Source: a virus. From it: a DNA stretch of 40,569 bases. Shown here one piece after another: positions 1 through 40,569 of this stretch; within the stretch, counting starts at the first letter, position 1, and every line of letters starts with the position of its first letter. The stretch lies in the IMG/VR virus record IMGVR_UViG_3300026962_000013, positions 1 through 40,569 of that record. One strand, 5' to 3'. A program made the translations under genes and the position numbers. A model generated the notes under the pieces. That model was not told the DNA's origin, searched no databases, and was given only the letters and a program-made list of their open reading frames with translations.

Positions 1-663
1 GTGACGGTAATCGATAGTCGGGCAGACATCGTCGTCGATAGTCCCATCGACCGGGCGACCATCCGCACCGTCACCGACGGCGTCCTCGCGACCTGTACGG
101 CGACCCACTGCAACTGGCAGGGATTGTTCCCGAGCGCCGGCCTCGCGAAGCAGGCGGTCGAGTCCCATTACGACCACGAGCGGCGGAGCGGCCAGTACCA
201 CTACGGGAACCGGACGTACACGATCGTCCTGCTCCTCGACAGCGAGACGGCCCAGACCGTCGACGAGTCCGCACTCGGCCTAGACGTCGCGTCGAACCGG
301 TTGCGGACGATCGACGGCGATGTCCGCGAGTACGAGTTCCCCCGCACGAACGGTGACGTGTCGGGCATCGTCGGCCGCGGCGACGTGATCGCACGGCACC
401 ACCGGGAGGACGCCGTCGTCGAGTCCGTCACCGAGACCCGGTCGCTCGGCCTGCCGACCTGGACGGTCCGCTACCTCGATTCCGGCGTTCCCTTCACCGA
501 AGCGACCACACGCGACTACTACTGGATCAACGAGTGCATCGCCCAGGACGGCGAGGTGTACCAGAGTTTCGGTGAGGACCCGCTCGCGACGCCGGCGTTC
601 GAGGTCGTCGGCACCGTCGACCACCAAGCCAACCTCTCTGCGTTCGGAGGGGTCTCTGGATGA
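1..663 (+). CDS. Hypothetical viral protein with C2H2-like motif and C-terminal PIP-box-like QANLSAF
   Basis: 220 aa acidic ORF; CxxxxC...H...H motif; stop overlaps next ATG (ATGA). Confidence 0.7.
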   Translation: MTVIDSRADIVVDSPIDRATIRTVTDGVLATCTATHCNWQGLFPSAGLAKQAVESHYDHERRSGQYHYGNRTYTIVLLLDSETAQTVDESALGLDVASNRLRTIDGDVREYEFPRTNGDVSGIVGRGDVIARHHREDAVVESVTETRSLGLPTWTVRYLDSGVPFTEATTRDYYWINECIAQDGEVYQSFGEDPLATPAFEVVGTVDHQANLSAFGGVSG

Positions 664-1019
664 CGCGTCCGCCGCGGGCGGCCGCCAACCGGTTCCTCGA
701 CCACGACCTCCTCGACAACCCGACGCGAGCCCGCACCGCCCAGGCCCGTATCCGCGGATTAGAAACCCAGGGCCGCGTCGAAACGTGGCGTAGCGTCGAA
801 CTCGCCCTTGACCGCGGCCCCCGACAACAGGTCATCGCCTGGCTCAACCACCGGCAACAGGTCCTCGACACCATCGGCGACCAACCCGAAGACCTGAGCG
901 AGGCGCCACGCGCTGACCGCAACCCCCCAGACCGAGAGTGGGTCTGGATCGGCGTCGACGGCGAGGACCGCGCCTTCGACGACCGACCCACTCGCGCAGA
1001 CGTCGGAGGCCACCCATGA
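660..1019 (+). CDS. Hypothetical viral protein
   Basis: ATGA overlaps with both neighbours; 119 aa. Confidence 0.7.
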   Translation: MTRPPRAAANRFLDHDLLDNPTRARTAQARIRGLETQGRVETWRSVELALDRGPRQQVIAWLNHRQQVLDTIGDQPEDLSEAPRADRNPPDREWVWIGVDGEDRAFDDRPTRADVGGHP

Positions 1020-1282
1020 CCGGTGGGGCGTACGGTATCGACGAGGACACCAAACGCGAGATCTACGAGGCCGTCGTCGACGCCGAGGACCGGGGTGACA
1101 CCCTCGTCGCGGGTGGCGTCCAACCCCGCGTCGTCGCGGAGGAGCTGGACCTCACTGTCCAGGTGGTGAATCGGTACCTCCGATTCCTCGAGGTGGAGGG
1201 GGCCCTCGTCGAGTCGTGGGGATTCGATGAGGGTGGGGTGGTGAAACGCGGGTTCTGTGTTTCAACGGGGGATGGTTTATGA
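1016..1282 (+). CDS. Winged-helix DNA-binding protein
   Basis: ATG 1016 overlaps upstream stop; PRVVAEELDLTVQVVNRYLRFLEVEG HTH pattern. Confidence 0.75.
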   Translation: MTGGAYGIDEDTKREIYEAVVDAEDRGDTLVAGGVQPRVVAEELDLTVQVVNRYLRFLEVEGALVESWGFDEGGVVKRGFCVSTGDGL

Positions 1283-1821
1283 CTGAGGACACGCCAGTAT
1301 CTGGTACAGGCACCACCAGGGTTCGTGACTCGGGGGAGAGACCCCGCCAGCCCGTGGTGTCCCTGCACCCCATCCTCACCGAGGACATTCTCGAAGCCGG
1401 GGATGTCTGTCAGAACTGTCATCGCCGCATCCGCAGTCGACGCGTCCACCGCCGCAGCCGCGACCCCGCCTCGCCGACGAGTGTCCGCCGAAGCAAGTAT
1501 CGGCGCCGACGTCGGTCGACCGTCGTCGACTACGGGCCCGGCGACACCGCCGACGAGTCCCGCGGCGTCTGGTGTCACTGCGGCGCCGAAGACGCGTGGA
1601 CGAGGTTGTGGGAAACAGCGCACTGGGAGCGGGTGCGGGAGCTGATCAAGGCGACCATCCGCACCCTCGAGTCCAAGGGGTACACCGTCGACCGTGACGC
1701 GTTCGCGCTCGTCGCACTCGCCCGGTGTGGGACAGCACCCATCGGACCGAACGGCATCGCCGCCGCGTTGTCCGCATCGATCGCGGCAGGCGTCGACGAG
1801 TCACACCCCATCGACACGTAG
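1279..1821 (+). CDS. Zn-finger-containing hypothetical viral protein
   Basis: CQNC and WCHCG motifs; translationally coupled to upstream gene. Confidence 0.7.
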   Translation: MTEDTPVSGTGTTRVRDSGERPRQPVVSLHPILTEDILEAGDVCQNCHRRIRSRRVHRRSRDPASPTSVRRSKYRRRRRSTVVDYGPGDTADESRGVWCHCGAEDAWTRLWETAHWERVRELIKATIRTLESKGYTVDRDAFALVALARCGTAPIGPNGIAAALSASIAAGVDESHPIDT

Positions 1822-1826
1822 TCAGT

Positions 1827-2060
1827 ATGCCTACATCAATCACGGTGTCCCGGGACCCGTCGGAGTACCGACCGACGATCCATGCCGGGCAACGCGCGAA
1901 AGAGCGTGGCATCAACTGGGATCGGGTGGCGGACGCGATCGACGGTGGCGAGGTGCGGCAGACGCATCGGCGTGGGTGTCGGTTGTTCGTCGACGACGGG
2001 GTCGGTGTGGTCGTCGACGTGGCCGACCGAGAGATATTGACGGTGGGTTGGTACGAGTAG
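1827..2060 (+). CDS. DUF4258-like protein (RelE/BECR-fold nuclease-like)
   Basis: 77 aa from ATG 1827; HAxxRxxERGI...V...I..G...VVVD...ILTV pattern typical of DUF4258. Confidence 0.7.
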   Translation: MPTSITVSRDPSEYRPTIHAGQRAKERGINWDRVADAIDGGEVRQTHRRGCRLFVDDGVGVVVDVADREILTVGWYE

Positions 2061-2149
2061 GTCCCGATGACGGCCGCTGGGGTGCTCCCATGCTCGAGGG
2101 TGTTGCACCGGTCGCGGATGCTGGCAGCTCGTCCGCGAGGATACGTGGT

Positions 2150-2343
2150 CACGGGGATCGGTTCGAGTCCTGTCACTGTGAGTTGCCGACTGCGGCAGCG
2201 AATACGTGCCCTCGCCTCGACGCTGGGTGCCCCCTGGATAACAGGGGATCGCGGGGTCGGGGATTCCCGGGGGTCAGGTGAGAGTCCTGGCTGCCGCACA
2301 TTCGCCTCGTTGGCGGTGCGTGGTTCGACTCCACGCCGAGGTA
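2150..2343 (+). ncRNA. Three small T-loop-capped tRNA-like units (2150-2181, 2251-2298, 2304-2343) plus hairpins
   Basis: T-loops TTCGAGT (2162-2168), TGAGAGT (2279-2285), TTCGACT (2324-2330), each closing a stem that stacks on a short acceptor-like stem. Confidence 0.5.
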
Positions 2344-2355
2344 TCGGCGGATAAG

Positions 2356-2441
2356 GCCGTGAATGGGTGTTGACCCTGCGGAGGCGGTAAACCCGTCTAA
2401 GGCGTTCACGCGTCTGAGTGGGTGAGAACCCTGTCACGGCA
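2356..2441 (+). ncRNA. Non-canonical class-II-like cloverleaf RNA (86 nt)
   Basis: 7-bp GCCGTGA/TCACGGC acceptor + discriminator A, three internal hairpins, T-arm with TGAGAAC loop. Confidence 0.55.
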
Positions 2442-2450
2442 CCGTCGCAC

Positions 2451-2634
2451 GGGCCGATAGCTCAATGGTAGAGTCGGAGAGTAGCGCCACCCGACGTAGA
2501 TTACCCCCGATGTTCACCCCGGAAGGCGCGTCCGGTGTTGGGCGGCATCGGTGAGGTAGAGCGGCACCCGTCCCTGGGTGTGGCGCTCCACGCGATTCGG
2601 AAGCAACGTGCAGGTTCAACTCCTGCTCGGCCCA
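2451..2634 (+). ncRNA. tRNA-like RNA with ~105 nt structured insert in the anticodon arm (184 nt)
   Basis: GGGCCGA/TCGGCCC-A acceptor, TAGCTCAATGGTAGAG D-arm, GCAGG-TTCAACT-CCTGC T-arm; no canonical anticodon loop. Confidence 0.75.
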
Positions 2635-2724
2635 CTCGCCCGCCTGCCGCGGCAGGTGGGAAGTCGCGGGCTGAAAGACGCCAAAGGGAGCGACATCCGA
2701 GCGTTCCCCTACAGCGCGGCGTTC

Positions 2725-2943
2725 GGACCGATAGCTCAGTCTGGGAGAGCACCGGGCTTAGTTCCGTGGTAGTAATCGACCGGGTGACTGAACGCCGCGA
2801 GGCAAATAGGGTGGTCCGGTCGTGAACAAGACGCGGGAAGCGCCATAAGTAGGGAGATACGGCGGGACGCCGCCGTGCCGGTGACGGCTATCCCGAAGGC
2901 GTGGATTGCCTGGCTGTCCCGAGTTCAAATCTCGGTCGGTCCA
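2725..2943 (+). ncRNA. tRNA-like RNA with 152 nt structured insert replacing the anticodon loop (219 nt)
   Basis: GGACCGA/TCGGTCC-A acceptor, GCTC-AGTCTGGGA-GAGC D-arm, CCGGG/CCTGG anticodon stem, CTGTC variable loop, CCGAG-TTCAAAT-CTCGG T-arm. Confidence 0.8.
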
Positions 2944-2945
2944 CT

Positions 2946-3013
2946 GGCCCACGGGTACCCCCGTTGAACCAACCCCACCGGGGTTGGGACCAGCCCCCGA
3001 GGCTGGGTGGGCC
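2946..3013 (+). ncRNA. Four-way-junction RNA without tRNA consensus
   Basis: GGCCCAC/GTGGGCC closing stem enclosing three hairpins (including CCAACCCC/GGGGTTGG and CCAGCC/GGCTGG). Confidence 0.45.
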
Positions 3014-3069
3014 TCCAACCCCGACGCGGCCTCTCCTCCCCCGAGGACGTGACTTCCCCGCGTCACCAA

Positions 3070-3098
3070 CCCGCGTCGACCTCACCCGTCGACGCGGG
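3070..3098. repeat. Perfect 11-bp inverted repeat
   Basis: CCCGCGTCGAC-CTCACCC-GTCGACGCGGG just upstream of ATG 3114. Confidence 0.85.
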
Positions 3099-3113
3099 CC
3101 TCAACACACATTC

Positions 3114-3446
3114 ATGACTGTCGAGCAAAGCCCGATCAGACAACCACTCGCCACCCACCCCGTCACCCGGGTGAAAGCCGAACTCGCCTGCCTCCTCCTC
3201 GTCTTCGTTCCCCACCACGACAACAGCCACACCAGAAAAGTCGCGACGTGGATCCTCGTCGCCACCTGGGCGATCATCACCGTCCTCGTCTCGACCGGCG
3301 ACGCCAACGCCACCGCCACCTACGGTGTCTTGAGCGCTGTCGTGTGGTCGTTGATCGGGCGGTGGTGGGGGATCGAGGCGGACCTGCAGGCATTCGGCGG
3401 CACGATCACGCTCAACCAACAGCAAGACGATTCCAACGACAAATGA
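3114..3446 (+). CDS. Small membrane protein (holin-like candidate)
   Basis: ATG 3114; 2-3 hydrophobic segments, charged C-terminus. Confidence 0.6.
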   Translation: MTVEQSPIRQPLATHPVTRVKAELACLLLVFVPHHDNSHTRKVATWILVATWAIITVLVSTGDANATATYGVLSAVVWSLIGRWWGIEADLQAFGGTITLNQQQDDSNDK

Positions 3447-3748
3447 GTCACGACTCCTCGACTGAGACCGGGTCCGAGTCGGCGAACGTCGACGACTTCC
3501 TCAAGGACCTCACATGGAACGAAGTCCACCTGTTCGAACTCGGATTCGCCGCCGGATTCCTCGCCCGGAAACCCAGGGCCGGCTACCAGGACAAGATCCC
3601 CGACCCCCAAACCAGGACCGAGTTGAACTGGAGTCACAACAAGTGGTACTTCACCACGGGATACGTCCTCGGCTACCTCACGAAAGCCACTGTCCTGGGG
3701 AGTTCAGCACTCGGCCTCTCCGAACTCAGGGGGCTCCTCCCCGCATGA
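3443..3748 (+). CDS. Small hypothetical (likely membrane) protein
   Basis: ATG overlaps upstream stop; hydrophobic C-terminal segment. Confidence 0.65.
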   Translation: MSHDSSTETGSESANVDDFLKDLTWNEVHLFELGFAAGFLARKPRAGYQDKIPDPQTRTELNWSHNKWYFTTGYVLGYLTKATVLGSSALGLSELRGLLPA

Positions 3749-3766
3749 CACGGAGGGGTCGCTGAC

Positions 3767-5026
3767 ATGGTCGCCGACGACATCGACCTCACACAGAACC
3801 AGGAACGCGTCCTACACTTCCTCCCCGCAGACAAACACGATATCGCCGCCGAACTCGAGTGCGCAGAGAACACCGCGAAGTACTACATCGAAAAACTGCG
3901 GGACAAAGGCGTTGACATCGTCTGGAACCCAGACACCGGCACCTACACCCATGCCACCGACAACGAAGACACCGAGTCAGACCCCCTCCCCACCTTCGAC
4001 ACCACCAACACGGACACGATCCCCACCACCGACGACCTCCCCGACGGCCTCCTCCGAACCCTCCGCCAAGACGGGTTAACCTACGACGACTTCAACACCG
4101 AGTACGGGTGGAGCCGCGACCAAGTCAGCCGCCTCCTCCAACGCCTCCGCGAAGCCGGATACGAACTCGAATACGAGACCATCGACGACAACGGCACCCG
4201 CCTCTGGTACATCCCCGACGACGGCGACAAACGCTACCGCCTCGGCAACGGCGACGGCCGCTACCGCTTCGGCCTCATCAGCGACACACACCTCGGCGCC
4301 AAAACCGAACGATTAGACGACCTCCACGACTTCTACGACCGCCTCGTCGACCACGGCATCGACCTCGTCTTCCACGCCGGCGACATCGGCGACGGCTGGA
4401 AAGTCCACCGCAACCACGTCAACGGCGTCAAAGGCAAAGCCACCGGCTGGGAACGACTCCGCGACTACGTCATCGACAACTACCCACACCGAGACGACAT
4501 CGACACCCTGTTCATCGAAGGCAACCACGACCACAAACTCTACCGCCGCGAAGGCATCCACTTCGGCGAACTCATCGACCAACGCCGCGACGACCTCCAC
4601 TACCTCGGCGACAGCCAAGCCCGCATCGTCTTCGACGACACAAACGACATCGACCTCGAACTCATCCACCCCGCCGGCGGCAAACCCTACACCCTCGGCT
4701 ACCGCCTCCAAACACTGTACCGCGAACGCCCCCTCCACGACCGCCCCACCATCGCCGCCATCGGCCACCTCCACGGCCAAATGCAAGCCGAATCCGAAGG
4801 CGTCCTCGGCTTCTACACCGGGTGCTGGAAAGACCTCACCACCTACGGGCAAAGGCGAGGCCACAAAGGCGCCATCGGCGGCTGGATCATCGACCTCGAA
4901 ATCCAAAGCGGCGAAGTCCGCAGCCTCGGCACCCGCTGGGTCACCTACGGCGACGGCGAAACCACCCAACACTACTCGATGCATGACATCAGCGACATGA
5001 TCGACGCCACCCCCCAAACCTTCTAA
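3767..5026 (+). CDS. Calcineurin-like metallophosphoesterase with two N-terminal HTH domains
   Basis: Motifs ISDTH, HAGDIGDG, GNHD, IHP, GHLH; N-terminal DIAAELECAENTAKYYIEKLR and WSRDQVSRLLQRLR HTH patterns. Confidence 0.88.
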   Translation: MVADDIDLTQNQERVLHFLPADKHDIAAELECAENTAKYYIEKLRDKGVDIVWNPDTGTYTHATDNEDTESDPLPTFDTTNTDTIPTTDDLPDGLLRTLRQDGLTYDDFNTEYGWSRDQVSRLLQRLREAGYELEYETIDDNGTRLWYIPDDGDKRYRLGNGDGRYRFGLISDTHLGAKTERLDDLHDFYDRLVDHGIDLVFHAGDIGDGWKVHRNHVNGVKGKATGWERLRDYVIDNYPHRDDIDTLFIEGNHDHKLYRREGIHFGELIDQRRDDLHYLGDSQARIVFDDTNDIDLELIHPAGGKPYTLGYRLQTLYRERPLHDRPTIAAIGHLHGQMQAESEGVLGFYTGCWKDLTTYGQRRGHKGAIGGWIIDLEIQSGEVRSLGTRWVTYGDGETTQHYSMHDISDMIDATPQTF

Positions 5027-5081
5027 CCCACATGAGCCTCCACCCCCACCCCACCACCCAGAAAATCAGCCTCGACCCCTA

Positions 5082-5360
5082 ATGAAACCACAACGCCCCT
5101 ACCGAGCGCTCCGCGCTGCCGTCGGAACGGTCGCCATCCTCGCGCTCCTCGGCATCTGGGTCCACTCCATGTACGCCGGCCAGCCGCTCGACACACTCTG
5201 GCAGCTGGCCGTCCTCATCGTGATCCTCGGCGGTGCCGTCGCGGATTACGGCAAGGACACCTTCGACCAGGCCGCCCAGGCCGCGAAGGACGTCGCCGGG
5301 AACGACCCGTCCGGGGATGGTGGCGGTGCGGAATCGACCGAACAGGCGGCCGACAACTGA
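5082..5360 (+). CDS. Two-TM membrane protein (holin-like candidate)
   Basis: Two hydrophobic helices, basic N-terminus, acidic tail; position just before terminase. Confidence 0.65.
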   Translation: MKPQRPYRALRAAVGTVAILALLGIWVHSMYAGQPLDTLWQLAVLIVILGGAVADYGKDTFDQAAQAAKDVAGNDPSGDGGGAESTEQAADN

Positions 5361-5379
5361 CCCTTTCTGAAAACACCCC

Positions 5380-6012
5380 ATGGGGGAACACGATCGGACC
5401 TGGGAAGACGAGTGCGGCGACCACGGTGGTCGTCGGCAAGACGGCGAGCCCTGCGGCCGCCAGGCGGGCTGGGGGACTCCGAACGACTCGGGGCGCTGCC
5501 GGCAGTGCCTGGGGACGTCGGCCGACGGCTCGTCTCATGAGGACAACACGAACGCCGTCACACACGGCGCCTACGCCGACTGCAACTCGTACTACCAGAA
5601 AGTCCTTGACGACGGCCTCCGGCAGTTCGTCGACGACGTCTTCGCGGACTACCTGGAGAAGTACGAGCAGCTGCACGGCGAGCCGCCCCTCGGCCTCGAG
5701 GCAGAGCTCTTCCGGGTGTCGGTCACCCACGCAAAGGACATCGGCCTCGATCGCTGGGCGGACGAAAAACCCCAGGGGCTCGAGAGCGGCCACCCACTCG
5801 TCGACGAGGAGACGGAGATCGTCCCGATCGGCGAAGGGAAGACCGAGACGCAGCGTCGCTATCGGGAGTCGGTCGTGCTGGCGGCCCAGAAGAAGCTTTC
5901 GAACGACCGCCGCATGTGGTTGAAAGACCTCGGCTTGCTCGAGGATCCGGACTCGCAGAACGCCGCCGCCCGGGGCGACGTCGCCGACGCGCTTCGCGAG
6001 GTACTCCAATGA
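5380..6012 (+). CDS. Terminase small subunit (putative)
   Basis: Cys-rich N-terminus with HGG...GTS...NTNAVTHGAY motif; position upstream of large subunit. Confidence 0.75.
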   Translation: MGEHDRTWEDECGDHGGRRQDGEPCGRQAGWGTPNDSGRCRQCLGTSADGSSHEDNTNAVTHGAYADCNSYYQKVLDDGLRQFVDDVFADYLEKYEQLHGEPPLGLEAELFRVSVTHAKDIGLDRWADEKPQGLESGHPLVDEETEIVPIGEGKTETQRRYRESVVLAAQKKLSNDRRMWLKDLGLLEDPDSQNAAARGDVADALREVLQ

Positions 6013-6401
6013 CGGTCCAGATCCTCGTCGAGCCCGACGACGTCGCCCGGCAGCTGCGCGACTACGTCCGCGATCACCCCGACGTCCGGAAGGATCGCTA
6101 CGCCGGCGAAGGCGACCCCATCGAAGGCGCGTGTTACGTGCTCGCCGAGGCGTACTTCCACCTTCGCGGCGGGACGGAATCCCCGTTCGACGTCTACCGA
6201 CTCGACTGGGGTGAGGTCTACGACGGTGTCGAGGGCGCGCACTGGTTCCTTCGCGATGGTGACGACATCGTCGATCTGTCGCTACCGAACCCCGAAGACG
6301 GCTCGGACGTCCCGTGGGATGTCGGCCGGCACCGGGCTTTCATCACTGGCTACGAGCCGAGCAATCGAACGGAGCGCGTCCTGGAGGACCTCAAGACATG
6401 A
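6009..6401 (+). CDS. Papain/transglutaminase-fold-like protein (putative Cys-His-Asp triad)
   Basis: ATG 6009; GACYVLAEAYFH...HWFL...VDLS motif order; coupled to both terminase genes. Confidence 0.6.
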   Translation: MTVQILVEPDDVARQLRDYVRDHPDVRKDRYAGEGDPIEGACYVLAEAYFHLRGGTESPFDVYRLDWGEVYDGVEGAHWFLRDGDDIVDLSLPNPEDGSDVPWDVGRHRAFITGYEPSNRTERVLEDLKT

Positions 6402-8020
6402 GCACTACTGCCAACGTCGACCCGTCCGACGTCGACACCATCCGGGACGTCATGGCCCGGTACGCCAAGTCGACGGGCCCCGACCGGTACGCCCGCTTCA
6501 TCCAGGACCTCCTCGGTCTCCAGCGCACCTACGTCCAGGATCGCATCCTCGCGGCGCTACACGAGCACGAGCAAGTGGTCGTCGCCGGCGCGAACGGCGT
6601 CGGAAAGTCCTACATCGCCGCGGCAGGCGGGATCGCTGCGCTCCACTGCAACCCGGACACGATCGTCAACGTCACCGCCGGGACATCGGGAACGCTGAAG
6701 ACGAACATCTGGAAACCAGCACGATCGCTCTACCGTGGGAGCCCGCTGCCGACGATGTTCGGCGGGCGGACGATGGACGGCGATCGAGAGATCCAGACCG
6801 GCCTTGACGACGAGTGGTTCTTCGAGTGCGTCAGCCCCCGGTACCCCGACGACCTCCAGGGCCCACACAACGACCACGTCATCTACATCATCGAGGAGGC
6901 CGACAAGCCCGGTGTCACTGCAGACCACACCGAGGCCGTCCGGTCGACCGCCACCGACGAGAACGACCGCATCCTCGTCATCGCGAACCCGCCGGATGGG
7001 AGCGGCAACATCGTCCACGAACTGATCGAGAACGACGAGTGGCACCACCTCCAATTCCCCACCTGGGCTGCTCAACCCGTCCGCATCGACCGCGGCCTCG
7101 AGCCGGGAGCGCCGATCGGCGGGCTGGCGACAACGCACAAACTCGAGAAGGACTGGCAGGAGTACCACGACGAGGAATGGCCAGGTCTCGATCAGGCTAT
7201 TCGTTGGTCGGATCCGTGGCTCGGCGCCGAACCCGAGGAGCGCAGCGCCGTCCTCCCAGAGGACCTCGGAGACGTCCCGAACGACGAGTTTCGGGAAGAC
7301 CTCTCCTCGCTCTGGTACCGGCGTCGCTGCGGAATCGTCCCACCGGGCGGCGCGTCGGTTCTCCGCCCGATCGAGCCCAGTGATGTCCGGGCGGCCTACG
7401 ATCGCCAGCCTGCCGCCGTACGCGAGACGCCGCAGTCGGTCGGGATCGACGTCGCCAGGACTACAGACAACACCGTCATGCTCGGCGTCCACGATCTCGA
7501 GCTTCGCGTCCACTACGCCGAGCAAGGCGACAACCACGAGCAACAGAAGCCCGATGTCGTCGACGGAACGGCGTCGACGCCCGGCCTTGCTGAGTGGCCG
7601 GCGCCGGACATCGCCGTCGACAAGGGCTACGCCCCCGGCTTCCACGACTACGTCAACGACCGGTTCCCCAACGTCGTCGGGTTCCAGAACGGAACGAAGC
7701 CGATCGCCGAGACGCGCTGGTACGACAAATGGTCGGAGGCACTCCACCACTTCGGCGAGTTCCTCGAGGAAGGCGGCTCGATCGCCAGCCAGCAGCTCCG
7801 GAAGGAGGCGCTGGCAGCCGCCCGCGTCGTCCAGTACAAGGAGCGGACGCTGGACTCCCGGGGCAAGAACGGCGCCGAGGTCTATCAGGCGACCTCGAAG
7901 GAGGCGATCAAAGAGGAGCTCGGCCACTCGCCGGACTACCTGGACGCGGCCCTGATGGCCGTGTGGGTGGCCCGGACTGACGACCGCGACCAGAAGGCCA
8001 GCCCGACGTTCGGCTGGTAA
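6398..8020 (+). CDS. terL: Terminase large subunit
   Basis: Walker A GANGVGKS, Walker B IYIIEEAD, LVIANP coupling motif, nuclease GIDVAR and SPDYLDA; start at ATG 6398. Confidence 0.95.
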   Translation: MSTTANVDPSDVDTIRDVMARYAKSTGPDRYARFIQDLLGLQRTYVQDRILAALHEHEQVVVAGANGVGKSYIAAAGGIAALHCNPDTIVNVTAGTSGTLKTNIWKPARSLYRGSPLPTMFGGRTMDGDREIQTGLDDEWFFECVSPRYPDDLQGPHNDHVIYIIEEADKPGVTADHTEAVRSTATDENDRILVIANPPDGSGNIVHELIENDEWHHLQFPTWAAQPVRIDRGLEPGAPIGGLATTHKLEKDWQEYHDEEWPGLDQAIRWSDPWLGAEPEERSAVLPEDLGDVPNDEFREDLSSLWYRRRCGIVPPGGASVLRPIEPSDVRAAYDRQPAAVRETPQSVGIDVARTTDNTVMLGVHDLELRVHYAEQGDNHEQQKPDVVDGTASTPGLAEWPAPDIAVDKGYAPGFHDYVNDRFPNVVGFQNGTKPIAETRWYDKWSEALHHFGEFLEEGGSIASQQLRKEALAAARVVQYKERTLDSRGKNGAEVYQATSKEAIKEELGHSPDYLDAALMAVWVARTDDRDQKASPTFGW

Positions 8021-8040
8021 CCCAACGGAGGACATCATTC

Positions 8041-8370
8041 ATGGGACAACTCTACGACCGAGCGACGGATAGCGCGACTGGCCTGTCAGCGGGCGGGGCT
8101 CTCGGGCCGGTCGAAGTGAAGACAGCGGGGACGGCCGACGGCGTGACGATCGCCGTCGACGACGACGCGGGGAGCGCCGCGGCAAGCTACTCCCTCGAGA
8201 TCGAGGTCTACGACGAACCGCTCGACACCTGGTTCACCTACGAGAATGTCTCTGCGAGCACGAACCCGTCGTACACTACGGACGCCGTCGGCGACAAGGT
8301 CCGGGTAACACTCACCAACGAATCCGGCGCGGCGGACGACTTCCGCGTGCTCGCACGGTCCCACAAGTGA
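8041..8370 (+). CDS. Small beta-rich virion-module protein
   Basis: GGAG SD upstream; acidic, lies between terL and portal. Confidence 0.75.
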   Translation: MGQLYDRATDSATGLSAGGALGPVEVKTAGTADGVTIAVDDDAGSAAASYSLEIEVYDEPLDTWFTYENVSASTNPSYTTDAVGDKVRVTLTNESGAADDFRVLARSHK

Positions 8371-8383
8371 CCGACTACTCCTG

Positions 8384-10282
8384 ATGAGATCTGATCCATC
8401 GTCGAACGGCGAGCATCACCCAGAGGGTGATGACCAGCCACCGCTCCGCGGAAACGCCGACTTCGACCAGGGCCTCCGGATGGGCATCGCCGCGGCACTC
8501 GGCCACTCGGGCTTCGACGATCGCGACCGCTACGACGTCTTCGGATGGGAGGCCGACCCCGACGAGGACGAGTACCTCGGGCTCTACCTCCGAAACCCGT
8601 ACGCCCGGGCCGTGGTCGATCGACCGGCGACGGCCACCTGGCGCCACGCGCCGGACGTCGTCGACGATGCCGAGTCTGACGAGGCGACGGAGTTCGAGAC
8701 GACTGTCGAGAAACTGCAGCGGAGCCACGACGTCGACAGCTACGCGGAGCGCGCGGACCGCCTCGCGGGCATCGGCGAGTACGGTCTGCTGTTCATCGAC
8801 TTCGACGATACGGAGGAACTCGAGGACCTCGAGGGAGCCTACGATCCCGAAGACGCCACCCTCGACTCCATCCGTGGCTTCCGCGTCTACGCGCAGGCCC
8901 AAATCGACGACATCGACTACGGCGACTTCGGCGACGACCGCTGGGGGCGTCCGAAGTACTACCACGTCGACCTGACCGAAGACATCGACGACGACGCCGA
9001 CGAGGACGGCTACGCGAAAATCCACCACTCCCGGGTGGTCGCCGTGCCGAGTACACAGCTCCTCGACGACGAGGACAAGGCCCGCCCCCGGCTCGAGCCC
9101 GTCCTCAACCCGCTCTACGACATCGAGAAGACGCTCGGCGCCGTCGCCGAGGCAGCATACTCGAGCGCCAACTCCGACATCTGGCTCAACCAGAACCCCG
9201 ACCAGGTCGACCCCACCGACAACGACAATCTCCGCGACGAGTTCATGCGCTTCTACCACCAGGGGCAGCCCTTCCTCCGGACGGTCGGGTCCGACGTCGA
9301 GCAGCTTTCCGGTGAGGTGCAGGACCCGTCGGGGCTGATCGACACGGAGCTCTCGGCGATTGCCGCGCAGACGGGCATCCCGAAGCGGATCCTCTCGGGC
9401 GACGCTGCAGGCGAGCTCTCCGCGAGCCAGGAGGACACCCGACGCTGGTACGCCCGCATCCGCGAGCGTCAGCAGCAGTACGCGGCGCCGCTCCTCTTCA
9501 GGCCGCTGATCGACATGCTTCGGGAGTACGGCATCCTGCCGGAGCCCGCTGGCGGCACCTACGAGATCGGCTGGCCGGAGCTCTACGAGCCGACTGAGCA
9601 GGAGATCGCCGAGCGGCAGCAGGCTCGCAGCGAGACGGCGCGAAATCTATCGCAGGTGGCGCCGGGCTTCTCGGGTGACACGGCGATCGACTACATCGAG
9701 ACTGGCGAGTTCCCCGAGGAGGAGACGACGGCGGAGCTGGAGGACATGGACGAGGACGACCCCGACGTCAGCGCCCAGTTCCGTCGGCAGTACCTCCCGG
9801 ACGCCGTCGGGAACGCGACGCGCTACACCGAGGGCGACCAGGTGATGACCCCGCAGGGAATCGGCGTGGTCGCCGAGGTTCGCACCGAGCCGTTCGAGGG
9901 CAAGAACGGCGAGATCGAGGCCAGCGACTCCTCTCCCGTCTACGTCGTCGGGCTCAAAGACGAGCGCGTCGGCGTCGGGTTCTACACGGCCAGTGAGCTC
10001 GAGGCTGACGAGATCGAGACTGATGTCGAGGACCCGGTCGGGGACGTTCGCGCGAACGCCTGCGTCGGTCGCGACGACGTAACCGCGAACGACTGGTCGA
10101 TGCCGGAGAGCTGGCGCGAGTCGGACACGCCGGCGCGGCTGATCCTCCTCGACGCATGGTCGTCGATGGGAGGCCAGTTCGACTGCGGTGGCGGCTGTTG
10201 CATGGGCGAACTGAAGTCCCGCCGGCTGTGCGCCTCGATGAAGGACGAGGTGCTCGGCGGCTGGGAAGGCTGGCGGAGATGA
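8384..10282 (+). CDS. Portal protein with C-terminal extension
   Basis: RNPYARAVVDRPA and AAQTGIPKRILSG...ASQED..WY..I..RQ portal motifs; about 170 aa extra C-terminal region. Confidence 0.9.
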   Translation: MRSDPSSNGEHHPEGDDQPPLRGNADFDQGLRMGIAAALGHSGFDDRDRYDVFGWEADPDEDEYLGLYLRNPYARAVVDRPATATWRHAPDVVDDAESDEATEFETTVEKLQRSHDVDSYAERADRLAGIGEYGLLFIDFDDTEELEDLEGAYDPEDATLDSIRGFRVYAQAQIDDIDYGDFGDDRWGRPKYYHVDLTEDIDDDADEDGYAKIHHSRVVAVPSTQLLDDEDKARPRLEPVLNPLYDIEKTLGAVAEAAYSSANSDIWLNQNPDQVDPTDNDNLRDEFMRFYHQGQPFLRTVGSDVEQLSGEVQDPSGLIDTELSAIAAQTGIPKRILSGDAAGELSASQEDTRRWYARIRERQQQYAAPLLFRPLIDMLREYGILPEPAGGTYEIGWPELYEPTEQEIAERQQARSETARNLSQVAPGFSGDTAIDYIETGEFPEEETTAELEDMDEDDPDVSAQFRRQYLPDAVGNATRYTEGDQVMTPQGIGVVAEVRTEPFEGKNGEIEASDSSPVYVVGLKDERVGVGFYTASELEADEIETDVEDPVGDVRANACVGRDDVTANDWSMPESWRESDTPARLILLDAWSSMGGQFDCGGGCCMGELKSRRLCASMKDEVLGGWEGWRR

Positions 10283-10289
10283 GGCTGAC

Positions 10290-11228
10290 ATGAGCCAGGC
10301 ACACTCCCACCCAACCGTCACCGCCAACCGGGCGGGCCGGGCGACGTCGACCGTCGTCGAGCAGGACTTCCTCCAGGAGATCAGGCGGCGCTTCCGCGCC
10401 GTCCGCGGGCTCGTCCGCCGCACGGTCGGCTACCAGAACGACGCCCTGGGCCTTCGGGCAAACGCCGAGGAACGCGCTGCGTTCGACTTCCCGACCGACG
10501 AAGGGAAGGCCGCACAGTTCGCCCGATGGCTTCGGCAGGTCCTCCGAGACGAGGTCCTCGAGCCCGTCCAGGGGCGTGCCGTAGCGGACGGAGGCCACTG
10601 GACGGCGCCGTACATCCGCGCGGCCGTCACCCGTGGCGCCAACCAGGCGACGGGGTTGCTGTTCCAGGAAGGCGCCAGCGTCGAGAACATCCCCGACGAC
10701 GAGCTCCTCGAGCGGCCGATCTACCAGCGTACCCTCCGCGACCTCCACACACGGACGTACGAGAACCTCGAAGCCGTCACCGAGGAGGCGGCGCCGCAGG
10801 TCCGCGAGACGCTCACGCAGGGCTTCGCCGAGGGATGGAATCCCCGGAAGATGGCTAGGAAGCTCACCGGGGAGATCCGCGACATCCAGCACACCCGCGC
10901 GGAGACGCTGGCGCGGACCGAAACGATCGAGGCACACTCGGATGCAACCCTCGCGACCTACGAGCGGGCCGGCGTTGATGTCGTCGGTCACGGTGAGTGG
11001 GCTGTGGGGGGTGCGAACATCTGCGATTTCTGCAAACGCCTCGCTGGAGCCGCCCTGACGATCGAAGAAATGCGGACCGGCGCGGTCGAATGGCGCGGGC
11101 AGGTCTACCGGCTGAAACCAGCCGCGCACCCGAATGGTAAGTGCGTCATCCTCCCAGTGGTCGGCGCTTCCCCGCCCACGTCGCCGCTCGCGACGCGCGT
11201 CCCGGGCACGGTTCTCAGTGGAGCATGA
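10290..11228 (+). CDS. Minor head morphogenesis protein (Mu gpF / SPP1 gp7-like)
   Basis: RAETLARTETIEAH and terminal PAAHPNGKC motifs. Confidence 0.9.
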   Translation: MSQAHSHPTVTANRAGRATSTVVEQDFLQEIRRRFRAVRGLVRRTVGYQNDALGLRANAEERAAFDFPTDEGKAAQFARWLRQVLRDEVLEPVQGRAVADGGHWTAPYIRAAVTRGANQATGLLFQEGASVENIPDDELLERPIYQRTLRDLHTRTYENLEAVTEEAAPQVRETLTQGFAEGWNPRKMARKLTGEIRDIQHTRAETLARTETIEAHSDATLATYERAGVDVVGHGEWAVGGANICDFCKRLAGAALTIEEMRTGAVEWRGQVYRLKPAAHPNGKCVILPVVGASPPTSPLATRVPGTVLSGA

Positions 11229-12877
11229 CCATGCACGTCATCAGTAACTCGGTCACCCCGAACACGGTTAGAGAGGAGACCCGCGGCGGCGATCGCTACC
11301 TCATCGTCGAGGACGTCCCGTTCGTCCGCGCGATGAACCTCGTCGGGGGGTACGTCCCCGATGATGAGATCCGGTCGAACACCGACCGGTGGGAGGGCAA
11401 GCCGCTGACGGCGAACCACCCACGGAACGAACCGGGCAAGCCCTGGTACGACGAGGACCGACCGGACAACACGCCTATCCCGATCACGACGAGCGAGGCC
11501 GTCCAGCGCGAGTACGCCGTCGGCGAGGCAGAGAACCCGAGCTACGACGGCACCTGGACGCGTGTTGACATGGCGATCAACGCCGACGTCGCGACGGCGA
11601 TGGGCGGCCACGCAGCCGACATCATCTCGAAGATCGAGAACGGCGAGCCGTTCGGCGTCTCCTCGCAGTACGTCCCACGGACGCTCCCCGCCGGCGAGTA
11701 CGACGGCCAGCACCGGGCAAACGTCGAGGGAATCCAGCGGCCGGACAGCATCGCCCTCCTGCCGCACAAGCGGGGGCAGTGCTCGCGAGCTGACGGCTGC
11801 GGTATCAACCCCGAAGTGGCGGCGAACGCCGTCGACGCGGAGGGTGTCCGCGTCCCGATCGGCGGCTCGGGAACCGATGACCCCACCGGAGCGAGGCCTT
11901 CCGGCAGCGACACTTCAGCTATGCACGCGAACGCCACCGCGGACGGCATCGAGTGGTCCGGAACGGCCGGGGGCGACCTGGAGGTCTCCGAGATCCCCAA
12001 CGACGACTACGCGACGCACTTCGTCTTCGACGAGGAGACGAAGTCCGACAGTTCGTTCCCGCTCGTCGACGCCGAGGGCAACCTCCGACGGGAGAACGTC
12101 GCGGCGGCGTTTCGATTCCGTGACGACGCACCGGACACCGAGGCGCTCCTCGACGTCCTGTCGGCCGTCAACGACGAGTTCGACGACCCCCCGATCGACC
12201 CCGAGAGTCTGGCGGAGGCTCGTGGGGTGAGCGGGAACAGCGTCCTGTCGTGGGGCTACGAGACCATCCAGACGTTCCTCGGGAAAGCGGTCGACGATGC
12301 CCAGACGGCGAACGAACCGAGCGGAAACGAACCGGCGGAATACGGCGTGGAATCCAGCCCGCAGGACGCGGGCACTACCATGGAACGAGATACACTGATC
12401 GAGGAAATCACGGCGAACAGCCCGCTCACCGAGGAGAGCCTCGAGGAGCGGTGCGATGACGGCCTCGAGGCGATCCACGAGGACGTCATGGCAGCAAACG
12501 ACCACAGTGGCGCGGACGACGACAACGACGACCAGGCCACCAACGTGACCAACGACGAGAACTACGCCACCCAGGACGATCTCGACGAGCTGCGGGAGGA
12601 GATCCCGTCGACCGACGAGATCGCCGAGGCGGTGGCCGCGAACCAGGCGGACAGTGAGAAGACCGAGATGGCCGAGGAGATCGTCGCCAACTCCGCGGAG
12701 TACGACGATGTCGAGGAAGTCCAGGAGGACTTCCCCACGACGGCGTCGCTGCGGACGAAGCGCGACTCACTCACCAGCGGCGCCGGTGCGGTGCCGGCCG
12801 GCGGCGTCGTCGGCAACGCCGATGTCGACGACAGCGAGACGGACACCGACGACGTCCCCGCGGGGGTGTTTAACTGA
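11225..12877 (+). CDS. Prohead protease (DUF2213-like) fused to scaffold
   Basis: WEGKPLTANHP, GVSSQY and SIALLP...GQCS...GCG motifs; acidic helical C-terminal half; start at ATG 11225 or 11231. Confidence 0.85.
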   Translation: MTMHVISNSVTPNTVREETRGGDRYLIVEDVPFVRAMNLVGGYVPDDEIRSNTDRWEGKPLTANHPRNEPGKPWYDEDRPDNTPIPITTSEAVQREYAVGEAENPSYDGTWTRVDMAINADVATAMGGHAADIISKIENGEPFGVSSQYVPRTLPAGEYDGQHRANVEGIQRPDSIALLPHKRGQCSRADGCGINPEVAANAVDAEGVRVPIGGSGTDDPTGARPSGSDTSAMHANATADGIEWSGTAGGDLEVSEIPNDDYATHFVFDEETKSDSSFPLVDAEGNLRRENVAAAFRFRDDAPDTEALLDVLSAVNDEFDDPPIDPESLAEARGVSGNSVLSWGYETIQTFLGKAVDDAQTANEPSGNEPAEYGVESSPQDAGTTMERDTLIEEITANSPLTEESLEERCDDGLEAIHEDVMAANDHSGADDDNDDQATNVTNDENYATQDDLDELREEIPSTDEIAEAVAANQADSEKTEMAEEIVANSAEYDDVEEVQEDFPTTASLRTKRDSLTSGAGAVPAGGVVGNADVDDSETDTDDVPAGVFN

Positions 12878-13404
12878 TGCCCACCACGCACAGCGACGTC
12901 GAGATCATCGCGTCGGGCCCCTACGAGTACGAAGAGGCAGAGGTCGCCTCCGGTGCAACCGTCTACCCGGGGATGATTCTCGAGAAGACGGGCGAGAACA
13001 GCGACTACGAGGAGACACCGCTGGTCCAGCCGGTCAGCAGCGTCGAGAAGATCGGCGAGAACTTCATCGTGGCGCTGACGCCGGAGTCGCCGCCCCGTGG
13101 CTCTGACACGGATATCCCGCGAGAGCACGAGTACGACGCTGGCGAGTCGATCCAGATCGCCGTCTGCCAGCCGGGGTGCAAGGTGCAGAACGCACTCCTC
13201 GCGGACGGTGGCGTCCTGGCGTCGTCCGGAGACGCGAACGTCTCCTACGACGCCGCGCTCGGCAGCAACGACGACGGCACCCTGCAGGTGACTACGGCCG
13301 CGGGAAGCACGCTCGCCCGCGCCCGTGAGGCGGTTGACAACAGCACCGGCGGGGGAGGCGAGGGTGGCGTCGACGCCGCCCGCATCAACGTGGAGGTGGT
13401 CTAA
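12877..13404 (+). CDS. Capsid decoration/stabilising protein (putative)
   Basis: Position between protease and MCP; VYPGM...V motif; beta-rich. Confidence 0.75.
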   Translation: MPTTHSDVEIIASGPYEYEEAEVASGATVYPGMILEKTGENSDYEETPLVQPVSSVEKIGENFIVALTPESPPRGSDTDIPREHEYDAGESIQIAVCQPGCKVQNALLADGGVLASSGDANVSYDAALGSNDDGTLQVTTAAGSTLARAREAVDNSTGGGGEGGVDAARINVEVV

Positions 13405-13405
13405 C

Positions 13406-14587
13406 ATGACGAGTGTCTCAGCCAACCGCAGCACCATCGACGAGATCGAACTGTCGCAGGGCCAGGAGATGGCCCTCGCGGCCAACGACGCACAGCAGGA
13501 ACAGCTGCTCACGCAGATCCGCGCGAACGCGATCGAGAGCGCCAAGCGGAAGTACGGCGCCCGCGCGGCGAAGTGGCAGAAGCGCGCCTTCTCCGCGCTC
13601 GACAAGGCGTTCCTCCAGGGCTTCTACGAGGAGCCGACGTCGCGCCCGTCGGCGATCCGCGCGAACGACCAGATCCTCGACTGGGAGGAGTGGGAGGACC
13701 GCGCCGAGGACACGCTCCAGGAGGTTCGCTACAACCTCACGATGGTCGACGACGTCCTCCAGGCGGCCTACACGGTCGACTCCTCGCTGGCGCGGACGGT
13801 CTACGTCCGCCAGCGCGAGGGGACCTGGAACAACCGCGGCGAGCGGAGCATGGACGGTCGTGCCCGTAGCGCCAACGACGAGGCGCCGCTGGACTACATC
13901 GGCACGCCGCTCCCCATCTCGCACGTCGACTACGACATCTCGGCTCGCAAGCAGCAGGAGTCGATGAACTTCGGCGAGGACGTCGAGACGCGGAAGGCGC
14001 GCCACGCCGGCCGCGTGCTGCGCGAGCTCGAGGAGGAGCAGATGCAGAGCGGCTGGGGGCCGACGGTCCCCGACTCGAACGGCAACGACCTGTCGATGTA
14101 CGGGTACAAGGACTCGACCGTCGCCATCACCGGCACGGCCGCAGGAGACTGGGGGACGGCGTCGAACATCCTCACCACCATCGACGACGACATCCTCAAC
14201 CCGCTGGAGACGCAGACGGCGGACAACAACCGCGGCCCGGACCCCGAGTCCCAGGGCGCGTGGCTGTACTTCCACCCGAACCAGCGGAGCGACCTGCGCG
14301 CCGCCGACCCGCGCGGCGACGGCAACATGTCCGTCCGCCAGCGCATCGAGCAGGACTACCCGTTCCTCGACCTCCGCGCGAGCGGCGTCCTCTCAGACGG
14401 CGAGGTCATCTGCGTCGTCAAGGACCCGCGCTTCGTCGAGGTCATCAACGCGCAGGGGCTGACGAACCTCTCCGAAGAGGTTGACATGGGCCTCGCGACG
14501 GAGTACAAGGCGCTCTCCTGCCGGGTGCCCTTCCTCAAGAGCACTTACGACGGCGTGAAGGGCGTCACCTACGTCACGGGGGCCTGA
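13406..14587 (+). CDS. Major capsid protein (HK97 fold)
   Basis: 393 aa from ATG 13406; position; PLPISHVDYDISARK and VPFLKSTYDGVKG patterns of encapsulin-like phage MCPs. Confidence 0.88.
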   Translation: MTSVSANRSTIDEIELSQGQEMALAANDAQQEQLLTQIRANAIESAKRKYGARAAKWQKRAFSALDKAFLQGFYEEPTSRPSAIRANDQILDWEEWEDRAEDTLQEVRYNLTMVDDVLQAAYTVDSSLARTVYVRQREGTWNNRGERSMDGRARSANDEAPLDYIGTPLPISHVDYDISARKQQESMNFGEDVETRKARHAGRVLRELEEEQMQSGWGPTVPDSNGNDLSMYGYKDSTVAITGTAAGDWGTASNILTTIDDDILNPLETQTADNNRGPDPESQGAWLYFHPNQRSDLRAADPRGDGNMSVRQRIEQDYPFLDLRASGVLSDGEVICVVKDPRFVEVINAQGLTNLSEEVDMGLATEYKALSCRVPFLKSTYDGVKGVTYVTGA

Positions 14588-14588
14588 G

Positions 14589-14993
14589 ATGGCGACCTAC
14601 CGCTGGACTGGCGACGGACGCTTCCGCGTCGGCGCCACTGGCGAGGAGGTCGCCCCCGGCGAGACGGTCGAACTCGACGAGCACGCCGGCGATCCGAACG
14701 ACGAACTCGTCCGGGTGGAGGAGGATACCGCAGAGGTGGAGGACGAGACCGAGACCGACGAGGCGGACGGCGTGCCCCAGACCACGGAGTCCGACGCCGC
14801 CGACGGGGGCGGCGATGCCGACGACGAGCGAACGCCGCTGGCCGAGATGACCGTCGACGATATCGAGGACGCCGTCGGGAACGTCGACGACATCGAGACG
14901 CTCGAGGCGATGCGCCACGACGAGGCGGATAGCAAGGACCGCACGACGGCGATCGAAGCGATCGACGACCGCATCGACGAACTCGAATCGTAA
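14589..14993 (+). CDS. Acidic capsid-associated protein with C-terminal helical domain
   Basis: Immediately after MCP; acidic linker. Confidence 0.75.
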   Translation: MATYRWTGDGRFRVGATGEEVAPGETVELDEHAGDPNDELVRVEEDTAEVEDETETDEADGVPQTTESDAADGGGDADDERTPLAEMTVDDIEDAVGNVDDIETLEAMRHDEADSKDRTTAIEAIDDRIDELES

Positions 14994-15008
14994 CCCCACC
15001 CTTCTCCC

Positions 15009-15380
15009 ATGACAGTCCAGGACTCCGACGTCGAGGAGCACCTGCGGTCCAGCGAGATCACGGACTTCAGTGCGTTCATCGGCGCGGCCGGCCGGATGTA
15101 CGACAACCTGACCAGTGACGACACCGTGGCCACCGAGGTTCGCGACGACGTCGTCGCGCTCCTGGCGGCCCACCTGGTCGCGACCGGCCCGGAGCGCCAG
15201 ATCAGCAGCGCCGGCGAGGGAGACGGCAACGTTTCCTTCGAAGGCGAGACTGGCGAGGGGCTGTCGGCGACGACACTCGGGCAGATGGCCCAGACACTCG
15301 ACCCGACGGGAGAGCTGGCGACGAGCGACAAGCCCTCCGCGTCGGTGGGCGTCCCGGACGTCAAGGGAATCGACGACTGA
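15009..15380 (+). CDS. Head-tail adaptor (putative)
   Basis: Position; LLAAHL and TTLGQMA motifs typical of adaptors. Confidence 0.75.
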   Translation: MTVQDSDVEEHLRSSEITDFSAFIGAAGRMYDNLTSDDTVATEVRDDVVALLAAHLVATGPERQISSAGEGDGNVSFEGETGEGLSATTLGQMAQTLDPTGELATSDKPSASVGVPDVKGIDD

Positions 15381-15826
15381 TGACCGACTTTTCCCACAAC
15401 CTCGACGGCCTCGAGGACCAGGTCACCGACCTGGAACGCGAAGAAGAACAGTGGGATGACAGCACTGCGTGGTTCGTGGGCACCGCCGTCGAGTACTCGG
15501 TCTACCTCGAGTTCGGCACGTCGAAGATGGACCCGAAACCGTTCTTCCGCCCCGTGTTACACGAGGTCGAGGCCAAGGGCGTCGGCCCCTTCCTCGAGGA
15601 ACACACCCGAACGTCGATCGGGGACATCGACTCGTTGGACGAGCTCGTCGAGACGTTGGCGTTCGCCATCGAGCGTCGGGTGAAGATGGTCATCACGCGG
15701 AAAGGCTTGATCGACACGGGGACCCTGCGGGCGTCGGTGCAGGCCGTGCCTGGGTCGCCGTCAGAGCTGCCGTCGGCTGACGAGGTCGACCCGTCAGCAT
15801 CCGCGAGCCTGGCGGTGTCGGCATGA
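15380..15826 (+). CDS. HK97 gp10-like tail completion protein
   Basis: VGTAVEYSVYLEFGTSKMDPKPFFRP motif. Confidence 0.85.
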   Translation: MTDFSHNLDGLEDQVTDLEREEEQWDDSTAWFVGTAVEYSVYLEFGTSKMDPKPFFRPVLHEVEAKGVGPFLEEHTRTSIGDIDSLDELVETLAFAIERRVKMVITRKGLIDTGTLRASVQAVPGSPSELPSADEVDPSASASLAVSA

Positions 15827-16209
15827 CCCGTGACCGGGTGGCGAACGCCCTCCGCCGCGCCCACTCCACCGTCCTCGCGAACACGACGATCGACGTCTAC
15901 CCGCCCACGGAGACCCATACCCAAGGCGAGGGCTGGACCGTCACCTATCCCAACACACCGACGGCATCGTACGACGCCCGCATCGACTCCCCATCCCCCG
16001 ACGCCGAACGGGACCGCGGCGGGACAACAGCGGAGATCGATGTCGTAATCCGCGTTCGCGATGACACCGGCCAAACCTGGACCGGCTGGGGCGAGAACAC
16101 CGAGGCCGCCGTCCGCGTCGAGGACACGGGCGACGGCACGCGGTACGAGGTACAATCAGTCGTCGACCCGCACAACGGGACGATCGAACTCGAGGCCGTC
16201 GAGGTGTAA
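15823..16209 (+). CDS. Head closure protein (putative)
   Basis: Position; beta-rich with RYEVQSVVD motif. Confidence 0.7.
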   Translation: MTRDRVANALRRAHSTVLANTTIDVYPPTETHTQGEGWTVTYPNTPTASYDARIDSPSPDAERDRGGTTAEIDVVIRVRDDTGQTWTGWGENTEAAVRVEDTGDGTRYEVQSVVDPHNGTIELEAVEV

Positions 16210-16212
16210 CCA

Positions 16213-16737
16213 ATGCCACGACTCCCGCAGCGCCCGGCCCAGTACTTCATCGACGAACTCCTCATTCCGGACTGGGACCCCAGCGGCGCGTTGGGGTACG
16301 ACCCCACGGCATCGCCCAGTGACGAGGCGTTCCTGGACGTCGCGACCAGCCTCGAGGATGTCGGCGCCCACTACCCCACGCTCGTCGTCACCTACAGCAA
16401 CGAGACCAGCGGCGGTGAAACCACGTACGATTTTCTCACCACGCAGGGCCCGGGCCAGCAGCGCGACGGGCAGCTCGTCGCGACGGCGCGCGCCGAGGAT
16501 GGGCGGGAGTACACTGGGGATGCGGCATCGTACGCCGCCGTCGACGCCGAGGCGATCGTCTACGCGTTGACGAGCGAGGTCGAGGATGTCTGCCTGCGCA
16601 ACGCGCAGGGGGCCGACACCCGGTTCAGTTATGTGGGCAGTCAACCCGGGCCGGACGTTCCCGACGACTTCGACGCGCCGCCGACGGTCCGCCTCGAGGA
16701 CTGCACGGTCGCCTACGGCTGGGACCGCTCGCCGTAG
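16213..16737 (+). CDS. Tail terminator (putative)
   Basis: Position before tail tube; acidic. Confidence 0.7.
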   Translation: MPRLPQRPAQYFIDELLIPDWDPSGALGYDPTASPSDEAFLDVATSLEDVGAHYPTLVVTYSNETSGGETTYDFLTTQGPGQQRDGQLVATARAEDGREYTGDAASYAAVDAEAIVYALTSEVEDVCLRNAQGADTRFSYVGSQPGPDVPDDFDAPPTVRLEDCTVAYGWDRSP

Positions 16738-16749
16738 TGGAGACCTACC

Positions 16750-16911
16750 ATGTTCATCACCTGCACGAACGACGCCACGCGGAGTCTGAAGCTCCCGTGG
16801 ATGACGGAGAAAGTCGAGTTCGCGTCGACGGGGACGGCACAGGTCTCCCAGGACGTGGGCGAGCGCCTCGTCGACGAACTCGACGCCATCGAAGCGGTCG
16901 ATAACTCATGA
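16750..16911 (+). CDS. Small hypothetical protein (53 aa, MFITCTND...)
   Basis: Translated by hand; GGAG SD upstream; stop overlaps tail tube ATG. Confidence 0.65.
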   Translation: MFITCTNDATRSLKLPWMTEKVEFASTGTAQVSQDVGERLVDELDAIEAVDNS

Positions 16912-18161
16912 GTCAAGCACCAGTTGAGAACGCACTCCAGAATGTGCGTGCCGAATGGGTGGCGTCGGACCTGTCCGGGGACTATCCCGGGCCCCCGACC
17001 GACCCCGCGTGGAATCGTTTCAGTGACTACCTCACCATCTACCCCGGGTGGAGTGGTGACGCCGGCGTCGAAGGCGACACCACCGTCGGCACGGGGTGGA
17101 CCACCGACCACTTCCGCGGCCCAGAAGAACACGACCTCACACTGAGCTACTGGTTGCAGCGCTTCCCCGTCGACGCAAGCAGCAACCCTAACGACCCGAT
17201 CGGGGAACTCCTCACCCTCGACTACCAAAGCCAGTACCCCGTCCACGAGGTCCTGTTCCGTCGAGAAGTCGCGGACGGCGGTGTCGACGGCGCCGGGTTC
17301 CGAGAGTTCATCTACGGCAGCGGCTGCTATCCGTCGTCCGGATCGCTCCCGGGCGACCCGTCGGCGGCCAACCCCATCGTCGCCGAAGCCGGGTACGCCG
17401 CACAGAAGGTGCGCCAGTACATCATCCACCAACCCGCGGATGGCACCACACTCGAGGTGGTCTCGACGAACGCGAACGACACGATGGACATCACCATCGA
17501 AAGCGAAGATGGTGCCCAGTCCGAAACCCTCACGCTCACCGGGACGACGACCGTCACCGGCGCCACATCATTCACCGACATCGACGCCATCTGGCTCAGC
17601 GCCGAACCCCAGGGCGACATCTCGGTAAAAGACGATTCCGGCAACGACCTCCTCGAGGACCCCATCCAGGGGTCCGACGACGACGGCGTCGAGGGCGACC
17701 GCGGCATCCCCACGCTCGGCTCGGGCTCGCACTCGTCGGCCATCGGAACGGATCCGGCGGACTACCTGTTCCTCGGCACGAGCTCGACGTTCGCCGGTGG
17801 CGCCCTCGCCGAATCCGCGAGTGCGGACCGGGTCCACGCGTTGGACCTGTCGATCGACGTCGACCTCACCCGCGAACCCGGGCAGGGCACCCGTCGCCAG
17901 TTCATCGACCCCGGCACCGCGTCGGTCGAGGTCTCCGCCGACGTTGCGGGCCCCTACGAGACGGCAAAGCAGAACGTCCGCTACTATCGGGAAACCACGG
18001 GCGACCTCGTCTACACGTACCCCGACGGGAGCATCACCGTGAAGAACGCCCAACTCACCGACACGGACGACGTCGACCGCTCGGCCGGCGACGCCAACCA
18101 GCTGTATGGTGTAACTTTTGAAGGATCGGGCGACCCCGCCGTCACCGCAACCCACAACTAA
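16908..18161 (+). CDS. Major tail (tube) protein
   Basis: 417 aa acidic beta-rich protein directly upstream of the TAC pair and tape measure. Confidence 0.8.
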   Translation: MSQAPVENALQNVRAEWVASDLSGDYPGPPTDPAWNRFSDYLTIYPGWSGDAGVEGDTTVGTGWTTDHFRGPEEHDLTLSYWLQRFPVDASSNPNDPIGELLTLDYQSQYPVHEVLFRREVADGGVDGAGFREFIYGSGCYPSSGSLPGDPSAANPIVAEAGYAAQKVRQYIIHQPADGTTLEVVSTNANDTMDITIESEDGAQSETLTLTGTTTVTGATSFTDIDAIWLSAEPQGDISVKDDSGNDLLEDPIQGSDDDGVEGDRGIPTLGSGSHSSAIGTDPADYLFLGTSSTFAGGALAESASADRVHALDLSIDVDLTREPGQGTRRQFIDPGTASVEVSADVAGPYETAKQNVRYYRETTGDLVYTYPDGSITVKNAQLTDTDDVDRSAGDANQLYGVTFEGSGDPAVTATHN

Positions 18162-18164
18162 CCC

Positions 18165-18503
18165 ATGACAGACTTCGACAACACCGCGGACTGGTTACAG
18201 TCCCGGGACACGATCACGCGGGAGATCACGGCCGATGGCGAGTCGTTCCCCATCGAGATCAAAGACATCACCCAGGACGAGCTCGAGGCGTTGGAAGACC
18301 GCGCCAGCGACGGGCCGGACGCTGAAGCCGAGGTGATCCAGGAGGCGATCGACGAGTTTCTCGTCGAACCGAGTGTCGACGTCGACGCGATCCCGATGTC
18401 GAAGCGGACGCAGTTGTGGTTCGCGATGCAGCTCGCCTGGAGTGGCGCCGAAGACATCCAGGCGGCGATGCAGGAGTTGCAACTCCCCCAGGGAAACAGG
18501 TAA
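18165..18503 (+). CDS. Tail assembly chaperone (gpG-like)
   Basis: Position; ends in slippery G GGA AAC. Confidence 0.85.
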   Translation: MTDFDNTADWLQSRDTITREITADGESFPIEIKDITQDELEALEDRASDGPDAEAEVIQEAIDEFLVEPSVDVDAIPMSKRTQLWFAMQLAWSGAEDIQAAMQELQLPQGNR

Positions 18504-18745
18504 CCCTCCCCGACGTGGCCGAGGAGGCACTCCGGGACAAACGCGCCCACGACTGGGGATATCGGTACACGTGGCCGCCGACACTCGGGAATCTGTCCCC
18601 GCGGGAACGCGGGAAGATCGAACTCGCTGCACAGGCGGAGGCGTACCTCAAACACGAGCACCGACCACAGCGGCAGGCGTCGTTGTCCCATCGCGAGTAC
18701 GATGTCGAATCGTCGCGCCGAGAGTGGTCGAAATCATTTCAATAA
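18491..18745 (+). CDS. -1 frameshift extension of tail assembly chaperone (gpGT-like, about 193 aa fusion)
   Basis: GGGAAAC heptamer at 18491-18497 in correct phase; the -1 frame stays open to 18745. Confidence 0.85.
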   Translation, partial: GKQVTLPDVAEEALRDKRAHDWGYRYTWPPTLGNLSPRERGKIELAAQAEAYLKHEHRPQRQASLSHREYDVESSRREWSKSFQ

Positions 18746-18752
18746 GTAACTG

Positions 18753-20726
18753 ATGGCATTTCGTAACTTGTCCGCGCGGATCACCGGAGACAGCACCAGC
18801 TACGTCACCGCAACCCAAACCGCGAAACGCGCCGCGTCCAGCTTCGGCAGCGAAGCCACGAGCCTCGCCGCGAAACTCCAACTCCTCCAGGGCAGGGCGG
18901 ATGAAGCCGAAAGCGAGATCGACAGCGTCGGCCGCAGTGCAACAAGCACTTCCACGTCGTTCACCGCTCTCACCGCCTCGACCGAGGGGTTGGCCCTGTC
19001 GTTCGGCAGTCTCGGCACCACGACATCGGTGACGCTGATCCCGGCGATGGTCGCATTGTCCACCGTGTTGTTGCCGTTGGCGGCGACGTTCGGCGGTCTC
19101 GCCACCGCCGCCGCGAGCCTCGCCGGGGCGTTCGGCCTCGTCATCGGGTCGGGGTTGATCGCGTTCGGACAGAAACGCGGGGAGCAGAACGCGCAGCGAC
19201 TCGCCCAGATCCGGGCGCGGATCGCGGGCTTGGAATCCCTCCGCCAAGAGACCGGTCAACTCACCGCCGCGCAACGACAGCAGCTCCAAACCCTCCAGGA
19301 ACAGGAGGAATCCCTCCAGAATCAAACGGGGGTCCTGGGTGGGCTCCAGTCCGCGATTGGCGACGTCGTCGCGGAGATCAAGCCGATGATCGTCGCCTTC
19401 GGCCAGGAGTTCATCCCCCTGATCGAGGCGGGGTTCGAGGCGATTCCCCAGCTCGTCGAGAACATCCTCGAGGCGGTCGGCGGCCTCTCAGCATTCAAGG
19501 ACGCGTTAGGCGACGCTGGGGAGGCGGCGATGCAGGCCATCCCGAACATGGTGGCGGCGTTGATGGATATCGCCCGCGAGGCGTTGCCTGCACTGCGTCG
19601 GGGTGCGGCGTGGTTGATGCGGAATGGCCCCCGGATTTTCCGGGGGATGATGCGGACGACGCGACAGGTGCTCCCATTGTTGCAGCGGTTGGTGTTGGCG
19701 TTCGTCGATGCGGCGCCGACGCTGAACCGGTTCGGGACGGCGATTATCGAGTACGTGGTCCCGGGGGTGACGAGTGCGGTGAACGCGGTGGCGGGGTTGG
19801 TGGATTGGTGGAACAACCTGAACGGTATCATCAAGACGGCGTTGATCATCGGGGTCGGATCGGCGATCGCGGCGTTGGGGTCGGGCGTCGTCGCGTTGGT
19901 CGCGGCGGTCGTGGCTGCCGTGGAGATCTGGGACGTGTTCAAATCGGTGGTCATTGCGGTGGTCGATGTCGTCTCCGATGCGGTGTCGACGATCTCTGGG
20001 CTCGGGGGCGGGGTCATCGACGAGTTCTCGTCGCTCGGGTCGTGGTTGGTCTCGACCGGGTCGTCGGTGGTTGGTGACGGTGTGGCGGCGATCGTCGAGT
20101 CGGCGAAAGCGGTGTGGGATTGGTTCACCGGCACCGGTGACGGGACGTTGCTCGGCGGGATCAAGAGTACCGTCGACGCCATCCCCGGGTTGTTCACGGA
20201 CGCGGTGCAGGGTCTCGAGGACGTGGTGAATCAGGCGATGGGGTTGCCGTGGACGATCTCGATTCCGTCGGTGACGATCGCGGGGCACACGATTGGTGGG
20301 GGGTCGATCACCATCCCGAAGATCGGTGGGTCAGGTGGGGCGACGAACGGGTGGCCGGATGACATCAACCGGAGTCCGGGGAACGATGGTGGTGGGAGTT
20401 TCGGGGATCGACCCGGCACCGGCGACGATGGCGGTGGTGGTGGTGCTGACGTGGGGCCGGGGTTGACGATGCCGAGTGCGGCCTCGGGTGGGTTGATTAC
20501 GCGGACGGGGGTGGCGCTCGTCCATCAGGGAGAGCGGATTGTGCCGGAGGCCCAGGTCCAGGATCGGGGGCCGGCACCGCCGTCTCAAGTGGTGTTGCGG
20601 TTGGAGGGCGTCGAGGGGCGGTTGGGTGAGGTGTTCCGGGAGGAGGCGGAGGTCGTCGTGCAGGAGGCGGAGACGGCGACCCAACGCCGTGTCCAACGGT
20701 TGCAGTCTCGGGGTGACTTGGGGTGA
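18753..20726 (+). CDS. Tape measure protein
   Basis: 657 aa Ala/Gly-rich helical protein with hydrophobic segments, downstream of the TAC pair. Confidence 0.9.
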   Translation: MAFRNLSARITGDSTSYVTATQTAKRAASSFGSEATSLAAKLQLLQGRADEAESEIDSVGRSATSTSTSFTALTASTEGLALSFGSLGTTTSVTLIPAMVALSTVLLPLAATFGGLATAAASLAGAFGLVIGSGLIAFGQKRGEQNAQRLAQIRARIAGLESLRQETGQLTAAQRQQLQTLQEQEESLQNQTGVLGGLQSAIGDVVAEIKPMIVAFGQEFIPLIEAGFEAIPQLVENILEAVGGLSAFKDALGDAGEAAMQAIPNMVAALMDIAREALPALRRGAAWLMRNGPRIFRGMMRTTRQVLPLLQRLVLAFVDAAPTLNRFGTAIIEYVVPGVTSAVNAVAGLVDWWNNLNGIIKTALIIGVGSAIAALGSGVVALVAAVVAAVEIWDVFKSVVIAVVDVVSDAVSTISGLGGGVIDEFSSLGSWLVSTGSSVVGDGVAAIVESAKAVWDWFTGTGDGTLLGGIKSTVDAIPGLFTDAVQGLEDVVNQAMGLPWTISIPSVTIAGHTIGGGSITIPKIGGSGGATNGWPDDINRSPGNDGGGSFGDRPGTGDDGGGGGADVGPGLTMPSAASGGLITRTGVALVHQGERIVPEAQVQDRGPAPPSQVVLRLEGVEGRLGEVFREEAEVVVQEAETATQRRVQRLQSRGDLG

Positions 20727-21139
20727 CGTGGGACATCCACACGGGCGGTGGGGTGGTCCAGGCGCAGAGTCTGTCGCCGCCGGTGCCGTCGAATATGCGG
20801 GGTGAGCGGGTGCGGTTGCGGTTCCGGTTCGATTCGACGTCGAGTTACGAGTCGGTGCGGGAGTACTTGGATTATGCGGGGGCGTCGGTGACGGGGACGG
20901 CGTTGGATGGGTCCCCGTATTTCCGGGAGTTGCAAGCGGATGGTGATGGGTTGGTGATGGGGTTCGTGCCGTCGTCGAGTATTCCGACGGTGCCGGGGTT
21001 GTGGGGGTTGCTCGTCGGCGGCCAGGAGTTGACGCGGTTGCCACCCGCCGATCTCGCCCTCGAACTCGAGGTGTTCTATCTGGATGAGTATCCGAACCAG
21101 GGGAGCATCGCGGATGTCCGGGGGAGTTTCGAGTTATGA
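20723..21139 (+). CDS. Distal tail protein (putative)
   Basis: Position after TMP; GTG start overlapping TMP stop. Confidence 0.65.
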   Translation: MTWDIHTGGGVVQAQSLSPPVPSNMRGERVRLRFRFDSTSSYESVREYLDYAGASVTGTALDGSPYFRELQADGDGLVMGFVPSSSIPTVPGLWGLLVGGQELTRLPPADLALELEVFYLDEYPNQGSIADVRGSFEL

Positions 21140-21954
21140 CGGCGTGGGATATCTCGTGGGCGACCGCCACCGGGGCCACGGTATCGACCCAAGACGTCTC
21201 CTCCCGCGGTCTCGCGGTGAAACCGGACGGGACGGTGCTCTGGGAGGTTGGGGGGAACGGCTCCTCGATCGAGGAGTATTCTCTCTCGACTGGTTGGGAC
21301 CTCTCGACCGCGTCCTATACCGGGACCTCGCTTTCGACGGATGACGGGGCCCCGGCTTCGATTGCGTGGAAGCCTGACGGGACGAGCCTCTTCGAAGTCG
21401 GACTGAACAATGATGACATCATCGAGTACGCGGTGTCGACGGCGTGGGATATCACAACCGCCTCGACAACGGGGGCGTCGGTCTACGTCGGCGGCCAAGA
21501 TTCGAGTCCGACCGGTATGGCGTTCAAACCGGATGGATCGCGGTTGTGGGTCATCGGGCGGTTCTCCGATGCGGTGTATGAGTACACGCTTTCGCCGGCG
21601 TGGGACCTCTCGACGGCATCGAGTACGGGGGCGTCGTTCGATGTGACGGGGCCCGGTGCGTTCGACCCATCTGGTGTTACTGTCCGTCCCGATGGGTCGA
21701 TGTTCTGGGTCGTTGCCGAAGGTGATTCCGCGATTTACGAGGGTACCGTCTCGACGGCGTGGGACTTGTCGACGGCGTCGTTCACCGGGACATCGCTCAC
21801 GACACAGGATGCAGATCCGACTGGAATGGCGTGGAAGGAGGACGGGTCCCGGTTCTTCGAGATTGGGCGGGGTAGCGACCAAATCACCGAGTGGTCGGTC
21901 CCGATCCCGCCATCCGTGGATACGCTCGCCGCGTCGAACGTGAGGGTCGTCTAA
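21136..21954 (+). CDS. Tail-tip beta-propeller repeat protein
   Basis: About six ~45 aa repeats with KPDG...IxEY.LSTAWDLSTAS. Confidence 0.8.
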   Translation: MTAWDISWATATGATVSTQDVSSRGLAVKPDGTVLWEVGGNGSSIEEYSLSTGWDLSTASYTGTSLSTDDGAPASIAWKPDGTSLFEVGLNNDDIIEYAVSTAWDITTASTTGASVYVGGQDSSPTGMAFKPDGSRLWVIGRFSDAVYEYTLSPAWDLSTASSTGASFDVTGPGAFDPSGVTVRPDGSMFWVVAEGDSAIYEGTVSTAWDLSTASFTGTSLTTQDADPTGMAWKEDGSRFFEIGRGSDQITEWSVPIPPSVDTLAASNVRVV

Positions 21955-23399
21955 TGACTGCCGGCGCGACCTTCAACGCGGAAGTCACCGACGTCGGGAG
22001 CAGCAGCGTCGATGAACGCGGGTTCGTCTGGGATACCACGTCGCACGGGGGCCCCGGAGATACGGCGCCGTCGTCGTCGGCGTATGCGTCGTCGTGGACC
22101 GAGACCGGCACCTTCTCAACGGGGACGTACATCCACGACGAAACCACGCTATCCGAGAACACGACGTACTACTATCGCGGCGTCGCTCACAACGGTGACG
22201 GGTGGGGGTATGGTGATGAGGTCAGTTTCACGACGCCGGAACTCGCCGCGCCCACCGTCTCGTTTTCGGATACGACGACGGAGGACGAGTTGTCGGTGTC
22301 GTGGACTGATGTGAGTAACGAGGATGGGTACCGGGCCCTGATTTCGTCGTCGAGCGGGTCGACGGCGTCCGACTACGTGGTCGATGCTGATTTGGCGGCG
22401 GGGACGACGTCGCACACGTTCACGGGGTTGCCGGACGGGCGGCGGCGATTCGTCCGGATCGAGGCGTACACCAGCGGTGGGTCGACAGAACTGTCGAACG
22501 AGATCGATGCCGTCACCGTTCTCCCCGCACCCACGGACCTCTCGGTTGATGCGGTGACTGGCGACAAGTTCGAGGTGTCGATGGTGGATAACGCGGATTC
22601 GAAGGATGGGTATCGGTTCTACACCGGGCCTGACGGGTATCTGGAGTTCAATCGAGCGAATAGCGAGGAAGTAATTGTCCCCCACGATTCAACCGTAGAA
22701 CCGGATAGGTACGCAATCTACGTTGAGGTCAATATCCCCGATGTATCTATTGACCAAGGCATAGTATCAAAACGGCAGGCGAATATCAGTTCACCGTATG
22801 TTGTCTATATCTTGAATGGACAGGTTAATTTGGATGCGAATATTAATGGAAATTGGCATTCGGCTCTTGTGTCTGCCCCGTCTGATATTAATCGAGTTGT
22901 CGCTTACTATGACGGTTCTGAAATCGGTGTCAACGTCGATGGAACGACGGATGCCGACACAAACCCCTCCGGGGGAACTCCAACAGGAAACGGCGACGAC
23001 GTATCAATCGGGAACGAGCCCGGACGTTCAGATACAGGATACTTAGATGGCGATGTGGAGAGGTTAGCGATGTTTGGCACATCTCCTACGCAGTCAGAAA
23101 TTGATAACTTCATCAATAATGGACAGATGCCGAGTGGGGGGGACCCGCGTATGTGGTACGAATTTAATCAGGGCTCCGGCTCCACGCTGACCGACTACTC
23201 TGGCAACGGCAACGACGGCACCCTCCAGAACAGTCCAACCTGGCACGGCGGCGGGGCGCTCACGCAGGACGGGGAGGTGACCTCGACAGTCTCGGCAGGG
23301 TCAACAGTCACCTACACCACGACGAACCTCTTGGACGGCGAACGATACGTCATCCGCGGGTCGACCTTCACCACCGAAACCGAGGTGTACGACCACTAA
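21954..23399 (+). CDS. Tail-tip adhesin with FN3-like domains and inserted LamG/ConA-like domain
   Basis: FN3 motifs (VSWTDV..EDGYR); LamG motifs (WH...YDG, IGN...YLDGDVERL, MWYEFNQGSG...DYSGNGNDG). Confidence 0.8.
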   Translation: MTAGATFNAEVTDVGSSSVDERGFVWDTTSHGGPGDTAPSSSAYASSWTETGTFSTGTYIHDETTLSENTTYYYRGVAHNGDGWGYGDEVSFTTPELAAPTVSFSDTTTEDELSVSWTDVSNEDGYRALISSSSGSTASDYVVDADLAAGTTSHTFTGLPDGRRRFVRIEAYTSGGSTELSNEIDAVTVLPAPTDLSVDAVTGDKFEVSMVDNADSKDGYRFYTGPDGYLEFNRANSEEVIVPHDSTVEPDRYAIYVEVNIPDVSIDQGIVSKRQANISSPYVVYILNGQVNLDANINGNWHSALVSAPSDINRVVAYYDGSEIGVNVDGTTDADTNPSGGTPTGNGDDVSIGNEPGRSDTGYLDGDVERLAMFGTSPTQSEIDNFINNGQMPSGGDPRMWYEFNQGSGSTLTDYSGNGNDGTLQNSPTWHGGGALTQDGEVTSTVSAGSTVTYTTTNLLDGERYVIRGSTFTTETEVYDH

Positions 23400-26137
23400 T
23401 GCCCGTCACCGCCACCACCACCCTCCCCGACGCCCAACAACCAACGCTCGACACCACGACCGAAAACCAGATTGGCGCGTCCTGGACCGACGTCACCGAC
23501 AACGGCGACTACCGCATCCAACTCCGACAAACAAGCGACTCGACCTGGTTCGACCAAGAAACCCTCGTCGACCAAGCAACCACGACAACCACGTTCACCA
23601 CCCTCCTCGACGGCGAACAATACGAACTCCGCCTCCGAACCGAGACCGAACACGTCACCGGCGCGTGGACGTCGCCCGTCGCCGCGACGACCATCCTCCC
23701 CGCCCCAACCGACGCCACCATCCGCCTCAGCAGCTGGGACCGACAACACCTCACGTGGACCGACAACGCCGACAACGAGGACGGGTATCGCATCACATAC
23801 GACGGCACAGTCCTCGCCGACCTCGCAGCAGACACCACCACCTACGAAGCCACCTCGATCACCCCAACCAGCGGCCAATCCCACACTTTCACGATCGAGG
23901 CGTACACCGAAGACGCGACTGCATCCACCACCGTCGCGGAAACCATCGACGAAACCCGCGTCATACTGAACTGGCAGGACCCACCACAATCCCAAACCGG
24001 ATTCAAGATCTACGAGTCAACGGACGGGGGAACCACGTACTCGGAGATCGCGGACGTCGCCGCATCCACCCGCCACTACGAAACCCGGGACCTCATCCCC
24101 AACACCAACGACCACACCGACTACACCTACCGCGTCGACGCGTACAACGGCGGCTCCACCACCCTCTGGAGTCTCCTGGGGACCACGCAATCCATCGCGT
24201 CCACCGAGTCGTATCAACTCGTCTTACGCGACGACGGCAGCCTCCGCACGGTCACCGACCTCACTAGTGTCAGTCCCGCCCGCACGCACACGGGGAAAAG
24301 CGACTTCCGCGCCGTCACCCCGTACGACACCACGCTCGAACCCTGGGCATTCGCCGACGCCTTCCTCTACTACCAGGACACGTTCCTGTTCCGCGGCCGC
24401 TTCACCACGATCAGCAGCGACGAAGCCCAGGGCACCACCACCCTCGCCGGGGATGGCATCGCCGGCGACTTAGAACACGGGTCCGCCACCACCACCTACA
24501 CCCAGACCCCGGTGTGGGAGGCGATCGACGACTACTGGAGTACGTACACCCCGTTCACCGCATCGACCACCCAACCCACGCCATCCACGGTCGCGACCGA
24601 CGACCAGGTCCAGGAGGCCGACACCACCACCGAACTCGAATCGATTACGACCCTCGCCGCCGACGACCCAGTCACCATCACCAACGGCGAGCTGCACCTC
24701 GCGCCGATCGCGTTCGTCACCGAAGCCGAAAACTACACCGCGAACAACGGGACCGGCGACGTCGCCGACGGCGTGTACAGCGGCGGCACCGCCGAGGAAC
24801 TCATCAATCAAGGGGAGTGGTTCGAAATCCAGTTCGACCCCGACCACGACATCCCCGGGGAAGACGTTGGATTCTACACGCGATTCCGCTCGGTCACCGG
24901 CGCCTCCGAGATCACCTACCGCCTCTACGAGGACGGCGCCGAAGTCGCGAACTGGGTCGTCACCCAGGACACCGACACCTATAGCAGCGTTGAATGGGCC
25001 GACCTCGCGTACCTCCGCGGCACCGGCTCCCGGAACTACCCCGACCACGACATCAGCGCCGCGAGCACGTACACGCTCCGCGTCGAGGCGACGACCACCG
25101 AGGACGGCATCGAATTCGACGTCATCGCCGTCGCCGACACGCGATACGCCCAAAGCGTCGACAATCTCGACAACGACAACGGCGGCACCGGCGGCTACTT
25201 AGACGACCCCCGGCTGTTAGCCGACGCCATCACCGTCACGTTCGACGAGGTCCAACGACCGTACAACGTCACCGGCGCGTCGGCCGACGTCACCGCCGCC
25301 GACACGTCCGCCCCGTTCGCCATCGCCTTCTCCAACGACGGCGGCACCACCTGGGAACCAGACCCGGGGACGACGACGCCCACCGCAACGTTCGCAGCCT
25401 CGTATGGGACGCGAATCCAGGCGCGGGTCACCCTCGGCGCATACGGAACCCGGTCGTCTGCCACCCCGAAACAGGGGTATCTGGGCCAAACGCTCGGGGA
25501 TTGGGACCTGTTCGTCGACGGTGACGACTTAGCAGTGATCGACTCGATGACCGTCGAACAGGACCACCTGAAGAACCTGCAGAAACTCCACGACTACGGC
25601 GACCACACCTTCGTCCCCAAACACGACGAAGACGAACTGAAAGCCGAGTCGTTCCGCGCCGGCACCAAATCCGCGACCGCGTCCTGGACGACGACGAACC
25701 GCAGACGCACCATCGACTACACCGACTACGCGAACAAGATCACGGTCAAAGGCGAAACCCAGGCGAGTGGCGCCCGCGTCGAAGCCACGGTCAGCTACGA
25801 CGCCGAAATCAATTCGGTGGGAGAGGTCCATCGCACGGTCATCGATCCGACACTCGGCTCCCACCAGGAGTGCGTGTCGCGAGCGCGGAGCCTCCTCGAG
25901 GAACGCGTGGCCTCGAAAGAGGTCACGGGGTCCATCCAGGTCTTCCCTACCCTGGTCGATCCGGGGTACGTGTACTCGGTGTCAGAGTGGGGTGTCGACG
26001 TCGAGTTGGAACAGGTGACGTACTCGGTGTCGGGGGAGTCGGCGCGGGGGACGTTATCCTTCGACGTCGAGGACGATGTGGCGGACTTGCTGGCTGGGCT
26101 GCGTCGGGAGACCCAGCGCAGCCAAAGCGTCCTGTAG
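23399..26137 (+). CDS. Large tail-tip/hub protein with N-terminal FN3 repeats
   Basis: Three FN3-like repeats, then hub-like C-terminus (YANKITVKG, PTLVDPG); 912 aa. Confidence 0.8.
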   Translation: MPVTATTTLPDAQQPTLDTTTENQIGASWTDVTDNGDYRIQLRQTSDSTWFDQETLVDQATTTTTFTTLLDGEQYELRLRTETEHVTGAWTSPVAATTILPAPTDATIRLSSWDRQHLTWTDNADNEDGYRITYDGTVLADLAADTTTYEATSITPTSGQSHTFTIEAYTEDATASTTVAETIDETRVILNWQDPPQSQTGFKIYESTDGGTTYSEIADVAASTRHYETRDLIPNTNDHTDYTYRVDAYNGGSTTLWSLLGTTQSIASTESYQLVLRDDGSLRTVTDLTSVSPARTHTGKSDFRAVTPYDTTLEPWAFADAFLYYQDTFLFRGRFTTISSDEAQGTTTLAGDGIAGDLEHGSATTTYTQTPVWEAIDDYWSTYTPFTASTTQPTPSTVATDDQVQEADTTTELESITTLAADDPVTITNGELHLAPIAFVTEAENYTANNGTGDVADGVYSGGTAEELINQGEWFEIQFDPDHDIPGEDVGFYTRFRSVTGASEITYRLYEDGAEVANWVVTQDTDTYSSVEWADLAYLRGTGSRNYPDHDISAASTYTLRVEATTTEDGIEFDVIAVADTRYAQSVDNLDNDNGGTGGYLDDPRLLADAITVTFDEVQRPYNVTGASADVTAADTSAPFAIAFSNDGGTTWEPDPGTTTPTATFAASYGTRIQARVTLGAYGTRSSATPKQGYLGQTLGDWDLFVDGDDLAVIDSMTVEQDHLKNLQKLHDYGDHTFVPKHDEDELKAESFRAGTKSATASWTTTNRRRTIDYTDYANKITVKGETQASGARVEATVSYDAEINSVGEVHRTVIDPTLGSHQECVSRARSLLEERVASKEVTGSIQVFPTLVDPGYVYSVSEWGVDVELEQVTYSVSGESARGTLSFDVEDDVADLLAGLRRETQRSQSVL

Positions 26138-26176
26138 ACGCGTTCGGCTGAACACGCGGATATCACGGGATTTCGT

Positions 26177-26362
26177 ATGACCGATTACAGAGTAGAGAGC
26201 GACGGTGAGTTCGTCGACGATCCATCGGATCGGGTGTGGCGGTGTCCGGCGTGTGGGGTGGGGTACGTGGTTGGGGTGGAGCTGGTGACGGCTCACTACA
26301 TCGGGCGGGCGATGGCGTGTACGAATCCAGGCTGCCGATATTGGGAGCGTGTCATCCAATAA
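26177..26362 (+). CDS. Small CPxCG zinc-finger protein
   Basis: CPACG...CTNPGC; 61 aa. Confidence 0.65.
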   Translation: MTDYRVESDGEFVDDPSDRVWRCPACGVGYVVGVELVTAHYIGRAMACTNPGCRYWERVIQ

Positions 26363-26420
26363 ATGGGCCTCTTCGTTTGACTCTAGACATCCGCAAATGG
26401 AGATTTGTTGGATTCCCCAA

Positions 26421-26430
26421 ATTATAAAAT
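26421..26430 (+). promoter_or_regulatory. TATA box for leaderless transcript of proteasome-like gene
   Basis: ATTATAAAAT centred about 29 nt upstream of ATG 26454. Confidence 0.7.
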
Positions 26431-26453
26431 CAACCCTGTTTGAGTCATCGAAT

Positions 26454-27308
26454 ATGACTGTGGGGATCGGAGCAATCTCAGAGTACGAATCCGAAGAACC
26501 CAAGGTCGTAATTTCATCAGACCGATTAGTCACCACCCATCAACAGTCCGCTATTGAACATGAGAGACCAGAAAAGAAGATCAAGGAAATTGCCGTTGAT
26601 CTCCATAATACCCATCTCGCCGGTGTGATCGCTGGTAGCGTTCAATTGGGGGAGGAATTTGAAGACAAACTTGAATCTGCCCTACACGCTTGGGTAAGAG
26701 AGCACGAGACAGAGCCCTGGGTGCAGACGGCAGCAAATATTGCAGGCGAGACATACCGTGAGTTCGTACAGGAAAAAATTGAACATGCAGTTCTACAACC
26801 TTATGGATTAGAAATTAGCGATTTAAGTAAACAGCATAAATTCAAGGACAGTTTTTTCCAAGATGTTATGAGCGAGGTACAACAGTTCAGATCTCAGGTC
26901 CAAACAAACCTCGTGCTTCTACTTGGAGGGGTCGCGGATAAGGGGGCCGGCCTTTACGAAATCAGGTCAAACGACGTTCTGTTTCAGAACGACATGGGAT
27001 ATGCCACAATTGGTAGTGGCACCCAACCCGCGAAATCGGAGTTCATTAAAACGGAATACGGTAAATCCTGCCCCCTCTCGGAAGCGTTAGCGACCGTAGC
27101 TGCCGCGAATTATCAAGCGCAACGTGCAAGCGGCGTCGGAGGATCACCAGATATCATCATCGTGGACTCCGATGGGGTACATGCTTTAGATGATGGAGTA
27201 CGAAAGCGTTTGATGGACCGGCAAGAGGACATCGATGATCGACAGGAAGAAATCAAGCACAACATTCTTGATGAGAACGAAATTACGTGGAGGTCAGGGG
27301 GAACATGA
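26454..27308 (+). CDS. Proteasome-beta-like Ntn hydrolase
   Basis: M-T-V-G-I-G...VISSDRLVT N-terminus (Thr1 after Met removal) and YATIGSG motif; lower GC than flanks. Confidence 0.8.
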   Translation: MTVGIGAISEYESEEPKVVISSDRLVTTHQQSAIEHERPEKKIKEIAVDLHNTHLAGVIAGSVQLGEEFEDKLESALHAWVREHETEPWVQTAANIAGETYREFVQEKIEHAVLQPYGLEISDLSKQHKFKDSFFQDVMSEVQQFRSQVQTNLVLLLGGVADKGAGLYEIRSNDVLFQNDMGYATIGSGTQPAKSEFIKTEYGKSCPLSEALATVAAANYQAQRASGVGGSPDIIIVDSDGVHALDDGVRKRLMDRQEDIDDRQEEIKHNILDENEITWRSGGT

Positions 27309-27496
27309 CCAACCACTCAAATCAAGGGTCATCACGAGAGGGCTCTCACCCACTCGTTCAAGGTGAGCCTCGGCCACGACGGTTGTCACAAGAGGAGGTT
27401 GAGGAACTTTTGGCAAGCTTGTTGGGCCGAGATGACGAGGACGATTCCGAAGAGGTTCAGGCCTCCTCCACTGAGTATCAACAGCTCCGCGGTTAG
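27305..27496 (+). CDS. Small acidic 63 aa protein coupled to the proteasome-like gene
   Basis: ATGA overlap; same low-GC composition. Confidence 0.55.
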   Translation: MTNHSNQGSSREGSHPLVQGEPRPRRLSQEEVEELLASLLGRDDEDDSEEVQASSTEYQQLRG

Positions 27497-27506
27497 AACT
27501 CCCACC

Positions 27507-27767
27507 TTATTCTGAGACCCTCGGGTCGGTGACGAGTTGGTAGAGGCCGGTGTCGAACAGGTTCTCGGCGTGATCATGCTCCTCGAGGCGGGCGAGCCGC
27601 TGTTGAACGTAGCCGCGACTGTAGTCACCGACCTCGTCTGTGGTGAGGCGGTGGCGGGCGTATGCCGGTGTGACGCGTCCGTCTCCGAGGTAGTCGAGGA
27701 GGGCTTCATCGACTTCTCGGAGATCGTCCGGGGTGAGCACAGGCGGTGGTTCGGTGGTGGCTCTCAC
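27507..27767 (-). CDS. Winged-helix repressor-like protein (switch 1)
   Basis: GTG start 27767; DEALLDYL..GRVTPAY...YSRGYVQQRLARL..H....NL..GLY pattern of haloarchaeal viral wHTH regulators. Confidence 0.8.
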   Translation of the reverse strand: MRATTEPPPVLTPDDLREVDEALLDYLGDGRVTPAYARHRLTTDEVGDYSRGYVQQRLARLEEHDHAENLFDTGLYQLVTDPRVSE

Positions 27768-27799
27768 AAGCGTACCGATTAGTGCGGAGACTGTAAGAA

Positions 27800-27836
27800 T
27801 TACGGTGTAATCTGTCTTAGTAGGCTTACAACGTAA
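27800..27836. promoter_or_regulatory. Two palindromic operator-like sites TTAC-N3-GTAA between divergent promoters
   Basis: TTACGGTGTAA 27800-27810 and TTACAACGTAA 27826-27836 in an AT-rich intergenic region. Confidence 0.7.
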
Positions 27837-27940
27837 GTTATTTGGGGGGTGGGTGTGAACACTGAACCACGCCCAGACGACCACAGAAAGTGGTCCGGTG
27901 CTGGAGACACCGAACCCTGGGCTCCCAACCAGGAGAACCC

Positions 27941-28228
27941 ATGCCCACACGCACACACCACCGAGATAAAACTGGGGTCCGACCCAGATACACGCTTCTC
28001 GGCACCGACGAACACGGCAGCACCCACCTCTACAACACCCACGACGACCAGGTCATCGTCATCACCGCCGCCAACACGCTCGAGCAACGCGTCGCCCTCG
28101 ACGGGCGGAGCGTCGACGAGTGGATGGCCTACGTTGACGACGCCCGCGGCTGGCTCGATCGACGATACCACGCGACCCTCGTCGACGCGTTGGCGAGTCG
28201 CATCACGTTGGAGGCCGACGATGCCTGA
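27941..28228 (+). CDS. Hypothetical protein
   Basis: AGGAG SD; first gene of a coupled rightward operon. Confidence 0.75.
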   Translation: MPTRTHHRDKTGVRPRYTLLGTDEHGSTHLYNTHDDQVIVITAANTLEQRVALDGRSVDEWMAYVDDARGWLDRRYHATLVDALASRITLEADDA

Positions 28229-28427
28229 CTGCGTCGCGTGCGGCGACCCCATACACGACCCCGGAGCCTACCACCTTCCTGAGGTCGACGGCCCCGTCTG
28301 CCGCAGCTGTCACAACACGATCCAGGGCATCACCCGCCGCCCGCGGGACATCGGCATCGACGAAGCCGAACGCGCCCAGGAGCGCCTCGCCCACGAACGG
28401 ATGCGGTACCGGAGCGATCGCCCATGA
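28221..28427 (+). CDS. Small Zn-finger protein
   Basis: CVACG...CRSC; overlapping start/stop. Confidence 0.7.
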   Translation: MPDCVACGDPIHDPGAYHLPEVDGPVCRSCHNTIQGITRRPRDIGIDEAERAQERLAHERMRYRSDRP

Positions 28428-28606
28428 GCGGGGATCCCGTCACTCGGGTCGACGAGGCGGCCAAACAGTGCCACATCGCTCACGACCAACTCACCGACCA
28501 GGCCGACACCCCCATCCCGGACGAGGTGGTCGCGGAAATCGGAGACATCGGCGAACGGTTGCGTCGGATTCGACACGCCCTCCCGGAGGGTAGCGTCGAT
28601 GGGTAG
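28424..28606 (+). CDS. Small helical hypothetical protein
   Basis: ATGA coupling. Confidence 0.6.
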   Translation: MSGDPVTRVDEAAKQCHIAHDQLTDQADTPIPDEVVAEIGDIGERLRRIRHALPEGSVDG

Positions 28607-28757
28607 CACCGCATCTCCCCAGGACGGAGGAACCTGTCCAAACTGTGGGTCCACGGGGACTCAGATCGTTGCAGAACCAGCCCACGACACCGCCTTGTTC
28701 GACTGTCATAACGAGAACTGTGCAGTCGACCTGTTCTGGGGCGGGAAAGACTCATGA
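28599..28757 (+). CDS. Small CPxCG zinc-finger protein (52 aa)
   Basis: Translated by hand: CPNCG...CHNENC; coupled. Confidence 0.65.
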   Translation: MGSTASPQDGGTCPNCGSTGTQIVAEPAHDTALFDCHNENCAVDLFWGGKDS

Positions 28758-28879
28758 CGGTGACCACGTACACCGTCTCGTTCAGGGGCGTCGAGATGCT
28801 GGTGTTCGACGCGGCGCTGGCGGAAGCACTCGCACGGGACGGGCATCGCGTCACGGCCGCCACGCGGAGTGATGTCTGA
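28754..28879 (+). CDS. Small hypothetical protein (41 aa)
   Basis: Translated by hand; coupled on both sides. Confidence 0.55.
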   Translation: MTVTTYTVSFRGVEMLVFDAALAEALARDGHRVTAATRSDV

Positions 28880-29094
28880 TGGAGGTGAGTGCCGAACTCC
28901 TCCCCGACCACCCCATAGCCGTGATCACCGCCGACACCACCCACCCGGAATGGGGCGTCCACAAGGGCGAACCGATCGGGTTCCTCTGTGTCGAGTGTAA
29001 GAACATGGACGAGGACGTCGCCGAGATCATTCATGAAGAAGATTGTTCTCTTGCTGGAAAATCCAAACCAACCGCGTATGCGAATCGACCATAA
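28879..29094 (+). CDS. Small Cys/His-containing hypothetical protein
   Basis: CVEC...H...C; TGATG coupling. Confidence 0.6.
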   Translation: MEVSAELLPDHPIAVITADTTHPEWGVHKGEPIGFLCVECKNMDEDVAEIIHEEDCSLAGKSKPTAYANRP

Positions 29095-29154
29095 TGGAGC
29101 TATGTGACATAGTTTTACATTCCTTTGTAGAAAATCAACTTCCGAGAATCTTTA

Positions 29155-29703
29155 ATGACAGACGATGGGATGAATGAAGATGAGGACAAAGTTGCGGTGG
29201 ACGCGGGTAGCGTAACGGAAGCATCAGTAAAAGCCCCCAAGCCGAGCGTAATCCTTTATCCTGGCGATCAACTCAGGGATCGACGTAATGGAATCATTCA
29301 GCACCATTATCGGCATTCCGAGATTCCATTGGACAAATTGCGGGCATTCATCATCTACGCATCCGGTGTAATCGAGGTATATTGTACTAAGTTAATTCGA
29401 GAGGAGGTCATCGCGGCGGATTACCAACATCAAGCGTATTCATATTTGCTTGAGGATATGAGTCAGACCCACCGGGAGTCTCTATTATCTCAATGCGATC
29501 TATTTGATGATTCACTTTGTGGTAGCCTTGGCAATTTTCGTGGATTGAGGAATAAGCTCGCTCACCAACCGCATGATCCTATTGATTGGGATGAAGAGAA
29601 CGTTCCGAGTAAAATGACTCTGGGCATCGATATTATCGATGTACTCTATGAGGCGTTGCGTAGTGGCGACGCCTCAGAAAGCCTCTCAGATCATTCGCTT
29701 TGA
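29155..29703 (+). CDS. HEPN-domain protein (putative RNase)
   Basis: Helical protein with RNKLAH (R-x4-H) motif; low GC, AT-rich upstream region. Confidence 0.7.
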   Translation: MTDDGMNEDEDKVAVDAGSVTEASVKAPKPSVILYPGDQLRDRRNGIIQHHYRHSEIPLDKLRAFIIYASGVIEVYCTKLIREEVIAADYQHQAYSYLLEDMSQTHRESLLSQCDLFDDSLCGSLGNFRGLRNKLAHQPHDPIDWDEENVPSKMTLGIDIIDVLYEALRSGDASESLSDHSL

Positions 29704-29805
29704 CTCCCGGTCTCTTTGGCGGTAAGACAGGAGATGCAATTTCCTTCTTCACTTTTGGTATCCATGTGGCCTAGCCCTACTACAACCCCCTTCTTTTCCT
29801 CGTGT

Positions 29806-30075
29806 ATGGGGAAGACGACTCCCACCTACCGCGACACGATGCACGACGCCCTCGAACCATACGACACCCAATACCGGCGCGCCCTCCGCCGCGACCGCCA
29901 AGCCGCCTACGACGCCCTCCGCGACGATCTCGAGGAGCTCACCATGGCGATGGGCGCCGCCAACGCCCCAGACGTCTGGACACCGATTCACCTTTCATTG
30001 GCCGTCGTCCTCGCCGAGCGCCTCGACGAGCTCGAGGCCCGAGTCACCGCCCTCGAGGCAGCACTCGACTCCTGA
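29806..30075 (+). CDS. Small helical protein of the haloarchaeal MGxTxPTYRD family
   Basis: MGKTTPTYRD...YRRALRR...C-terminal coiled coil; family recalled as neighbouring PolB2-type polymerases. Confidence 0.7.
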   Translation: MGKTTPTYRDTMHDALEPYDTQYRRALRRDRQAAYDALRDDLEELTMAMGAANAPDVWTPIHLSLAVVLAERLDELEARVTALEAALDS

Positions 30076-30112
30076 CCCGTCGTTTTACCCGCCCCCACCA
30101 GTACCTCCGCGT

Positions 30113-30280
30113 ATGAGCGTCCGGTCTCGCATCCGTCGGCACTGGGTGAGCGCCGACACGATGGCGGCGGACAACATCCTCCCCAAACCCCTGTTCTACA
30201 TCGGCGGCATCCCCCTCTGGATCACGGTCACCGTAATCGGAACATATCGCGGTGTCCGCTACGACTGGCTGGATCGCTGA
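30113..30280 (+). CDS. Small single-TM protein (55 aa)
   Basis: Translated by hand; TTTTAC TATA-like element about 28 nt upstream. Confidence 0.55.
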   Translation: MSVRSRIRRHWVSADTMAADNILPKPLFYIGGIPLWITVTVIGTYRGVRYDWLDR

Positions 30281-30334
30281 CCCGGCTCCCGACCCGACAT
30301 CCTCTTGTACACAATCCACCCTACCACTACCCGC

Positions 30335-31066
30335 ATGGGGGTCACGGACGCGGAACTCCTCGCGGAGATCCGTCGCCTCGCCGACGACATCGGTGCCACA
30401 CCCACGCTCCAGCAGATGCGGGACCACGGCCAGTACTCGGTCACCACCTACTACAACCACTTCGACTCCTGGAGTGCCGCTGTCGAAGCCGCCGGGTTCG
30501 AACCCCATCAGCAGGACACGAAACACGAAACGGAGGACCTCCTCGCCGAACTCAGGCGCCTCGCCAGCGAACTGGGTGCCGTACCGACAGCTGCCCAGAT
30601 GAACGCTGAAGGCAAGTTCTGGGCGAATTCGTACCAGAACCACTTCGGATCCTGGCGAGCGGCGCTTGAGGCAGCCGACCTCGAACCGCGGGATCCCGAC
30701 ACGCGAATTGATCCCTCGGCCCTGATCGAGGACTTACAACGGGTCGCCGACGCGGTCGATGGTTCGCCGTCGGAGGCTGACGTCCGCGAGCATGGGGAGT
30801 ATGGGGTGCGAACGTTTTATCGACGGTTTGGGTCGTGGGGGAACGCTCTCGAGGCGGCGGAATTGGGGGATGACGCCTTTCAAGAGCGGATTCCGATTCG
30901 AGAGTTGTTGGTGGAGGTGCAGCGCTTGGAGGCTGCGTTGGGGCGGCCGCCGTCGACGGTCGACGTTCGGGAGCGTGGGCGGTTCTCGTTGGCGCCGTAT
31001 TATCGGCGGTTTGGGTCGTGGGAGCAGGTGTTGGAGGCGGCTGGGATCGACCCTGGCGACGATTGA
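30335..31066 (+). CDS. Homing-endonuclease-associated (HNH_repeat) protein, four repeats, no nuclease domain
   Basis: Four ~57 aa units: LL.E..RLA...G..P.......G.....Y...FGSW..A.EAAG. Confidence 0.85.
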   Translation: MGVTDAELLAEIRRLADDIGATPTLQQMRDHGQYSVTTYYNHFDSWSAAVEAAGFEPHQQDTKHETEDLLAELRRLASELGAVPTAAQMNAEGKFWANSYQNHFGSWRAALEAADLEPRDPDTRIDPSALIEDLQRVADAVDGSPSEADVREHGEYGVRTFYRRFGSWGNALEAAELGDDAFQERIPIRELLVEVQRLEAALGRPPSTVDVRERGRFSLAPYYRRFGSWEQVLEAAGIDPGDD

Positions 31067-31496
31067 TTTTTGTATTCTAAGGTGTATGGTGTGATGCCGG
31101 GTTCAATCCCGGTGCGGTGAGTGGTTGGGTGTTGTACCTCAGGCGCTCATCGCGGGCGTAGTACAGGCCCTTCGGGTGCCTGGGCGTCGAGTCAGGCGCC
31201 GCCCAGCTGACTGGCAACGTACTGTCGGTCGGTATTGGGGGTCCCCACCCCCACTTTAAATACCTCACTCGGTTTCAGAGGGTTGGTATCGTGTGGTCGG
31301 ACGGGATGATATCGGGGGATTGAAGCGTCGTGCGACTTGTTTACACACTGAATACAGTACCACAAAGCATTTACAAACCCCAATAAGACGTATTTGGTGT
31401 ACCCCTACCCAGGTGGCAGCCACGCCGGCAACGATGGAACGTGATGAACGGGGTATCGGACGCTGTCGCCACGACAGACCGACCACACAACAAACT

Positions 31497-33869
31497 ATGA
31501 CAGGCAAAATGACAAAGATGCGCGCGGTGTTCCTGACCGCGATCATGGTCCTCTCTGTATTTGGAGGCACCATCGCGTTCACAGGAGCTGCTGCCGCATC
31601 CGGTCATCACATCAACAAAGCCACCTACTACACAGAAGGTGGCACAGGTACGCCGCTCATCGAGCTGGCGTACGCTGATGACATCAACGCGACAAACGCA
31701 TCGGCAGGCAACTGGACAGTAATGGTCGACGGCTCCCCGGCGGAAATCGTCAACGGGACTGACGTTGCCGTCAACGGTGGTCAGGTTGAGCTCACGCTCA
31801 GCCAGAACTACACCGGTGACATCAGCGTCGAGACACCCGAGGTCGAGAACACCACGGGTAGCGCCATCCCGAGCATGACCGTCGACGTCACGGAGACCGA
31901 CGCCACGCTCAACATGGGCGCCGGCGGCTCCATGACGGCCTTCTCCGGGTCCGTCGTGGCCGTAGACTTCGGCACGACCGGTGTCAACTTCGACATCACC
32001 ACCGAAGGTGGATACTTCTTCCAAGGGTCCACCGGCACCTCGAGCCAAGTCTACGTCTTCAACACGGGATCCAAGACGGCCGGCACCTACTACGTTGACA
32101 CAGACCGCGACCAGGACGACGGCAACGGTGACGCCGAGATCGTCGTCCGCGCCCTGGACCTCTCGGTGAGCGCGCCGAGCGAGGTCTCGACTGAGTCGGC
32201 GTTCCCGGTCTCGGTCAGCGCGAACGCCGGCGACCGCGACGTCGAGGTGTCGCTGCTCGGTCCCGACGGGGCCGTGGTCGACAGTGGGTCGGCCACCCTC
32301 GACGGGTCCGGTGAAGCCACCGTGTCCCTGACGTCCGGTTCCGCTGAAGGCAACTACAGCGTCGTCGTCGAAGACGTCGCTACAGGCAACCAGGACTCCA
32401 CAACCGTCTCGGTTGTCTCCGGACCGAGCGCTCAGATGAGCTTCCCGTCCGGATCCTTCGCTGGGGAGCAGGGTGACTTCGCGTACATCACGATCAACCT
32501 GCAAGGCACCAGCGTTGGTACAATCTCGCTTGGCGGTGAGGAGACGAACTACCAGATCAACGCGACCGTGACCGACGCGAACGGTGACGGTCAAGTTGTT
32601 CTGATGTTCAACACCTACACTGCCGGCGACACCAGCGCCGACACGCTCTCGGCCGCCGGGGCCGACACCGTCTCACTCGTCGGTAACGAGTCGAGCCTCG
32701 GTGACATCATCGACACCGGAGCCTACGTCATCTACGGCCAGGCCAACGACTGGAGTGGTGACATCTCCGAAGTCCGTGACACGCCGGGTGCGACGAGTAC
32801 GCTCCTGGTTGAGTCCCGGTCCACTGGTTCGATGAACCTCTGGGAAGCGCCCAGCGGGTCGAGCCTCACGAGCCTCACGGCGATTCAGGACGCCGTCTCC
32901 GCCGGTACCCTCACCCAACTCCAGGGTGGGGTCGCTGGCGGTGACGTCCTCGTTCACCAAGTGAGTGTCTCCGGCATCTACGGCATGCTGGCCTCGACGG
33001 GCGATGCCACCACGACGGCAGCCTTCGAGACCGCCATCGGCAATGGCAACCTGGCCCTTACCGTCACCCAGACGAACCCCGGCCAGAACCAGCAGCCGAA
33101 GACGCTGAACCTCACGGAGAGCATCGACGCTGGCGCGATCCACGTCGTCGCAAGTGACGTCGACAACCAGGTCTTCATTGTCGTCGAAACGGACCAGGCC
33201 GTCTTCGACCGTGAAGGCCAGGGGACGACGAACTTCAGCGCCGAGGCCGGCGATGAGTTCGACGTCCAATTCGAAGTGACTGACACCAAGCTGCCCGCTG
33301 ATGCAGATGGGTCAGACGCTGCGGCGGCGAACTTCAGCGTGGTCGCTGGCACCGCCATGGTGAACTACCAGGGCGATGCCTTCCAGGTTGAAGCTGAGGA
33401 GAACGTCACGGTGTCCGGGTCGTCCACGTGGGCGCCGGGCACGACGCTGACGGTCCGGGTCAAGAGCGACGGTGGCGTCACGCCGGCGTTCTTCACCCAG
33501 GCCGACGTCGTCGTCCAGCCGGACGGCACGTGGAGTCTCACCAGCAACGTGTTCACGAACGCGAGTGCTGACTCGCCGTTCACGATCACGGTGTTCAAGG
33601 GTGGGAACGTTGTGACGCAGGCGCCGGGTGAGGTTGTCGACTCGACGACGACCACCACGACCTCGACCACGACGACGACCACCACGACGACGACCACCAC
33701 GACGACTACGACGGAGACCACGACCACGACCACGGAGACCACGACCACGACCACGGAGACCACGACCACGACCACGGAGTCCGGTGACGGCGGTCCGGGC
33801 TTCACGGTCGCGCTGGGTCTCGTGGCCGTGCTCGCGGCTGCCCTGCTCGCGGTGCGGCGCCGCGCGTAA
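31497..33869 (+). CDS. csg: S-layer/cell-surface glycoprotein homolog with PGF-CTERM
   Basis: Signal peptide RAVFLTAIMVLSVFGGTIAFTGAAAA, many NxS/T sequons, Thr-rich linker, GPGF-TM-RRR C-terminus; 790 aa from ATG 31497. Symbol denotes homolog, not proven orthology. Confidence 0.88.
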   Translation: MTGKMTKMRAVFLTAIMVLSVFGGTIAFTGAAAASGHHINKATYYTEGGTGTPLIELAYADDINATNASAGNWTVMVDGSPAEIVNGTDVAVNGGQVELTLSQNYTGDISVETPEVENTTGSAIPSMTVDVTETDATLNMGAGGSMTAFSGSVVAVDFGTTGVNFDITTEGGYFFQGSTGTSSQVYVFNTGSKTAGTYYVDTDRDQDDGNGDAEIVVRALDLSVSAPSEVSTESAFPVSVSANAGDRDVEVSLLGPDGAVVDSGSATLDGSGEATVSLTSGSAEGNYSVVVEDVATGNQDSTTVSVVSGPSAQMSFPSGSFAGEQGDFAYITINLQGTSVGTISLGGEETNYQINATVTDANGDGQVVLMFNTYTAGDTSADTLSAAGADTVSLVGNESSLGDIIDTGAYVIYGQANDWSGDISEVRDTPGATSTLLVESRSTGSMNLWEAPSGSSLTSLTAIQDAVSAGTLTQLQGGVAGGDVLVHQVSVSGIYGMLASTGDATTTAAFETAIGNGNLALTVTQTNPGQNQQPKTLNLTESIDAGAIHVVASDVDNQVFIVVETDQAVFDREGQGTTNFSAEAGDEFDVQFEVTDTKLPADADGSDAAAANFSVVAGTAMVNYQGDAFQVEAEENVTVSGSSTWAPGTTLTVRVKSDGGVTPAFFTQADVVVQPDGTWSLTSNVFTNASADSPFTITVFKGGNVVTQAPGEVVDSTTTTTTSTTTTTTTTTTTTTTTTETTTTTTETTTTTTETTTTTTESGDGGPGFTVALGLVAVLAAALLAVRRRA
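33641..33779 (+). repeat. Thr-codon tandem repeat encoding the S-layer linker
   Basis: (ACG/ACC)n with ACCACGACCACGACCACGGAG units. Confidence 0.9.
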
Positions 33870-33912
33870 GGTAAACCACGGTTGACCTCCGGCATCGGGT
33901 CATTGCGGTGAC

Positions 33913-33927
33913 GTTCCTTTCTTTCGC
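33913..33927 (+). terminator. Pyrimidine/U-tract terminator candidate after csg-like gene
   Basis: GTTCCTTTCTTTCGC about 45 nt after the stop. Confidence 0.4.
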
Positions 33928-34041
33928 GCGCTCCTCGAGGAGCTACAGGTGTGATCACCGGGTTCGCGCAGCGTCGAGTTTCACTTCCAGACCGCTGAAC
34001 ACTATTGGTTATGTCGGCTGTCGTCCACCTGTGAGTCGCCC

Positions 34042-34284
34042 ATGTCGGTGACGATCAATCCCGATGAGGACGAGACGATCAAGTGGCGGTATCGGTGTCC
34101 GCGGTGTGAGAGTACGAACTGGAGTCCGACGAACAACCACTGGTACTGTCATCGCTGCGCTCGCGAACTCGCGCACAGTGACGAGGCGACGCCGGAGTTC
34201 TACGAGCTCGTGGATATGAAGACGGGTGAGCGGTTGCGTCGGGAGGATGTCAGGATCGAGGGGCGGTTATCGCCGGGGCATTGA
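34042..34284 (+). CDS. Zinc-finger protein
   Basis: CPRC...WYCHRC; TTATGT about 28 nt upstream. Confidence 0.75.
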   Translation: MSVTINPDEDETIKWRYRCPRCESTNWSPTNNHWYCHRCARELAHSDEATPEFYELVDMKTGERLRREDVRIEGRLSPGH

Positions 34285-34292
34285 CGATGGGG

Positions 34293-34574
34293 TTAGGCGT
34301 CGTCGCGTGGTTCGAGGGTCGTGGGGTCGAGGTCGCCGGTCAACCAGTTGCGGCCGTCGTCGGTGATTTGGTAGAGGCCGTCGTCGAGGCGGCGTACCAA
34401 CCCGTATCGGGTGAGGGTTCGGAGTCGGTCGCCGGCGTATTTGCGGGTGATGTCGGCGCGGGCGACGCGGCCCTCGCGGCTGATGGCGAGCGGGGTCATG
34501 TTGCCTTCGTCGCGGAGGAGTTCGAGGATGCTGTCGTCGGCGGGGCGGCGCATCCAGTCCGCGTCTTGCCGCAT
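34293..34574 (-). CDS. PhiH1-repressor-like winged-helix protein (switch 2)
   Basis: MRQDADWM...DDSILELL...MTP...RL..L...GLV......GLYQITDDG..WL.G.LD pattern; ATG 34574. Confidence 0.85.
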   Translation of the reverse strand: MRQDADWMRRPADDSILELLRDEGNMTPLAISREGRVARADITRKYAGDRLRTLTRYGLVRRLDDGLYQITDDGRNWLTGDLDPTTLEPRDDA

Positions 34575-34605
34575 GTGTGGGGGTGTTCGCACTGGGTGGT
34601 TAATC

Positions 34606-34679
34606 CCATCGGTTGGATAAGTCAGTTATCCCATCAACAAGATATTACAGGTCGTTGGGTGGTAAATTCCACCCGTTGG
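34606..34679. promoter_or_regulatory. Operator-like palindromes between divergent promoters
   Basis: CCA-N5-TGG at 34606-34616 and 34669-34679; also GGATAA-N5-TTATCC (34615-34631) and GGGTGG-N6-CCACCC. Confidence 0.55.
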
Positions 34680-34712
34680 GAAACCTATTAGTACGGTGGG
34701 TATAATGGTCGA

Positions 34713-34784
34713 GGTGGAAGTCACTCCCTCGGGACACTTCGCGAGAAGGTCCGCGCCGTAGGGGGCGCGGAGTGGCTCTCCACC
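34713..34784 (+). promoter_or_regulatory. Four-way-junction 5' leader RNA of the early operon
   Basis: GGTGGA-AGTCAC/GTGGCT-C-TCCACC closing stem with three hairpins; begins about 25 nt after TATTAGTA. Confidence 0.55.
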
Positions 34785-34803
34785 CATCACGGGATTTCGA
34801 GCC

Positions 34804-35208
34804 ATGTCAAACAACGACAACGCCCACCTTAAACGTGGGGCCATGACCGCCATCGCCGGTCCCGACATCGAAGACCGGCCCAGCACCGACCGCACATCGT
34901 ACCCCCGCGACGAACTCACGCGATACCAACTCGACCTCCTCACCACCGTCAGCCGCCTCACCGCCTCGGGGTCGAGTCCCTCAGGCCTCGAACTCAAAGC
35001 CGACCTCGAATCCGCATACGGCGTTGAGACCAACCACGGGCGCCTGTACCCCAACCTCGACACCCTCGTCGACAAGGGCCTCGTCCAGAAAGGCGTCGCC
35101 GACGAACGCACCAACACCTACGACCTCACCCCCGACGGCGCCCGAGCACTCCTGGACTACCACGACTGGCTCTCCAGCGCCATCACCACGGGTGGTCCCG
35201 ATGAGTGA
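34804..35208 (+). CDS. PadR-family winged-helix regulator
   Basis: LTRYQLDLL...GLELK..L...Y...NHGRLYPNLDTLVDKGLV.K...D.RTN.Y.LT. Confidence 0.88.
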   Translation: MSNNDNAHLKRGAMTAIAGPDIEDRPSTDRTSYPRDELTRYQLDLLTTVSRLTASGSSPSGLELKADLESAYGVETNHGRLYPNLDTLVDKGLVQKGVADERTNTYDLTPDGARALLDYHDWLSSAITTGGPDE

Positions 35209-35293
35209 CGACCTGGACGCGCTCGTCGACAGCGTCGAGGAACGCTGGCCCAGCGCCGACGACGTCGCCGCCATCGGAGGCGACCGCCATTGA
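35201..35293 (+). CDS. Very small hypothetical protein (30 aa)
   Basis: Coupled overlaps; acidic. Confidence 0.45.
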   Translation: MSDDLDALVDSVEERWPSADDVAAIGGDRH

Positions 35294-35415
35294 ACGCCCT
35301 CGCCCACGTTTGTTGGCGATGCGACGACGAGATCACCGACGCGTCCGCGGCGGAAGCGATTAACGGGCACTACTACTGCGGGGACTGCGCCGCCGAGGTG
35401 ACCGGTGATGCCTGA
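35290..35415 (+). CDS. Small Zn-finger protein (41 aa, TTG start)
   Basis: Translated by hand: CWRC...YCGDC. Confidence 0.55.
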   Translation: MNALAHVCWRCDDEITDASAAEAINGHYYCGDCAAEVTGDA

Positions 35416-35836
35416 GAAAACCATCTCCGGATGGTTGATCATCGACTGGCAACAGGGCAGTCACCGCACCCGGAAGTCCAAACCCGGCGCCGCCGAACTC
35501 GGGACGAACGAACTCGTCGCGGAACTCACCGTCGACGTCAACGTTCCCGAGGTCGAGGTGCCGGAACTCGCCGTCGAGATCGACGTGCCCGAACCCCACG
35601 TCCACGCCGCGACGTTGGAAGCATTAGACGATGAGCAGCTCCCGGGGTGGACGGACATCGCGAACGACGTGATCGAACCGCCGATCCCCGGCGATTATGT
35701 CGAGTTCCAATCCGAAGTGGATTCGGTGTCGATGCAGGTGTTGACCAAGGCATCGACACGTCCAGATCCGGAGGCGGTTCGGGACTACGTTGGGGAGACG
35801 ATGCGGGAGGTTGCCGGAGGGGTTGCTGATGAGTGA
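35408..35836 (+). CDS. Hypothetical viral protein
   Basis: Acidic; coupled. Confidence 0.75.
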   Translation: MPEKTISGWLIIDWQQGSHRTRKSKPGAAELGTNELVAELTVDVNVPEVEVPELAVEIDVPEPHVHAATLEALDDEQLPGWTDIANDVIEPPIPGDYVEFQSEVDSVSMQVLTKASTRPDPEAVRDYVGETMREVAGGVADE

Positions 35837-35984
35837 TGTTGGGTTCACCCAGGGCATCGAGACGAAAGACCTCGTCAGCGGGTGGGCCGGCATCGTCCAG
35901 TTCGCCGACGGCACCGCCCGCAAGGTGTGGGCTCCCACCGAAGCCAGAGCTCGAGCGAAAGCCCAGGAGGTCCTCGATGAGTAA
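35829..35984 (+). CDS. Small hypothetical protein
   Basis: Coupled on both sides. Confidence 0.55.
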   Translation: MSDVGFTQGIETKDLVSGWAGIVQFADGTARKVWAPTEARARAKAQEVLDE

Positions 35985-36867
35985 AAGCGCCACCGCCCAG
36001 TCGACGTGCCCCGAATGCCAGGGCGCACTCGACGACACCGGCAACGAAACCACGTGCCGGAGCTGCGGCTTGGTCGTCGACGAACAATGGATCGACCACG
36101 GCCCAGACTGGCGCACGTTCGACGGGTCCGACCAAGACCAGCGTCGGGTCGGGGCGCCACGCACGCCCAGCCTTCACGACCACGGCCTCGGCTCCAGCAT
36201 CGGCCACGACTCGGTCGCGACCGGATCGAAACGACAGCGAATCGGTCGGCAACGGAGTCTGCACAAGCAATCGAAGTTCGCAACGAAAGCGGAGCGGAAC
36301 CAGGCGTATGCCCTCAGTGAAATCCGTCGCATCGCCGGCGCCCTCGACCTCGCCGACAGCCTCCGGGACCAAGCCGCCCAACTCCTCAAAACCGCGCAAG
36401 GCCAGAACCTGATCCAGGGACGGTCGCTGGAGGGGTTCGCCGGCGCCTGCCTGTACGCCGCCTGCCGGATCAACGGTCTACCCCGAACCCGCGAAGACAT
36501 CGACGCGTACAGTCGTTGCACACCCAGTCAGTTGGAGAACGGGTACGAGGCCCTGCAACGCGACCTCGGCATCGGCGCGGCCCCGATTGATGCGAAGGCC
36601 TACATCCCACGGTTCGCGTCCGAACTCGACGTCTCGGACAGCGTCGAAAGACGGGCGACGACGCTGTGCGACGCATGGACGGACGCCAACCCCTGTTCCG
36701 GGCGAGCGCCCAGCGGCGTCGCCGCAGCCTGTCTCTACTGCGCCATCCAGGAGCAAGACGGCGACATCACCCAGGGCCACGTGGCCGCGGTGGCAGATAC
36801 AACGCCGCATACGTTGCGTGATACGATCGTGGACCTCCGCGACCTCACAGGGGGTGAGGACGCGTGA
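35977..36867 (+). CDS. tfb: Transcription initiation factor B homolog
   Basis: CPEC...CRSCGLV Zn ribbon, IDHGPDWR B-reader, RVGAP, LHDHGL, two cyclin repeats (GRSLE..A.ACLYAACR; GRAPSGVAAACLY). Confidence 0.95.
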   Translation: MSKSATAQSTCPECQGALDDTGNETTCRSCGLVVDEQWIDHGPDWRTFDGSDQDQRRVGAPRTPSLHDHGLGSSIGHDSVATGSKRQRIGRQRSLHKQSKFATKAERNQAYALSEIRRIAGALDLADSLRDQAAQLLKTAQGQNLIQGRSLEGFAGACLYAACRINGLPRTREDIDAYSRCTPSQLENGYEALQRDLGIGAAPIDAKAYIPRFASELDVSDSVERRATTLCDAWTDANPCSGRAPSGVAAACLYCAIQEQDGDITQGHVAAVADTTPHTLRDTIVDLRDLTGGEDA

Positions 36868-37052
36868 ACCTCGTCTTGATCGGTGTGCTCGTCATCCTCT
36901 CGTTCGGGTCGACCGTCGGGGTCTTGACCGCGTACAGTCACGGGTACCGCCGCGGGTACGAGGAGGGACTGTTCGCCGACCGCCGCGTCCGGGTCGACGA
37001 CCTCAACGTGTCCCTGCTGGACGACGCCGACGAGGATGGGGGGTGGGAGTGA
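36864..37052 (+). CDS. Small membrane protein
   Basis: N-terminal hydrophobic helix; GTGA overlap. Confidence 0.6.
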   Translation: MNLVLIGVLVILSFGSTVGVLTAYSHGYRRGYEEGLFADRRVRVDDLNVSLLDDADEDGGWE

Positions 37053-37756
37053 TGCTCGCCGGCACCATCGCCCGACTTCAGCACCCGGTTGACTCACTCC
37101 TCGAGGACCACCACCGAGGCGGGGCGCTCCCCGCGTTGAGCGTCGAACAAACCCAAACCCGTGTCGACGATCCTCCGGTGCAAGCTGGGTCAGCCGCCAC
37201 CACCATCGAGACGCAGGCGATCGACGCCATGGTCCTCGAAGACACCGACACCCCCGGTGTCTTGCACACCGAACAGGTGGCGTCGACGACCACCATCGTT
37301 GCCGACTGGGTGGCCGACGTCACCGGCACCGGGTTGGTCGTTGCCAGCACCACGGACGGCGACGATCGGTGGGCGTTCCCGTACGGGTTGGTCGCGAACC
37401 AGACCGGGGAACGCTTGGACCGTCTCGAGATCGACGTCACCCAGATGCACGCGGCGTGGAGTAGCGACGACGACCTGGGCGACGTGTGGATGACTGGGGC
37501 CAGTGACGACGATGACGCGACCCAGATCCAGTACCACGACGCCGCCGACATCGAGACGCGACCGACCATCGGCATGGGGTTCACGCGGCCCTGGGGTGGC
37601 ACGGTCGTACGCGGCATCGTCTACCAAAGCGGGTACGTCGCCATCTACAGCGCGGAGACACCAGCCACGTTCATCGGGTTCCTGGAGGAGTGCATCCTCC
37701 CGTATGTGGAGGCCCATGATGGGGAGATGCAGTCCACGTTGTCGGAGGTGAGCTGA
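37052..37756 (+). CDS. Hypothetical viral protein
   Basis: ATG 37052; acidic 234 aa. Confidence 0.75.
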   Translation: MLAGTIARLQHPVDSLLEDHHRGGALPALSVEQTQTRVDDPPVQAGSAATTIETQAIDAMVLEDTDTPGVLHTEQVASTTTIVADWVADVTGTGLVVASTTDGDDRWAFPYGLVANQTGERLDRLEIDVTQMHAAWSSDDDLGDVWMTGASDDDDATQIQYHDAADIETRPTIGMGFTRPWGGTVVRGIVYQSGYVAIYSAETPATFIGFLEECILPYVEAHDGEMQSTLSEVS

Positions 37757-37929
37757 TGCCGGACGCCGAAACGGGGCTGGGTCCGGGTGGCGAGGCGCAA
37801 GTGTACCTCAACCCTGACTCCCTCGTCTATCACAAGACCCCGCAGTGTGCGGGCGGTGGGTGGGAACCGGTTCGGGTCGGCGAATGCCTGTTCGACCCTG
37901 AAACGACAGCGTGTGGGTTGTGCCTATGA
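37756..37929 (+). CDS. Small Cys/His protein (57 aa)
   Basis: Translated by hand: YHKTPQC...CGLC. Confidence 0.55.
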   Translation: MPDAETGLGPGGEAQVYLNPDSLVYHKTPQCAGGGWEPVRVGECLFDPETTACGLCL

Positions 37930-38087
37930 GTCTGGAAGACGTCGAACAACACTTAGACGCGGCCCTGGAACACGCCGCGGCCACCGACACGGACCTCGAC
38001 GATGTGGCGGCGGCGTTGGAGACGCGACTGGAGCGCGTCGACCAAATGCGAATCGCCCGCGGCGAAGCGGCTCCCAACCACCAATGA
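37926..38087 (+). CDS. Small helical protein (53 aa)
   Basis: Translated by hand; ATGA coupling both sides. Confidence 0.6.
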   Translation: MSLEDVEQHLDAALEHAAATDTDLDDVAAALETRLERVDQMRIARGEAAPNHQ

Positions 38088-38407
38088 GTAAGTCAACGTG
38101 CATCGACATCCCGTTCAACCCCTGGAGTACCGAGCGGTTGGACGCCGGTGAGAAGACGGCGACCACTCGCACCCGTCCGTACGGCGAGGCGGGTGATTGC
38201 TTCGTCGTCGACGACTCGATCTACCGGTTAACCCGCGTCGAACGAACGCAGTTGCGTGACGTCGCGAACAACTGGTACGCTGAAGAGGGGTGTGCGACCC
38301 CCGAGGAGTTCCAGTCGGTGTGGGCGGACATCCACCCGATTCGCGGGTATGACCCGGGGTGGGATGTGTTCCTTCACGTGTTCGAGGAGGTGTCCACCCA
38401 TGAGTGA
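38084..38407 (+). CDS. ASCH-domain protein
   Basis: GEKTATTR and AEEG..TPEEF...W..IH motifs. Confidence 0.85.
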   Translation: MSKSTCIDIPFNPWSTERLDAGEKTATTRTRPYGEAGDCFVVDDSIYRLTRVERTQLRDVANNWYAEEGCATPEEFQSVWADIHPIRGYDPGWDVFLHVFEEVSTHE

Positions 38408-38852
38408 CACCGGGGACAGGACGCGCTATCCAGACGCTCGGTACGCCGCGAGCAACCTCCCAGGCGTTCGGTGGTCCGACGACCGAACAGGGCAGGAACA
38501 GTGGAGACAGCCCGTGGGCGTCGATACGTTGCTGGCCGCCGGTGCGGAGGTCGACTCCGCGGAGACAGTCCGGATTCCATCCCGGGTGAAGATCACGCCG
38601 CACAAGGGCACGGACGGCTGGAGTGCGAAGATCACTCGAGCGAAACTCGATCCGCGCTACGAGACGGATGGCGTTGTGGAGCTGCTCGGGACTCGAAGCG
38701 TCGTTGCGTCTCAGGCGTTCGAACAGCGAGATGAGGCTGTGGCGTGGGTTGAATCCGAGGTGGATGCATACGCTGCGGCCGAGGTTCGGGATGCGGTTCG
38801 GTGGCGTGAACAGCGCCATGGGGACGCATGGGGGGTTGACAATGGCGAGTGA
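38400..38852 (+). CDS. Hypothetical viral protein
   Basis: ATG 38400; coupled. Confidence 0.7.
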   Translation: MSDTGDRTRYPDARYAASNLPGVRWSDDRTGQEQWRQPVGVDTLLAAGAEVDSAETVRIPSRVKITPHKGTDGWSAKITRAKLDPRYETDGVVELLGTRSVVASQAFEQRDEAVAWVESEVDAYAAAEVRDAVRWREQRHGDAWGVDNGE

Positions 38853-39180
38853 CAACCACGACAGCGATAGTTATCGCTGCGACCGGTGCGGAAGGCGCGG
38901 CGACGGAGATCCCTGCTCAGCGTGTGAGGAGGAGCTCGGCTTCTGGGCCGACGACGTCGCCGGGAGGCTGCCGATGCAAGCTGAATCGGTCTACCTTACC
39001 GGAGGTCGGACAAAGCGGTCGGTTCACAACGACCCCGACTGTTCCCGGTTAGAGCAAGCGAACAAGGTCGTCGAGAAACCCGCATCGGCGGTCCCGGATG
39101 GATACTTCCACGAGTGCGAATGGTGTTTCGACCGGGATGTAGACACGGAAACATCCCAGGAGGACACGGATGGCGAGTAG
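38842..39180 (+). CDS. Double Zn-binding hypothetical protein
   Basis: CDRC..CSAC and H..PDC...CEWC. Confidence 0.7.
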   Translation: MASDNHDSDSYRCDRCGRRGDGDPCSACEEELGFWADDVAGRLPMQAESVYLTGGRTKRSVHNDPDCSRLEQANKVVEKPASAVPDGYFHECEWCFDRDVDTETSQEDTDGE

Positions 39181-39331
39181 TCACACCCACGCCAAAGACC
39201 CGCAGGACATGACCGACGAAGAACTCGTCGAAACAATCCGCAACAGCGACCTCGAACTCGCCACCGTCGCCGACGAACTCGAAACCCTCCTCGAACTCTA
39301 CGACGATGTCCCCGGAGGCGACTCCTCATGA
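39170..39331 (+). CDS. Small acidic protein (53 aa) overlapping the integrase 3' end
   Basis: Translated by hand; GGAGG SD upstream. Confidence 0.55.
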   Translation: MASSHTHAKDPQDMTDEELVETIRNSDLELATVADELETLLELYDDVPGGDSS

Positions 39332-40569
39332 CCCCCGCGAACCCGATCCAACACCGCCCCCACCAACCGCTGCTCGAACGTCGTCAACTCCCGCTCGGAG
39401 AGATCCGCCGCGGCACTCGCCTGAATCTCATCGACCGACGCCTGCGCATCCGGCGCATGCGGCAACACCTGATTGCACCACATGCACACCGGGTGCTCCC
39501 GCGGAGTCTCCCGACCACACCGCGGACACTCCACCGGTCCCGTTGCCTCCCCCGTCTCTTCAGCGACGTCGACACCGTGGGCCTTCGCGATCTCCCGCCG
39601 ATTCGCATCGTCGAACACCGCGATGTACCGGCTCGCCACCTGCGACCCGCTCACCCACCCATGATGCTGCTCCAAATGCGCCTGACTCACGCCCTGCGAC
39701 GCCAGGAACGATGCACTACTTTTCCGCAGTCGTCGCGGCGTCGGCGACGCCGGCGGCACCATCTCCGCCGCCGCAGCCTTCTCCTTGATGATGTCCCTGA
39801 CCCGGTTATTCGAGATCGGGTCACACGCGTTGACCCGCGTCCACAAGGCCGTGTCCGAACCCCTGTCAGCCGGGTGGTCACCCAACCACTGTCGCACGTA
39901 CGGCGCGCTCGGGATCAGCAACGGGGAGCGCGTCCCCTGCTTGCCCTGGTGGAGCGTCACCCGCATCCCGAGGTCGTCGTCGGTGAACCGGTCGACTGTG
40001 AGGTCGAAGAGTTCGCTGGGTCGCGGTCCCAGGTCCCACGCCAACGCGATGAGGCATCGGTCGCGACTGTTGTGACACGCGTCCAGCATCGGTTGGATGT
40101 GCTCCTCCCATCGATACATCTCCTCGGGGGTCGGTGCCGGGTCGTAGGTGCTCGGGTAGCCGCCGGGGATCCAGTCTATGGAGTCGGGTTTCCCGTCGTT
40201 GTCGGTGCCGAGGTCGCCGAGCATGCGGAGGGTGACGCGGTAGTCCTTGTTGGATTCGGGGTTGTCGTAGGTTTGGTGGATCCAGCGGACGATGGCTTCG
40301 GCGGCGTCGCGGTCGTGCATGGCGTCGACGAGTTCGTCGGTGTGTTCGGCGATGCGGATGCCGCGTTTGAGCAGGAATTCGTGGCGTTGGTCGCTGTATT
40401 GGCTTTTGCCGAGGAGGTCGATTTCGTCGCTGACCTCGAGGAGGAGGTCGGCCTCGTCCGCGGTGATGGGGTCGTCGGGGTCGAGGGTGGTGAGTCGGTC
40501 GCGCATGCTCTGGATTTGGCTGCGTGGGTAGTCGGTCACGGGTTGGGCAGAGACACCGGCGGTGGGCAT
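39298..40569 (-). CDS. int: Tyrosine integrase (SNJ2-like) with C-terminal Zn ribbon
   Basis: LGPRPSEL, GKQG, PRRLRKSSAS, HHGW, SRYI catalytic motifs; CPRC...CMWC; true start may be GTG 40539 (MTDYPR). Confidence 0.92.
   Translation of the reverse strand: MPTAGVSAQPVTDYPRSQIQSMRDRLTTLDPDDPITADEADLLLEVSDEIDLLGKSQYSDQRHEFLLKRGIRIAEHTDELVDAMHDRDAAEAIVRWIHQTYDNPESNKDYRVTLRMLGDLGTDNDGKPDSIDWIPGGYPSTYDPAPTPEEMYRWEEHIQPMLDACHNSRDRCLIALAWDLGPRPSELFDLTVDRFTDDDLGMRVTLHQGKQGTRSPLLIPSAPYVRQWLGDHPADRGSDTALWTRVNACDPISNNRVRDIIKEKAAAAEMVPPASPTPRRLRKSSASFLASQGVSQAHLEQHHGWVSGSQVASRYIAVFDDANRREIAKAHGVDVAEETGEATGPVECPRCGRETPREHPVCMWCNQVLPHAPDAQASVDEIQASAAADLSERELTTFEQRLVGAVLDRVRGGHEESPPGTSS

Follow-up and report, generated by a model that had tools for sequence, protein, structure and literature searches.

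Candidate tRNA-scaffolded RNA modules in a non-coding block of a haloarchaeal provirus

Known tRNA-like systems and the present locus

To our knowledge, almost no structured non-coding RNAs are known from archaeal viruses. Elsewhere, a foreign structured domain replaces the anticodon arm on a tRNA acceptor/T-arm body in tmRNA, a bacterial RNA with a tRNA-Ala-like domain (G3-U70) and a tag reading frame, and in engineered "tRNA scaffold" RNAs, which were reportedly introduced by Ponchon and Dardel in 2007. In both, the tRNA body gives processing and stability. Haloarchaeal tRNA-Trp contains an intron of ~100 nt that encodes a C/D-box RNA. Intron positions in archaeal pre-tRNAs have been described (PMC4090602). 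Haloarchaea also contain tRNA-like "t-elements", which are cut in vivo by RNase P and tRNase Z (PMC4326828); in Haloferax volcanii, where such an element is located, e.g., upstream of 5S rRNA, these cuts define the ends of the neighboring RNAs (PMC4326828). According to a further account, RNase P recognizes its substrates by the acceptor and the D/T-loop region and does not read the anticodon arm (PMC12630138). Among viruses, the HF1 group of haloviruses reveals a conserved tRNA-like non-coding sequence and a partial tRNA as attP (PMC7230728). Halorubrum virus BJ1 (20047-20365) combines one intact decoding tRNA with a 106-nt tRNA-like element.

We analyzed a window of 40,569 nt, i.e., the whole stretch of DNA under study, from a haloarchaeal provirus with a non-coding block of ~1 kb and 65% G+C on its + strand (Table 1). 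Within this block, units E and F are complete tRNA bodies, in which a folded domain of 106 or 152 nt, respectively, stands where the anticodon loop would be, and modules A to D are acceptor/T-arm-like hairpins. We assign about even chances to the reading that this temperate haloarchaeal tailed virus carries in its block an array of tRNA-scaffolded RNA modules, tRNA-derived and non-decoding, which are candidates for excision by RNase P and tRNase Z.

Like the t-elements of H. volcanii, the window contains non-decoding tRNA-like acceptor/T-arm folds, which would likewise lie inside a longer transcript. However, t-elements are small, single and cellular, whereas the window harbors a viral array, two members of which carry structured inserts of 106-152 nt and for which cleavage is predicted. 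With the BJ1 type, the block shares its position and the theme of a tRNA frame whose arm at the anticodon position is enlarged, while the remainder is not alignable. In archaeal pre-tRNAs with introns, as in E and F, ~100 nt of structured, possibly functional RNA interrupt the anticodon region, but E and F show neither a bulge-helix-bulge at the borders nor a normal anticodon loop upon excision. The likeness to engineered scaffolds and tmRNA concerns the overall design; the former are artificial, and tmRNA was ruled out for the window, where ARAGORN is negative and the 3-70 pair is G3-C70 in E and A3-U70 in F instead of G3-U70. In the HF1 group, the attP sequences are 3' fragments beside the integrase gene, whereas the frames of the window are whole and far from both integrase and provirus ends.

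Anatomy and folding of the block

The gap separates a 77-aa gene (stop at 2060) from a gene for a 110-aa membrane protein (ATG at 3114). Its non-coding nature, assumed in the first-pass annotation, was confirmed by zero gene calls on four independent metagenome contigs (100% identical) and by a search of both strands for ORFs of acidic haloarchaeal composition, none of which lies within ~2061-3060; an acidic minus-strand ORF (3063-3425), opposite the called 110-aa gene, overlaps the last 50 nt of the gap. The 77-aa gene reveals a weak DUF4258-like match (E 0.013) and, in PHROGs, matches solely families of unknown function. Since the DUF4258 label is below the Pfam cut-off and PHROGs is uninformative, a toxin or decoy reading of this gene was set aside.

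Table 1. Features of the non-coding block in window coordinates.
Feature	Position	Strand	Description
Whole non-coding gap	2061-3113	+	no gene called on 4 identical contigs; no acidic ORF within ~2061-3060
13-mer TCCCGATGACGGC	2062-2074	+	block start; common to starts of unrelated blocks in L074 (13/13) and L068 (12/13)
Unit A	2150-2181	+	12-position hairpin with 2 mismatches and TTCGAGT cap; minihelix-like; read from sequence; z -0.9
Unit B	2251-2298	+	hairpin with degenerate T-like loop TGAGAGT; z -1.0, not significant
Unit C	2304-2343	+	6-bp acceptor-like stem, 8-nt connector, canonical 6-bp T arm with TTCGACT loop; z -1.6
Unit D	2356-2441	+	86 nt; perfect 7-bp closing stem GCCGTGA/TCACGGC, then A; z -5.0
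Unit E, full tRNA frame	2451-2634	+	acceptor 2451-2457/2627-2633, D arm 2460-2474, T arm 2610-2626, discriminator A2634
Spacer between E and F	2637-2724	+	9-bp hairpin and branched hairpin; z -2.2
Unit F, full tRNA frame	2725-2943	+	found by ARAGORN with long introns; z -3.05; nhmmer E 2e-6 to 5' half of BJ1-type tRNA
Unit F insert, 152 nt	2757-2908	+	two arms; GNRA loops GCGA 2797-2800 and GUGA 2881-2884; AGUA/GAA internal loop 2848-2851/2895-2897
C-rich tail with several hairpins	2945-3113	+	GC skew flips; fold z -5.65 for 3061-3104

Canonical T arms (5 bp plus TTCRANY) are located at positions 2319, 2610, and 2919 of the + strand. These three compare with two in the remaining 39.5 kb of this strand and with ~0.008 expected from shuffling the block, two or more being reached in 0 of 5000 shuffles. 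No stem pair is broken in the acceptor, D and T arms of E and F, and the core nucleotides U8, A14, G18G19, A21, G53-U54-U55-C56, A58, and C61 can be read from the sequence of both, as well as the 15-48 tertiary pair (A15-U48 in E). The insert of unit E (2480-2585) lies beyond a GGAG/CUCC stem and is followed by a "variable" stretch of 20 nt, while unit F retains the anticodon stem CCGGG/CCUGG (2752-2756/2909-2913). The 5' half of F is ~91% identical to tRNA-Phe of BJ1-like viruses. Five stem pairs differ on both sides between F and tRNA-Phe of BJ1 and none is broken, a pattern that would also result if F stems from a different tRNA.

Regarding the small modules, the minimum free energy (MFE) structure of C gives exactly the architecture of an acceptor-like stem plus T arm. 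Unit D (-45.4 vs. -28.8 kcal/mol in shuffles) can form a rod or a cloverleaf; its MFE structure is the rod, and the cloverleaf was rejected. The T-loop part of A resembles B and D. From the six T-loop-capped units proposed in the first-pass annotation, three canonical T arms and two full tRNA frames remain; in A, B, and D, the stems are imperfect or the loops degenerate (TGAGAGT, TGAGAAC), and the six units are not equivalent.

Other elements of that annotation fared differently. The + strand, taken there as the reading strand, indeed folds better than the minus strand (-521 vs. -481 kcal/mol), and its sliding z-scores average ~-2.2 in the block vs. ~-0.4 in the coding flanks. The statement that nearly every base falls into stems was exaggerated, as the excess stability is patchy: It is found in F and D, in 2200-2450 (z -3.5) and in 2182-2250, which is significantly structured, while E (z -0.85) shows none and 2060-2149 (z +1.6) is less stable than its shuffles. 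The last two values count against reading the block as an array. GNRA-capped hairpins, also noted before, are present with a mild enrichment (6 vs. 1.9 +/- 1.35 in shuffles, p ~0.01), and the AGUA/GAA internal loop could be located in the insert of F. In the tail, a perfect 11-bp hairpin (3070-3098) ends 15 nt upstream of the next ATG.

Synteny and relatives of the locus

Two genes upstream of the block lies a 180-aa gene that is homologous to ORF41 of BJ1. In more than 13 BJ1-like viruses and Halorubrum proviruses, a small ORF comes next after the homologue of ORF41 and the 180-aa gene, then one intact tRNA and finally a block of ~300 nt with a tRNA-like element at its end. The position of our block thus corresponds by synteny to the tRNA locus of BJ1-like haloviruses, although, unlike these relatives, the window virus has no intact tRNA anywhere. 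This synteny of a tRNA and a structured RNA is the strongest context obtained for the locus and was missing from the first-pass annotation.

The BJ1-type block of ~300 nt shows compensatory changes in 21 of 55 pairs. Within the tRNA-like element of this block, pairing holds in 99.7% of cells and 14 pairs have changed on both sides, a level reached by none of 500 shuffles. The block belongs to no Rfam family and is unbroken in integrated proviruses. It is a real structured RNA, which is under selection at this locus.

Among relatives with a TerL identity of ~85%, L070 carries the BJ1-type block at the same site, while L068 and L074 carry another tRNA-framed element of ~200 nt, unrelated both to the block of the window and to the BJ1 type. 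No RNA block whatsoever is present at this site in L069, a close relative. Since L070, L068, and L074 carry tRNA-framed elements at the same site, tRNA-framed RNAs recur there, and the locus is a hypervariable site of tRNA-framed viral RNAs. The occurrence of at least three unrelated tRNA-framed RNAs at one locus, in viruses whose terminases are 85% identical, is a signature of rapid functional turnover. A second TerL profile search yielded zero additional relatives.

Searches starting from the window led to tRNA halves. With blastn, the sole match in the phage records was the 5' half of the BJ1 tRNA, and among 401 genomes drawn from the class to which a Halorubrum genome (G001) belongs, only tRNA halves were matched; likewise, an nhmmer profile of the BJ1-type block matched solely the tRNA halves. 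A covariance model of the BJ1-type tRNA-like element, built from 11 members, gave a best score of 14.5 bits in the window (E 0.11, 2863-2945), which came from the T arm only. This model finds none of the units; the kinship of the window with the BJ1-type element is one of position and architecture only. Neither the inserts nor the block have a homologue in any collection searched, and the inserts are consequently without covariation support. The neighboring proteins are similarly isolated: The 77-aa protein has no relatives in the viral contigs, the 180-aa protein no close relative among 5.8 billion proteins, and the adjacent metallophosphoesterase no non-identical relative above 59% identity. 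In 24 viral loci with a metallophosphoesterase, neither a tRNA nor similarity to the block was found upstream of the enzyme gene. At 80% likeness, the contigs from two DNA runs contained no variant of the block, and no RNA runs containing its sequence are listed.

Decoding, decay, or scaffolded RNAs

The block matches no Rfam family, in line with the novelty suggested by the first-pass annotation: The whole window at the gathering threshold and positions 1800-3400 at E<=10 returned sub-threshold noise only. The tRNA model RF00005 gave no match at either setting, whereas the tRNAs of the relatives score 50-68 bits in the same search. Default ARAGORN reported no tRNA and no tmRNA in the window and recovers E and F solely when long "introns" are permitted. 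Both units possess the acceptor, D and T arms and the core of a canonical tRNA; a 5-bp anticodon stem with a 7-nt loop is not found. In a check by hand, no single excision from E or F yielded a normal anticodon loop (7 nt, U33, purine 37). Given the missing Rfam tRNA match and the missing excision that would restore a proper anticodon loop, we judge E and F to be non-decoding. Apart from tRNAs, a C/D-box sRNA was considered and rejected; the sR22 match (2063-2117; E 5) reaches 15.8 bits where the gathering threshold is 40, and it lacks CUGA at the D position.

Haloarchaeal tRNA genes can carry introns of ~100 nt, and ARAGORN calls E as tRNA-His(gtg) with a 97-nt intron and F as tRNA-Ala(ggc) with a 126-nt intron. 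One viral tRNA with an intron is moreover known from HGTV-1 (PMC13532342). It is nevertheless very unlikely that both units are functional tRNA genes that yield decoding tRNAs once unusually long introns have been removed by splicing. The ARAGORN solutions require mismatched anticodon stems and variable regions of at least 20 nt (20-24 nt), the presumed tRNA-His lacks G-1 and C73, all splices of F that keep the CCGGG/CCUGG stem leave U at position 37, and the Rfam tRNA model remains silent. A scan for bulge-helix-bulge motifs (3-nt bulges, 4-bp helix) gave 15 candidates in the block compared to a mean of 18.9 in shuffles, none of them at the insert borders of E or F, by which canonical archaeal intron tRNAs were ruled out. 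Partial tRNA sequences are also common as attP in haloviruses (PMC7230728, PMC7911831), and the provirus encodes a tyrosine integrase. That the interrupted or partial tRNA copies are att-type remnants of tRNA-targeting integrases strikes us as scarcely probable, however: The integrase occupies 39.3-40.6 kb, and more than 2 kb separate the block from the left end of the provirus, so that the block is neither attL nor attR; E and F hold both tRNA halves with matching acceptor strands rather than a 3' fragment; and, as seen above, the BJ1-type block survives integration unbroken.

A serious rival, which we consider unlikely, is decay of a tRNA gene cluster, i.e., former viral tRNA genes that became functionless pseudogenes by insertions into the anticodon loops and point decay. 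It would account for the intact tRNA at this site in BJ1-like relatives and its absence from the window virus, for A, B, and D, which resemble copies of a single T-arm module that have diverged and whose loops are degraded, for the lack of excess stability in E, and for the close relative without an RNA block. On the other hand, random decay should strike stem pairs and core nucleotides as often as the loop, while in E and F, whose inserts span 106-152 nt, stem pairs and core nucleotides are all intact. Significant structure is present in F, D, and 2182-2250, it would be unusual for a virus limited by capsid size to retain 1 kb of junk, and the locus holds non-tRNA structured RNAs under selection in relatives. 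The first-pass annotation had also envisaged a single giant RNA akin to GOLLD or ROOL. Long-range helices do occur in the MFE structure of the whole stretch, which, together with the mild GNRA enrichment and the loop-E-like motif, would fit one ornate fold of ~900 nt. We regard this as highly improbable, since the anatomy is modular, with tRNA-like ends in close succession and closing stems that are self-contained and 6-12 nt apart as in a tRNA array; long-range helices are expected by chance in a kilobase of 65% G+C, and nothing supports those found here. The proposed kinship to GOLLD and ROOL has to be dropped, as neither these nor any other large RNA matched positions 1800-3400 at E<=10.

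Returning to the array of tRNA-scaffolded modules, we read the block as part of a rightward operon, within which it would be transcribed, because no promoter or oligo-T stop of its own is recognizable by eye. A polycistron cut at the tRNA-like ends, as already suggested in the first-pass annotation, is the most plausible mode of expression by analogy with the Haloferax t-elements (PMC4326828), and such cleavage is predicted for the window. RNase P and tRNase Z of the host would recognize the acceptor, T arm, and elbow and cut the 5' and 3' ends of each module. This would release stable tRNA-framed RNAs of ~185 and ~220 nt as well as smaller pieces, and would also part the upstream from the downstream mRNA. 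The tRNA body might then serve as a processing handle and stabilizing scaffold, and the inserted domain might be the working part, e.g., as a binding site for a protein of the host or the virus. Provided that processing takes place and the products are stable, the modules would be a natural counterpart of engineered tRNA scaffolds, and also a class of structured non-coding RNAs for which we found no description from archaeal viruses in the literature searched.

It is possible, and we put this forward tentatively, that BJ1-related haloarchaeal siphoviruses keep a fast-evolving locus of natural tRNA-scaffolded RNAs with payloads swapped in the course of virus-host conflict. The acceptor/T-arm body would recruit the tRNA-processing and stabilizing machinery of the host, while the payload would vary by lineage, from an arm of 57 nt in the BJ1 type to ~160 nt in L068 and L074 and to 106 plus 152 nt in the window. 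Turnover of the payload may mirror this conflict, e.g., if the RNAs inhibit host factors of RNA-binding defence or translation or serve them as decoys. Should this hold, the window would be more elaborate than any other known example, with its two scaffolded RNAs and four mini-modules. The BJ1-type member, with its covariation support and isolates such as BJ1, is experimentally tractable.

tRNA frames in the gene-free block

The window, an IMG/VR provirus record of 40.6 kb, belongs to a haloarchaeal tailed virus, and its HTH-metallophosphoesterase gene is frequent among such viruses, BLv36 included. The block under study fills the gap between a 77-aa gene and the gene of a 110-aa membrane protein (see Table). 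No gene is called in this gap on any of four independent metagenome contigs, which are 100% identical, and no ORF of acidic haloarchaeal composition was found on either strand of approximately 2061-3060. An acidic 120-aa ORF lies on the minus strand, antisense to the called membrane-protein gene.

A strict T-arm search, demanding five paired positions flanking TTCRANY, revealed three T arms on the plus strand of the block (at 2319, 2610, and 2919) and two in the other 39.5 kb of that strand; two or more occurred in none of 5,000 block shuffles. Default ARAGORN and Rfam found no tRNA in the block. With long introns permitted, ARAGORN reported two genes, 2451-2635 and 2725-2944, corresponding to units E and F. 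By direct reading, the acceptor stem of each is a perfect 7 bp followed by discriminator A; the D stem has 4 bp, with A14 and G18G19 in place, and the 5-bp T stem carries the loop U54-U55-C56-R57-A58. U8, A21, G53, and C61 are present in both. Positions 15 and 48 form a matching pair, A-U in E and G-C in F. An anticodon stem of 5 bp, CCGGG/CCUGG, is retained in F around 152 nt; these are predicted to form two arms, which contain a GCGA loop, a GUGA loop, and an internal AGUA/GAA loop. In E, GGAG/CUCC encloses 106 nt, and a 20-nt stretch leads to the T arm.

Units A-D are weaker tRNA-like units than E and F. A is a hairpin of 12 positions with two mismatches and the loop TTCGAGT, and the T-arm parts of B and D, with degenerate loops (TGAGAGT and TGAGAAC, respectively), resemble diverged copies of that of A. 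C combines a clean 6-bp stem with a canonical T arm. A z of -5.0 marks D as very stable, but its best fold is a rod and not a cloverleaf. Against shuffles, stability is high for F (z -3.05), 2200-2450 (-3.5), and 2182-2250 (-3.5) and unremarkable for E (only -0.85), and 2060-2149 is less stable than its shuffles (+1.6). In 200-nt sliding windows on the plus strand, z averages approximately -2.2 in the block versus -0.4 in the coding flanks, and is mostly more negative than on the minus strand; the whole-block minimum free energies are -521 (plus) and -481 kcal/mol (minus). GNRA-capped hairpins number six, versus 1.9 expected (p ~0.01). The core of the first-pass annotation, a tRNA-like structured block, is therefore real; its statements that nearly every base is in stems and that six units exist were overstated. 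Close to the block end, 15 nt before the ATG of the membrane-protein gene, a perfect stem of 11 bp and a loop of 7 nt form a hairpin (z -5.65) that might have a regulatory role or mark a transcript end.

Reading E and F as intron-bearing tRNAs was tested and fails. A bulge-helix-bulge scan (4-bp helix, 3-nt bulges, 3-bp flanking helices) gave 15 candidates in the block versus 18.9 in shuffles, none of the 15 at the insert borders of E or F. The ARAGORN products require a mismatched anticodon stem and variable regions of 20-24 nt, the proposed "His" tRNA is devoid of the G-1/C73 signature, and in F any excision retaining the CCGGG/CCUGG stem leaves U37. In the Rfam search, tRNAs of related viruses scored 50-68 bits, and the block remained silent.

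Coordinates of features in the window and at the loci of related viruses (L0xx)
Feature	Location	Remark
Gap	2061-3113 (+)	77-aa gene stop 2060; next called gene start 3114
Units A; B; C; D	2150-2181; 2251-2298; 2304-2343; 2356-2441	small hairpin modules
Unit E	2451-2634	insert 2480-2585
Unit F	2725-2943	insert 2757-2908
180-aa protein gene	1279-1818	two genes upstream of block
Acidic 120-aa ORF	3063-3425 (-)	
11-bp hairpin	3070-3098	
HTH-metallophosphoesterase gene	3767-5026	
Terminase, portal, Mu-F-type head genes		right of block
Cargo-like gene pair	29155-31063	late region
Tyrosine integrase	39.3-40.6 kb	far right end
BJ1-type structured block	L038:4838-5135 (BJ1 record ~20047-20344)	directly downstream of single viral tRNA
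Equivalent BJ1-type stretches	L032, L033, L035-L037, L039, L041, L045-L049, L070	
tRNAs with varying anticodon	L041:4278-4353; L046:4146-4220; L038:4763-4839	
Third kind of block	L074:5312-5607; L068:557-912	next ATG ≤8 nt
Short tRNA-like element	L010:1615-1680; L012/L013:1270-1335; L017:~2895-2960; L043:~2920-2985	

Structured RNAs at the locus in related viruses

The 180-aa protein is homologous to ORF41 of BJ1, and a family-alignment search with it led to BJ1, eight other viral contigs, four metagenome contigs, and five Halorubrum genomes. In 13 of these relatives, the order downstream of the ORF41-family gene is a small ORF, one intact tRNA, and then a conserved non-coding stretch of approximately 300 nt that terminates in a second canonical T arm; in BJ1-type viruses, the tRNA shares sequence with the end of the ORF before it. 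The BJ1 paper reported the tRNA alone (PMC2194725), and Rfam recognized nothing beyond it at this locus. RNAalifold on 11 BJ1-type blocks predicted a hairpin domain at the 5' end, a tRNA-like element at the 3' end, and a long-range helix, with compensatory changes in 21 of 55 pairs. The tRNA-like element (106 nt) combines a 6-bp acceptor and a T arm with a D-like hairpin and a long arm of 57 nt; 99.7% of its cells are paired, both partners are changed in 14 of 29 pairs, and neither shuffles nor slid registers approach the observed pairing. With its strong covariation and no Rfam entry, this RNA of BJ1-like viruses and Halorubrum proviruses looks like an undescribed ncRNA family. The viral tRNA is Phe-GAA in most cases, the exceptions being Asn-GTT (L041) and Val-GAC (L046), with a homologous downstream block throughout; the BJ1-type acceptor 3' strand is kept in L041 and different in L046.

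The 5' half of F is approximately 91% identical to BJ1-type tRNAs, and compared with BJ1 tRNA-Phe both partners are changed in five stem pairs, with no pair broken. Beyond these tRNA halves the block does not align to the BJ1-type block, and a covariance model of the BJ1-type element missed the units of the window (best hit E 0.11).

The locus is hypervariable, because even closer relatives, with TerL 83-86% identical, carry different contents there. L070 has a BJ1-type block and L069 a protein gene in place of an RNA, while L068 and L074 share another kind of block (290-345 nt). This ends in a tRNA-framed element of about 200 nt with a multi-hairpin insert, adjoining an oligo-T run and the ATG of the next gene, so that a tRNase Z cut would leave an almost leaderless mRNA. 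The sole sequence common to the window and these two is a 13-mer, TCCCGATGACGGC, with which the window's block opens (2062-2074) and with which theirs starts too. Other relatives have a short tRNA-like element downstream of the metallophosphoesterase gene, at a distance of about 100-150 nt. It consists of an acceptor, a single hairpin, and a canonical T arm, with compensatory T-stem changes (GACGG/CCGTC versus CCGGG/CCCGG).

No relatives of the window's block were found in the collections searched, because the adjoining metallophosphoesterase is itself without near relatives: among 5.8 billion proteins, no non-identical relative of this enzyme exceeds 59% identity, and the 180-aa protein has no close one. 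So far, this part of the viral genome is unique. No RNA run containing the block sequence was found.

Probable origin and processing of the block

The block consists of non-decoding, tRNA-derived modules on the plus strand, which are neither canonical intron tRNAs nor members of any Rfam family, and at its position related viruses maintain tRNA-framed RNAs that are structured and under selection. It is real and unusual, a new variant among tRNA-like viral and haloarchaeal elements. The main rival, a decaying tRNA cluster, would explain why the virus has no functional tRNA, why the loops of A, B, and D are degraded, and why the stability of E is unremarkable. However, the tRNA cores are flawless around large inserts, 1 kb is costly for a packaged genome, and selection is evident at the same locus in relatives; we regard decay as a serious but less probable reading. 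Remnants of att recombination are unlikely, because the block lies well within the provirus, its tRNA frames are complete, and integrated copies retain an unbroken BJ1-type block. A single giant RNA of the GOLLD or ROOL kind, one of two options in the initial reading, finds no support in Rfam.

Reading of the sequence disclosed neither an AT-rich archaeal promoter nor a T-run inside the block. Together with the tRNA-ORF overlap of BJ1-type viruses, this makes it probable that the tRNA-derived modules share a transcript with the adjacent genes, from which RNase P and tRNase Z cut them. Haloarchaeal tRNA-like t-elements are substrates of both enzymes (PMC4326828), and RNase P recognizes the acceptor and the D/T elbow, not the anticodon arm (PMC12630138). 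More speculatively, the inserted domain may use the tRNA body as its scaffold and handle.

Elsewhere in the window, two genes of the late region resemble accessory or defence-type cargo: one gives a borderline HEPN RiboL-PSP match (24.9 bits, cut-off 28.4), the other strongly matches an HNH homing-endonuclease-repeat protein.

Follow-up and report, generated by a model that had tools for sequence, protein, structure and literature searches.

The tRNA-like unit E of this haloarchaeal provirus is a real tRNA-derived element and a variant among t-elements and viral tRNA pseudogenes. It retains the complete tRNA frame and carries a GC-rich insert of 106 nt in place of the anticodon loop. It is not a canonical intron-containing tRNA; it is unable to decode, and canonical splicing cannot remove the insert. 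It is either a tRNA look-alike that does not decode or a tRNA gene that has died, and it has so far been seen in this one virus only. Tentatively and with appreciable doubt, we lean toward reading E as a t-element-like module that derives from a tRNA, does not decode and belongs to a processed non-coding transcript of the virus.

The window, i.e. the whole analyzed stretch of 40,569 bases with 64% G+C, is an IMG/VR provirus record of a temperate tailed virus with haloarchaea as the host group. Besides the packaging module and the integrase (Table 1), a Mu-F-like head gene is encoded. Among cultured viruses, Haloarcula tailed virus 3 (Pyrstoviridae, Kirjokansivirales) is closest in its terminase, with 43% identity. 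An ENA and a Logan assembly contain identical copies of the first 6 kb and, with them, of the entire non-coding block. In the host DNA immediately left of the provirus, the ENA contig carries a tRNA-Met(CAU) that is interrupted by a 65-nt intron in a strict bulge–helix–bulge (BHB) motif (L110, 2853–2992), and a similar intron-bearing tRNA-Met adjoins the Halovenus marina relative (L012, 2714–2846). The intron-bearing tRNA-Met is probably the integration site common to both. Directly upstream of the block, a gene for 77 amino acids (1827–2060) has no Pfam match at E ≤ 0.01, with DUF4258 unconfirmed. The conserved protein upstream of it (1279–1821) is of no use for finding relatives because it has no homologue except itself in a set of 5.8 billion proteins. 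Elsewhere in the provirus, positions 29155–29703 encode a weak match to HEPN (RiboL-PSP) that stays below the threshold, and positions 35833–36867 encode a clear homologue of TFIIB.

The block itself contains no gene between 2060 and 3114 by gene calling in two independent assemblies, and neither T-runs nor TATA-like hexamers occur within 1800–3300. Units B to F are arranged head to tail with spacers of 5 to 90 nt, with the neighbors of E being 9 and 90 nt away. None of the six units is a decoding tRNA. At both the gathering threshold and E ≤ 10, Rfam returns no tRNA or other credible family within 2040–3120; the weak, non-significant matches to sR22 and mascRNA fall in other parts of the block.

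Table 1. Features of the provirus, of unit E and of the equivalent loci in related proviruses. Positions refer to the window unless a locus is named.
Feature	Positions	Strand	Remark
Non-coding block holding E	2060–3113	+	K-turn hairpin 2063–2100, then tRNA-like units A–F
K-turn hairpin	window 2063–2100; L012 8127–8153; L002 557–595; L008 7312–7351; L050 7822–7867; L057 8104–8144		
Unit E	2451–2634	+	fifth of six tRNA-like units; ~184 nt
Acceptor 5' strand GGGCCGA	2451–2457	+	seven Watson–Crick pairs with TCGGCCC 2627–2633
U8, A9, D arm and position 26 (C)	2458–2475	+	sequence reading; arm drawn by ARAGORN intron mode
Residual anticodon-stem 5' strand GGAG	2476–2479	+	complements CTCC 2586–2589
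GC-rich 106-nt insert replacing the anticodon loop	2480–2585	+	helices from folding
Residual anticodon-stem 3' strand CTCC	2586–2589	+	complements GGAG
20-nt "variable" stretch, ACGC GATTC GGAAGCAACGT	2590–2609	+	GATTC able to pair with GAGTC 2471–2475
T arm GCAGG / TTCAACT / CCTGC	2610–2626	+	pair probability 0.99 in all contexts tested
Acceptor 3' strand TCGGCCC and discriminator A2634	2627–2634	+	CCA not encoded
Unit F	2725–2943		body compared with Halovenus tRNA-Ile(GAU): first 17 bases and acceptor identical
Homologous tRNA-shaped unit of ~205 nt	L008 7401–7606; L002 about 719–915		
Terminase-like ATPase gene	6314–8020		packaging module, downstream of the non-coding block
Phage portal gene	8384–10282		packaging module
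Tyrosine integrase gene	39298–40569	−	right end of the provirus

In its acceptor, D and T arms, the frame of E is that of a tRNA. Across acceptor, D and T arms, all 16 stem pairs are intact, one of them being G-U, and there is no mismatch. The D stem GCTC/GAGT (2460–2474) closes the loop AATGGTA, with A14, A15, G18, G19 and A21 all present, and U48 precedes the T stem; the elbow invariants are all kept (D-loop GG, U8/A14 and A15/U48). An earlier note on this DNA had described canonical acceptor, D and T arms, which is borne out by direct reading, by the intron mode of ARAGORN and by a scan of our own. ARAGORN finds no tRNA in the whole window in its default mode; in intron mode, it reports 2451–2635, and units E and F are its sole calls in the window. 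Our scan takes each T arm with the acceptor strand behind it and requires a complementary 7-mer 35–330 nt upstream. Over both strands of the 40.5 kb, it matches units B, E and F only, all inside the 1-kb block, so that the frame of E is not a product of chance. In thermodynamic terms, the arms differ. With unit E folded alone, the acceptor stem has a pair probability of 0.98, whereas the D stem reaches only 0.08–0.11 in the folding ensemble; with the flanks included in folding, the predicted acceptor pairing of E is lost.

The insert is organized as a 5-nt bulge AGTAG, a closing helix CGCCAC/GTGGCG and a three-way junction, whose arms are TACC/GGTA continued by CCGATG/CATCGG, and CACCC/GGGTG. 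A branched domain of ~105 nt had been noted in place of the anticodon loop, and the measured 106 nt, with its helices present, agrees with this. The nested helices named at the time are likewise recovered with the unit folded alone, at pair probabilities of 0.97 for TACC/GGTA, 0.99 for CCGATG/CATCGG and 0.89 for CACCC/GGGTG; GCGCCAC/GTGGCGC reaches 0.66. The statement that the anticodon arm continues as GGAG/CTCC and GCGCCAC/GTGGCGC holds only in part: the complementarity is there, but the two helices share one C (GTGGCGCTCC is 10 nt long), and GGAG/CTCC has an ensemble probability of ~0.01. The stem can thus be drawn either with 4 bp and 6 bp separated by the 5-nt bulge AGTAG, or with 3 bp and 7 bp. 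Because of this overlap by one C, the bulges measure 5 nt and, for ACGC on the 3' side, 4 nt. The competitor of GGAG/CTCC is GAGTC/GATTC, which reaches 0.73 and takes up the 3' strand of the D stem. The cloverleaf of the earlier note lies 3.3 kcal/mol above the minimum free energy structure. Its 20-nt variable region was found as described. A class II (Leu/Ser) origin of this stretch is not supported, as it is unlike the class II variable arms of the host.

Compared with dinucleotide-preserving shuffles, the folding energy of unit E is not above chance (z = −0.97), and the insert alone folds no better than chance either (z = −0.01). It is thus the tRNA frame, and not the "ornate" domain, that is statistically solid. 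By inspection, the insert contains no K-turn and neither a C nor a D box, and a C/D-box guide as in the tRNA-Trp intron is not supported on this ground. A mobile-element origin is likewise unsupported: terminal inverted repeats of 6–7 nt are present, but there is neither a target duplication nor a second copy. Positions 2511–2555 of the insert hold a reading frame of 14 codons from ATG to TGA (MFTPEGASGVGRHR), which is taken as chance. 

Whether the insert could be an intron was approached with a scanner for the strict BHB motif, defined as an outer helix, a central 4-bp helix and two 3-nt bulges, each located 3' of the central helix on its own strand, with the cut placed after the second bulge base. 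The scanner returns a single clean motif for each of two real introns. In Halovenus tRNA-Arg(UCU), the motif is flanked by helices of 7 and 9 bp and its cut reproduces the loop CUUCUAA; in the host tRNA-Met beside the provirus, the helices have 5 and 5 bp and the loop reproduced is CUCAUAA. With both flanking helices of at least 3 bp, no motif is observed within 2441–2645, where shuffles give 1.1. With at least 2 bp, seven are observed in unit E against 7.7 expected, all of them at places from which no tRNA could arise. The block as a whole is again at chance level, with six observed and 4.8 expected. The sole well-supported BHB-like layout in E has bulges of 5 and 4 nt instead of 3 and 3. It had been claimed before that no strict motif could be fitted, with best bulges of 4 and 5 nt, and the scan confirms it. 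The companion claim, that no normal 7-nt anticodon loop fits, is confirmed by enumerating every single excision between D arm and T arm: none gives a 5-bp stem with a Y32-U33-NNN-R37 loop. The best excisions have four of the five stem pairs, G32 and a 20-nt variable region, and the best one at the canonical position has a G32 loop with the anticodon AGC and an A31–G39 mismatch, and it lacks a matching BHB.

Re-running ARAGORN on all possible spliced variants was uninformative, with 658 of the 874 accepted and dozens of "anticodons" proposed, because the frame is strong. The His(GTG) identity given by ARAGORN was rejected, since it sets the intron arbitrarily at 31/32 and G-1 is absent (base 2450 is C). 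The Rfam tRNA model does not match unit E at E ≤ 10; checked on a haloarchaeal genome, the same model also misses the long-intron tRNAs for Met and Trp, so that this miss is no evidence against an intron. A model made from host tRNAs gives E a score for its T arm only (12.2 bits), as compared with 41 bits for the intron-bearing host tRNA-Met. Neither model joins the two halves of E, which the penalty for an insertion of 126 nt can explain. The intron-containing tRNAs of haloarchaea (Trp, Met and Arg) resemble E in that their frame is broken at the anticodon region by ~30–105 nt and in that default tRNA finders miss them. However, the true intron tRNAs of a related host and of the site beside the provirus have a strict 3-4-3 BHB, flanking helices of 5–9 bp and canonical loops, whereas the bulges of E measure 5 and 4 nt and its anticodon loop cannot be recovered.

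Homologues of E were found neither in the phage database, nor in IMG/VR, nor in 401 Halobacteria genomes, nor at the corresponding loci of the related proviruses; beyond the window, E occurs solely as identical copies in two further assemblies. As no homologue was found, there is nothing to show for selection on E. The insert has no other copy in the window or in the 401 Halobacteria genomes. BLAST searches of the block against phages, the loci of relatives and the same genomes gave short, chance-level matches only, the best of which lies in G158 in what is apparently coding sequence (judged by inspection). The short halves of E show only generic tRNA similarity in the phage database. A pattern scan of IMG/VR for E/F-like frames with gaps of 135–200 nt returned 52 loci, and none is E-like: all are on viral contigs of low to mid GC content (0.30–0.56), the pattern runs across two neighboring tRNAs, and there is no pairing between the acceptor halves. 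Regarding its ancestry, the body of E is nearest to Halovenus tRNAs of the Lys(UUU), Ile(GAU) and Met types, which is not decisive, and the anticodon stem GGAG/CTCC occurs in no Halovenus host tRNA.

The body of the neighboring unit F scores 35 against Halovenus tRNA-Ile(GAU), 30 against the tRNA-Phe of L004 and 26 against Halovenus tRNA-Phe. Removal of 2759–2903 leaves CCGGG-CUGAUUG-CCUGG, with the anticodon GAU but with U37. Because of the higher body score and the GAU obtained by excision, an origin of F from tRNA-Ile looks more likely than one from tRNA-Phe. The first 14 frame bases of E and F are the same, and their leaders and trailers are weakly similar; as judged by this resemblance, the pair is compatible with a tandem duplication. 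At 2810–2822 of unit F, GGUGGUCCGGUCG resembles UGGUCCGA, a signature of the Ro-binding stem in Y RNAs, but it is situated on the 3' strand of a helix, and Rfam gives no Y RNA match.

In viruses with terminases 79–86% identical, a non-coding block occupies the equivalent position upstream of the packaging genes. What fills this slot is either a true tRNA or further units of tRNA shape that carry large inserts, in most cases preceded by a conserved K-turn hairpin. In L004, it is a canonical tRNA-Phe (65 bits with the host-tRNA model). In L008 and L002, it is a homologous unit composed, in this order, of an acceptor, a hairpin, a long helix with a large insert of ~130 nt, a 3-nt connector, a T arm and then a T-run, with a conserved GCUGAGAAGGACAACCACCGCG stretch. 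At ~70% identity, the two copies differ by a compensatory change from C-G to U-A in the T stem and by a G-U/G-C change in the acceptor. The blocks of L012 and L057 end with a T arm and an acceptor-like helix. The architecture of a tRNA frame with an expanded anticodon arm thus recurs in the virus group and is conserved in one case, which suggests that the group maintains it. Distant terminase relatives (~40% identity) have ordinary tRNAs only, and these are probably host tRNAs at integration (att) sites.

The K-turn hairpin opens the block in six proviruses, the one in the window included. Its consensus CCC-GAU-GA-C [stem-loop] C-GA-GGG is invariant, and the inner stem shows covariation at its first pairs (GGC/GCU, CGA/UCG, GUC/GAU, GGC/GCC and CC/GG). 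Possibly, no other RNA feature of the block is as conserved as this hairpin, which is probably a binding site of the L7Ae type.

Among the known RNA systems closest to E are the t-elements of haloarchaea. They are substrates of RNase P and tRNase Z, whose cuts release the flanking RNAs (PMC4326828), and one is located upstream of 5S rRNA in Haloferax volcanii, as described by Holzle et al. (2008, 2012) and relayed in PMC4326828. E shares with t-elements the acceptor/T-arm structure, the lack of a decoding function and the host group. T-elements sit in a longer transcript, where they define the ends of neighboring RNAs, and the same is proposed for E. Unlike them, E has a full D arm, all elbow invariants and the 106-nt expansion of the anticodon arm, is encoded by a virus and is one of six tandem units. 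Pseudogenes and stable RNAs of phage tRNA clusters, such as the stable RNAs C and D in the cluster of T4, are likewise non-decoding, tRNA-related, arranged head to tail and probably matured by tRNA-processing enzymes. Loss of decoding is found in E as in viral tRNA pseudogenes, but signs of neutral decay (stem mismatches and lost invariants) are not: E has one large insertion in a flawless frame instead of scattered decay, and its array is without a decoding tRNA. The Y RNA mimics of the YrlA type (RF02553) and tmRNA resemble E in joining a tRNA-like module to a large non-tRNA domain. The ends of YrlA RNA, however, lie in the Ro-binding stem and not in an acceptor stem. No Y RNA or YrlA match was obtained from Rfam at E ≤ 10 within 2040–3120, and the provirus has no TROVE/Ro60 gene; matches of the TROVE type occur in 19 of the 201 Halobacteria genomes sampled. 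tmRNA was excluded because pair 3-70 is G-C instead of G3-U70 and ARAGORN reports no tmRNA. Archaea are not known to have a tmRNA system.

RNase P, tRNase Z and the CCA-adding enzyme act on those parts of a tRNA that E retains. As a module of a processed transcript, E would be transcribed within the block together with its neighbors, as the lack of any promoter-like or terminator-like signal leads us to infer. By analogy with t-elements, host RNase P would cut at 2451 and tRNase Z after 2634. These cuts would separate the upstream from the downstream RNAs and would free a stable RNA of ~184 nt, possibly with a CCA tail; being cut out at tRNA-type ends, E would act as a processing and stabilizing module. 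The insert would, in the simplest view, be an expansion of the anticodon arm that these enzymes tolerate. The likeness of the array to a phage tRNA cluster and the true tRNA-Phe in the slot of L004 count for this reading. The main rival, though on the unlikely side, is a dead tRNA gene of the virus, which may have arisen by duplication of F's ancestor and was recently killed by an insertion or expansion of ~100 nt in the anticodon loop, without function and as yet undecayed. The irrecoverable anticodon loop, an insert with neither structural signal above chance nor relatives, and the singleton status of E among related proviruses are as such a gene would have them; the weak flank similarity of E and F suggests the duplication, and haloarchaeal viruses such as HGTV-1 are reported to carry pseudogenes of tRNAs (PMC13532342). 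The absence of any mismatch in 16 frame pairs and the retention of all elbow invariants speak against decay, but the intact frame could simply reflect a recent insertion. Against a dead gene are also the large, unrelated inserts at the same architectural position in E, F and the L008/L002 units, and the compensatory changes with which the L008/L002 frame is conserved.

The earlier note had favored a tRNA-scaffolded RNA over an intron-containing tRNA. Its rejection of the intron stands, with no strict BHB and no workable excision; the positive half, which would imply a functional passenger domain, is less secure, as the insert folds no better than shuffled sequence, has no homologue in the collections searched and carries no recognizable motif. 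An effector RNA in which the frame serves as a carrier for stability and processing, and the 106-nt insert is functional, e.g. as a protein-binding or decoy domain, is thus quite doubtful. The high pair probabilities of the inner helices in the isolated unit, the architecture conserved in L008/L002 and the K-turn hairpin at the start of the block, which suggests a ribonucleoprotein, would suit it. Against it stand the z-score of the insert, its lack of conservation and of a K-turn or C/D box, the absence of any Rfam family, Y RNA and YrlA included, and the missing TROVE/Ro60 gene. A processing module or a freshly inactivated tRNA gene fits at least as well. A broader version, in which viruses of the group would encode a natural "tRNA-scaffold" family with lineage-specific domains for the anticodon arm, a K-turn leader (L7Ae-type), maturation by the host and a protein-binding or decoy role, with E as one member, is unlikely. 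It is very improbable that E is a real tRNA whose unusual intron is spliced out through a BHB-like arrangement or another route. The topology is right, with helices of 5 (GAGTC/GATTC), 4 (GGAG/CTCC) and 6 bp (CGCCAC/GTGGCG), the outer one at a probability of 0.73, and the tRNA-Met and tRNA-Trp of haloarchaea do have long introns that Rfam misses. Yet the bulges are 5 and 4 nt instead of 3 and 3, and a cut there would give the loop GGAGAGC without U33 and without a 5-bp stem; the best canonical-position solution is defective as described above (G32, AGC, A31–G39, no BHB), and the G-1 needed for His is absent. The host-type endonuclease is, in addition, of the α2 homodimer form, whereas a tolerance for other bulge lengths is reported mainly from the (αβ)2 enzymes of TACK archaea (PMC7714728). 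Scarcely credible, too, is a DNA-level element in which the dense inverted repeats of the block form a packaging or replication site and the tRNA resemblance is incidental. The block is rich in palindromes and does precede the packaging module, but the T loop, the D loop, the U8/A14/U48 invariants and the 7-bp acceptor are sensible at the RNA level only, and a relative has a real tRNA in the equivalent slot.

For annotation, E is a warning in two respects: default tRNA finders and Rfam miss it and genuine long-intron tRNAs alike, and a finder in intron mode gives it an arbitrary identity (His). Should E prove to be no more than a dead tRNA gene, it would be an ordinary by-product of the turnover of viral tRNA clusters. 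Its significance would be greater only if the wider block of K-turn and tRNA frames proves to be a functional viral RNA system. Processing by tRNA mimics is known from the rRNA operons of haloarchaea and from unrelated eukaryotic systems, and no description from an archaeal virus was found in the searchable literature. If E is processed as proposed, an archaeal virus would use tRNA mimicry to cut and stabilize a long non-coding transcript.

Follow-up and report, generated by a model that had tools for sequence, protein, structure and literature searches.

A tRNA-Phe counterpart in a haloarchaeal provirus carries a 152-nt segment, predicted to fold as two domains, in place of its anticodon

What does a tRNA gene encode when its anticodon loop position is occupied by 152 nt of other sequence? 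The question is raised by unit F, positions 2725-2943 (+ strand) of an IMG/VR provirus record of 40,569 bp, the whole of which was analyzed and is called the window here. Unit F consists of a complete tRNA body with a 152-nt segment (2757-2908) in the position of the anticodon loop.

The provirus encodes the small and large terminase subunits, the portal, and the head proteins of a tailed virus, and its structural genes look intact. Metagenome contigs carry identical copies of the first 11.8 kb of the window, adjoining haloarchaeal host genes, and a 180-aa protein (1279-1821) has homologues only in the Halorubrum viruses BJ1, Humcor1, and CGphi46 and in Halorubrum tailed viruses. The sequencing runs listed for this DNA are two DNA metagenome runs. 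The nearest relative borne on a genome is a provirus of Halovenus marina, with a terminase that is 79% identical. Searches with the 180-aa and a 419-aa protein gave no close relatives in IMG/VR, and a large protein collection returned only the protein itself. Upstream of the window start, L004 (6758-8722) indicates that the provirus seemingly begins 1-2 kb ahead of the IMG/VR record, where host genes (DUF7115 and an intein-rich ribonucleotide reductase) give way to small virus-type ORFs at 7626; default ARAGORN finds no tRNA gene at this border.

Replication genes lie on one side of the unit F locus and terminase genes on the other. Unit F is close to the 3' end of a gene-free stretch that is bounded by a 77-aa and a 110-aa ORF and was delimited by gene calls on the identical metagenome contigs:

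2060-3113, + strand, 1,055 nt: gene-free stretch with unit F and a second unit, E

The ORFs overlapping this stretch match no Pfam or PHROG family, and coding on either strand was dropped on these grounds. Neither a TATA-like box nor a T5 run occurs within it, that is, no promoter or terminator signal was seen, and transcription along with the flanking genes is the simplest assumption for both units. There are no other tRNA genes in the window according to default ARAGORN. Between unit F and the next gene (2944-3113), four hairpins with C-rich loops follow each other in series; they include the most stable windows of this 1-kb block (z about -3.9) and might represent a terminator, a processing site, or a packaging site.

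The tRNA body of unit F is composed of the following elements.

2725-2756, + strand: 5' half, with the acceptor strand (2725-2731), U8, A9, the D arm (2734-2750), A26, and the 5' strand of the anticodon stem (2752-2756)
2725-2731 with 2936-2942, + strand: acceptor stem, GGACCGA with TCGGTCC, followed by A73 at 2943
2734-2750, + strand: D arm, GCTC-AGTCTGGGA-GAGC
2752-2756 with 2909-2913, + strand: anticodon stem, CCGGG with CCTGG, 5 bp including one G-U pair
2909-2943, + strand: 3' half, with the 3' strand of the anticodon stem, the variable loop, the T arm, the acceptor strand, and the discriminator A at 2943
2914-2918, + strand: variable loop, CTGTC
2919-2935, + strand: T arm, CCGAG-TTCAAAT-CTCGG

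The original prediction described this body as a near-perfect tRNA frame with four canonical arms, which is borne out: all 21 pairs of the 7-bp acceptor and of the D, anticodon, and T stems are intact (21/21), and the tertiary nucleotides U8, A14, G15, G18, G19, A21, C48, G53, T54, T55, C56, A58, and C61 are in place. Unit F thus has the cloverleaf and the conserved tertiary nucleotides of a decoding tRNA; CCA is not encoded at its 3' end. When introns are allowed, ARAGORN detects the frame of unit F together with a second one, unit E, while its default mode reports 0 genes and Rfam gives no tRNA for unit F at the gathering score or at E up to 10. In 100 shuffles, the expected count of the frame pattern is 0.00. 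The ARAGORN intron solution (Ala-GGC, with a 126-nt intron) was dropped, as it requires an absurd variable arm and its intron placement is forced.

The relatives of the provirus point to the origin of this body. An intact tRNA-Phe(GAA) gene is found at the position of unit F in BJ1, Humcor1, the viral contig L011, and two BJ1-like proviruses of haloarchaeal genomes, the syntenic position being after the 180-aa homologue and before the homologues of the 110-aa and 419-aa proteins. In BJ1 and Humcor1 the 180-aa homologue and one small ORF precede the tRNA-Phe gene, and in L011 the tRNA-Phe gene lies upstream of a homologue of the 110-aa protein, the gene of which likewise follows unit F. The genes of BJ1, Humcor1, and L011 are 72-74 nt long and have the loop CTGAAGN; the first two are located as follows.

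AM419438, 19973-20046: tRNA-Phe(GAA) of BJ1
MW344765, 43438-43509: tRNA-Phe(GAA) of Humcor1

Over 27 nt, the 5' half of unit F shares 96% of its positions with the BJ1 tRNA-Phe, and it is 88-96% identical to tRNA-Phe and tRNA-Lys genes of haloarchaeal genomes, and its CTGTC variable loop is that of the L011 tRNA-Phe, in support of the earlier suggestion that the D arm and the variable loop resemble haloarchaeal tRNA-Phe. For the T arm and acceptor, the match is to haloarchaeal tRNA-Gly(GCC) genes, with 93% identity over 28 nt. Relative to the BJ1 tRNA-Phe, five pairs (4:69, 31:39, 50:64, 51:63, and 52:62) have changed on both sides with pairing kept. Judged by sequence and position, unit F is the counterpart or descendant of the tRNA-Phe gene found at this place in related tailed viruses of haloarchaea. 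The closest relatives of the provirus are without unit F, and the locus, which differs in every relative, turns over fast.

The two junctions between the body and the 152-nt segment show what has become of the anticodon loop.

2757-2761, + strand: 5' junction, CUUAG; C32 and U33 are kept and GAA is absent, compared with CTGAAGN of BJ1, Humcor1, and L011
2903-2908, + strand: 3' junction, GGAUUG, the last G of which can pair with C32 to give an anticodon stem of 6 bp

Because the ancestral CTGAAGN loop survives only as C32 and U33 on its 5' side and a single base on its 3' side, the anticodon has been replaced rather than split, nucleotides 34-37 being those replaced. Removal of the insert in silico can rebuild a 7-nt loop in 8 ways, for each of which default ARAGORN calls a 75-nt tRNA. 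Rejoining yields Ile (GAU or UAU) or Leu (UAG) anticodons and in no case a Phe anticodon, and the nucleotide at position 37 is U in all rejoinings, just as originally claimed. The loop of a decoding tRNA of this type, with 7 nt, U33, GAA, and a purine at 37, is therefore not found in unit F, and removal of the insert does not yield a functional anticodon arm.

The exon junctions were also searched for the bulge-helix-bulge (BHB) geometry, consisting of a helix, a 4-bp helix, and a 3-nt bulge on each strand. No canonical 3-4-3 motif fits there, which agrees with the original prediction on this point as well. Even in the best candidates the central helix is mismatched and rich in G-U pairs, and the bulges measure 3 and 2 nt or 4 and 3 nt; one near miss has the central helix TTAG/TGGA with one mismatch, bulges of 3 and 2 nt, and an inner helix of 3 bp. 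DNA as GC-rich as this yields many such hits by chance, the 1-kb block alone giving 209 under a lenient rule. One candidate that would link unit E (2577-2596) over a long range to the 3' end of the unit F insert (2899-2915) was rejected, as G-U pairs make up three of the four in its central helix and better local helices compete. All archaeal splicing endonucleases recognize the canonical motif of a four-base-pair helix and two three-nucleotide bulges, other bulge lengths being accepted only by the heterodimeric (alpha-beta)2 enzyme, mainly of TACK archaea, and the enzyme of Haloferax volcanii is an alpha2 homodimer (PMC7714728). Since GAA is gone, no canonical BHB is present, and every rejoining gives an Ile or Leu anticodon with U37, unit F is almost certainly not a decoding tRNA.

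The insert itself is predicted to fold into two domains (Us in the motifs refer to the RNA).

2762-2838, + strand: domain 1, basal stem 2762-2768 with 2832-2838
2771-2774 and 2824-2826, + strand: domain 1 internal loop, AGUA and GAA
2777-2785 with 2814-2822, + strand: domain 1 helix of 9 bp, including CGACCGG/CCGGTCG (2777-2783 with 2816-2822)
2794-2803, + strand: domain 1 distal hairpin, GCC-GCGA-GGC
2840-2902, + strand: domain 2, basal stem GCGCC/GGCGU (2840-2844 with 2898-2902)
2845-2851 and 2895-2897, + strand: domain 2 internal loop, AUAAGUA opposite GAA
within 2840-2902, + strand: domain 2 three-way junction, reached via a GGGA/UCCC helix
2859-2876, + strand: domain 2 hairpin, ACGGCGG-GACG-CCGCCGU (2859-2865 with 2870-2876)
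2877-2888, + strand: domain 2 hairpin, GCCG-GUGA-CGGC

In the model, both domains would sit on a three-way junction at the tip of the anticodon stem, extendable to 6 bp. The minimum-energy structure of the insert coincides with the centroid and accounts for 13% of the ensemble, and the fold is stronger on the + strand than on the - strand (-63.8 vs -48.2 kcal/mol). Enforcing the cloverleaf leaves both domains unchanged at a cost of 3.2 kcal/mol (-96.4 kcal/mol, compared with -99.6 kcal/mol for the free fold). The four helices and GNRA hairpins on which the original prediction was built all occur at the places given for them and belong to the minimum-energy fold, and the positions of AGTA (2771 and 2848) and GAA (2824 and 2895) are likewise confirmed. 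The description of the insert as an "ornate" domain is weakened by the stability of the fold, which is within the genome background: the folding z-score is -2.5, and, because 18 of 158 genome windows of the same size, coding regions included, reach z < -2, thermodynamic stability does not single out the insert. Its GC content is 0.62, compared with 0.64 for the genome.

The AGTA-helix-GAA arrangement is rare in the genome, with 4 strict and 12 relaxed cases in 81 kb (both strands), and two cases fall within the 152-nt insert against 0.022 expected in what is a post hoc test. The 2848/2895 case is strict, and the 2771/2824 case needs two extra nucleotides on the 5' side and one on the 3' side; the 5' strand in domain 2 has three extra nucleotides. 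At the level of sequence, the arrangement may thus be called loop-E-like or bulged-G-like, and neither case copies the sarcin-ricin loop. A C/D-box guide RNA within the insert was considered and dropped, as there is no C box. For the insert (2750-2915), Rfam gives no family at E up to 10, and in the block the weak sR22, mascRNA, and Twister-P5 hits are at chance level; the models of group I introns and self-cleaving ribozymes also have no match to 2750-2915 at this threshold. To our knowledge, all known group I introns are longer than 152 nt.

Homologues of the insert were sought widely. None was found in GenBank phages by blastn with the whole block and with the insert alone, in IMG/VR by four pattern scans (the single match of one of these is AT-rich chance DNA), in the JGI metagenomes by two pattern scans, or among all collected loci by nhmmer; BLAST of the block against 401 Halobacteria genomes matched only the tRNA halves, to host tRNA genes. 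Because the only copies known are the identical ones on metagenome contigs, the insert is an orphan and nothing shows selection on it. A broad scan of IMG/VR for a D arm separated by 150-180 nt from a T arm listed more than 120 matches; eight of those listed have a paired acceptor, and these are not haloarchaeal, as judged by their GC content of 0.40-0.55. Three non-halophile viral contigs with a GC content of 0.45-0.47 (L087 6323-6544, L155 8335-8531, and L161 6849-7045) have D and T arms at this spacing with the paired acceptor GGGCAAA/TCTGCCC, and these frames may be interrupted phage tRNA genes.

Unit F has a neighbor of similar design. Unit E, at about 2451-2635 and 90 nt upstream of unit F, is a second complete frame of acceptor, D, and T arms, with the acceptor GGGCCGA/TCGGCCC, A73, about 105 nt in the anticodon region, and a 20-nt stretch ahead of the T arm. 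Its D arm, TAGCTCAATGGTAGAG, is that of the tRNA-like RNA of the virus HFTV1, and its fold is not significant (z -0.85).

The relatives with terminases 86% (L015) and 79% (L019) identical have a different, shorter noncoding stretch at this locus. At the same place, L015 (4401-4607, 207 nt) and L019 (6133-6235, 103 nt) contain a 7-bp acceptor and a T arm (TTCAAAT or TTCGACT) that enclose 100-170 nt without a D arm or an anticodon arm. The noncoding stretch of the three related proviruses opens with CCCGATGAC, followed 10-25 nt on by CGAGGGT(C/G)T(G)CA, a region for which Rfam gives only a chance-level C/D-box match (sR22, E 3.7).

Window 2061-2110: CCCGATGAC motif site
L015 4311-4365: CCCGATGAC motif site
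L019 6063-6105: CCCGATGAC motif site

About 7 kb upstream of the Halovenus marina provirus terminase, ARAGORN with introns allowed also finds a tRNA-Met(CAU) with a 59-nt intron (L019 654-787), which may be a host gene near the provirus border. The BJ1-type viruses and proviruses, in turn, have a conserved, unannotated tRNA-shaped RNA of about 105 nt, some 170-240 nt downstream of their tRNA-Phe, which is composed of a 6-bp acceptor, a D-like hairpin, a three-helix long arm with a 9-nt loop, and a T arm.

L007 5016-5116: long-armed tRNA-shaped RNA (BJ1)
L002 5064-5164: long-armed tRNA-shaped RNA (Humcor1)
L011 4028-4125: long-armed tRNA-shaped RNA
L028 1200-1296, - strand: long-armed tRNA-shaped RNA
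L037 1769-1865: long-armed tRNA-shaped RNA

Compensatory changes are seen for 14 of its 32 predicted pairs (RNAalifold), the whole 350-nt noncoding stretch being 76-78% identical between these records. A covariance model of this RNA finds no member in the window or in the closer relatives (best E 0.56).

We propose, with a probability of roughly one half, that unit F encodes a non-decoding tRNA-shaped RNA that would be released and stabilized by RNase P and tRNase Z by way of its tRNA body, leaving two loop-E-like domains exposed. Of what this reading requires, descent from tRNA-Phe, a complete body, the lost anticodon, the missing splice motif, and the predicted fold are established above, and transcription, processing, stability, and any partner are inferred. 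The reading is favored by the intact body, the motif enrichment, the strand-asymmetric fold, unit E, the tRNA-like frames and the covarying long-armed RNA of the relatives, the t-elements of haloarchaea and the HFTV1 RNA described below, and structural genes that look intact, and it is weakened by the orphan insert, the relatives without the unit, the background z-score, and the lack of a promoter or terminator signal.

The most serious competing explanation, which we consider less likely, is that unit F is a dead gene, in which the viral tRNA-Phe recently lost its anticodon loop to an inserted or replacing segment; any RNA made would then have no role, and its stems would be intact for want of time to decay. 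This is the decayed tRNA interrupted by unrelated DNA that the original prediction itself set against its proposal. The intact body could indeed reflect nothing other than a recent change. In favor of a dead gene are an orphan insert that is absent from relatives, has a GC content matching that of the genome, and folds with unexceptional stability, a neighbor (unit E) without a significant fold, and a locus that differs across all relatives. On the other hand, the event would have had to strike two adjacent units precisely in the anticodon region, with zero broken pairs and zero lost tertiary nucleotides in unit F, and to place two of the rare AGUA-helix-GAA arrangements inside 152 nt. Moreover, a gene-free stretch of 1 kb is retained in an intact, tightly packed provirus, and related viruses have selected tRNA-shaped RNAs with expanded arms at this locus.

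The two further explanations fare worse. If the 152 nt were an intron, the host endonuclease would have to remove it on a relaxed motif, or it would be spliced otherwise, to give a Leu (UAG) or Ile (GAU/UAU) tRNA. Haloarchaeal tRNA genes with long anticodon-loop introns do exist (PMC7714728), a near-miss BHB is present at the junctions, and ARAGORN accepts the rejoined products as tRNAs. However, the canonical BHB does not fit, motifs of equal quality are common by chance (the 209 hits per 1 kb have strict geometry under a lenient rule), and all products combine a tRNA-Phe body lacking the Phe anticodon with U37 instead of a purine. The insert also has no C box, hence no C/D guide RNA like that of the tRNA-Trp intron, and Rfam, with its models of group I introns and self-cleaving ribozymes, assigns it to no family at E up to 10. 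Because of the missing canonical BHB, the U37 on a Phe-type body, and the lack of a C box or Rfam match, we regard splicing into a working tRNA as very unlikely. That the tRNA halves and hairpins act at the DNA level, as an attachment, packaging, or replication site and not as RNA, seems very unlikely to us, even though the locus lies between replication and terminase genes, temperate haloviruses use a tRNA-like attP (PMC7230728), and the strongly folding hairpin series at 2944-3113 is adjacent. An att scar would not give halves that lie 152 nt apart in the same orientation and form a full cloverleaf, the fold is strongly strand-asymmetric through G-U pairs, and the insert is not repeated elsewhere in the window.

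Under the non-decoding RNA reading, the history and fate of unit F would be as follows. In a viral tRNA-Phe gene, nucleotides 34-37 of the anticodon loop would have been swapped for about 150 nt that fold as two hairpin domains. The RNA would be made together with the neighboring genes and excised by the host RNase P and tRNase Z, an excision that we propose because the complete L-shaped tRNA body is kept, and CCA would probably be added. The product would be a stable species of about 219-222 nt, unable to decode, in which the tRNA body serves as a handle for processing and stability and the loop-E-like domains, on the extended anticodon stem, would be free for a partner. A bolder version, which is speculative and to which we give little weight, holds that the virus re-used the tRNA-Phe body so that the host machinery excises it, adds CCA, and stabilizes two loop-E-type modules that engage the ribosome, a translation factor, or a host defense protein; unit F, unit E, and the further tRNA-like modules in the 1-kb block would then jointly be an archaeal-virus counterpart of the large structured RNAs in the tRNA islands of bacterial phages. 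The ribosome- or factor-binding mimic put forward in the original prediction is likewise speculative.

With units E and F, the covarying long-armed RNA of the BJ1 type, and the HFTV1 RNA, haloarchaeal tailed viruses repeatedly carry non-decoding tRNA-shaped genes. If expressed and processed, unit F would be a natural case of a virus tRNA gene turned into a scaffold for another RNA domain and, because the intact ancestor gene survives in relatives, a clean model for the origin of such RNAs. Should it be just a dead gene, what is left is a small matter of annotation, namely that this provirus lost the tRNA-Phe of its lineage.

Several known RNAs invite comparison with unit F. Described t-elements are small, reduced host structures. 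The t-elements of haloarchaea are cut by RNase P and tRNase Z, as with the one that precedes the 5S rRNA of Haloferax volcanii (Hoelzle 2008 and 2012, as cited in PMC4326828). They share with unit F a non-decoding tRNA shape whose likely use is recognition by tRNA end-processing enzymes, and unit F shows their defining feature, a tRNA-like acceptor/T-arm fold without decoding capacity; it differs from them in being viral, in keeping four arms, and in carrying a large two-domain insert.

The combination of a tRNA-like module with a large non-tRNA domain is likewise found in tmRNA and YrlA. The former lacks the D and anticodon stems, both of which unit F keeps, and archaea, as far as we know, lack SmpB. 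GOLLD and ROOL are large structured phage and prophage RNAs near tRNA genes, sometimes with a tRNA in the linker (10.1101/2024.12.08.627333). All four of these RNAs are bacterial, whereas unit F comes from an archaeal virus; in unit F, Rfam gives no match to tmRNA, GOLLD, ROOL, or YrlA at E up to 10 and ARAGORN finds no tmRNA. Viral tRNA genes interrupted by segments of unknown class are also present in the Lak megaphages, where they are described as "enigmatic" introns (PMC6784885). They differ from unit F in that the phages infect bacteria and have AT-rich genomes, the tRNA type and anticodon can be assigned, and conserved forms of the inserts recur across cohorts, the insert of unit F being an orphan. 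Intron-containing archaeal pre-tRNAs, of which Haloferax volcanii has three genes including tRNA-Trp (PMC7714728), likewise hold a long segment inside the anticodon loop, but unit F has neither their BHB, nor a usable loop after removal, nor a C box.

The RNA of HFTV1 (MG550112, about 6434-6552) is also the product of an oversized tRNA-shaped gene of a haloarchaeal tailed virus. Two species of this RNA are expressed, and it sediments together with 30S subunits and polysomes (bioRxiv 10.64898/2026.09.13.751334). Compared with unit F, it is part of a head-gene operon, its extra segment is shorter and precedes a recognizable anticodon arm, its predicted anticodon is that of Thr, and it has no sequence similarity to the unit F insert. 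The tRNA-Phe(GAA) genes of the Graaviviridae share with unit F the position, the acceptor type GGAYCGA/TCGRTCC with A73, a near-identical D arm and 5' half, and a 5-nt variable loop alike in kind. What sets unit F apart from them is that three pairs of its T stem have changed on both sides and that about 150 nt replace the anticodon and position 37.

Follow-up and report, generated by a model that had tools for sequence, protein, structure and literature searches.

The 40,569-nucleotide stretch of virus DNA analysed here in its entirety (IMG/VR record IMGVR_UViG_3300026962_000013; hereafter, the window) carries a complete, intact gene for an S-layer-type surface glycoprotein. The element in which the gene resides is a single temperate head-tail provirus of a haloarchaeon, of the BJ1/Humcor1 type (Graaviviridae-like). 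The likeliest function of the gene would be lysogenic surface conversion or superinfection exclusion, and we give a probability of about one half to the overall explanation that this provirus cargo gene re-coats the lysogen to one or the other effect.

The gene and its product

The sequence-only reading had placed the gene at 31360-33869. A gene is indeed present there, but position 31360 belongs to the promoter and coding starts at 31497 (Table 1). The ATG at 31497 is preferred to a GTG at 31293 because the N-terminus that it specifies fits the family consensus, in which M1 and R9 are nearly invariant; the longer, GTG-started ORF is probably unused.

Table 1. Features of the S-layer-type gene and of its viral surroundings in the window
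Feature	Position	Strand	Basis or remark
Tail-fibre gene, left conserved viral landmark	23399..26137	+	fn3 domains
Small conserved ORF, nearest conserved viral gene on the left	28879..29094	+	
BRE/TATA-type element CACAAAGCATTTACAAA	31361..31377	+	read from sequence; putative promoter
TATA-like TTTACAAA	31370-31377	+	127 nt before ATG
Predicted 5' leader, ~98 nt, opening with the box GTACCCCTACCC (31399-31410)	31399..31496	+	
S-layer-type ORF	31497-33869	+	790 aa
Haloarchaeal surface-glycoprotein Sec-type signal peptide, residues 1-35	31497..31601	+	TIGR04207
Ectodomain, all-beta Ig-like domain array	31602..33641	+	family matches, sequons, AlphaFold2 model
Thr-rich S/T/E linker, 47 residues (716-762)	33642..33782	+	composition run
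PGF-CTERM sorting signal (PGF, transmembrane helix, RRRA) and stop codon	33780..33869	+	TIGR04126
T-rich tract TTCCTTTCTTTC, ~45 nt past the stop	33914..33925	+	read from sequence
Winged-helix repressor-like gene	34293..34592	-	46% identity to BJ1 ORF20
PadR-family regulator	34804..35208	+	PF03551, E = 7e-12
Tyrosine integrase	39298..40569	-	PF00589; 46% identity to BJ1 integrase

The 790-residue protein matches the signal peptide profile TIGR04207 over residues 7-34 (44.2 bits, cut-off 24.6) and, at its other extremity, the PGF-CTERM profile TIGR04126 over residues 762-789 (36.1 bits, cut-off 24.5). On the same end, PF18204 gives 18.7 bits, marginally under its cut-off of 18.8. The ectodomain contains a DUF7827 domain at residues 311-413 (Pfam E = 5.6e-22; PF25162, 78.5 against a cut-off of 27), and a BGTF surface domain (NF045517) occupies residues 627-715 (64.5 bits, cut-off 40). 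It is followed by the Thr-rich linker, presumed from its composition to be an O-glycosylated stalk. The protein has 14 N-X-S/T N-glycosylation sequons where about 7.8 would be expected from its composition, and 93 acidic residues versus 19 basic ones. The signal, the sequons, the Thr-rich linker and the PGF-CTERM end, from which an S-layer-type glycoprotein had been recognized at first reading, are all present, and the joint occurrence of TIGR04207, NF045517, DUF7827 and a Thr-rich linker with PGF-CTERM assigns the protein to the broad haloarchaeal S-layer/BGTF family. Past the stop codon, the T-rich tract TTCCTTTCTTTC is a possible archaeal terminator.

Sequence searches detected 729 relatives, including the Haloferax gibbonsii S-layer glycoprotein cluster, the best of them 38% identical; no protein in a 15-billion-protein library exceeds 38% identity over the full length, and identity to real S-layer glycoproteins is 34-38%. 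Matches to NF041335 and NF045517 are common to all 30 of the relatives that were aligned. Against NF041335 itself the protein scores 345 bits, below the equivalog cut-off of 1100, and covers profile positions 147-861, leaving 1-146 unmatched; with TIGR04216 (HVO_2072-type) it scores 48.8 bits, in the C-terminal half only, against a cut-off of 400. About 100 N-terminal residues are missing relative to the Halobacterium/Haloferax gibbonsii type. The term "full-length", used in the sequence-only reading, is therefore apt in one sense, the shorter form being natural in several family members that can be aligned from residue 1, but not when the protein is measured against that longer type. The H. 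gibbonsii Csg (A0A0K1IRS6, cluster P0016; NF041335) resembles the window protein in its signal, stalk and anchor and has the same BGTF/DUF7827 Ig-like ectodomain (38% identity, residues 35-699), but it is chromosomal, whereas the window copy is provirus-encoded and shorter at its N-terminus.

No PDB chain matches the protein in sequence. An AlphaFold2 model (mean pLDDT 82.5, falling below 50 over residues 718-775) is all-beta, and its best structural match is the S-layer protein of Haloferax volcanii, 7PTP (Z 13.1, rmsd 7.7, 383 residues), in an alignment that spans model residues 149-719; 7PTP also has the top TM-score among the Foldseek matches. An Ig-like array is thus common to the window protein and to the product of H. 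volcanii csg (HVO_2072; TIGR04216), despite the low sequence score. The Z-score of 7PTP is tied with those of other multi-Ig proteins, a fold search of viral models returned generic Ig-array matches only, and the modelled likeness to a lattice-forming S-layer protein is only suggestive.

Promoter and leader

The region upstream of the ATG carries, at 31361-31410, the succession CACAAAGCATTTA, 25 nt, GTACCCCTACCC; the transcription start of the predicted leader was placed from the TATA spacing. The box GTACCCCTACCC occurs once in the window. When searched for in 29 haloarchaeal genomes, it gave 65 matches versus about 11 for a reversed control, and in 12 of these genomes one match lies directly upstream of a chromosomal S-layer-family gene, which is the top-scoring member of the family in eight of the 12. 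The same BRE/TATA element, at the same spacing, precedes 14 other S-layer-family genes (the 12 chromosomal ones and two proviral ones, described below) from at least 10 genera. We defined a csg-type promoter/leader, a criterion of this analysis and not a published one, as CACAAAGCATTTA, 24-25 nt and GTACCCCTACCC, some 90-120 nt before the ATG. The window gene has this arrangement, in common with genes for ArtA-dependent S-layer glycoproteins (NF041335).

A TATA-like sequence about 125 nt upstream, implying a long leader as in host csg genes, had been noted from the sequence alone. This observation is borne out: since the promoter and leader recur, conserved, ahead of the S-layer genes of many genera, TTTACAAA, 127 nt before the ATG, is no chance look-alike. 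A scan of IMG/VR with the promoter pattern gave one match only, an unrelated chance occurrence.

The provirus and the neighbourhood of the gene

The genes for the portal, capsid protein, tail fibre, repressor, PadR regulator, an ORF23-like protein and the integrase are colinear with those of BJ1 (NC_008695), Humcor1 (MW344765) and five other relatives. The genome plan is that of the Halorubrum viruses BJ1 and Humcor1 (Graaviviridae): portal, capsid, tail fibre, a variable slot, repressor/PadR and integrase, the latter lying beside att in BJ1 and Humcor1, with integrases 45-46% identical. The tail fibre is 37% identical to BJ1 ORF67 and to Humcor1 HrrHm1_105; the repressor-like gene is also matched in Humcor1 and in the relatives G003, G005 and G008; and the PadR regulator is 45% identical to BJ1 ORF21 and 43% to the Humcor1 PadR.

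The S-layer-type gene is situated in the slot that has the tail-fibre gene on one side and the repressor/PadR/integrase block on the other; other genes fill the 5.3 kb from the tail fibre to the S-layer-type gene. Virus genes lie on either side of it, as had been proposed, and they belong to one provirus: on the left, at 2.4 kb, a conserved ORF that is 57% identical to its counterpart in the IMG/VR relative G002 and 40% to that in the IMG/VR relative G003, and on the right, at 0.4 kb, the repressor. The slot takes up cargo in general, and in the window it also holds unrelated low-GC3 genes (proteasome-beta-like, HEPN-like and HNH-repeat). In BJ1 and Humcor1 it contains an ion-channel-like protein, YbaK and a glycosyltransferase, and no S-layer-type gene. 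No lysis genes were recognized in the window.

The window is without its left end (CheckV 85%). The start codon of the integrase is at the last base of the record, so that the att site should fall just past the window; in Humcor1, attP is located 5 bp upstream of the integrase start, and in the relative G019 an att repeat lies 34 bp upstream. Within the window no att-like sequence, internal att-like repeat or tRNA was found. An exact search for a 52-nt sequence among genome contigs, made to reach the host genome, gave no match. A tRNA-like stretch, GCCGGGTTCAATCCCGG (31090-31125), was considered as an internal att remnant and rejected: ARAGORN and Rfam were negative, it has no direct repeat partner, and the hairpin that it can form with 31037-31055 is about as stable as those of shuffled sequences (z = -0.41).

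Similar genes in other viruses and proviruses

S-layer-type genes are absent from BJ1 and Humcor1 and, in a search run with a positive control, from 13 integrase-related IMG/VR records; the gene is optional and does not belong to the core functions of the virus. No close relative of the protein was found in IMG/VR, whether the query was the protein or a profile in which the signal peptide alone gave a usable pattern, nor among 50,697 GenBank phage records. Surveys of archaeal proviruses and archaeal tailed viruses, and a review of 2026 that treats S-layers and virus specificity, contained no mention that we could find of an S-layer protein encoded by a virus. In Halomicrobium katesii and Haloarcula pellucida, S-layer genes in the vicinity of related integrases were set aside as the hosts' own top-scoring csg: no virion genes are found near them and, for H. 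katesii, a 14-bp candidate att pair puts the gene outside a 17.5-kb MCM-integrase element.

Two proviruses of Halorussus, recorded from strains and not from metagenome bins, have such a gene in addition to that of the host. That of Halorussus sp. AFM4 (NZ_JBNTJT010000001.1, ~622.5-664.3 kb) measures 41.8 kb, is bounded by 24-bp direct repeats of tRNA-Met type, and has the order terminase, portal, tail tube, tail fibre, 849-aa S-layer-type gene, PadR, integrase; the att repeats enclose the S-layer-type gene. That of Halorussus marinus LYG-36 (NZ_SBIV01000006.1) shows a tail fibre, a 791-aa S-layer-type gene and an integrase remnant. In both, the gene has a csg-type promoter and occupies the same slot in the same orientation as in the window; unlike in the window, it comes directly after the tail fibre, across intergenic gaps of 335 to ~840 bp. 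These two further proviruses with such a gene in the same slot strengthen the interpretation given in the sequence-only reading.

The Halorussus coding regions and the window protein share only 21-27% identity. The AFM4 and marinus copies are 50% and 64% identical overall to their own host's gene (48% and 58% by BLASTP), and in a tree built by a quick search with SH-aLRT support each pairs with its own host's gene, the box-bearing one (SH-aLRT 100 for both). The branch of the window protein is long and has no close kin, and the label "proviral" costs three changes on the tree. Since the coding region in each Halorussus provirus clusters with the S-layer gene of the strain that harbours it, such genes were captured from host lineages at least three separate times.

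The regions upstream behave differently from the coding regions. The promoter and leader of the two Halorussus proviral copies are 72% identical to each other versus 58-60% to those of host genes, and DNA homology of the proviral copy to the host gene begins only about 20-30 nt before the ATG. (Synteny was established by ORF-level BLASTP, tblastx binning being too noisy in these GC-rich, acidic proteomes.) Since the promoters and leaders pair with each other while the coding regions pair with their respective hosts, one may tentatively picture, in a lineage of temperate haloarchaeal tailed viruses, a dedicated viral expression site, made of the csg-type promoter and leader and passed on with the virus, whose coding cassette is now and then swapped with host csg alleles by recombination, although we would sooner bet against this scheme than for it.

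Possible function and alternatives

In most haloarchaea the S-layer is the entire cell wall, and the haloviruses for which entry has been examined use it, to our knowledge, as their receptor. In the explanation that we favour, the gene would be transcribed in the lysogen from its host-type promoter, independently of the viral late genes. Its product would be exported, N- and O-glycosylated, anchored to lipid by the archaeosortase ArtA, and displayed in or on the host S-layer. Display of the product would alter the surface that serves tailed and pleomorphic haloviruses as receptor and, therefore, adsorption of the same virus and of its relatives to the lysogen is proposed to be reduced. That S-layers serve haloviruses as receptors is known (PMC13437554, PMC10599561). 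Because two related proviruses have gained such genes independently, the virus probably re-coats its host, and the interpretation offered in the sequence-only reading is, taken overall, partly supported.

The gene could instead be passive, or serve the host: the slot would collect host DNA, S-layer genes among it, with no anti-viral role, and the virus would carry S-layer alleles from one strain to the next, possibly helping the host to vary its surface. We regard this as rather unlikely. The proteasome-beta-like, HEPN-like and HNH-repeat genes of the window slot, the lack of an S-layer-type gene in most relatives, and the intact state of the marinus gene beside a truncated integrase are what such cargo would look like, and so is the known hypervariability of S-layer genes from strain to strain (identity of 54% within Halorubrum lacusprofundi; PMC6011602). 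However, three independent captures of one kind of gene at one and the same slot, out of some 60 integrase-linked loci, exceed what random pick-up would lead one to expect, and all three copies are intact, with promoter, signal peptide and anchor. It is less probable that the product is an accessory surface protein built on an S-layer-family chassis, comparable to haloarchaeal BGTF paralogues and no lattice subunit, for instance an adhesin, a protein for biofilms or for contact between cells, or a decoy released on vesicles. The score under the NF041335 equivalog cut-off and the isolated branch of the window protein would fit, as would the finding of up to 11 family-profile matches per haloarchaeal genome, several of which are parts of one gene; yet in the 12 genomes the box marks a single family gene, usually the top-scoring one, and no other paralogues, and it is with this box-bearing gene of their hosts that the Halorussus copies pair.

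Many siphophages keep their lysis genes in the slot that follows the tail genes. A role in egress, in which a "poison" subunit expressed late would weaken the S-layer and let virions escape, might accordingly be imagined for a gene that lies downstream of the tail genes on the same strand, directly after the tail fibre in both Halorussus proviruses, in a window with no recognized lysis genes. The host-type promoter of its own, the gaps that precede it in Halorussus and the 5.3 kb of other genes in the window speak against such a role, and the secretory and glycosylation route would presumably be slow for a lysis timer; we hold it to be improbable. Most improbable of all would be that the gene is host chromosome misincluded in a predicted provirus, or host DNA caught between two elements. 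It is true that the ends of the record were set by a predictor, that no att site lies within the window, and that in H. katesii and H. pellucida a non-viral S-layer gene is found 11-20 kb from a related integrase. Nevertheless, conserved virus genes stand on both sides, in the order seen in BJ1, Humcor1, G003, G005 and G008, no internal att-like repeat or tRNA was found, and the equivalent AFM4 gene is inside the att-bounded 41.8 kb. The case of host DNA between two proviruses, named at the outset as the one that would overturn the viral reading, is excluded by the colinearity with BJ1, Humcor1 and the five other relatives.

Re-coating of the lysogen would have parallels in bacteria, where prophages convert the cell surface through O-antigen modification by the gtr genes of P22 and SfV, and where superinfection exclusion lipoproteins such as T5 Llp and Ltp of the Streptococcus phage TP-J34 are found. 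The proposed logic is alike, a viral surface product expressed in the lysogen altering or masking a receptor. Unlike in the bacterial cases, the archaeal cargo is a copy of the very protein that builds the cell wall, acquired from the host along with its promoter. If the cassette scheme holds, cassette replacement would let the viruses change the surface that their lysogens offer as receptor, and would also carry S-layer alleles from strain to strain. If re-coating of the lysogen is correct, archaea would have their own equivalent of the surface (O-antigen) conversion that phages bring about, and the strong divergence of S-layer genes from one strain to another could in part be accounted for.

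Genomic setting of the S-layer-type gene

The ORFs of the window keep the gene order of the Halorubrum viruses BJ1 and Humcor1, running from portal, capsid protein and tail fibre through winged-helix repressor, PadR and an ORF23-like gene to the integrase, which is 46% identical to the integrases of these two viruses. Five more relatives have the same order. Because of this colinearity, the S-layer-type gene is placed in a variable slot of a single provirus. The gene's nearest conserved viral neighbours are 2.4 kb away on the left and 0.4 kb away on the right, which bears out the earlier statement that viral genes flank it on both sides. The window of 40,569 bases, which is the whole IMG/VR record, is classed as a provirus with a completeness of 85% (CheckV), both ends having been placed at gene borders by the predictor. 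The start codon of the integrase gene coincides with the final base of the window and, since in Humcor1 a distance of 5 bp separates the integrase start from the attP core upstream of it, the right end is approximately the expected provirus end. The left end is cut off in the record.

Several other genes of the window deserve mention. Directly upstream of the S-layer-type gene is a protein of four homing-endonuclease-associated repeats, in which no nuclease domain was detected. Two genes stand out with a GC3 as low as 0.45-0.47 (0.8-0.9 elsewhere) and resemble foreign cargo of recent arrival; one is proteasome-beta/HslV-like (a weak match) and the other weakly matches RiboL-PSP HEPN. A TFIIB/TFB homologue with a zinc ribbon and two cyclin repeats sits in the early/regulatory block, between PadR and the integrase, and overlaps the next ORF by about 280 nt as listed.

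Features of the window and of compared loci (L, locus; G021, Halomicrobium katesii)
Feature	Position	Strand	Remark
Tail fibre	23399-26137		BJ1/Humcor1 match, colinear
Low-GC3 gene	26349-27308
Small ORF	28879-29094		common to five further relatives
Low-GC3 gene	29155-29703
Repeat protein	30305-31066		PF18780, E = 1.6e-82
Two-box signature	31361-31410		also at L088, L092, L096-L105
TATA-like TTTACAAA	31370-31377		part of CACAAAGCATTTACAAA
GTACCCCTACCC	31399-31410		98 nt before ATG
S-layer-type glycoprotein ORF	31497-33869	+	790 residues
Winged-helix repressor	34293-34592	minus	BJ1/Humcor1 match, colinear
PadR	34804-35208		BJ1/Humcor1 match, colinear
TFIIB/TFB homologue	35833-36867		PF00382, E = 5e-35
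ORF23-like gene	36587-37756		BJ1/Humcor1 match, colinear
AFM4 att repeat	L079:7552-7575, L081:11321-11344		24 bp
LYG-36 provirus	L095:6393-8765, 9051-9476		contig start
H. katesii element	G021 C1 ~2816.7-2834.2 kb (L083/L084)		17.5 kb

The encoded protein

Three NCBIfam profiles exceed their cut-offs in the window protein: the haloarchaeal surface-glycoprotein signal peptide (TIGR04207, 44.2 bits), the BGTF surface domain (NF045517, 64.5 bits) and the PGF-CTERM signal (TIGR04126, 36.1 bits). DUF7827 (Pfam) is also present, together with 14 N-X-S/T sequons, where about 8 are expected from composition, an S/T/E stalk of 47 residues, and a C-terminus made of PGF, a helix and RRRA. An exhaustive HMMER search returned 729 related clusters, with a top full-length identity of 38%, the cluster of the Haloferax gibbonsii S-layer glycoprotein being among the top matches. 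AlphaFold2 predicts an array of beta-sandwich domains (pLDDT 82.5). In structure it comes closest to the S-layer protein of Haloferax volcanii in situ (7PTP; Z 13.1, with an rmsd of 7.7 over 383 residues); other multi-Ig matches tie with it in Z, at a much higher rmsd. Family profiles, relatives, signals and fold therefore show the protein to be a genuine member of the S-layer glycoprotein family, carrying every processing signal. The sequence-only reading saw in it every hallmark of the major haloarchaeal cell-surface glycoprotein. The match to NF041335 (ArtA-dependent S-layer glycoprotein) is restricted to profile positions 147-861 and reaches 345 bits, far short of the 1100-bit equivalog cut-off, and by this score the protein cannot be classed as the main S-layer protein.

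Promoter and leader

The TATA-like element noticed earlier was confirmed, within a two-box signature conserved before S-layer-family genes: CACAAAGCATTTA, 24-25 nt, GTACCCCTACCC, often followed by ATGG.G.CAG. In the window, the 12-mer GTACCCCTACCC begins 21 nt past CACAAAGCATTTACAAA. Both boxes, equally spaced, are found ahead of S-layer-family genes from at least 10 genera, among them Halorussus, Haloarcula, Halomicrobium, Halosimplex, Halomarina, Natronomonas, Halogeometricum and Halobellus. A search of 29 haloarchaeal genomes gave 65 copies of the 12-mer, against about 11 for a reversed control. In twelve of these genomes, from several families, one copy immediately precedes a chromosomal S-layer-family gene, which is the top-scoring family member in 8 of the 12; one to five further copies per genome lie at other places. 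From its conservation, the signature is read as a csg-type promoter and leader, in which case the viral gene would be transcribed in the manner of the host S-layer gene.

Recurrence in Halorussus proviruses

With the S-layer family profile, 61 loci that surround related integrases were scanned, 47 of them taken from genomes and 14 from IMG/VR, and then 29 whole genomes. Halorussus sp. AFM4 carries a 41.8-kb provirus between 24-bp direct repeats, with terminase, portal, tail tube and a 1602-aa fn3 tail fibre directly followed by an 849-aa S-layer-type gene; PadR and the integrase come further on. The repeat, GGGTTCGGAGCCCTCCCCGGGCAT, resembles the Humcor1 attP (3' end of tRNA-Met); ARAGORN called no tRNA at either end of the provirus, and a tRNA gene with an intron is a possible target. 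Halorussus marinus LYG-36 has a tail fibre, a 791-aa S-layer-type gene and a truncated integrase beside host housekeeping genes. Its integrase is also frameshifted and the repressor/PadR block is missing, yet the S-layer-type gene is preserved intact. This provirus may be a domesticated remnant.

Both S-layer-type genes are intact and have the promoter boxes. With the box-bearing chromosomal gene of their own host, the AFM4 and LYG-36 coding regions show overall identities of 50% and 64% (BLASTP 48% and 58%); the two share only 37% identity with one another and 21-27% with the window protein. A quick tree search gave each provirus/host pair an SH-aLRT of 100, placed the window protein elsewhere on a long branch, and needed three changes for the "proviral" label. 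The tree and these identities indicate that proviral S-layer-type genes were acquired repeatedly, by independent capture. The promoter and leader are 72% identical between the two proviral copies, against 58-60% between provirus and host, and DNA homology to the host gene begins only near the ATG. In this small sample, the pattern is a hint of coding-cassette replacement at a viral expression site.

The gene is not a general feature of related viruses: no relative was found in BJ1, Humcor1 or any other GenBank phage record, nor in the 13 related IMG/VR records, where the search was accompanied by a positive control. A promoter-pattern scan of IMG/VR gave a chance match only. Halomicrobium katesii and Haloarcula pellucida have S-layer genes close to related integrases as well; these are the csg genes of the hosts themselves and are not viral. 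In H. katesii, this csg is 3 kb away from an MCM-plus-integrase element that has a candidate 14-bp att pair, CCCTCCACCGGCTT, and in which no virion genes were seen.

Possible role of the viral glycoprotein

What is established is that the virus carries an intact S-layer-type gene, that this gene has expression and sorting signals of host type, and that such genes were acquired repeatedly. S-layers are among the receptors of haloviruses (PMC13437554, PMC10599561), and S-layer divergence of ~54% between strains has been linked to virus pressure (PMC6011602). The most likely role is an alteration of the surface: the lysogen would export, glycosylate and lipid-anchor a second, divergent S-layer glycoprotein, and the same or related viruses would adsorb less to the altered receptor surface. 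S-layer or PGF-CTERM cargo is unmentioned in two published surveys of archaeal proviruses and one of archaeal tailed viruses, a 2026 review of S-layers and virus specificity mentions neither proviruses nor virus-encoded S-layer proteins, and other literature searches returned nothing relevant.

Among the rivals, the strongest is that the gene is passive cargo or an S-layer allele shuttle, followed by an accessory surface protein standing outside the lattice and then by a late-expressed "poison subunit" that would aid egress. Mis-bounded host DNA comes last and is now unlikely; the case of host DNA between two proviruses found no support, one colinear order running through the window and a search across it having returned neither a tRNA or att-like sequence nor a meaningful internal repeat that would split it. 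The promoter and leader signature could mark the main csg gene of a genome.
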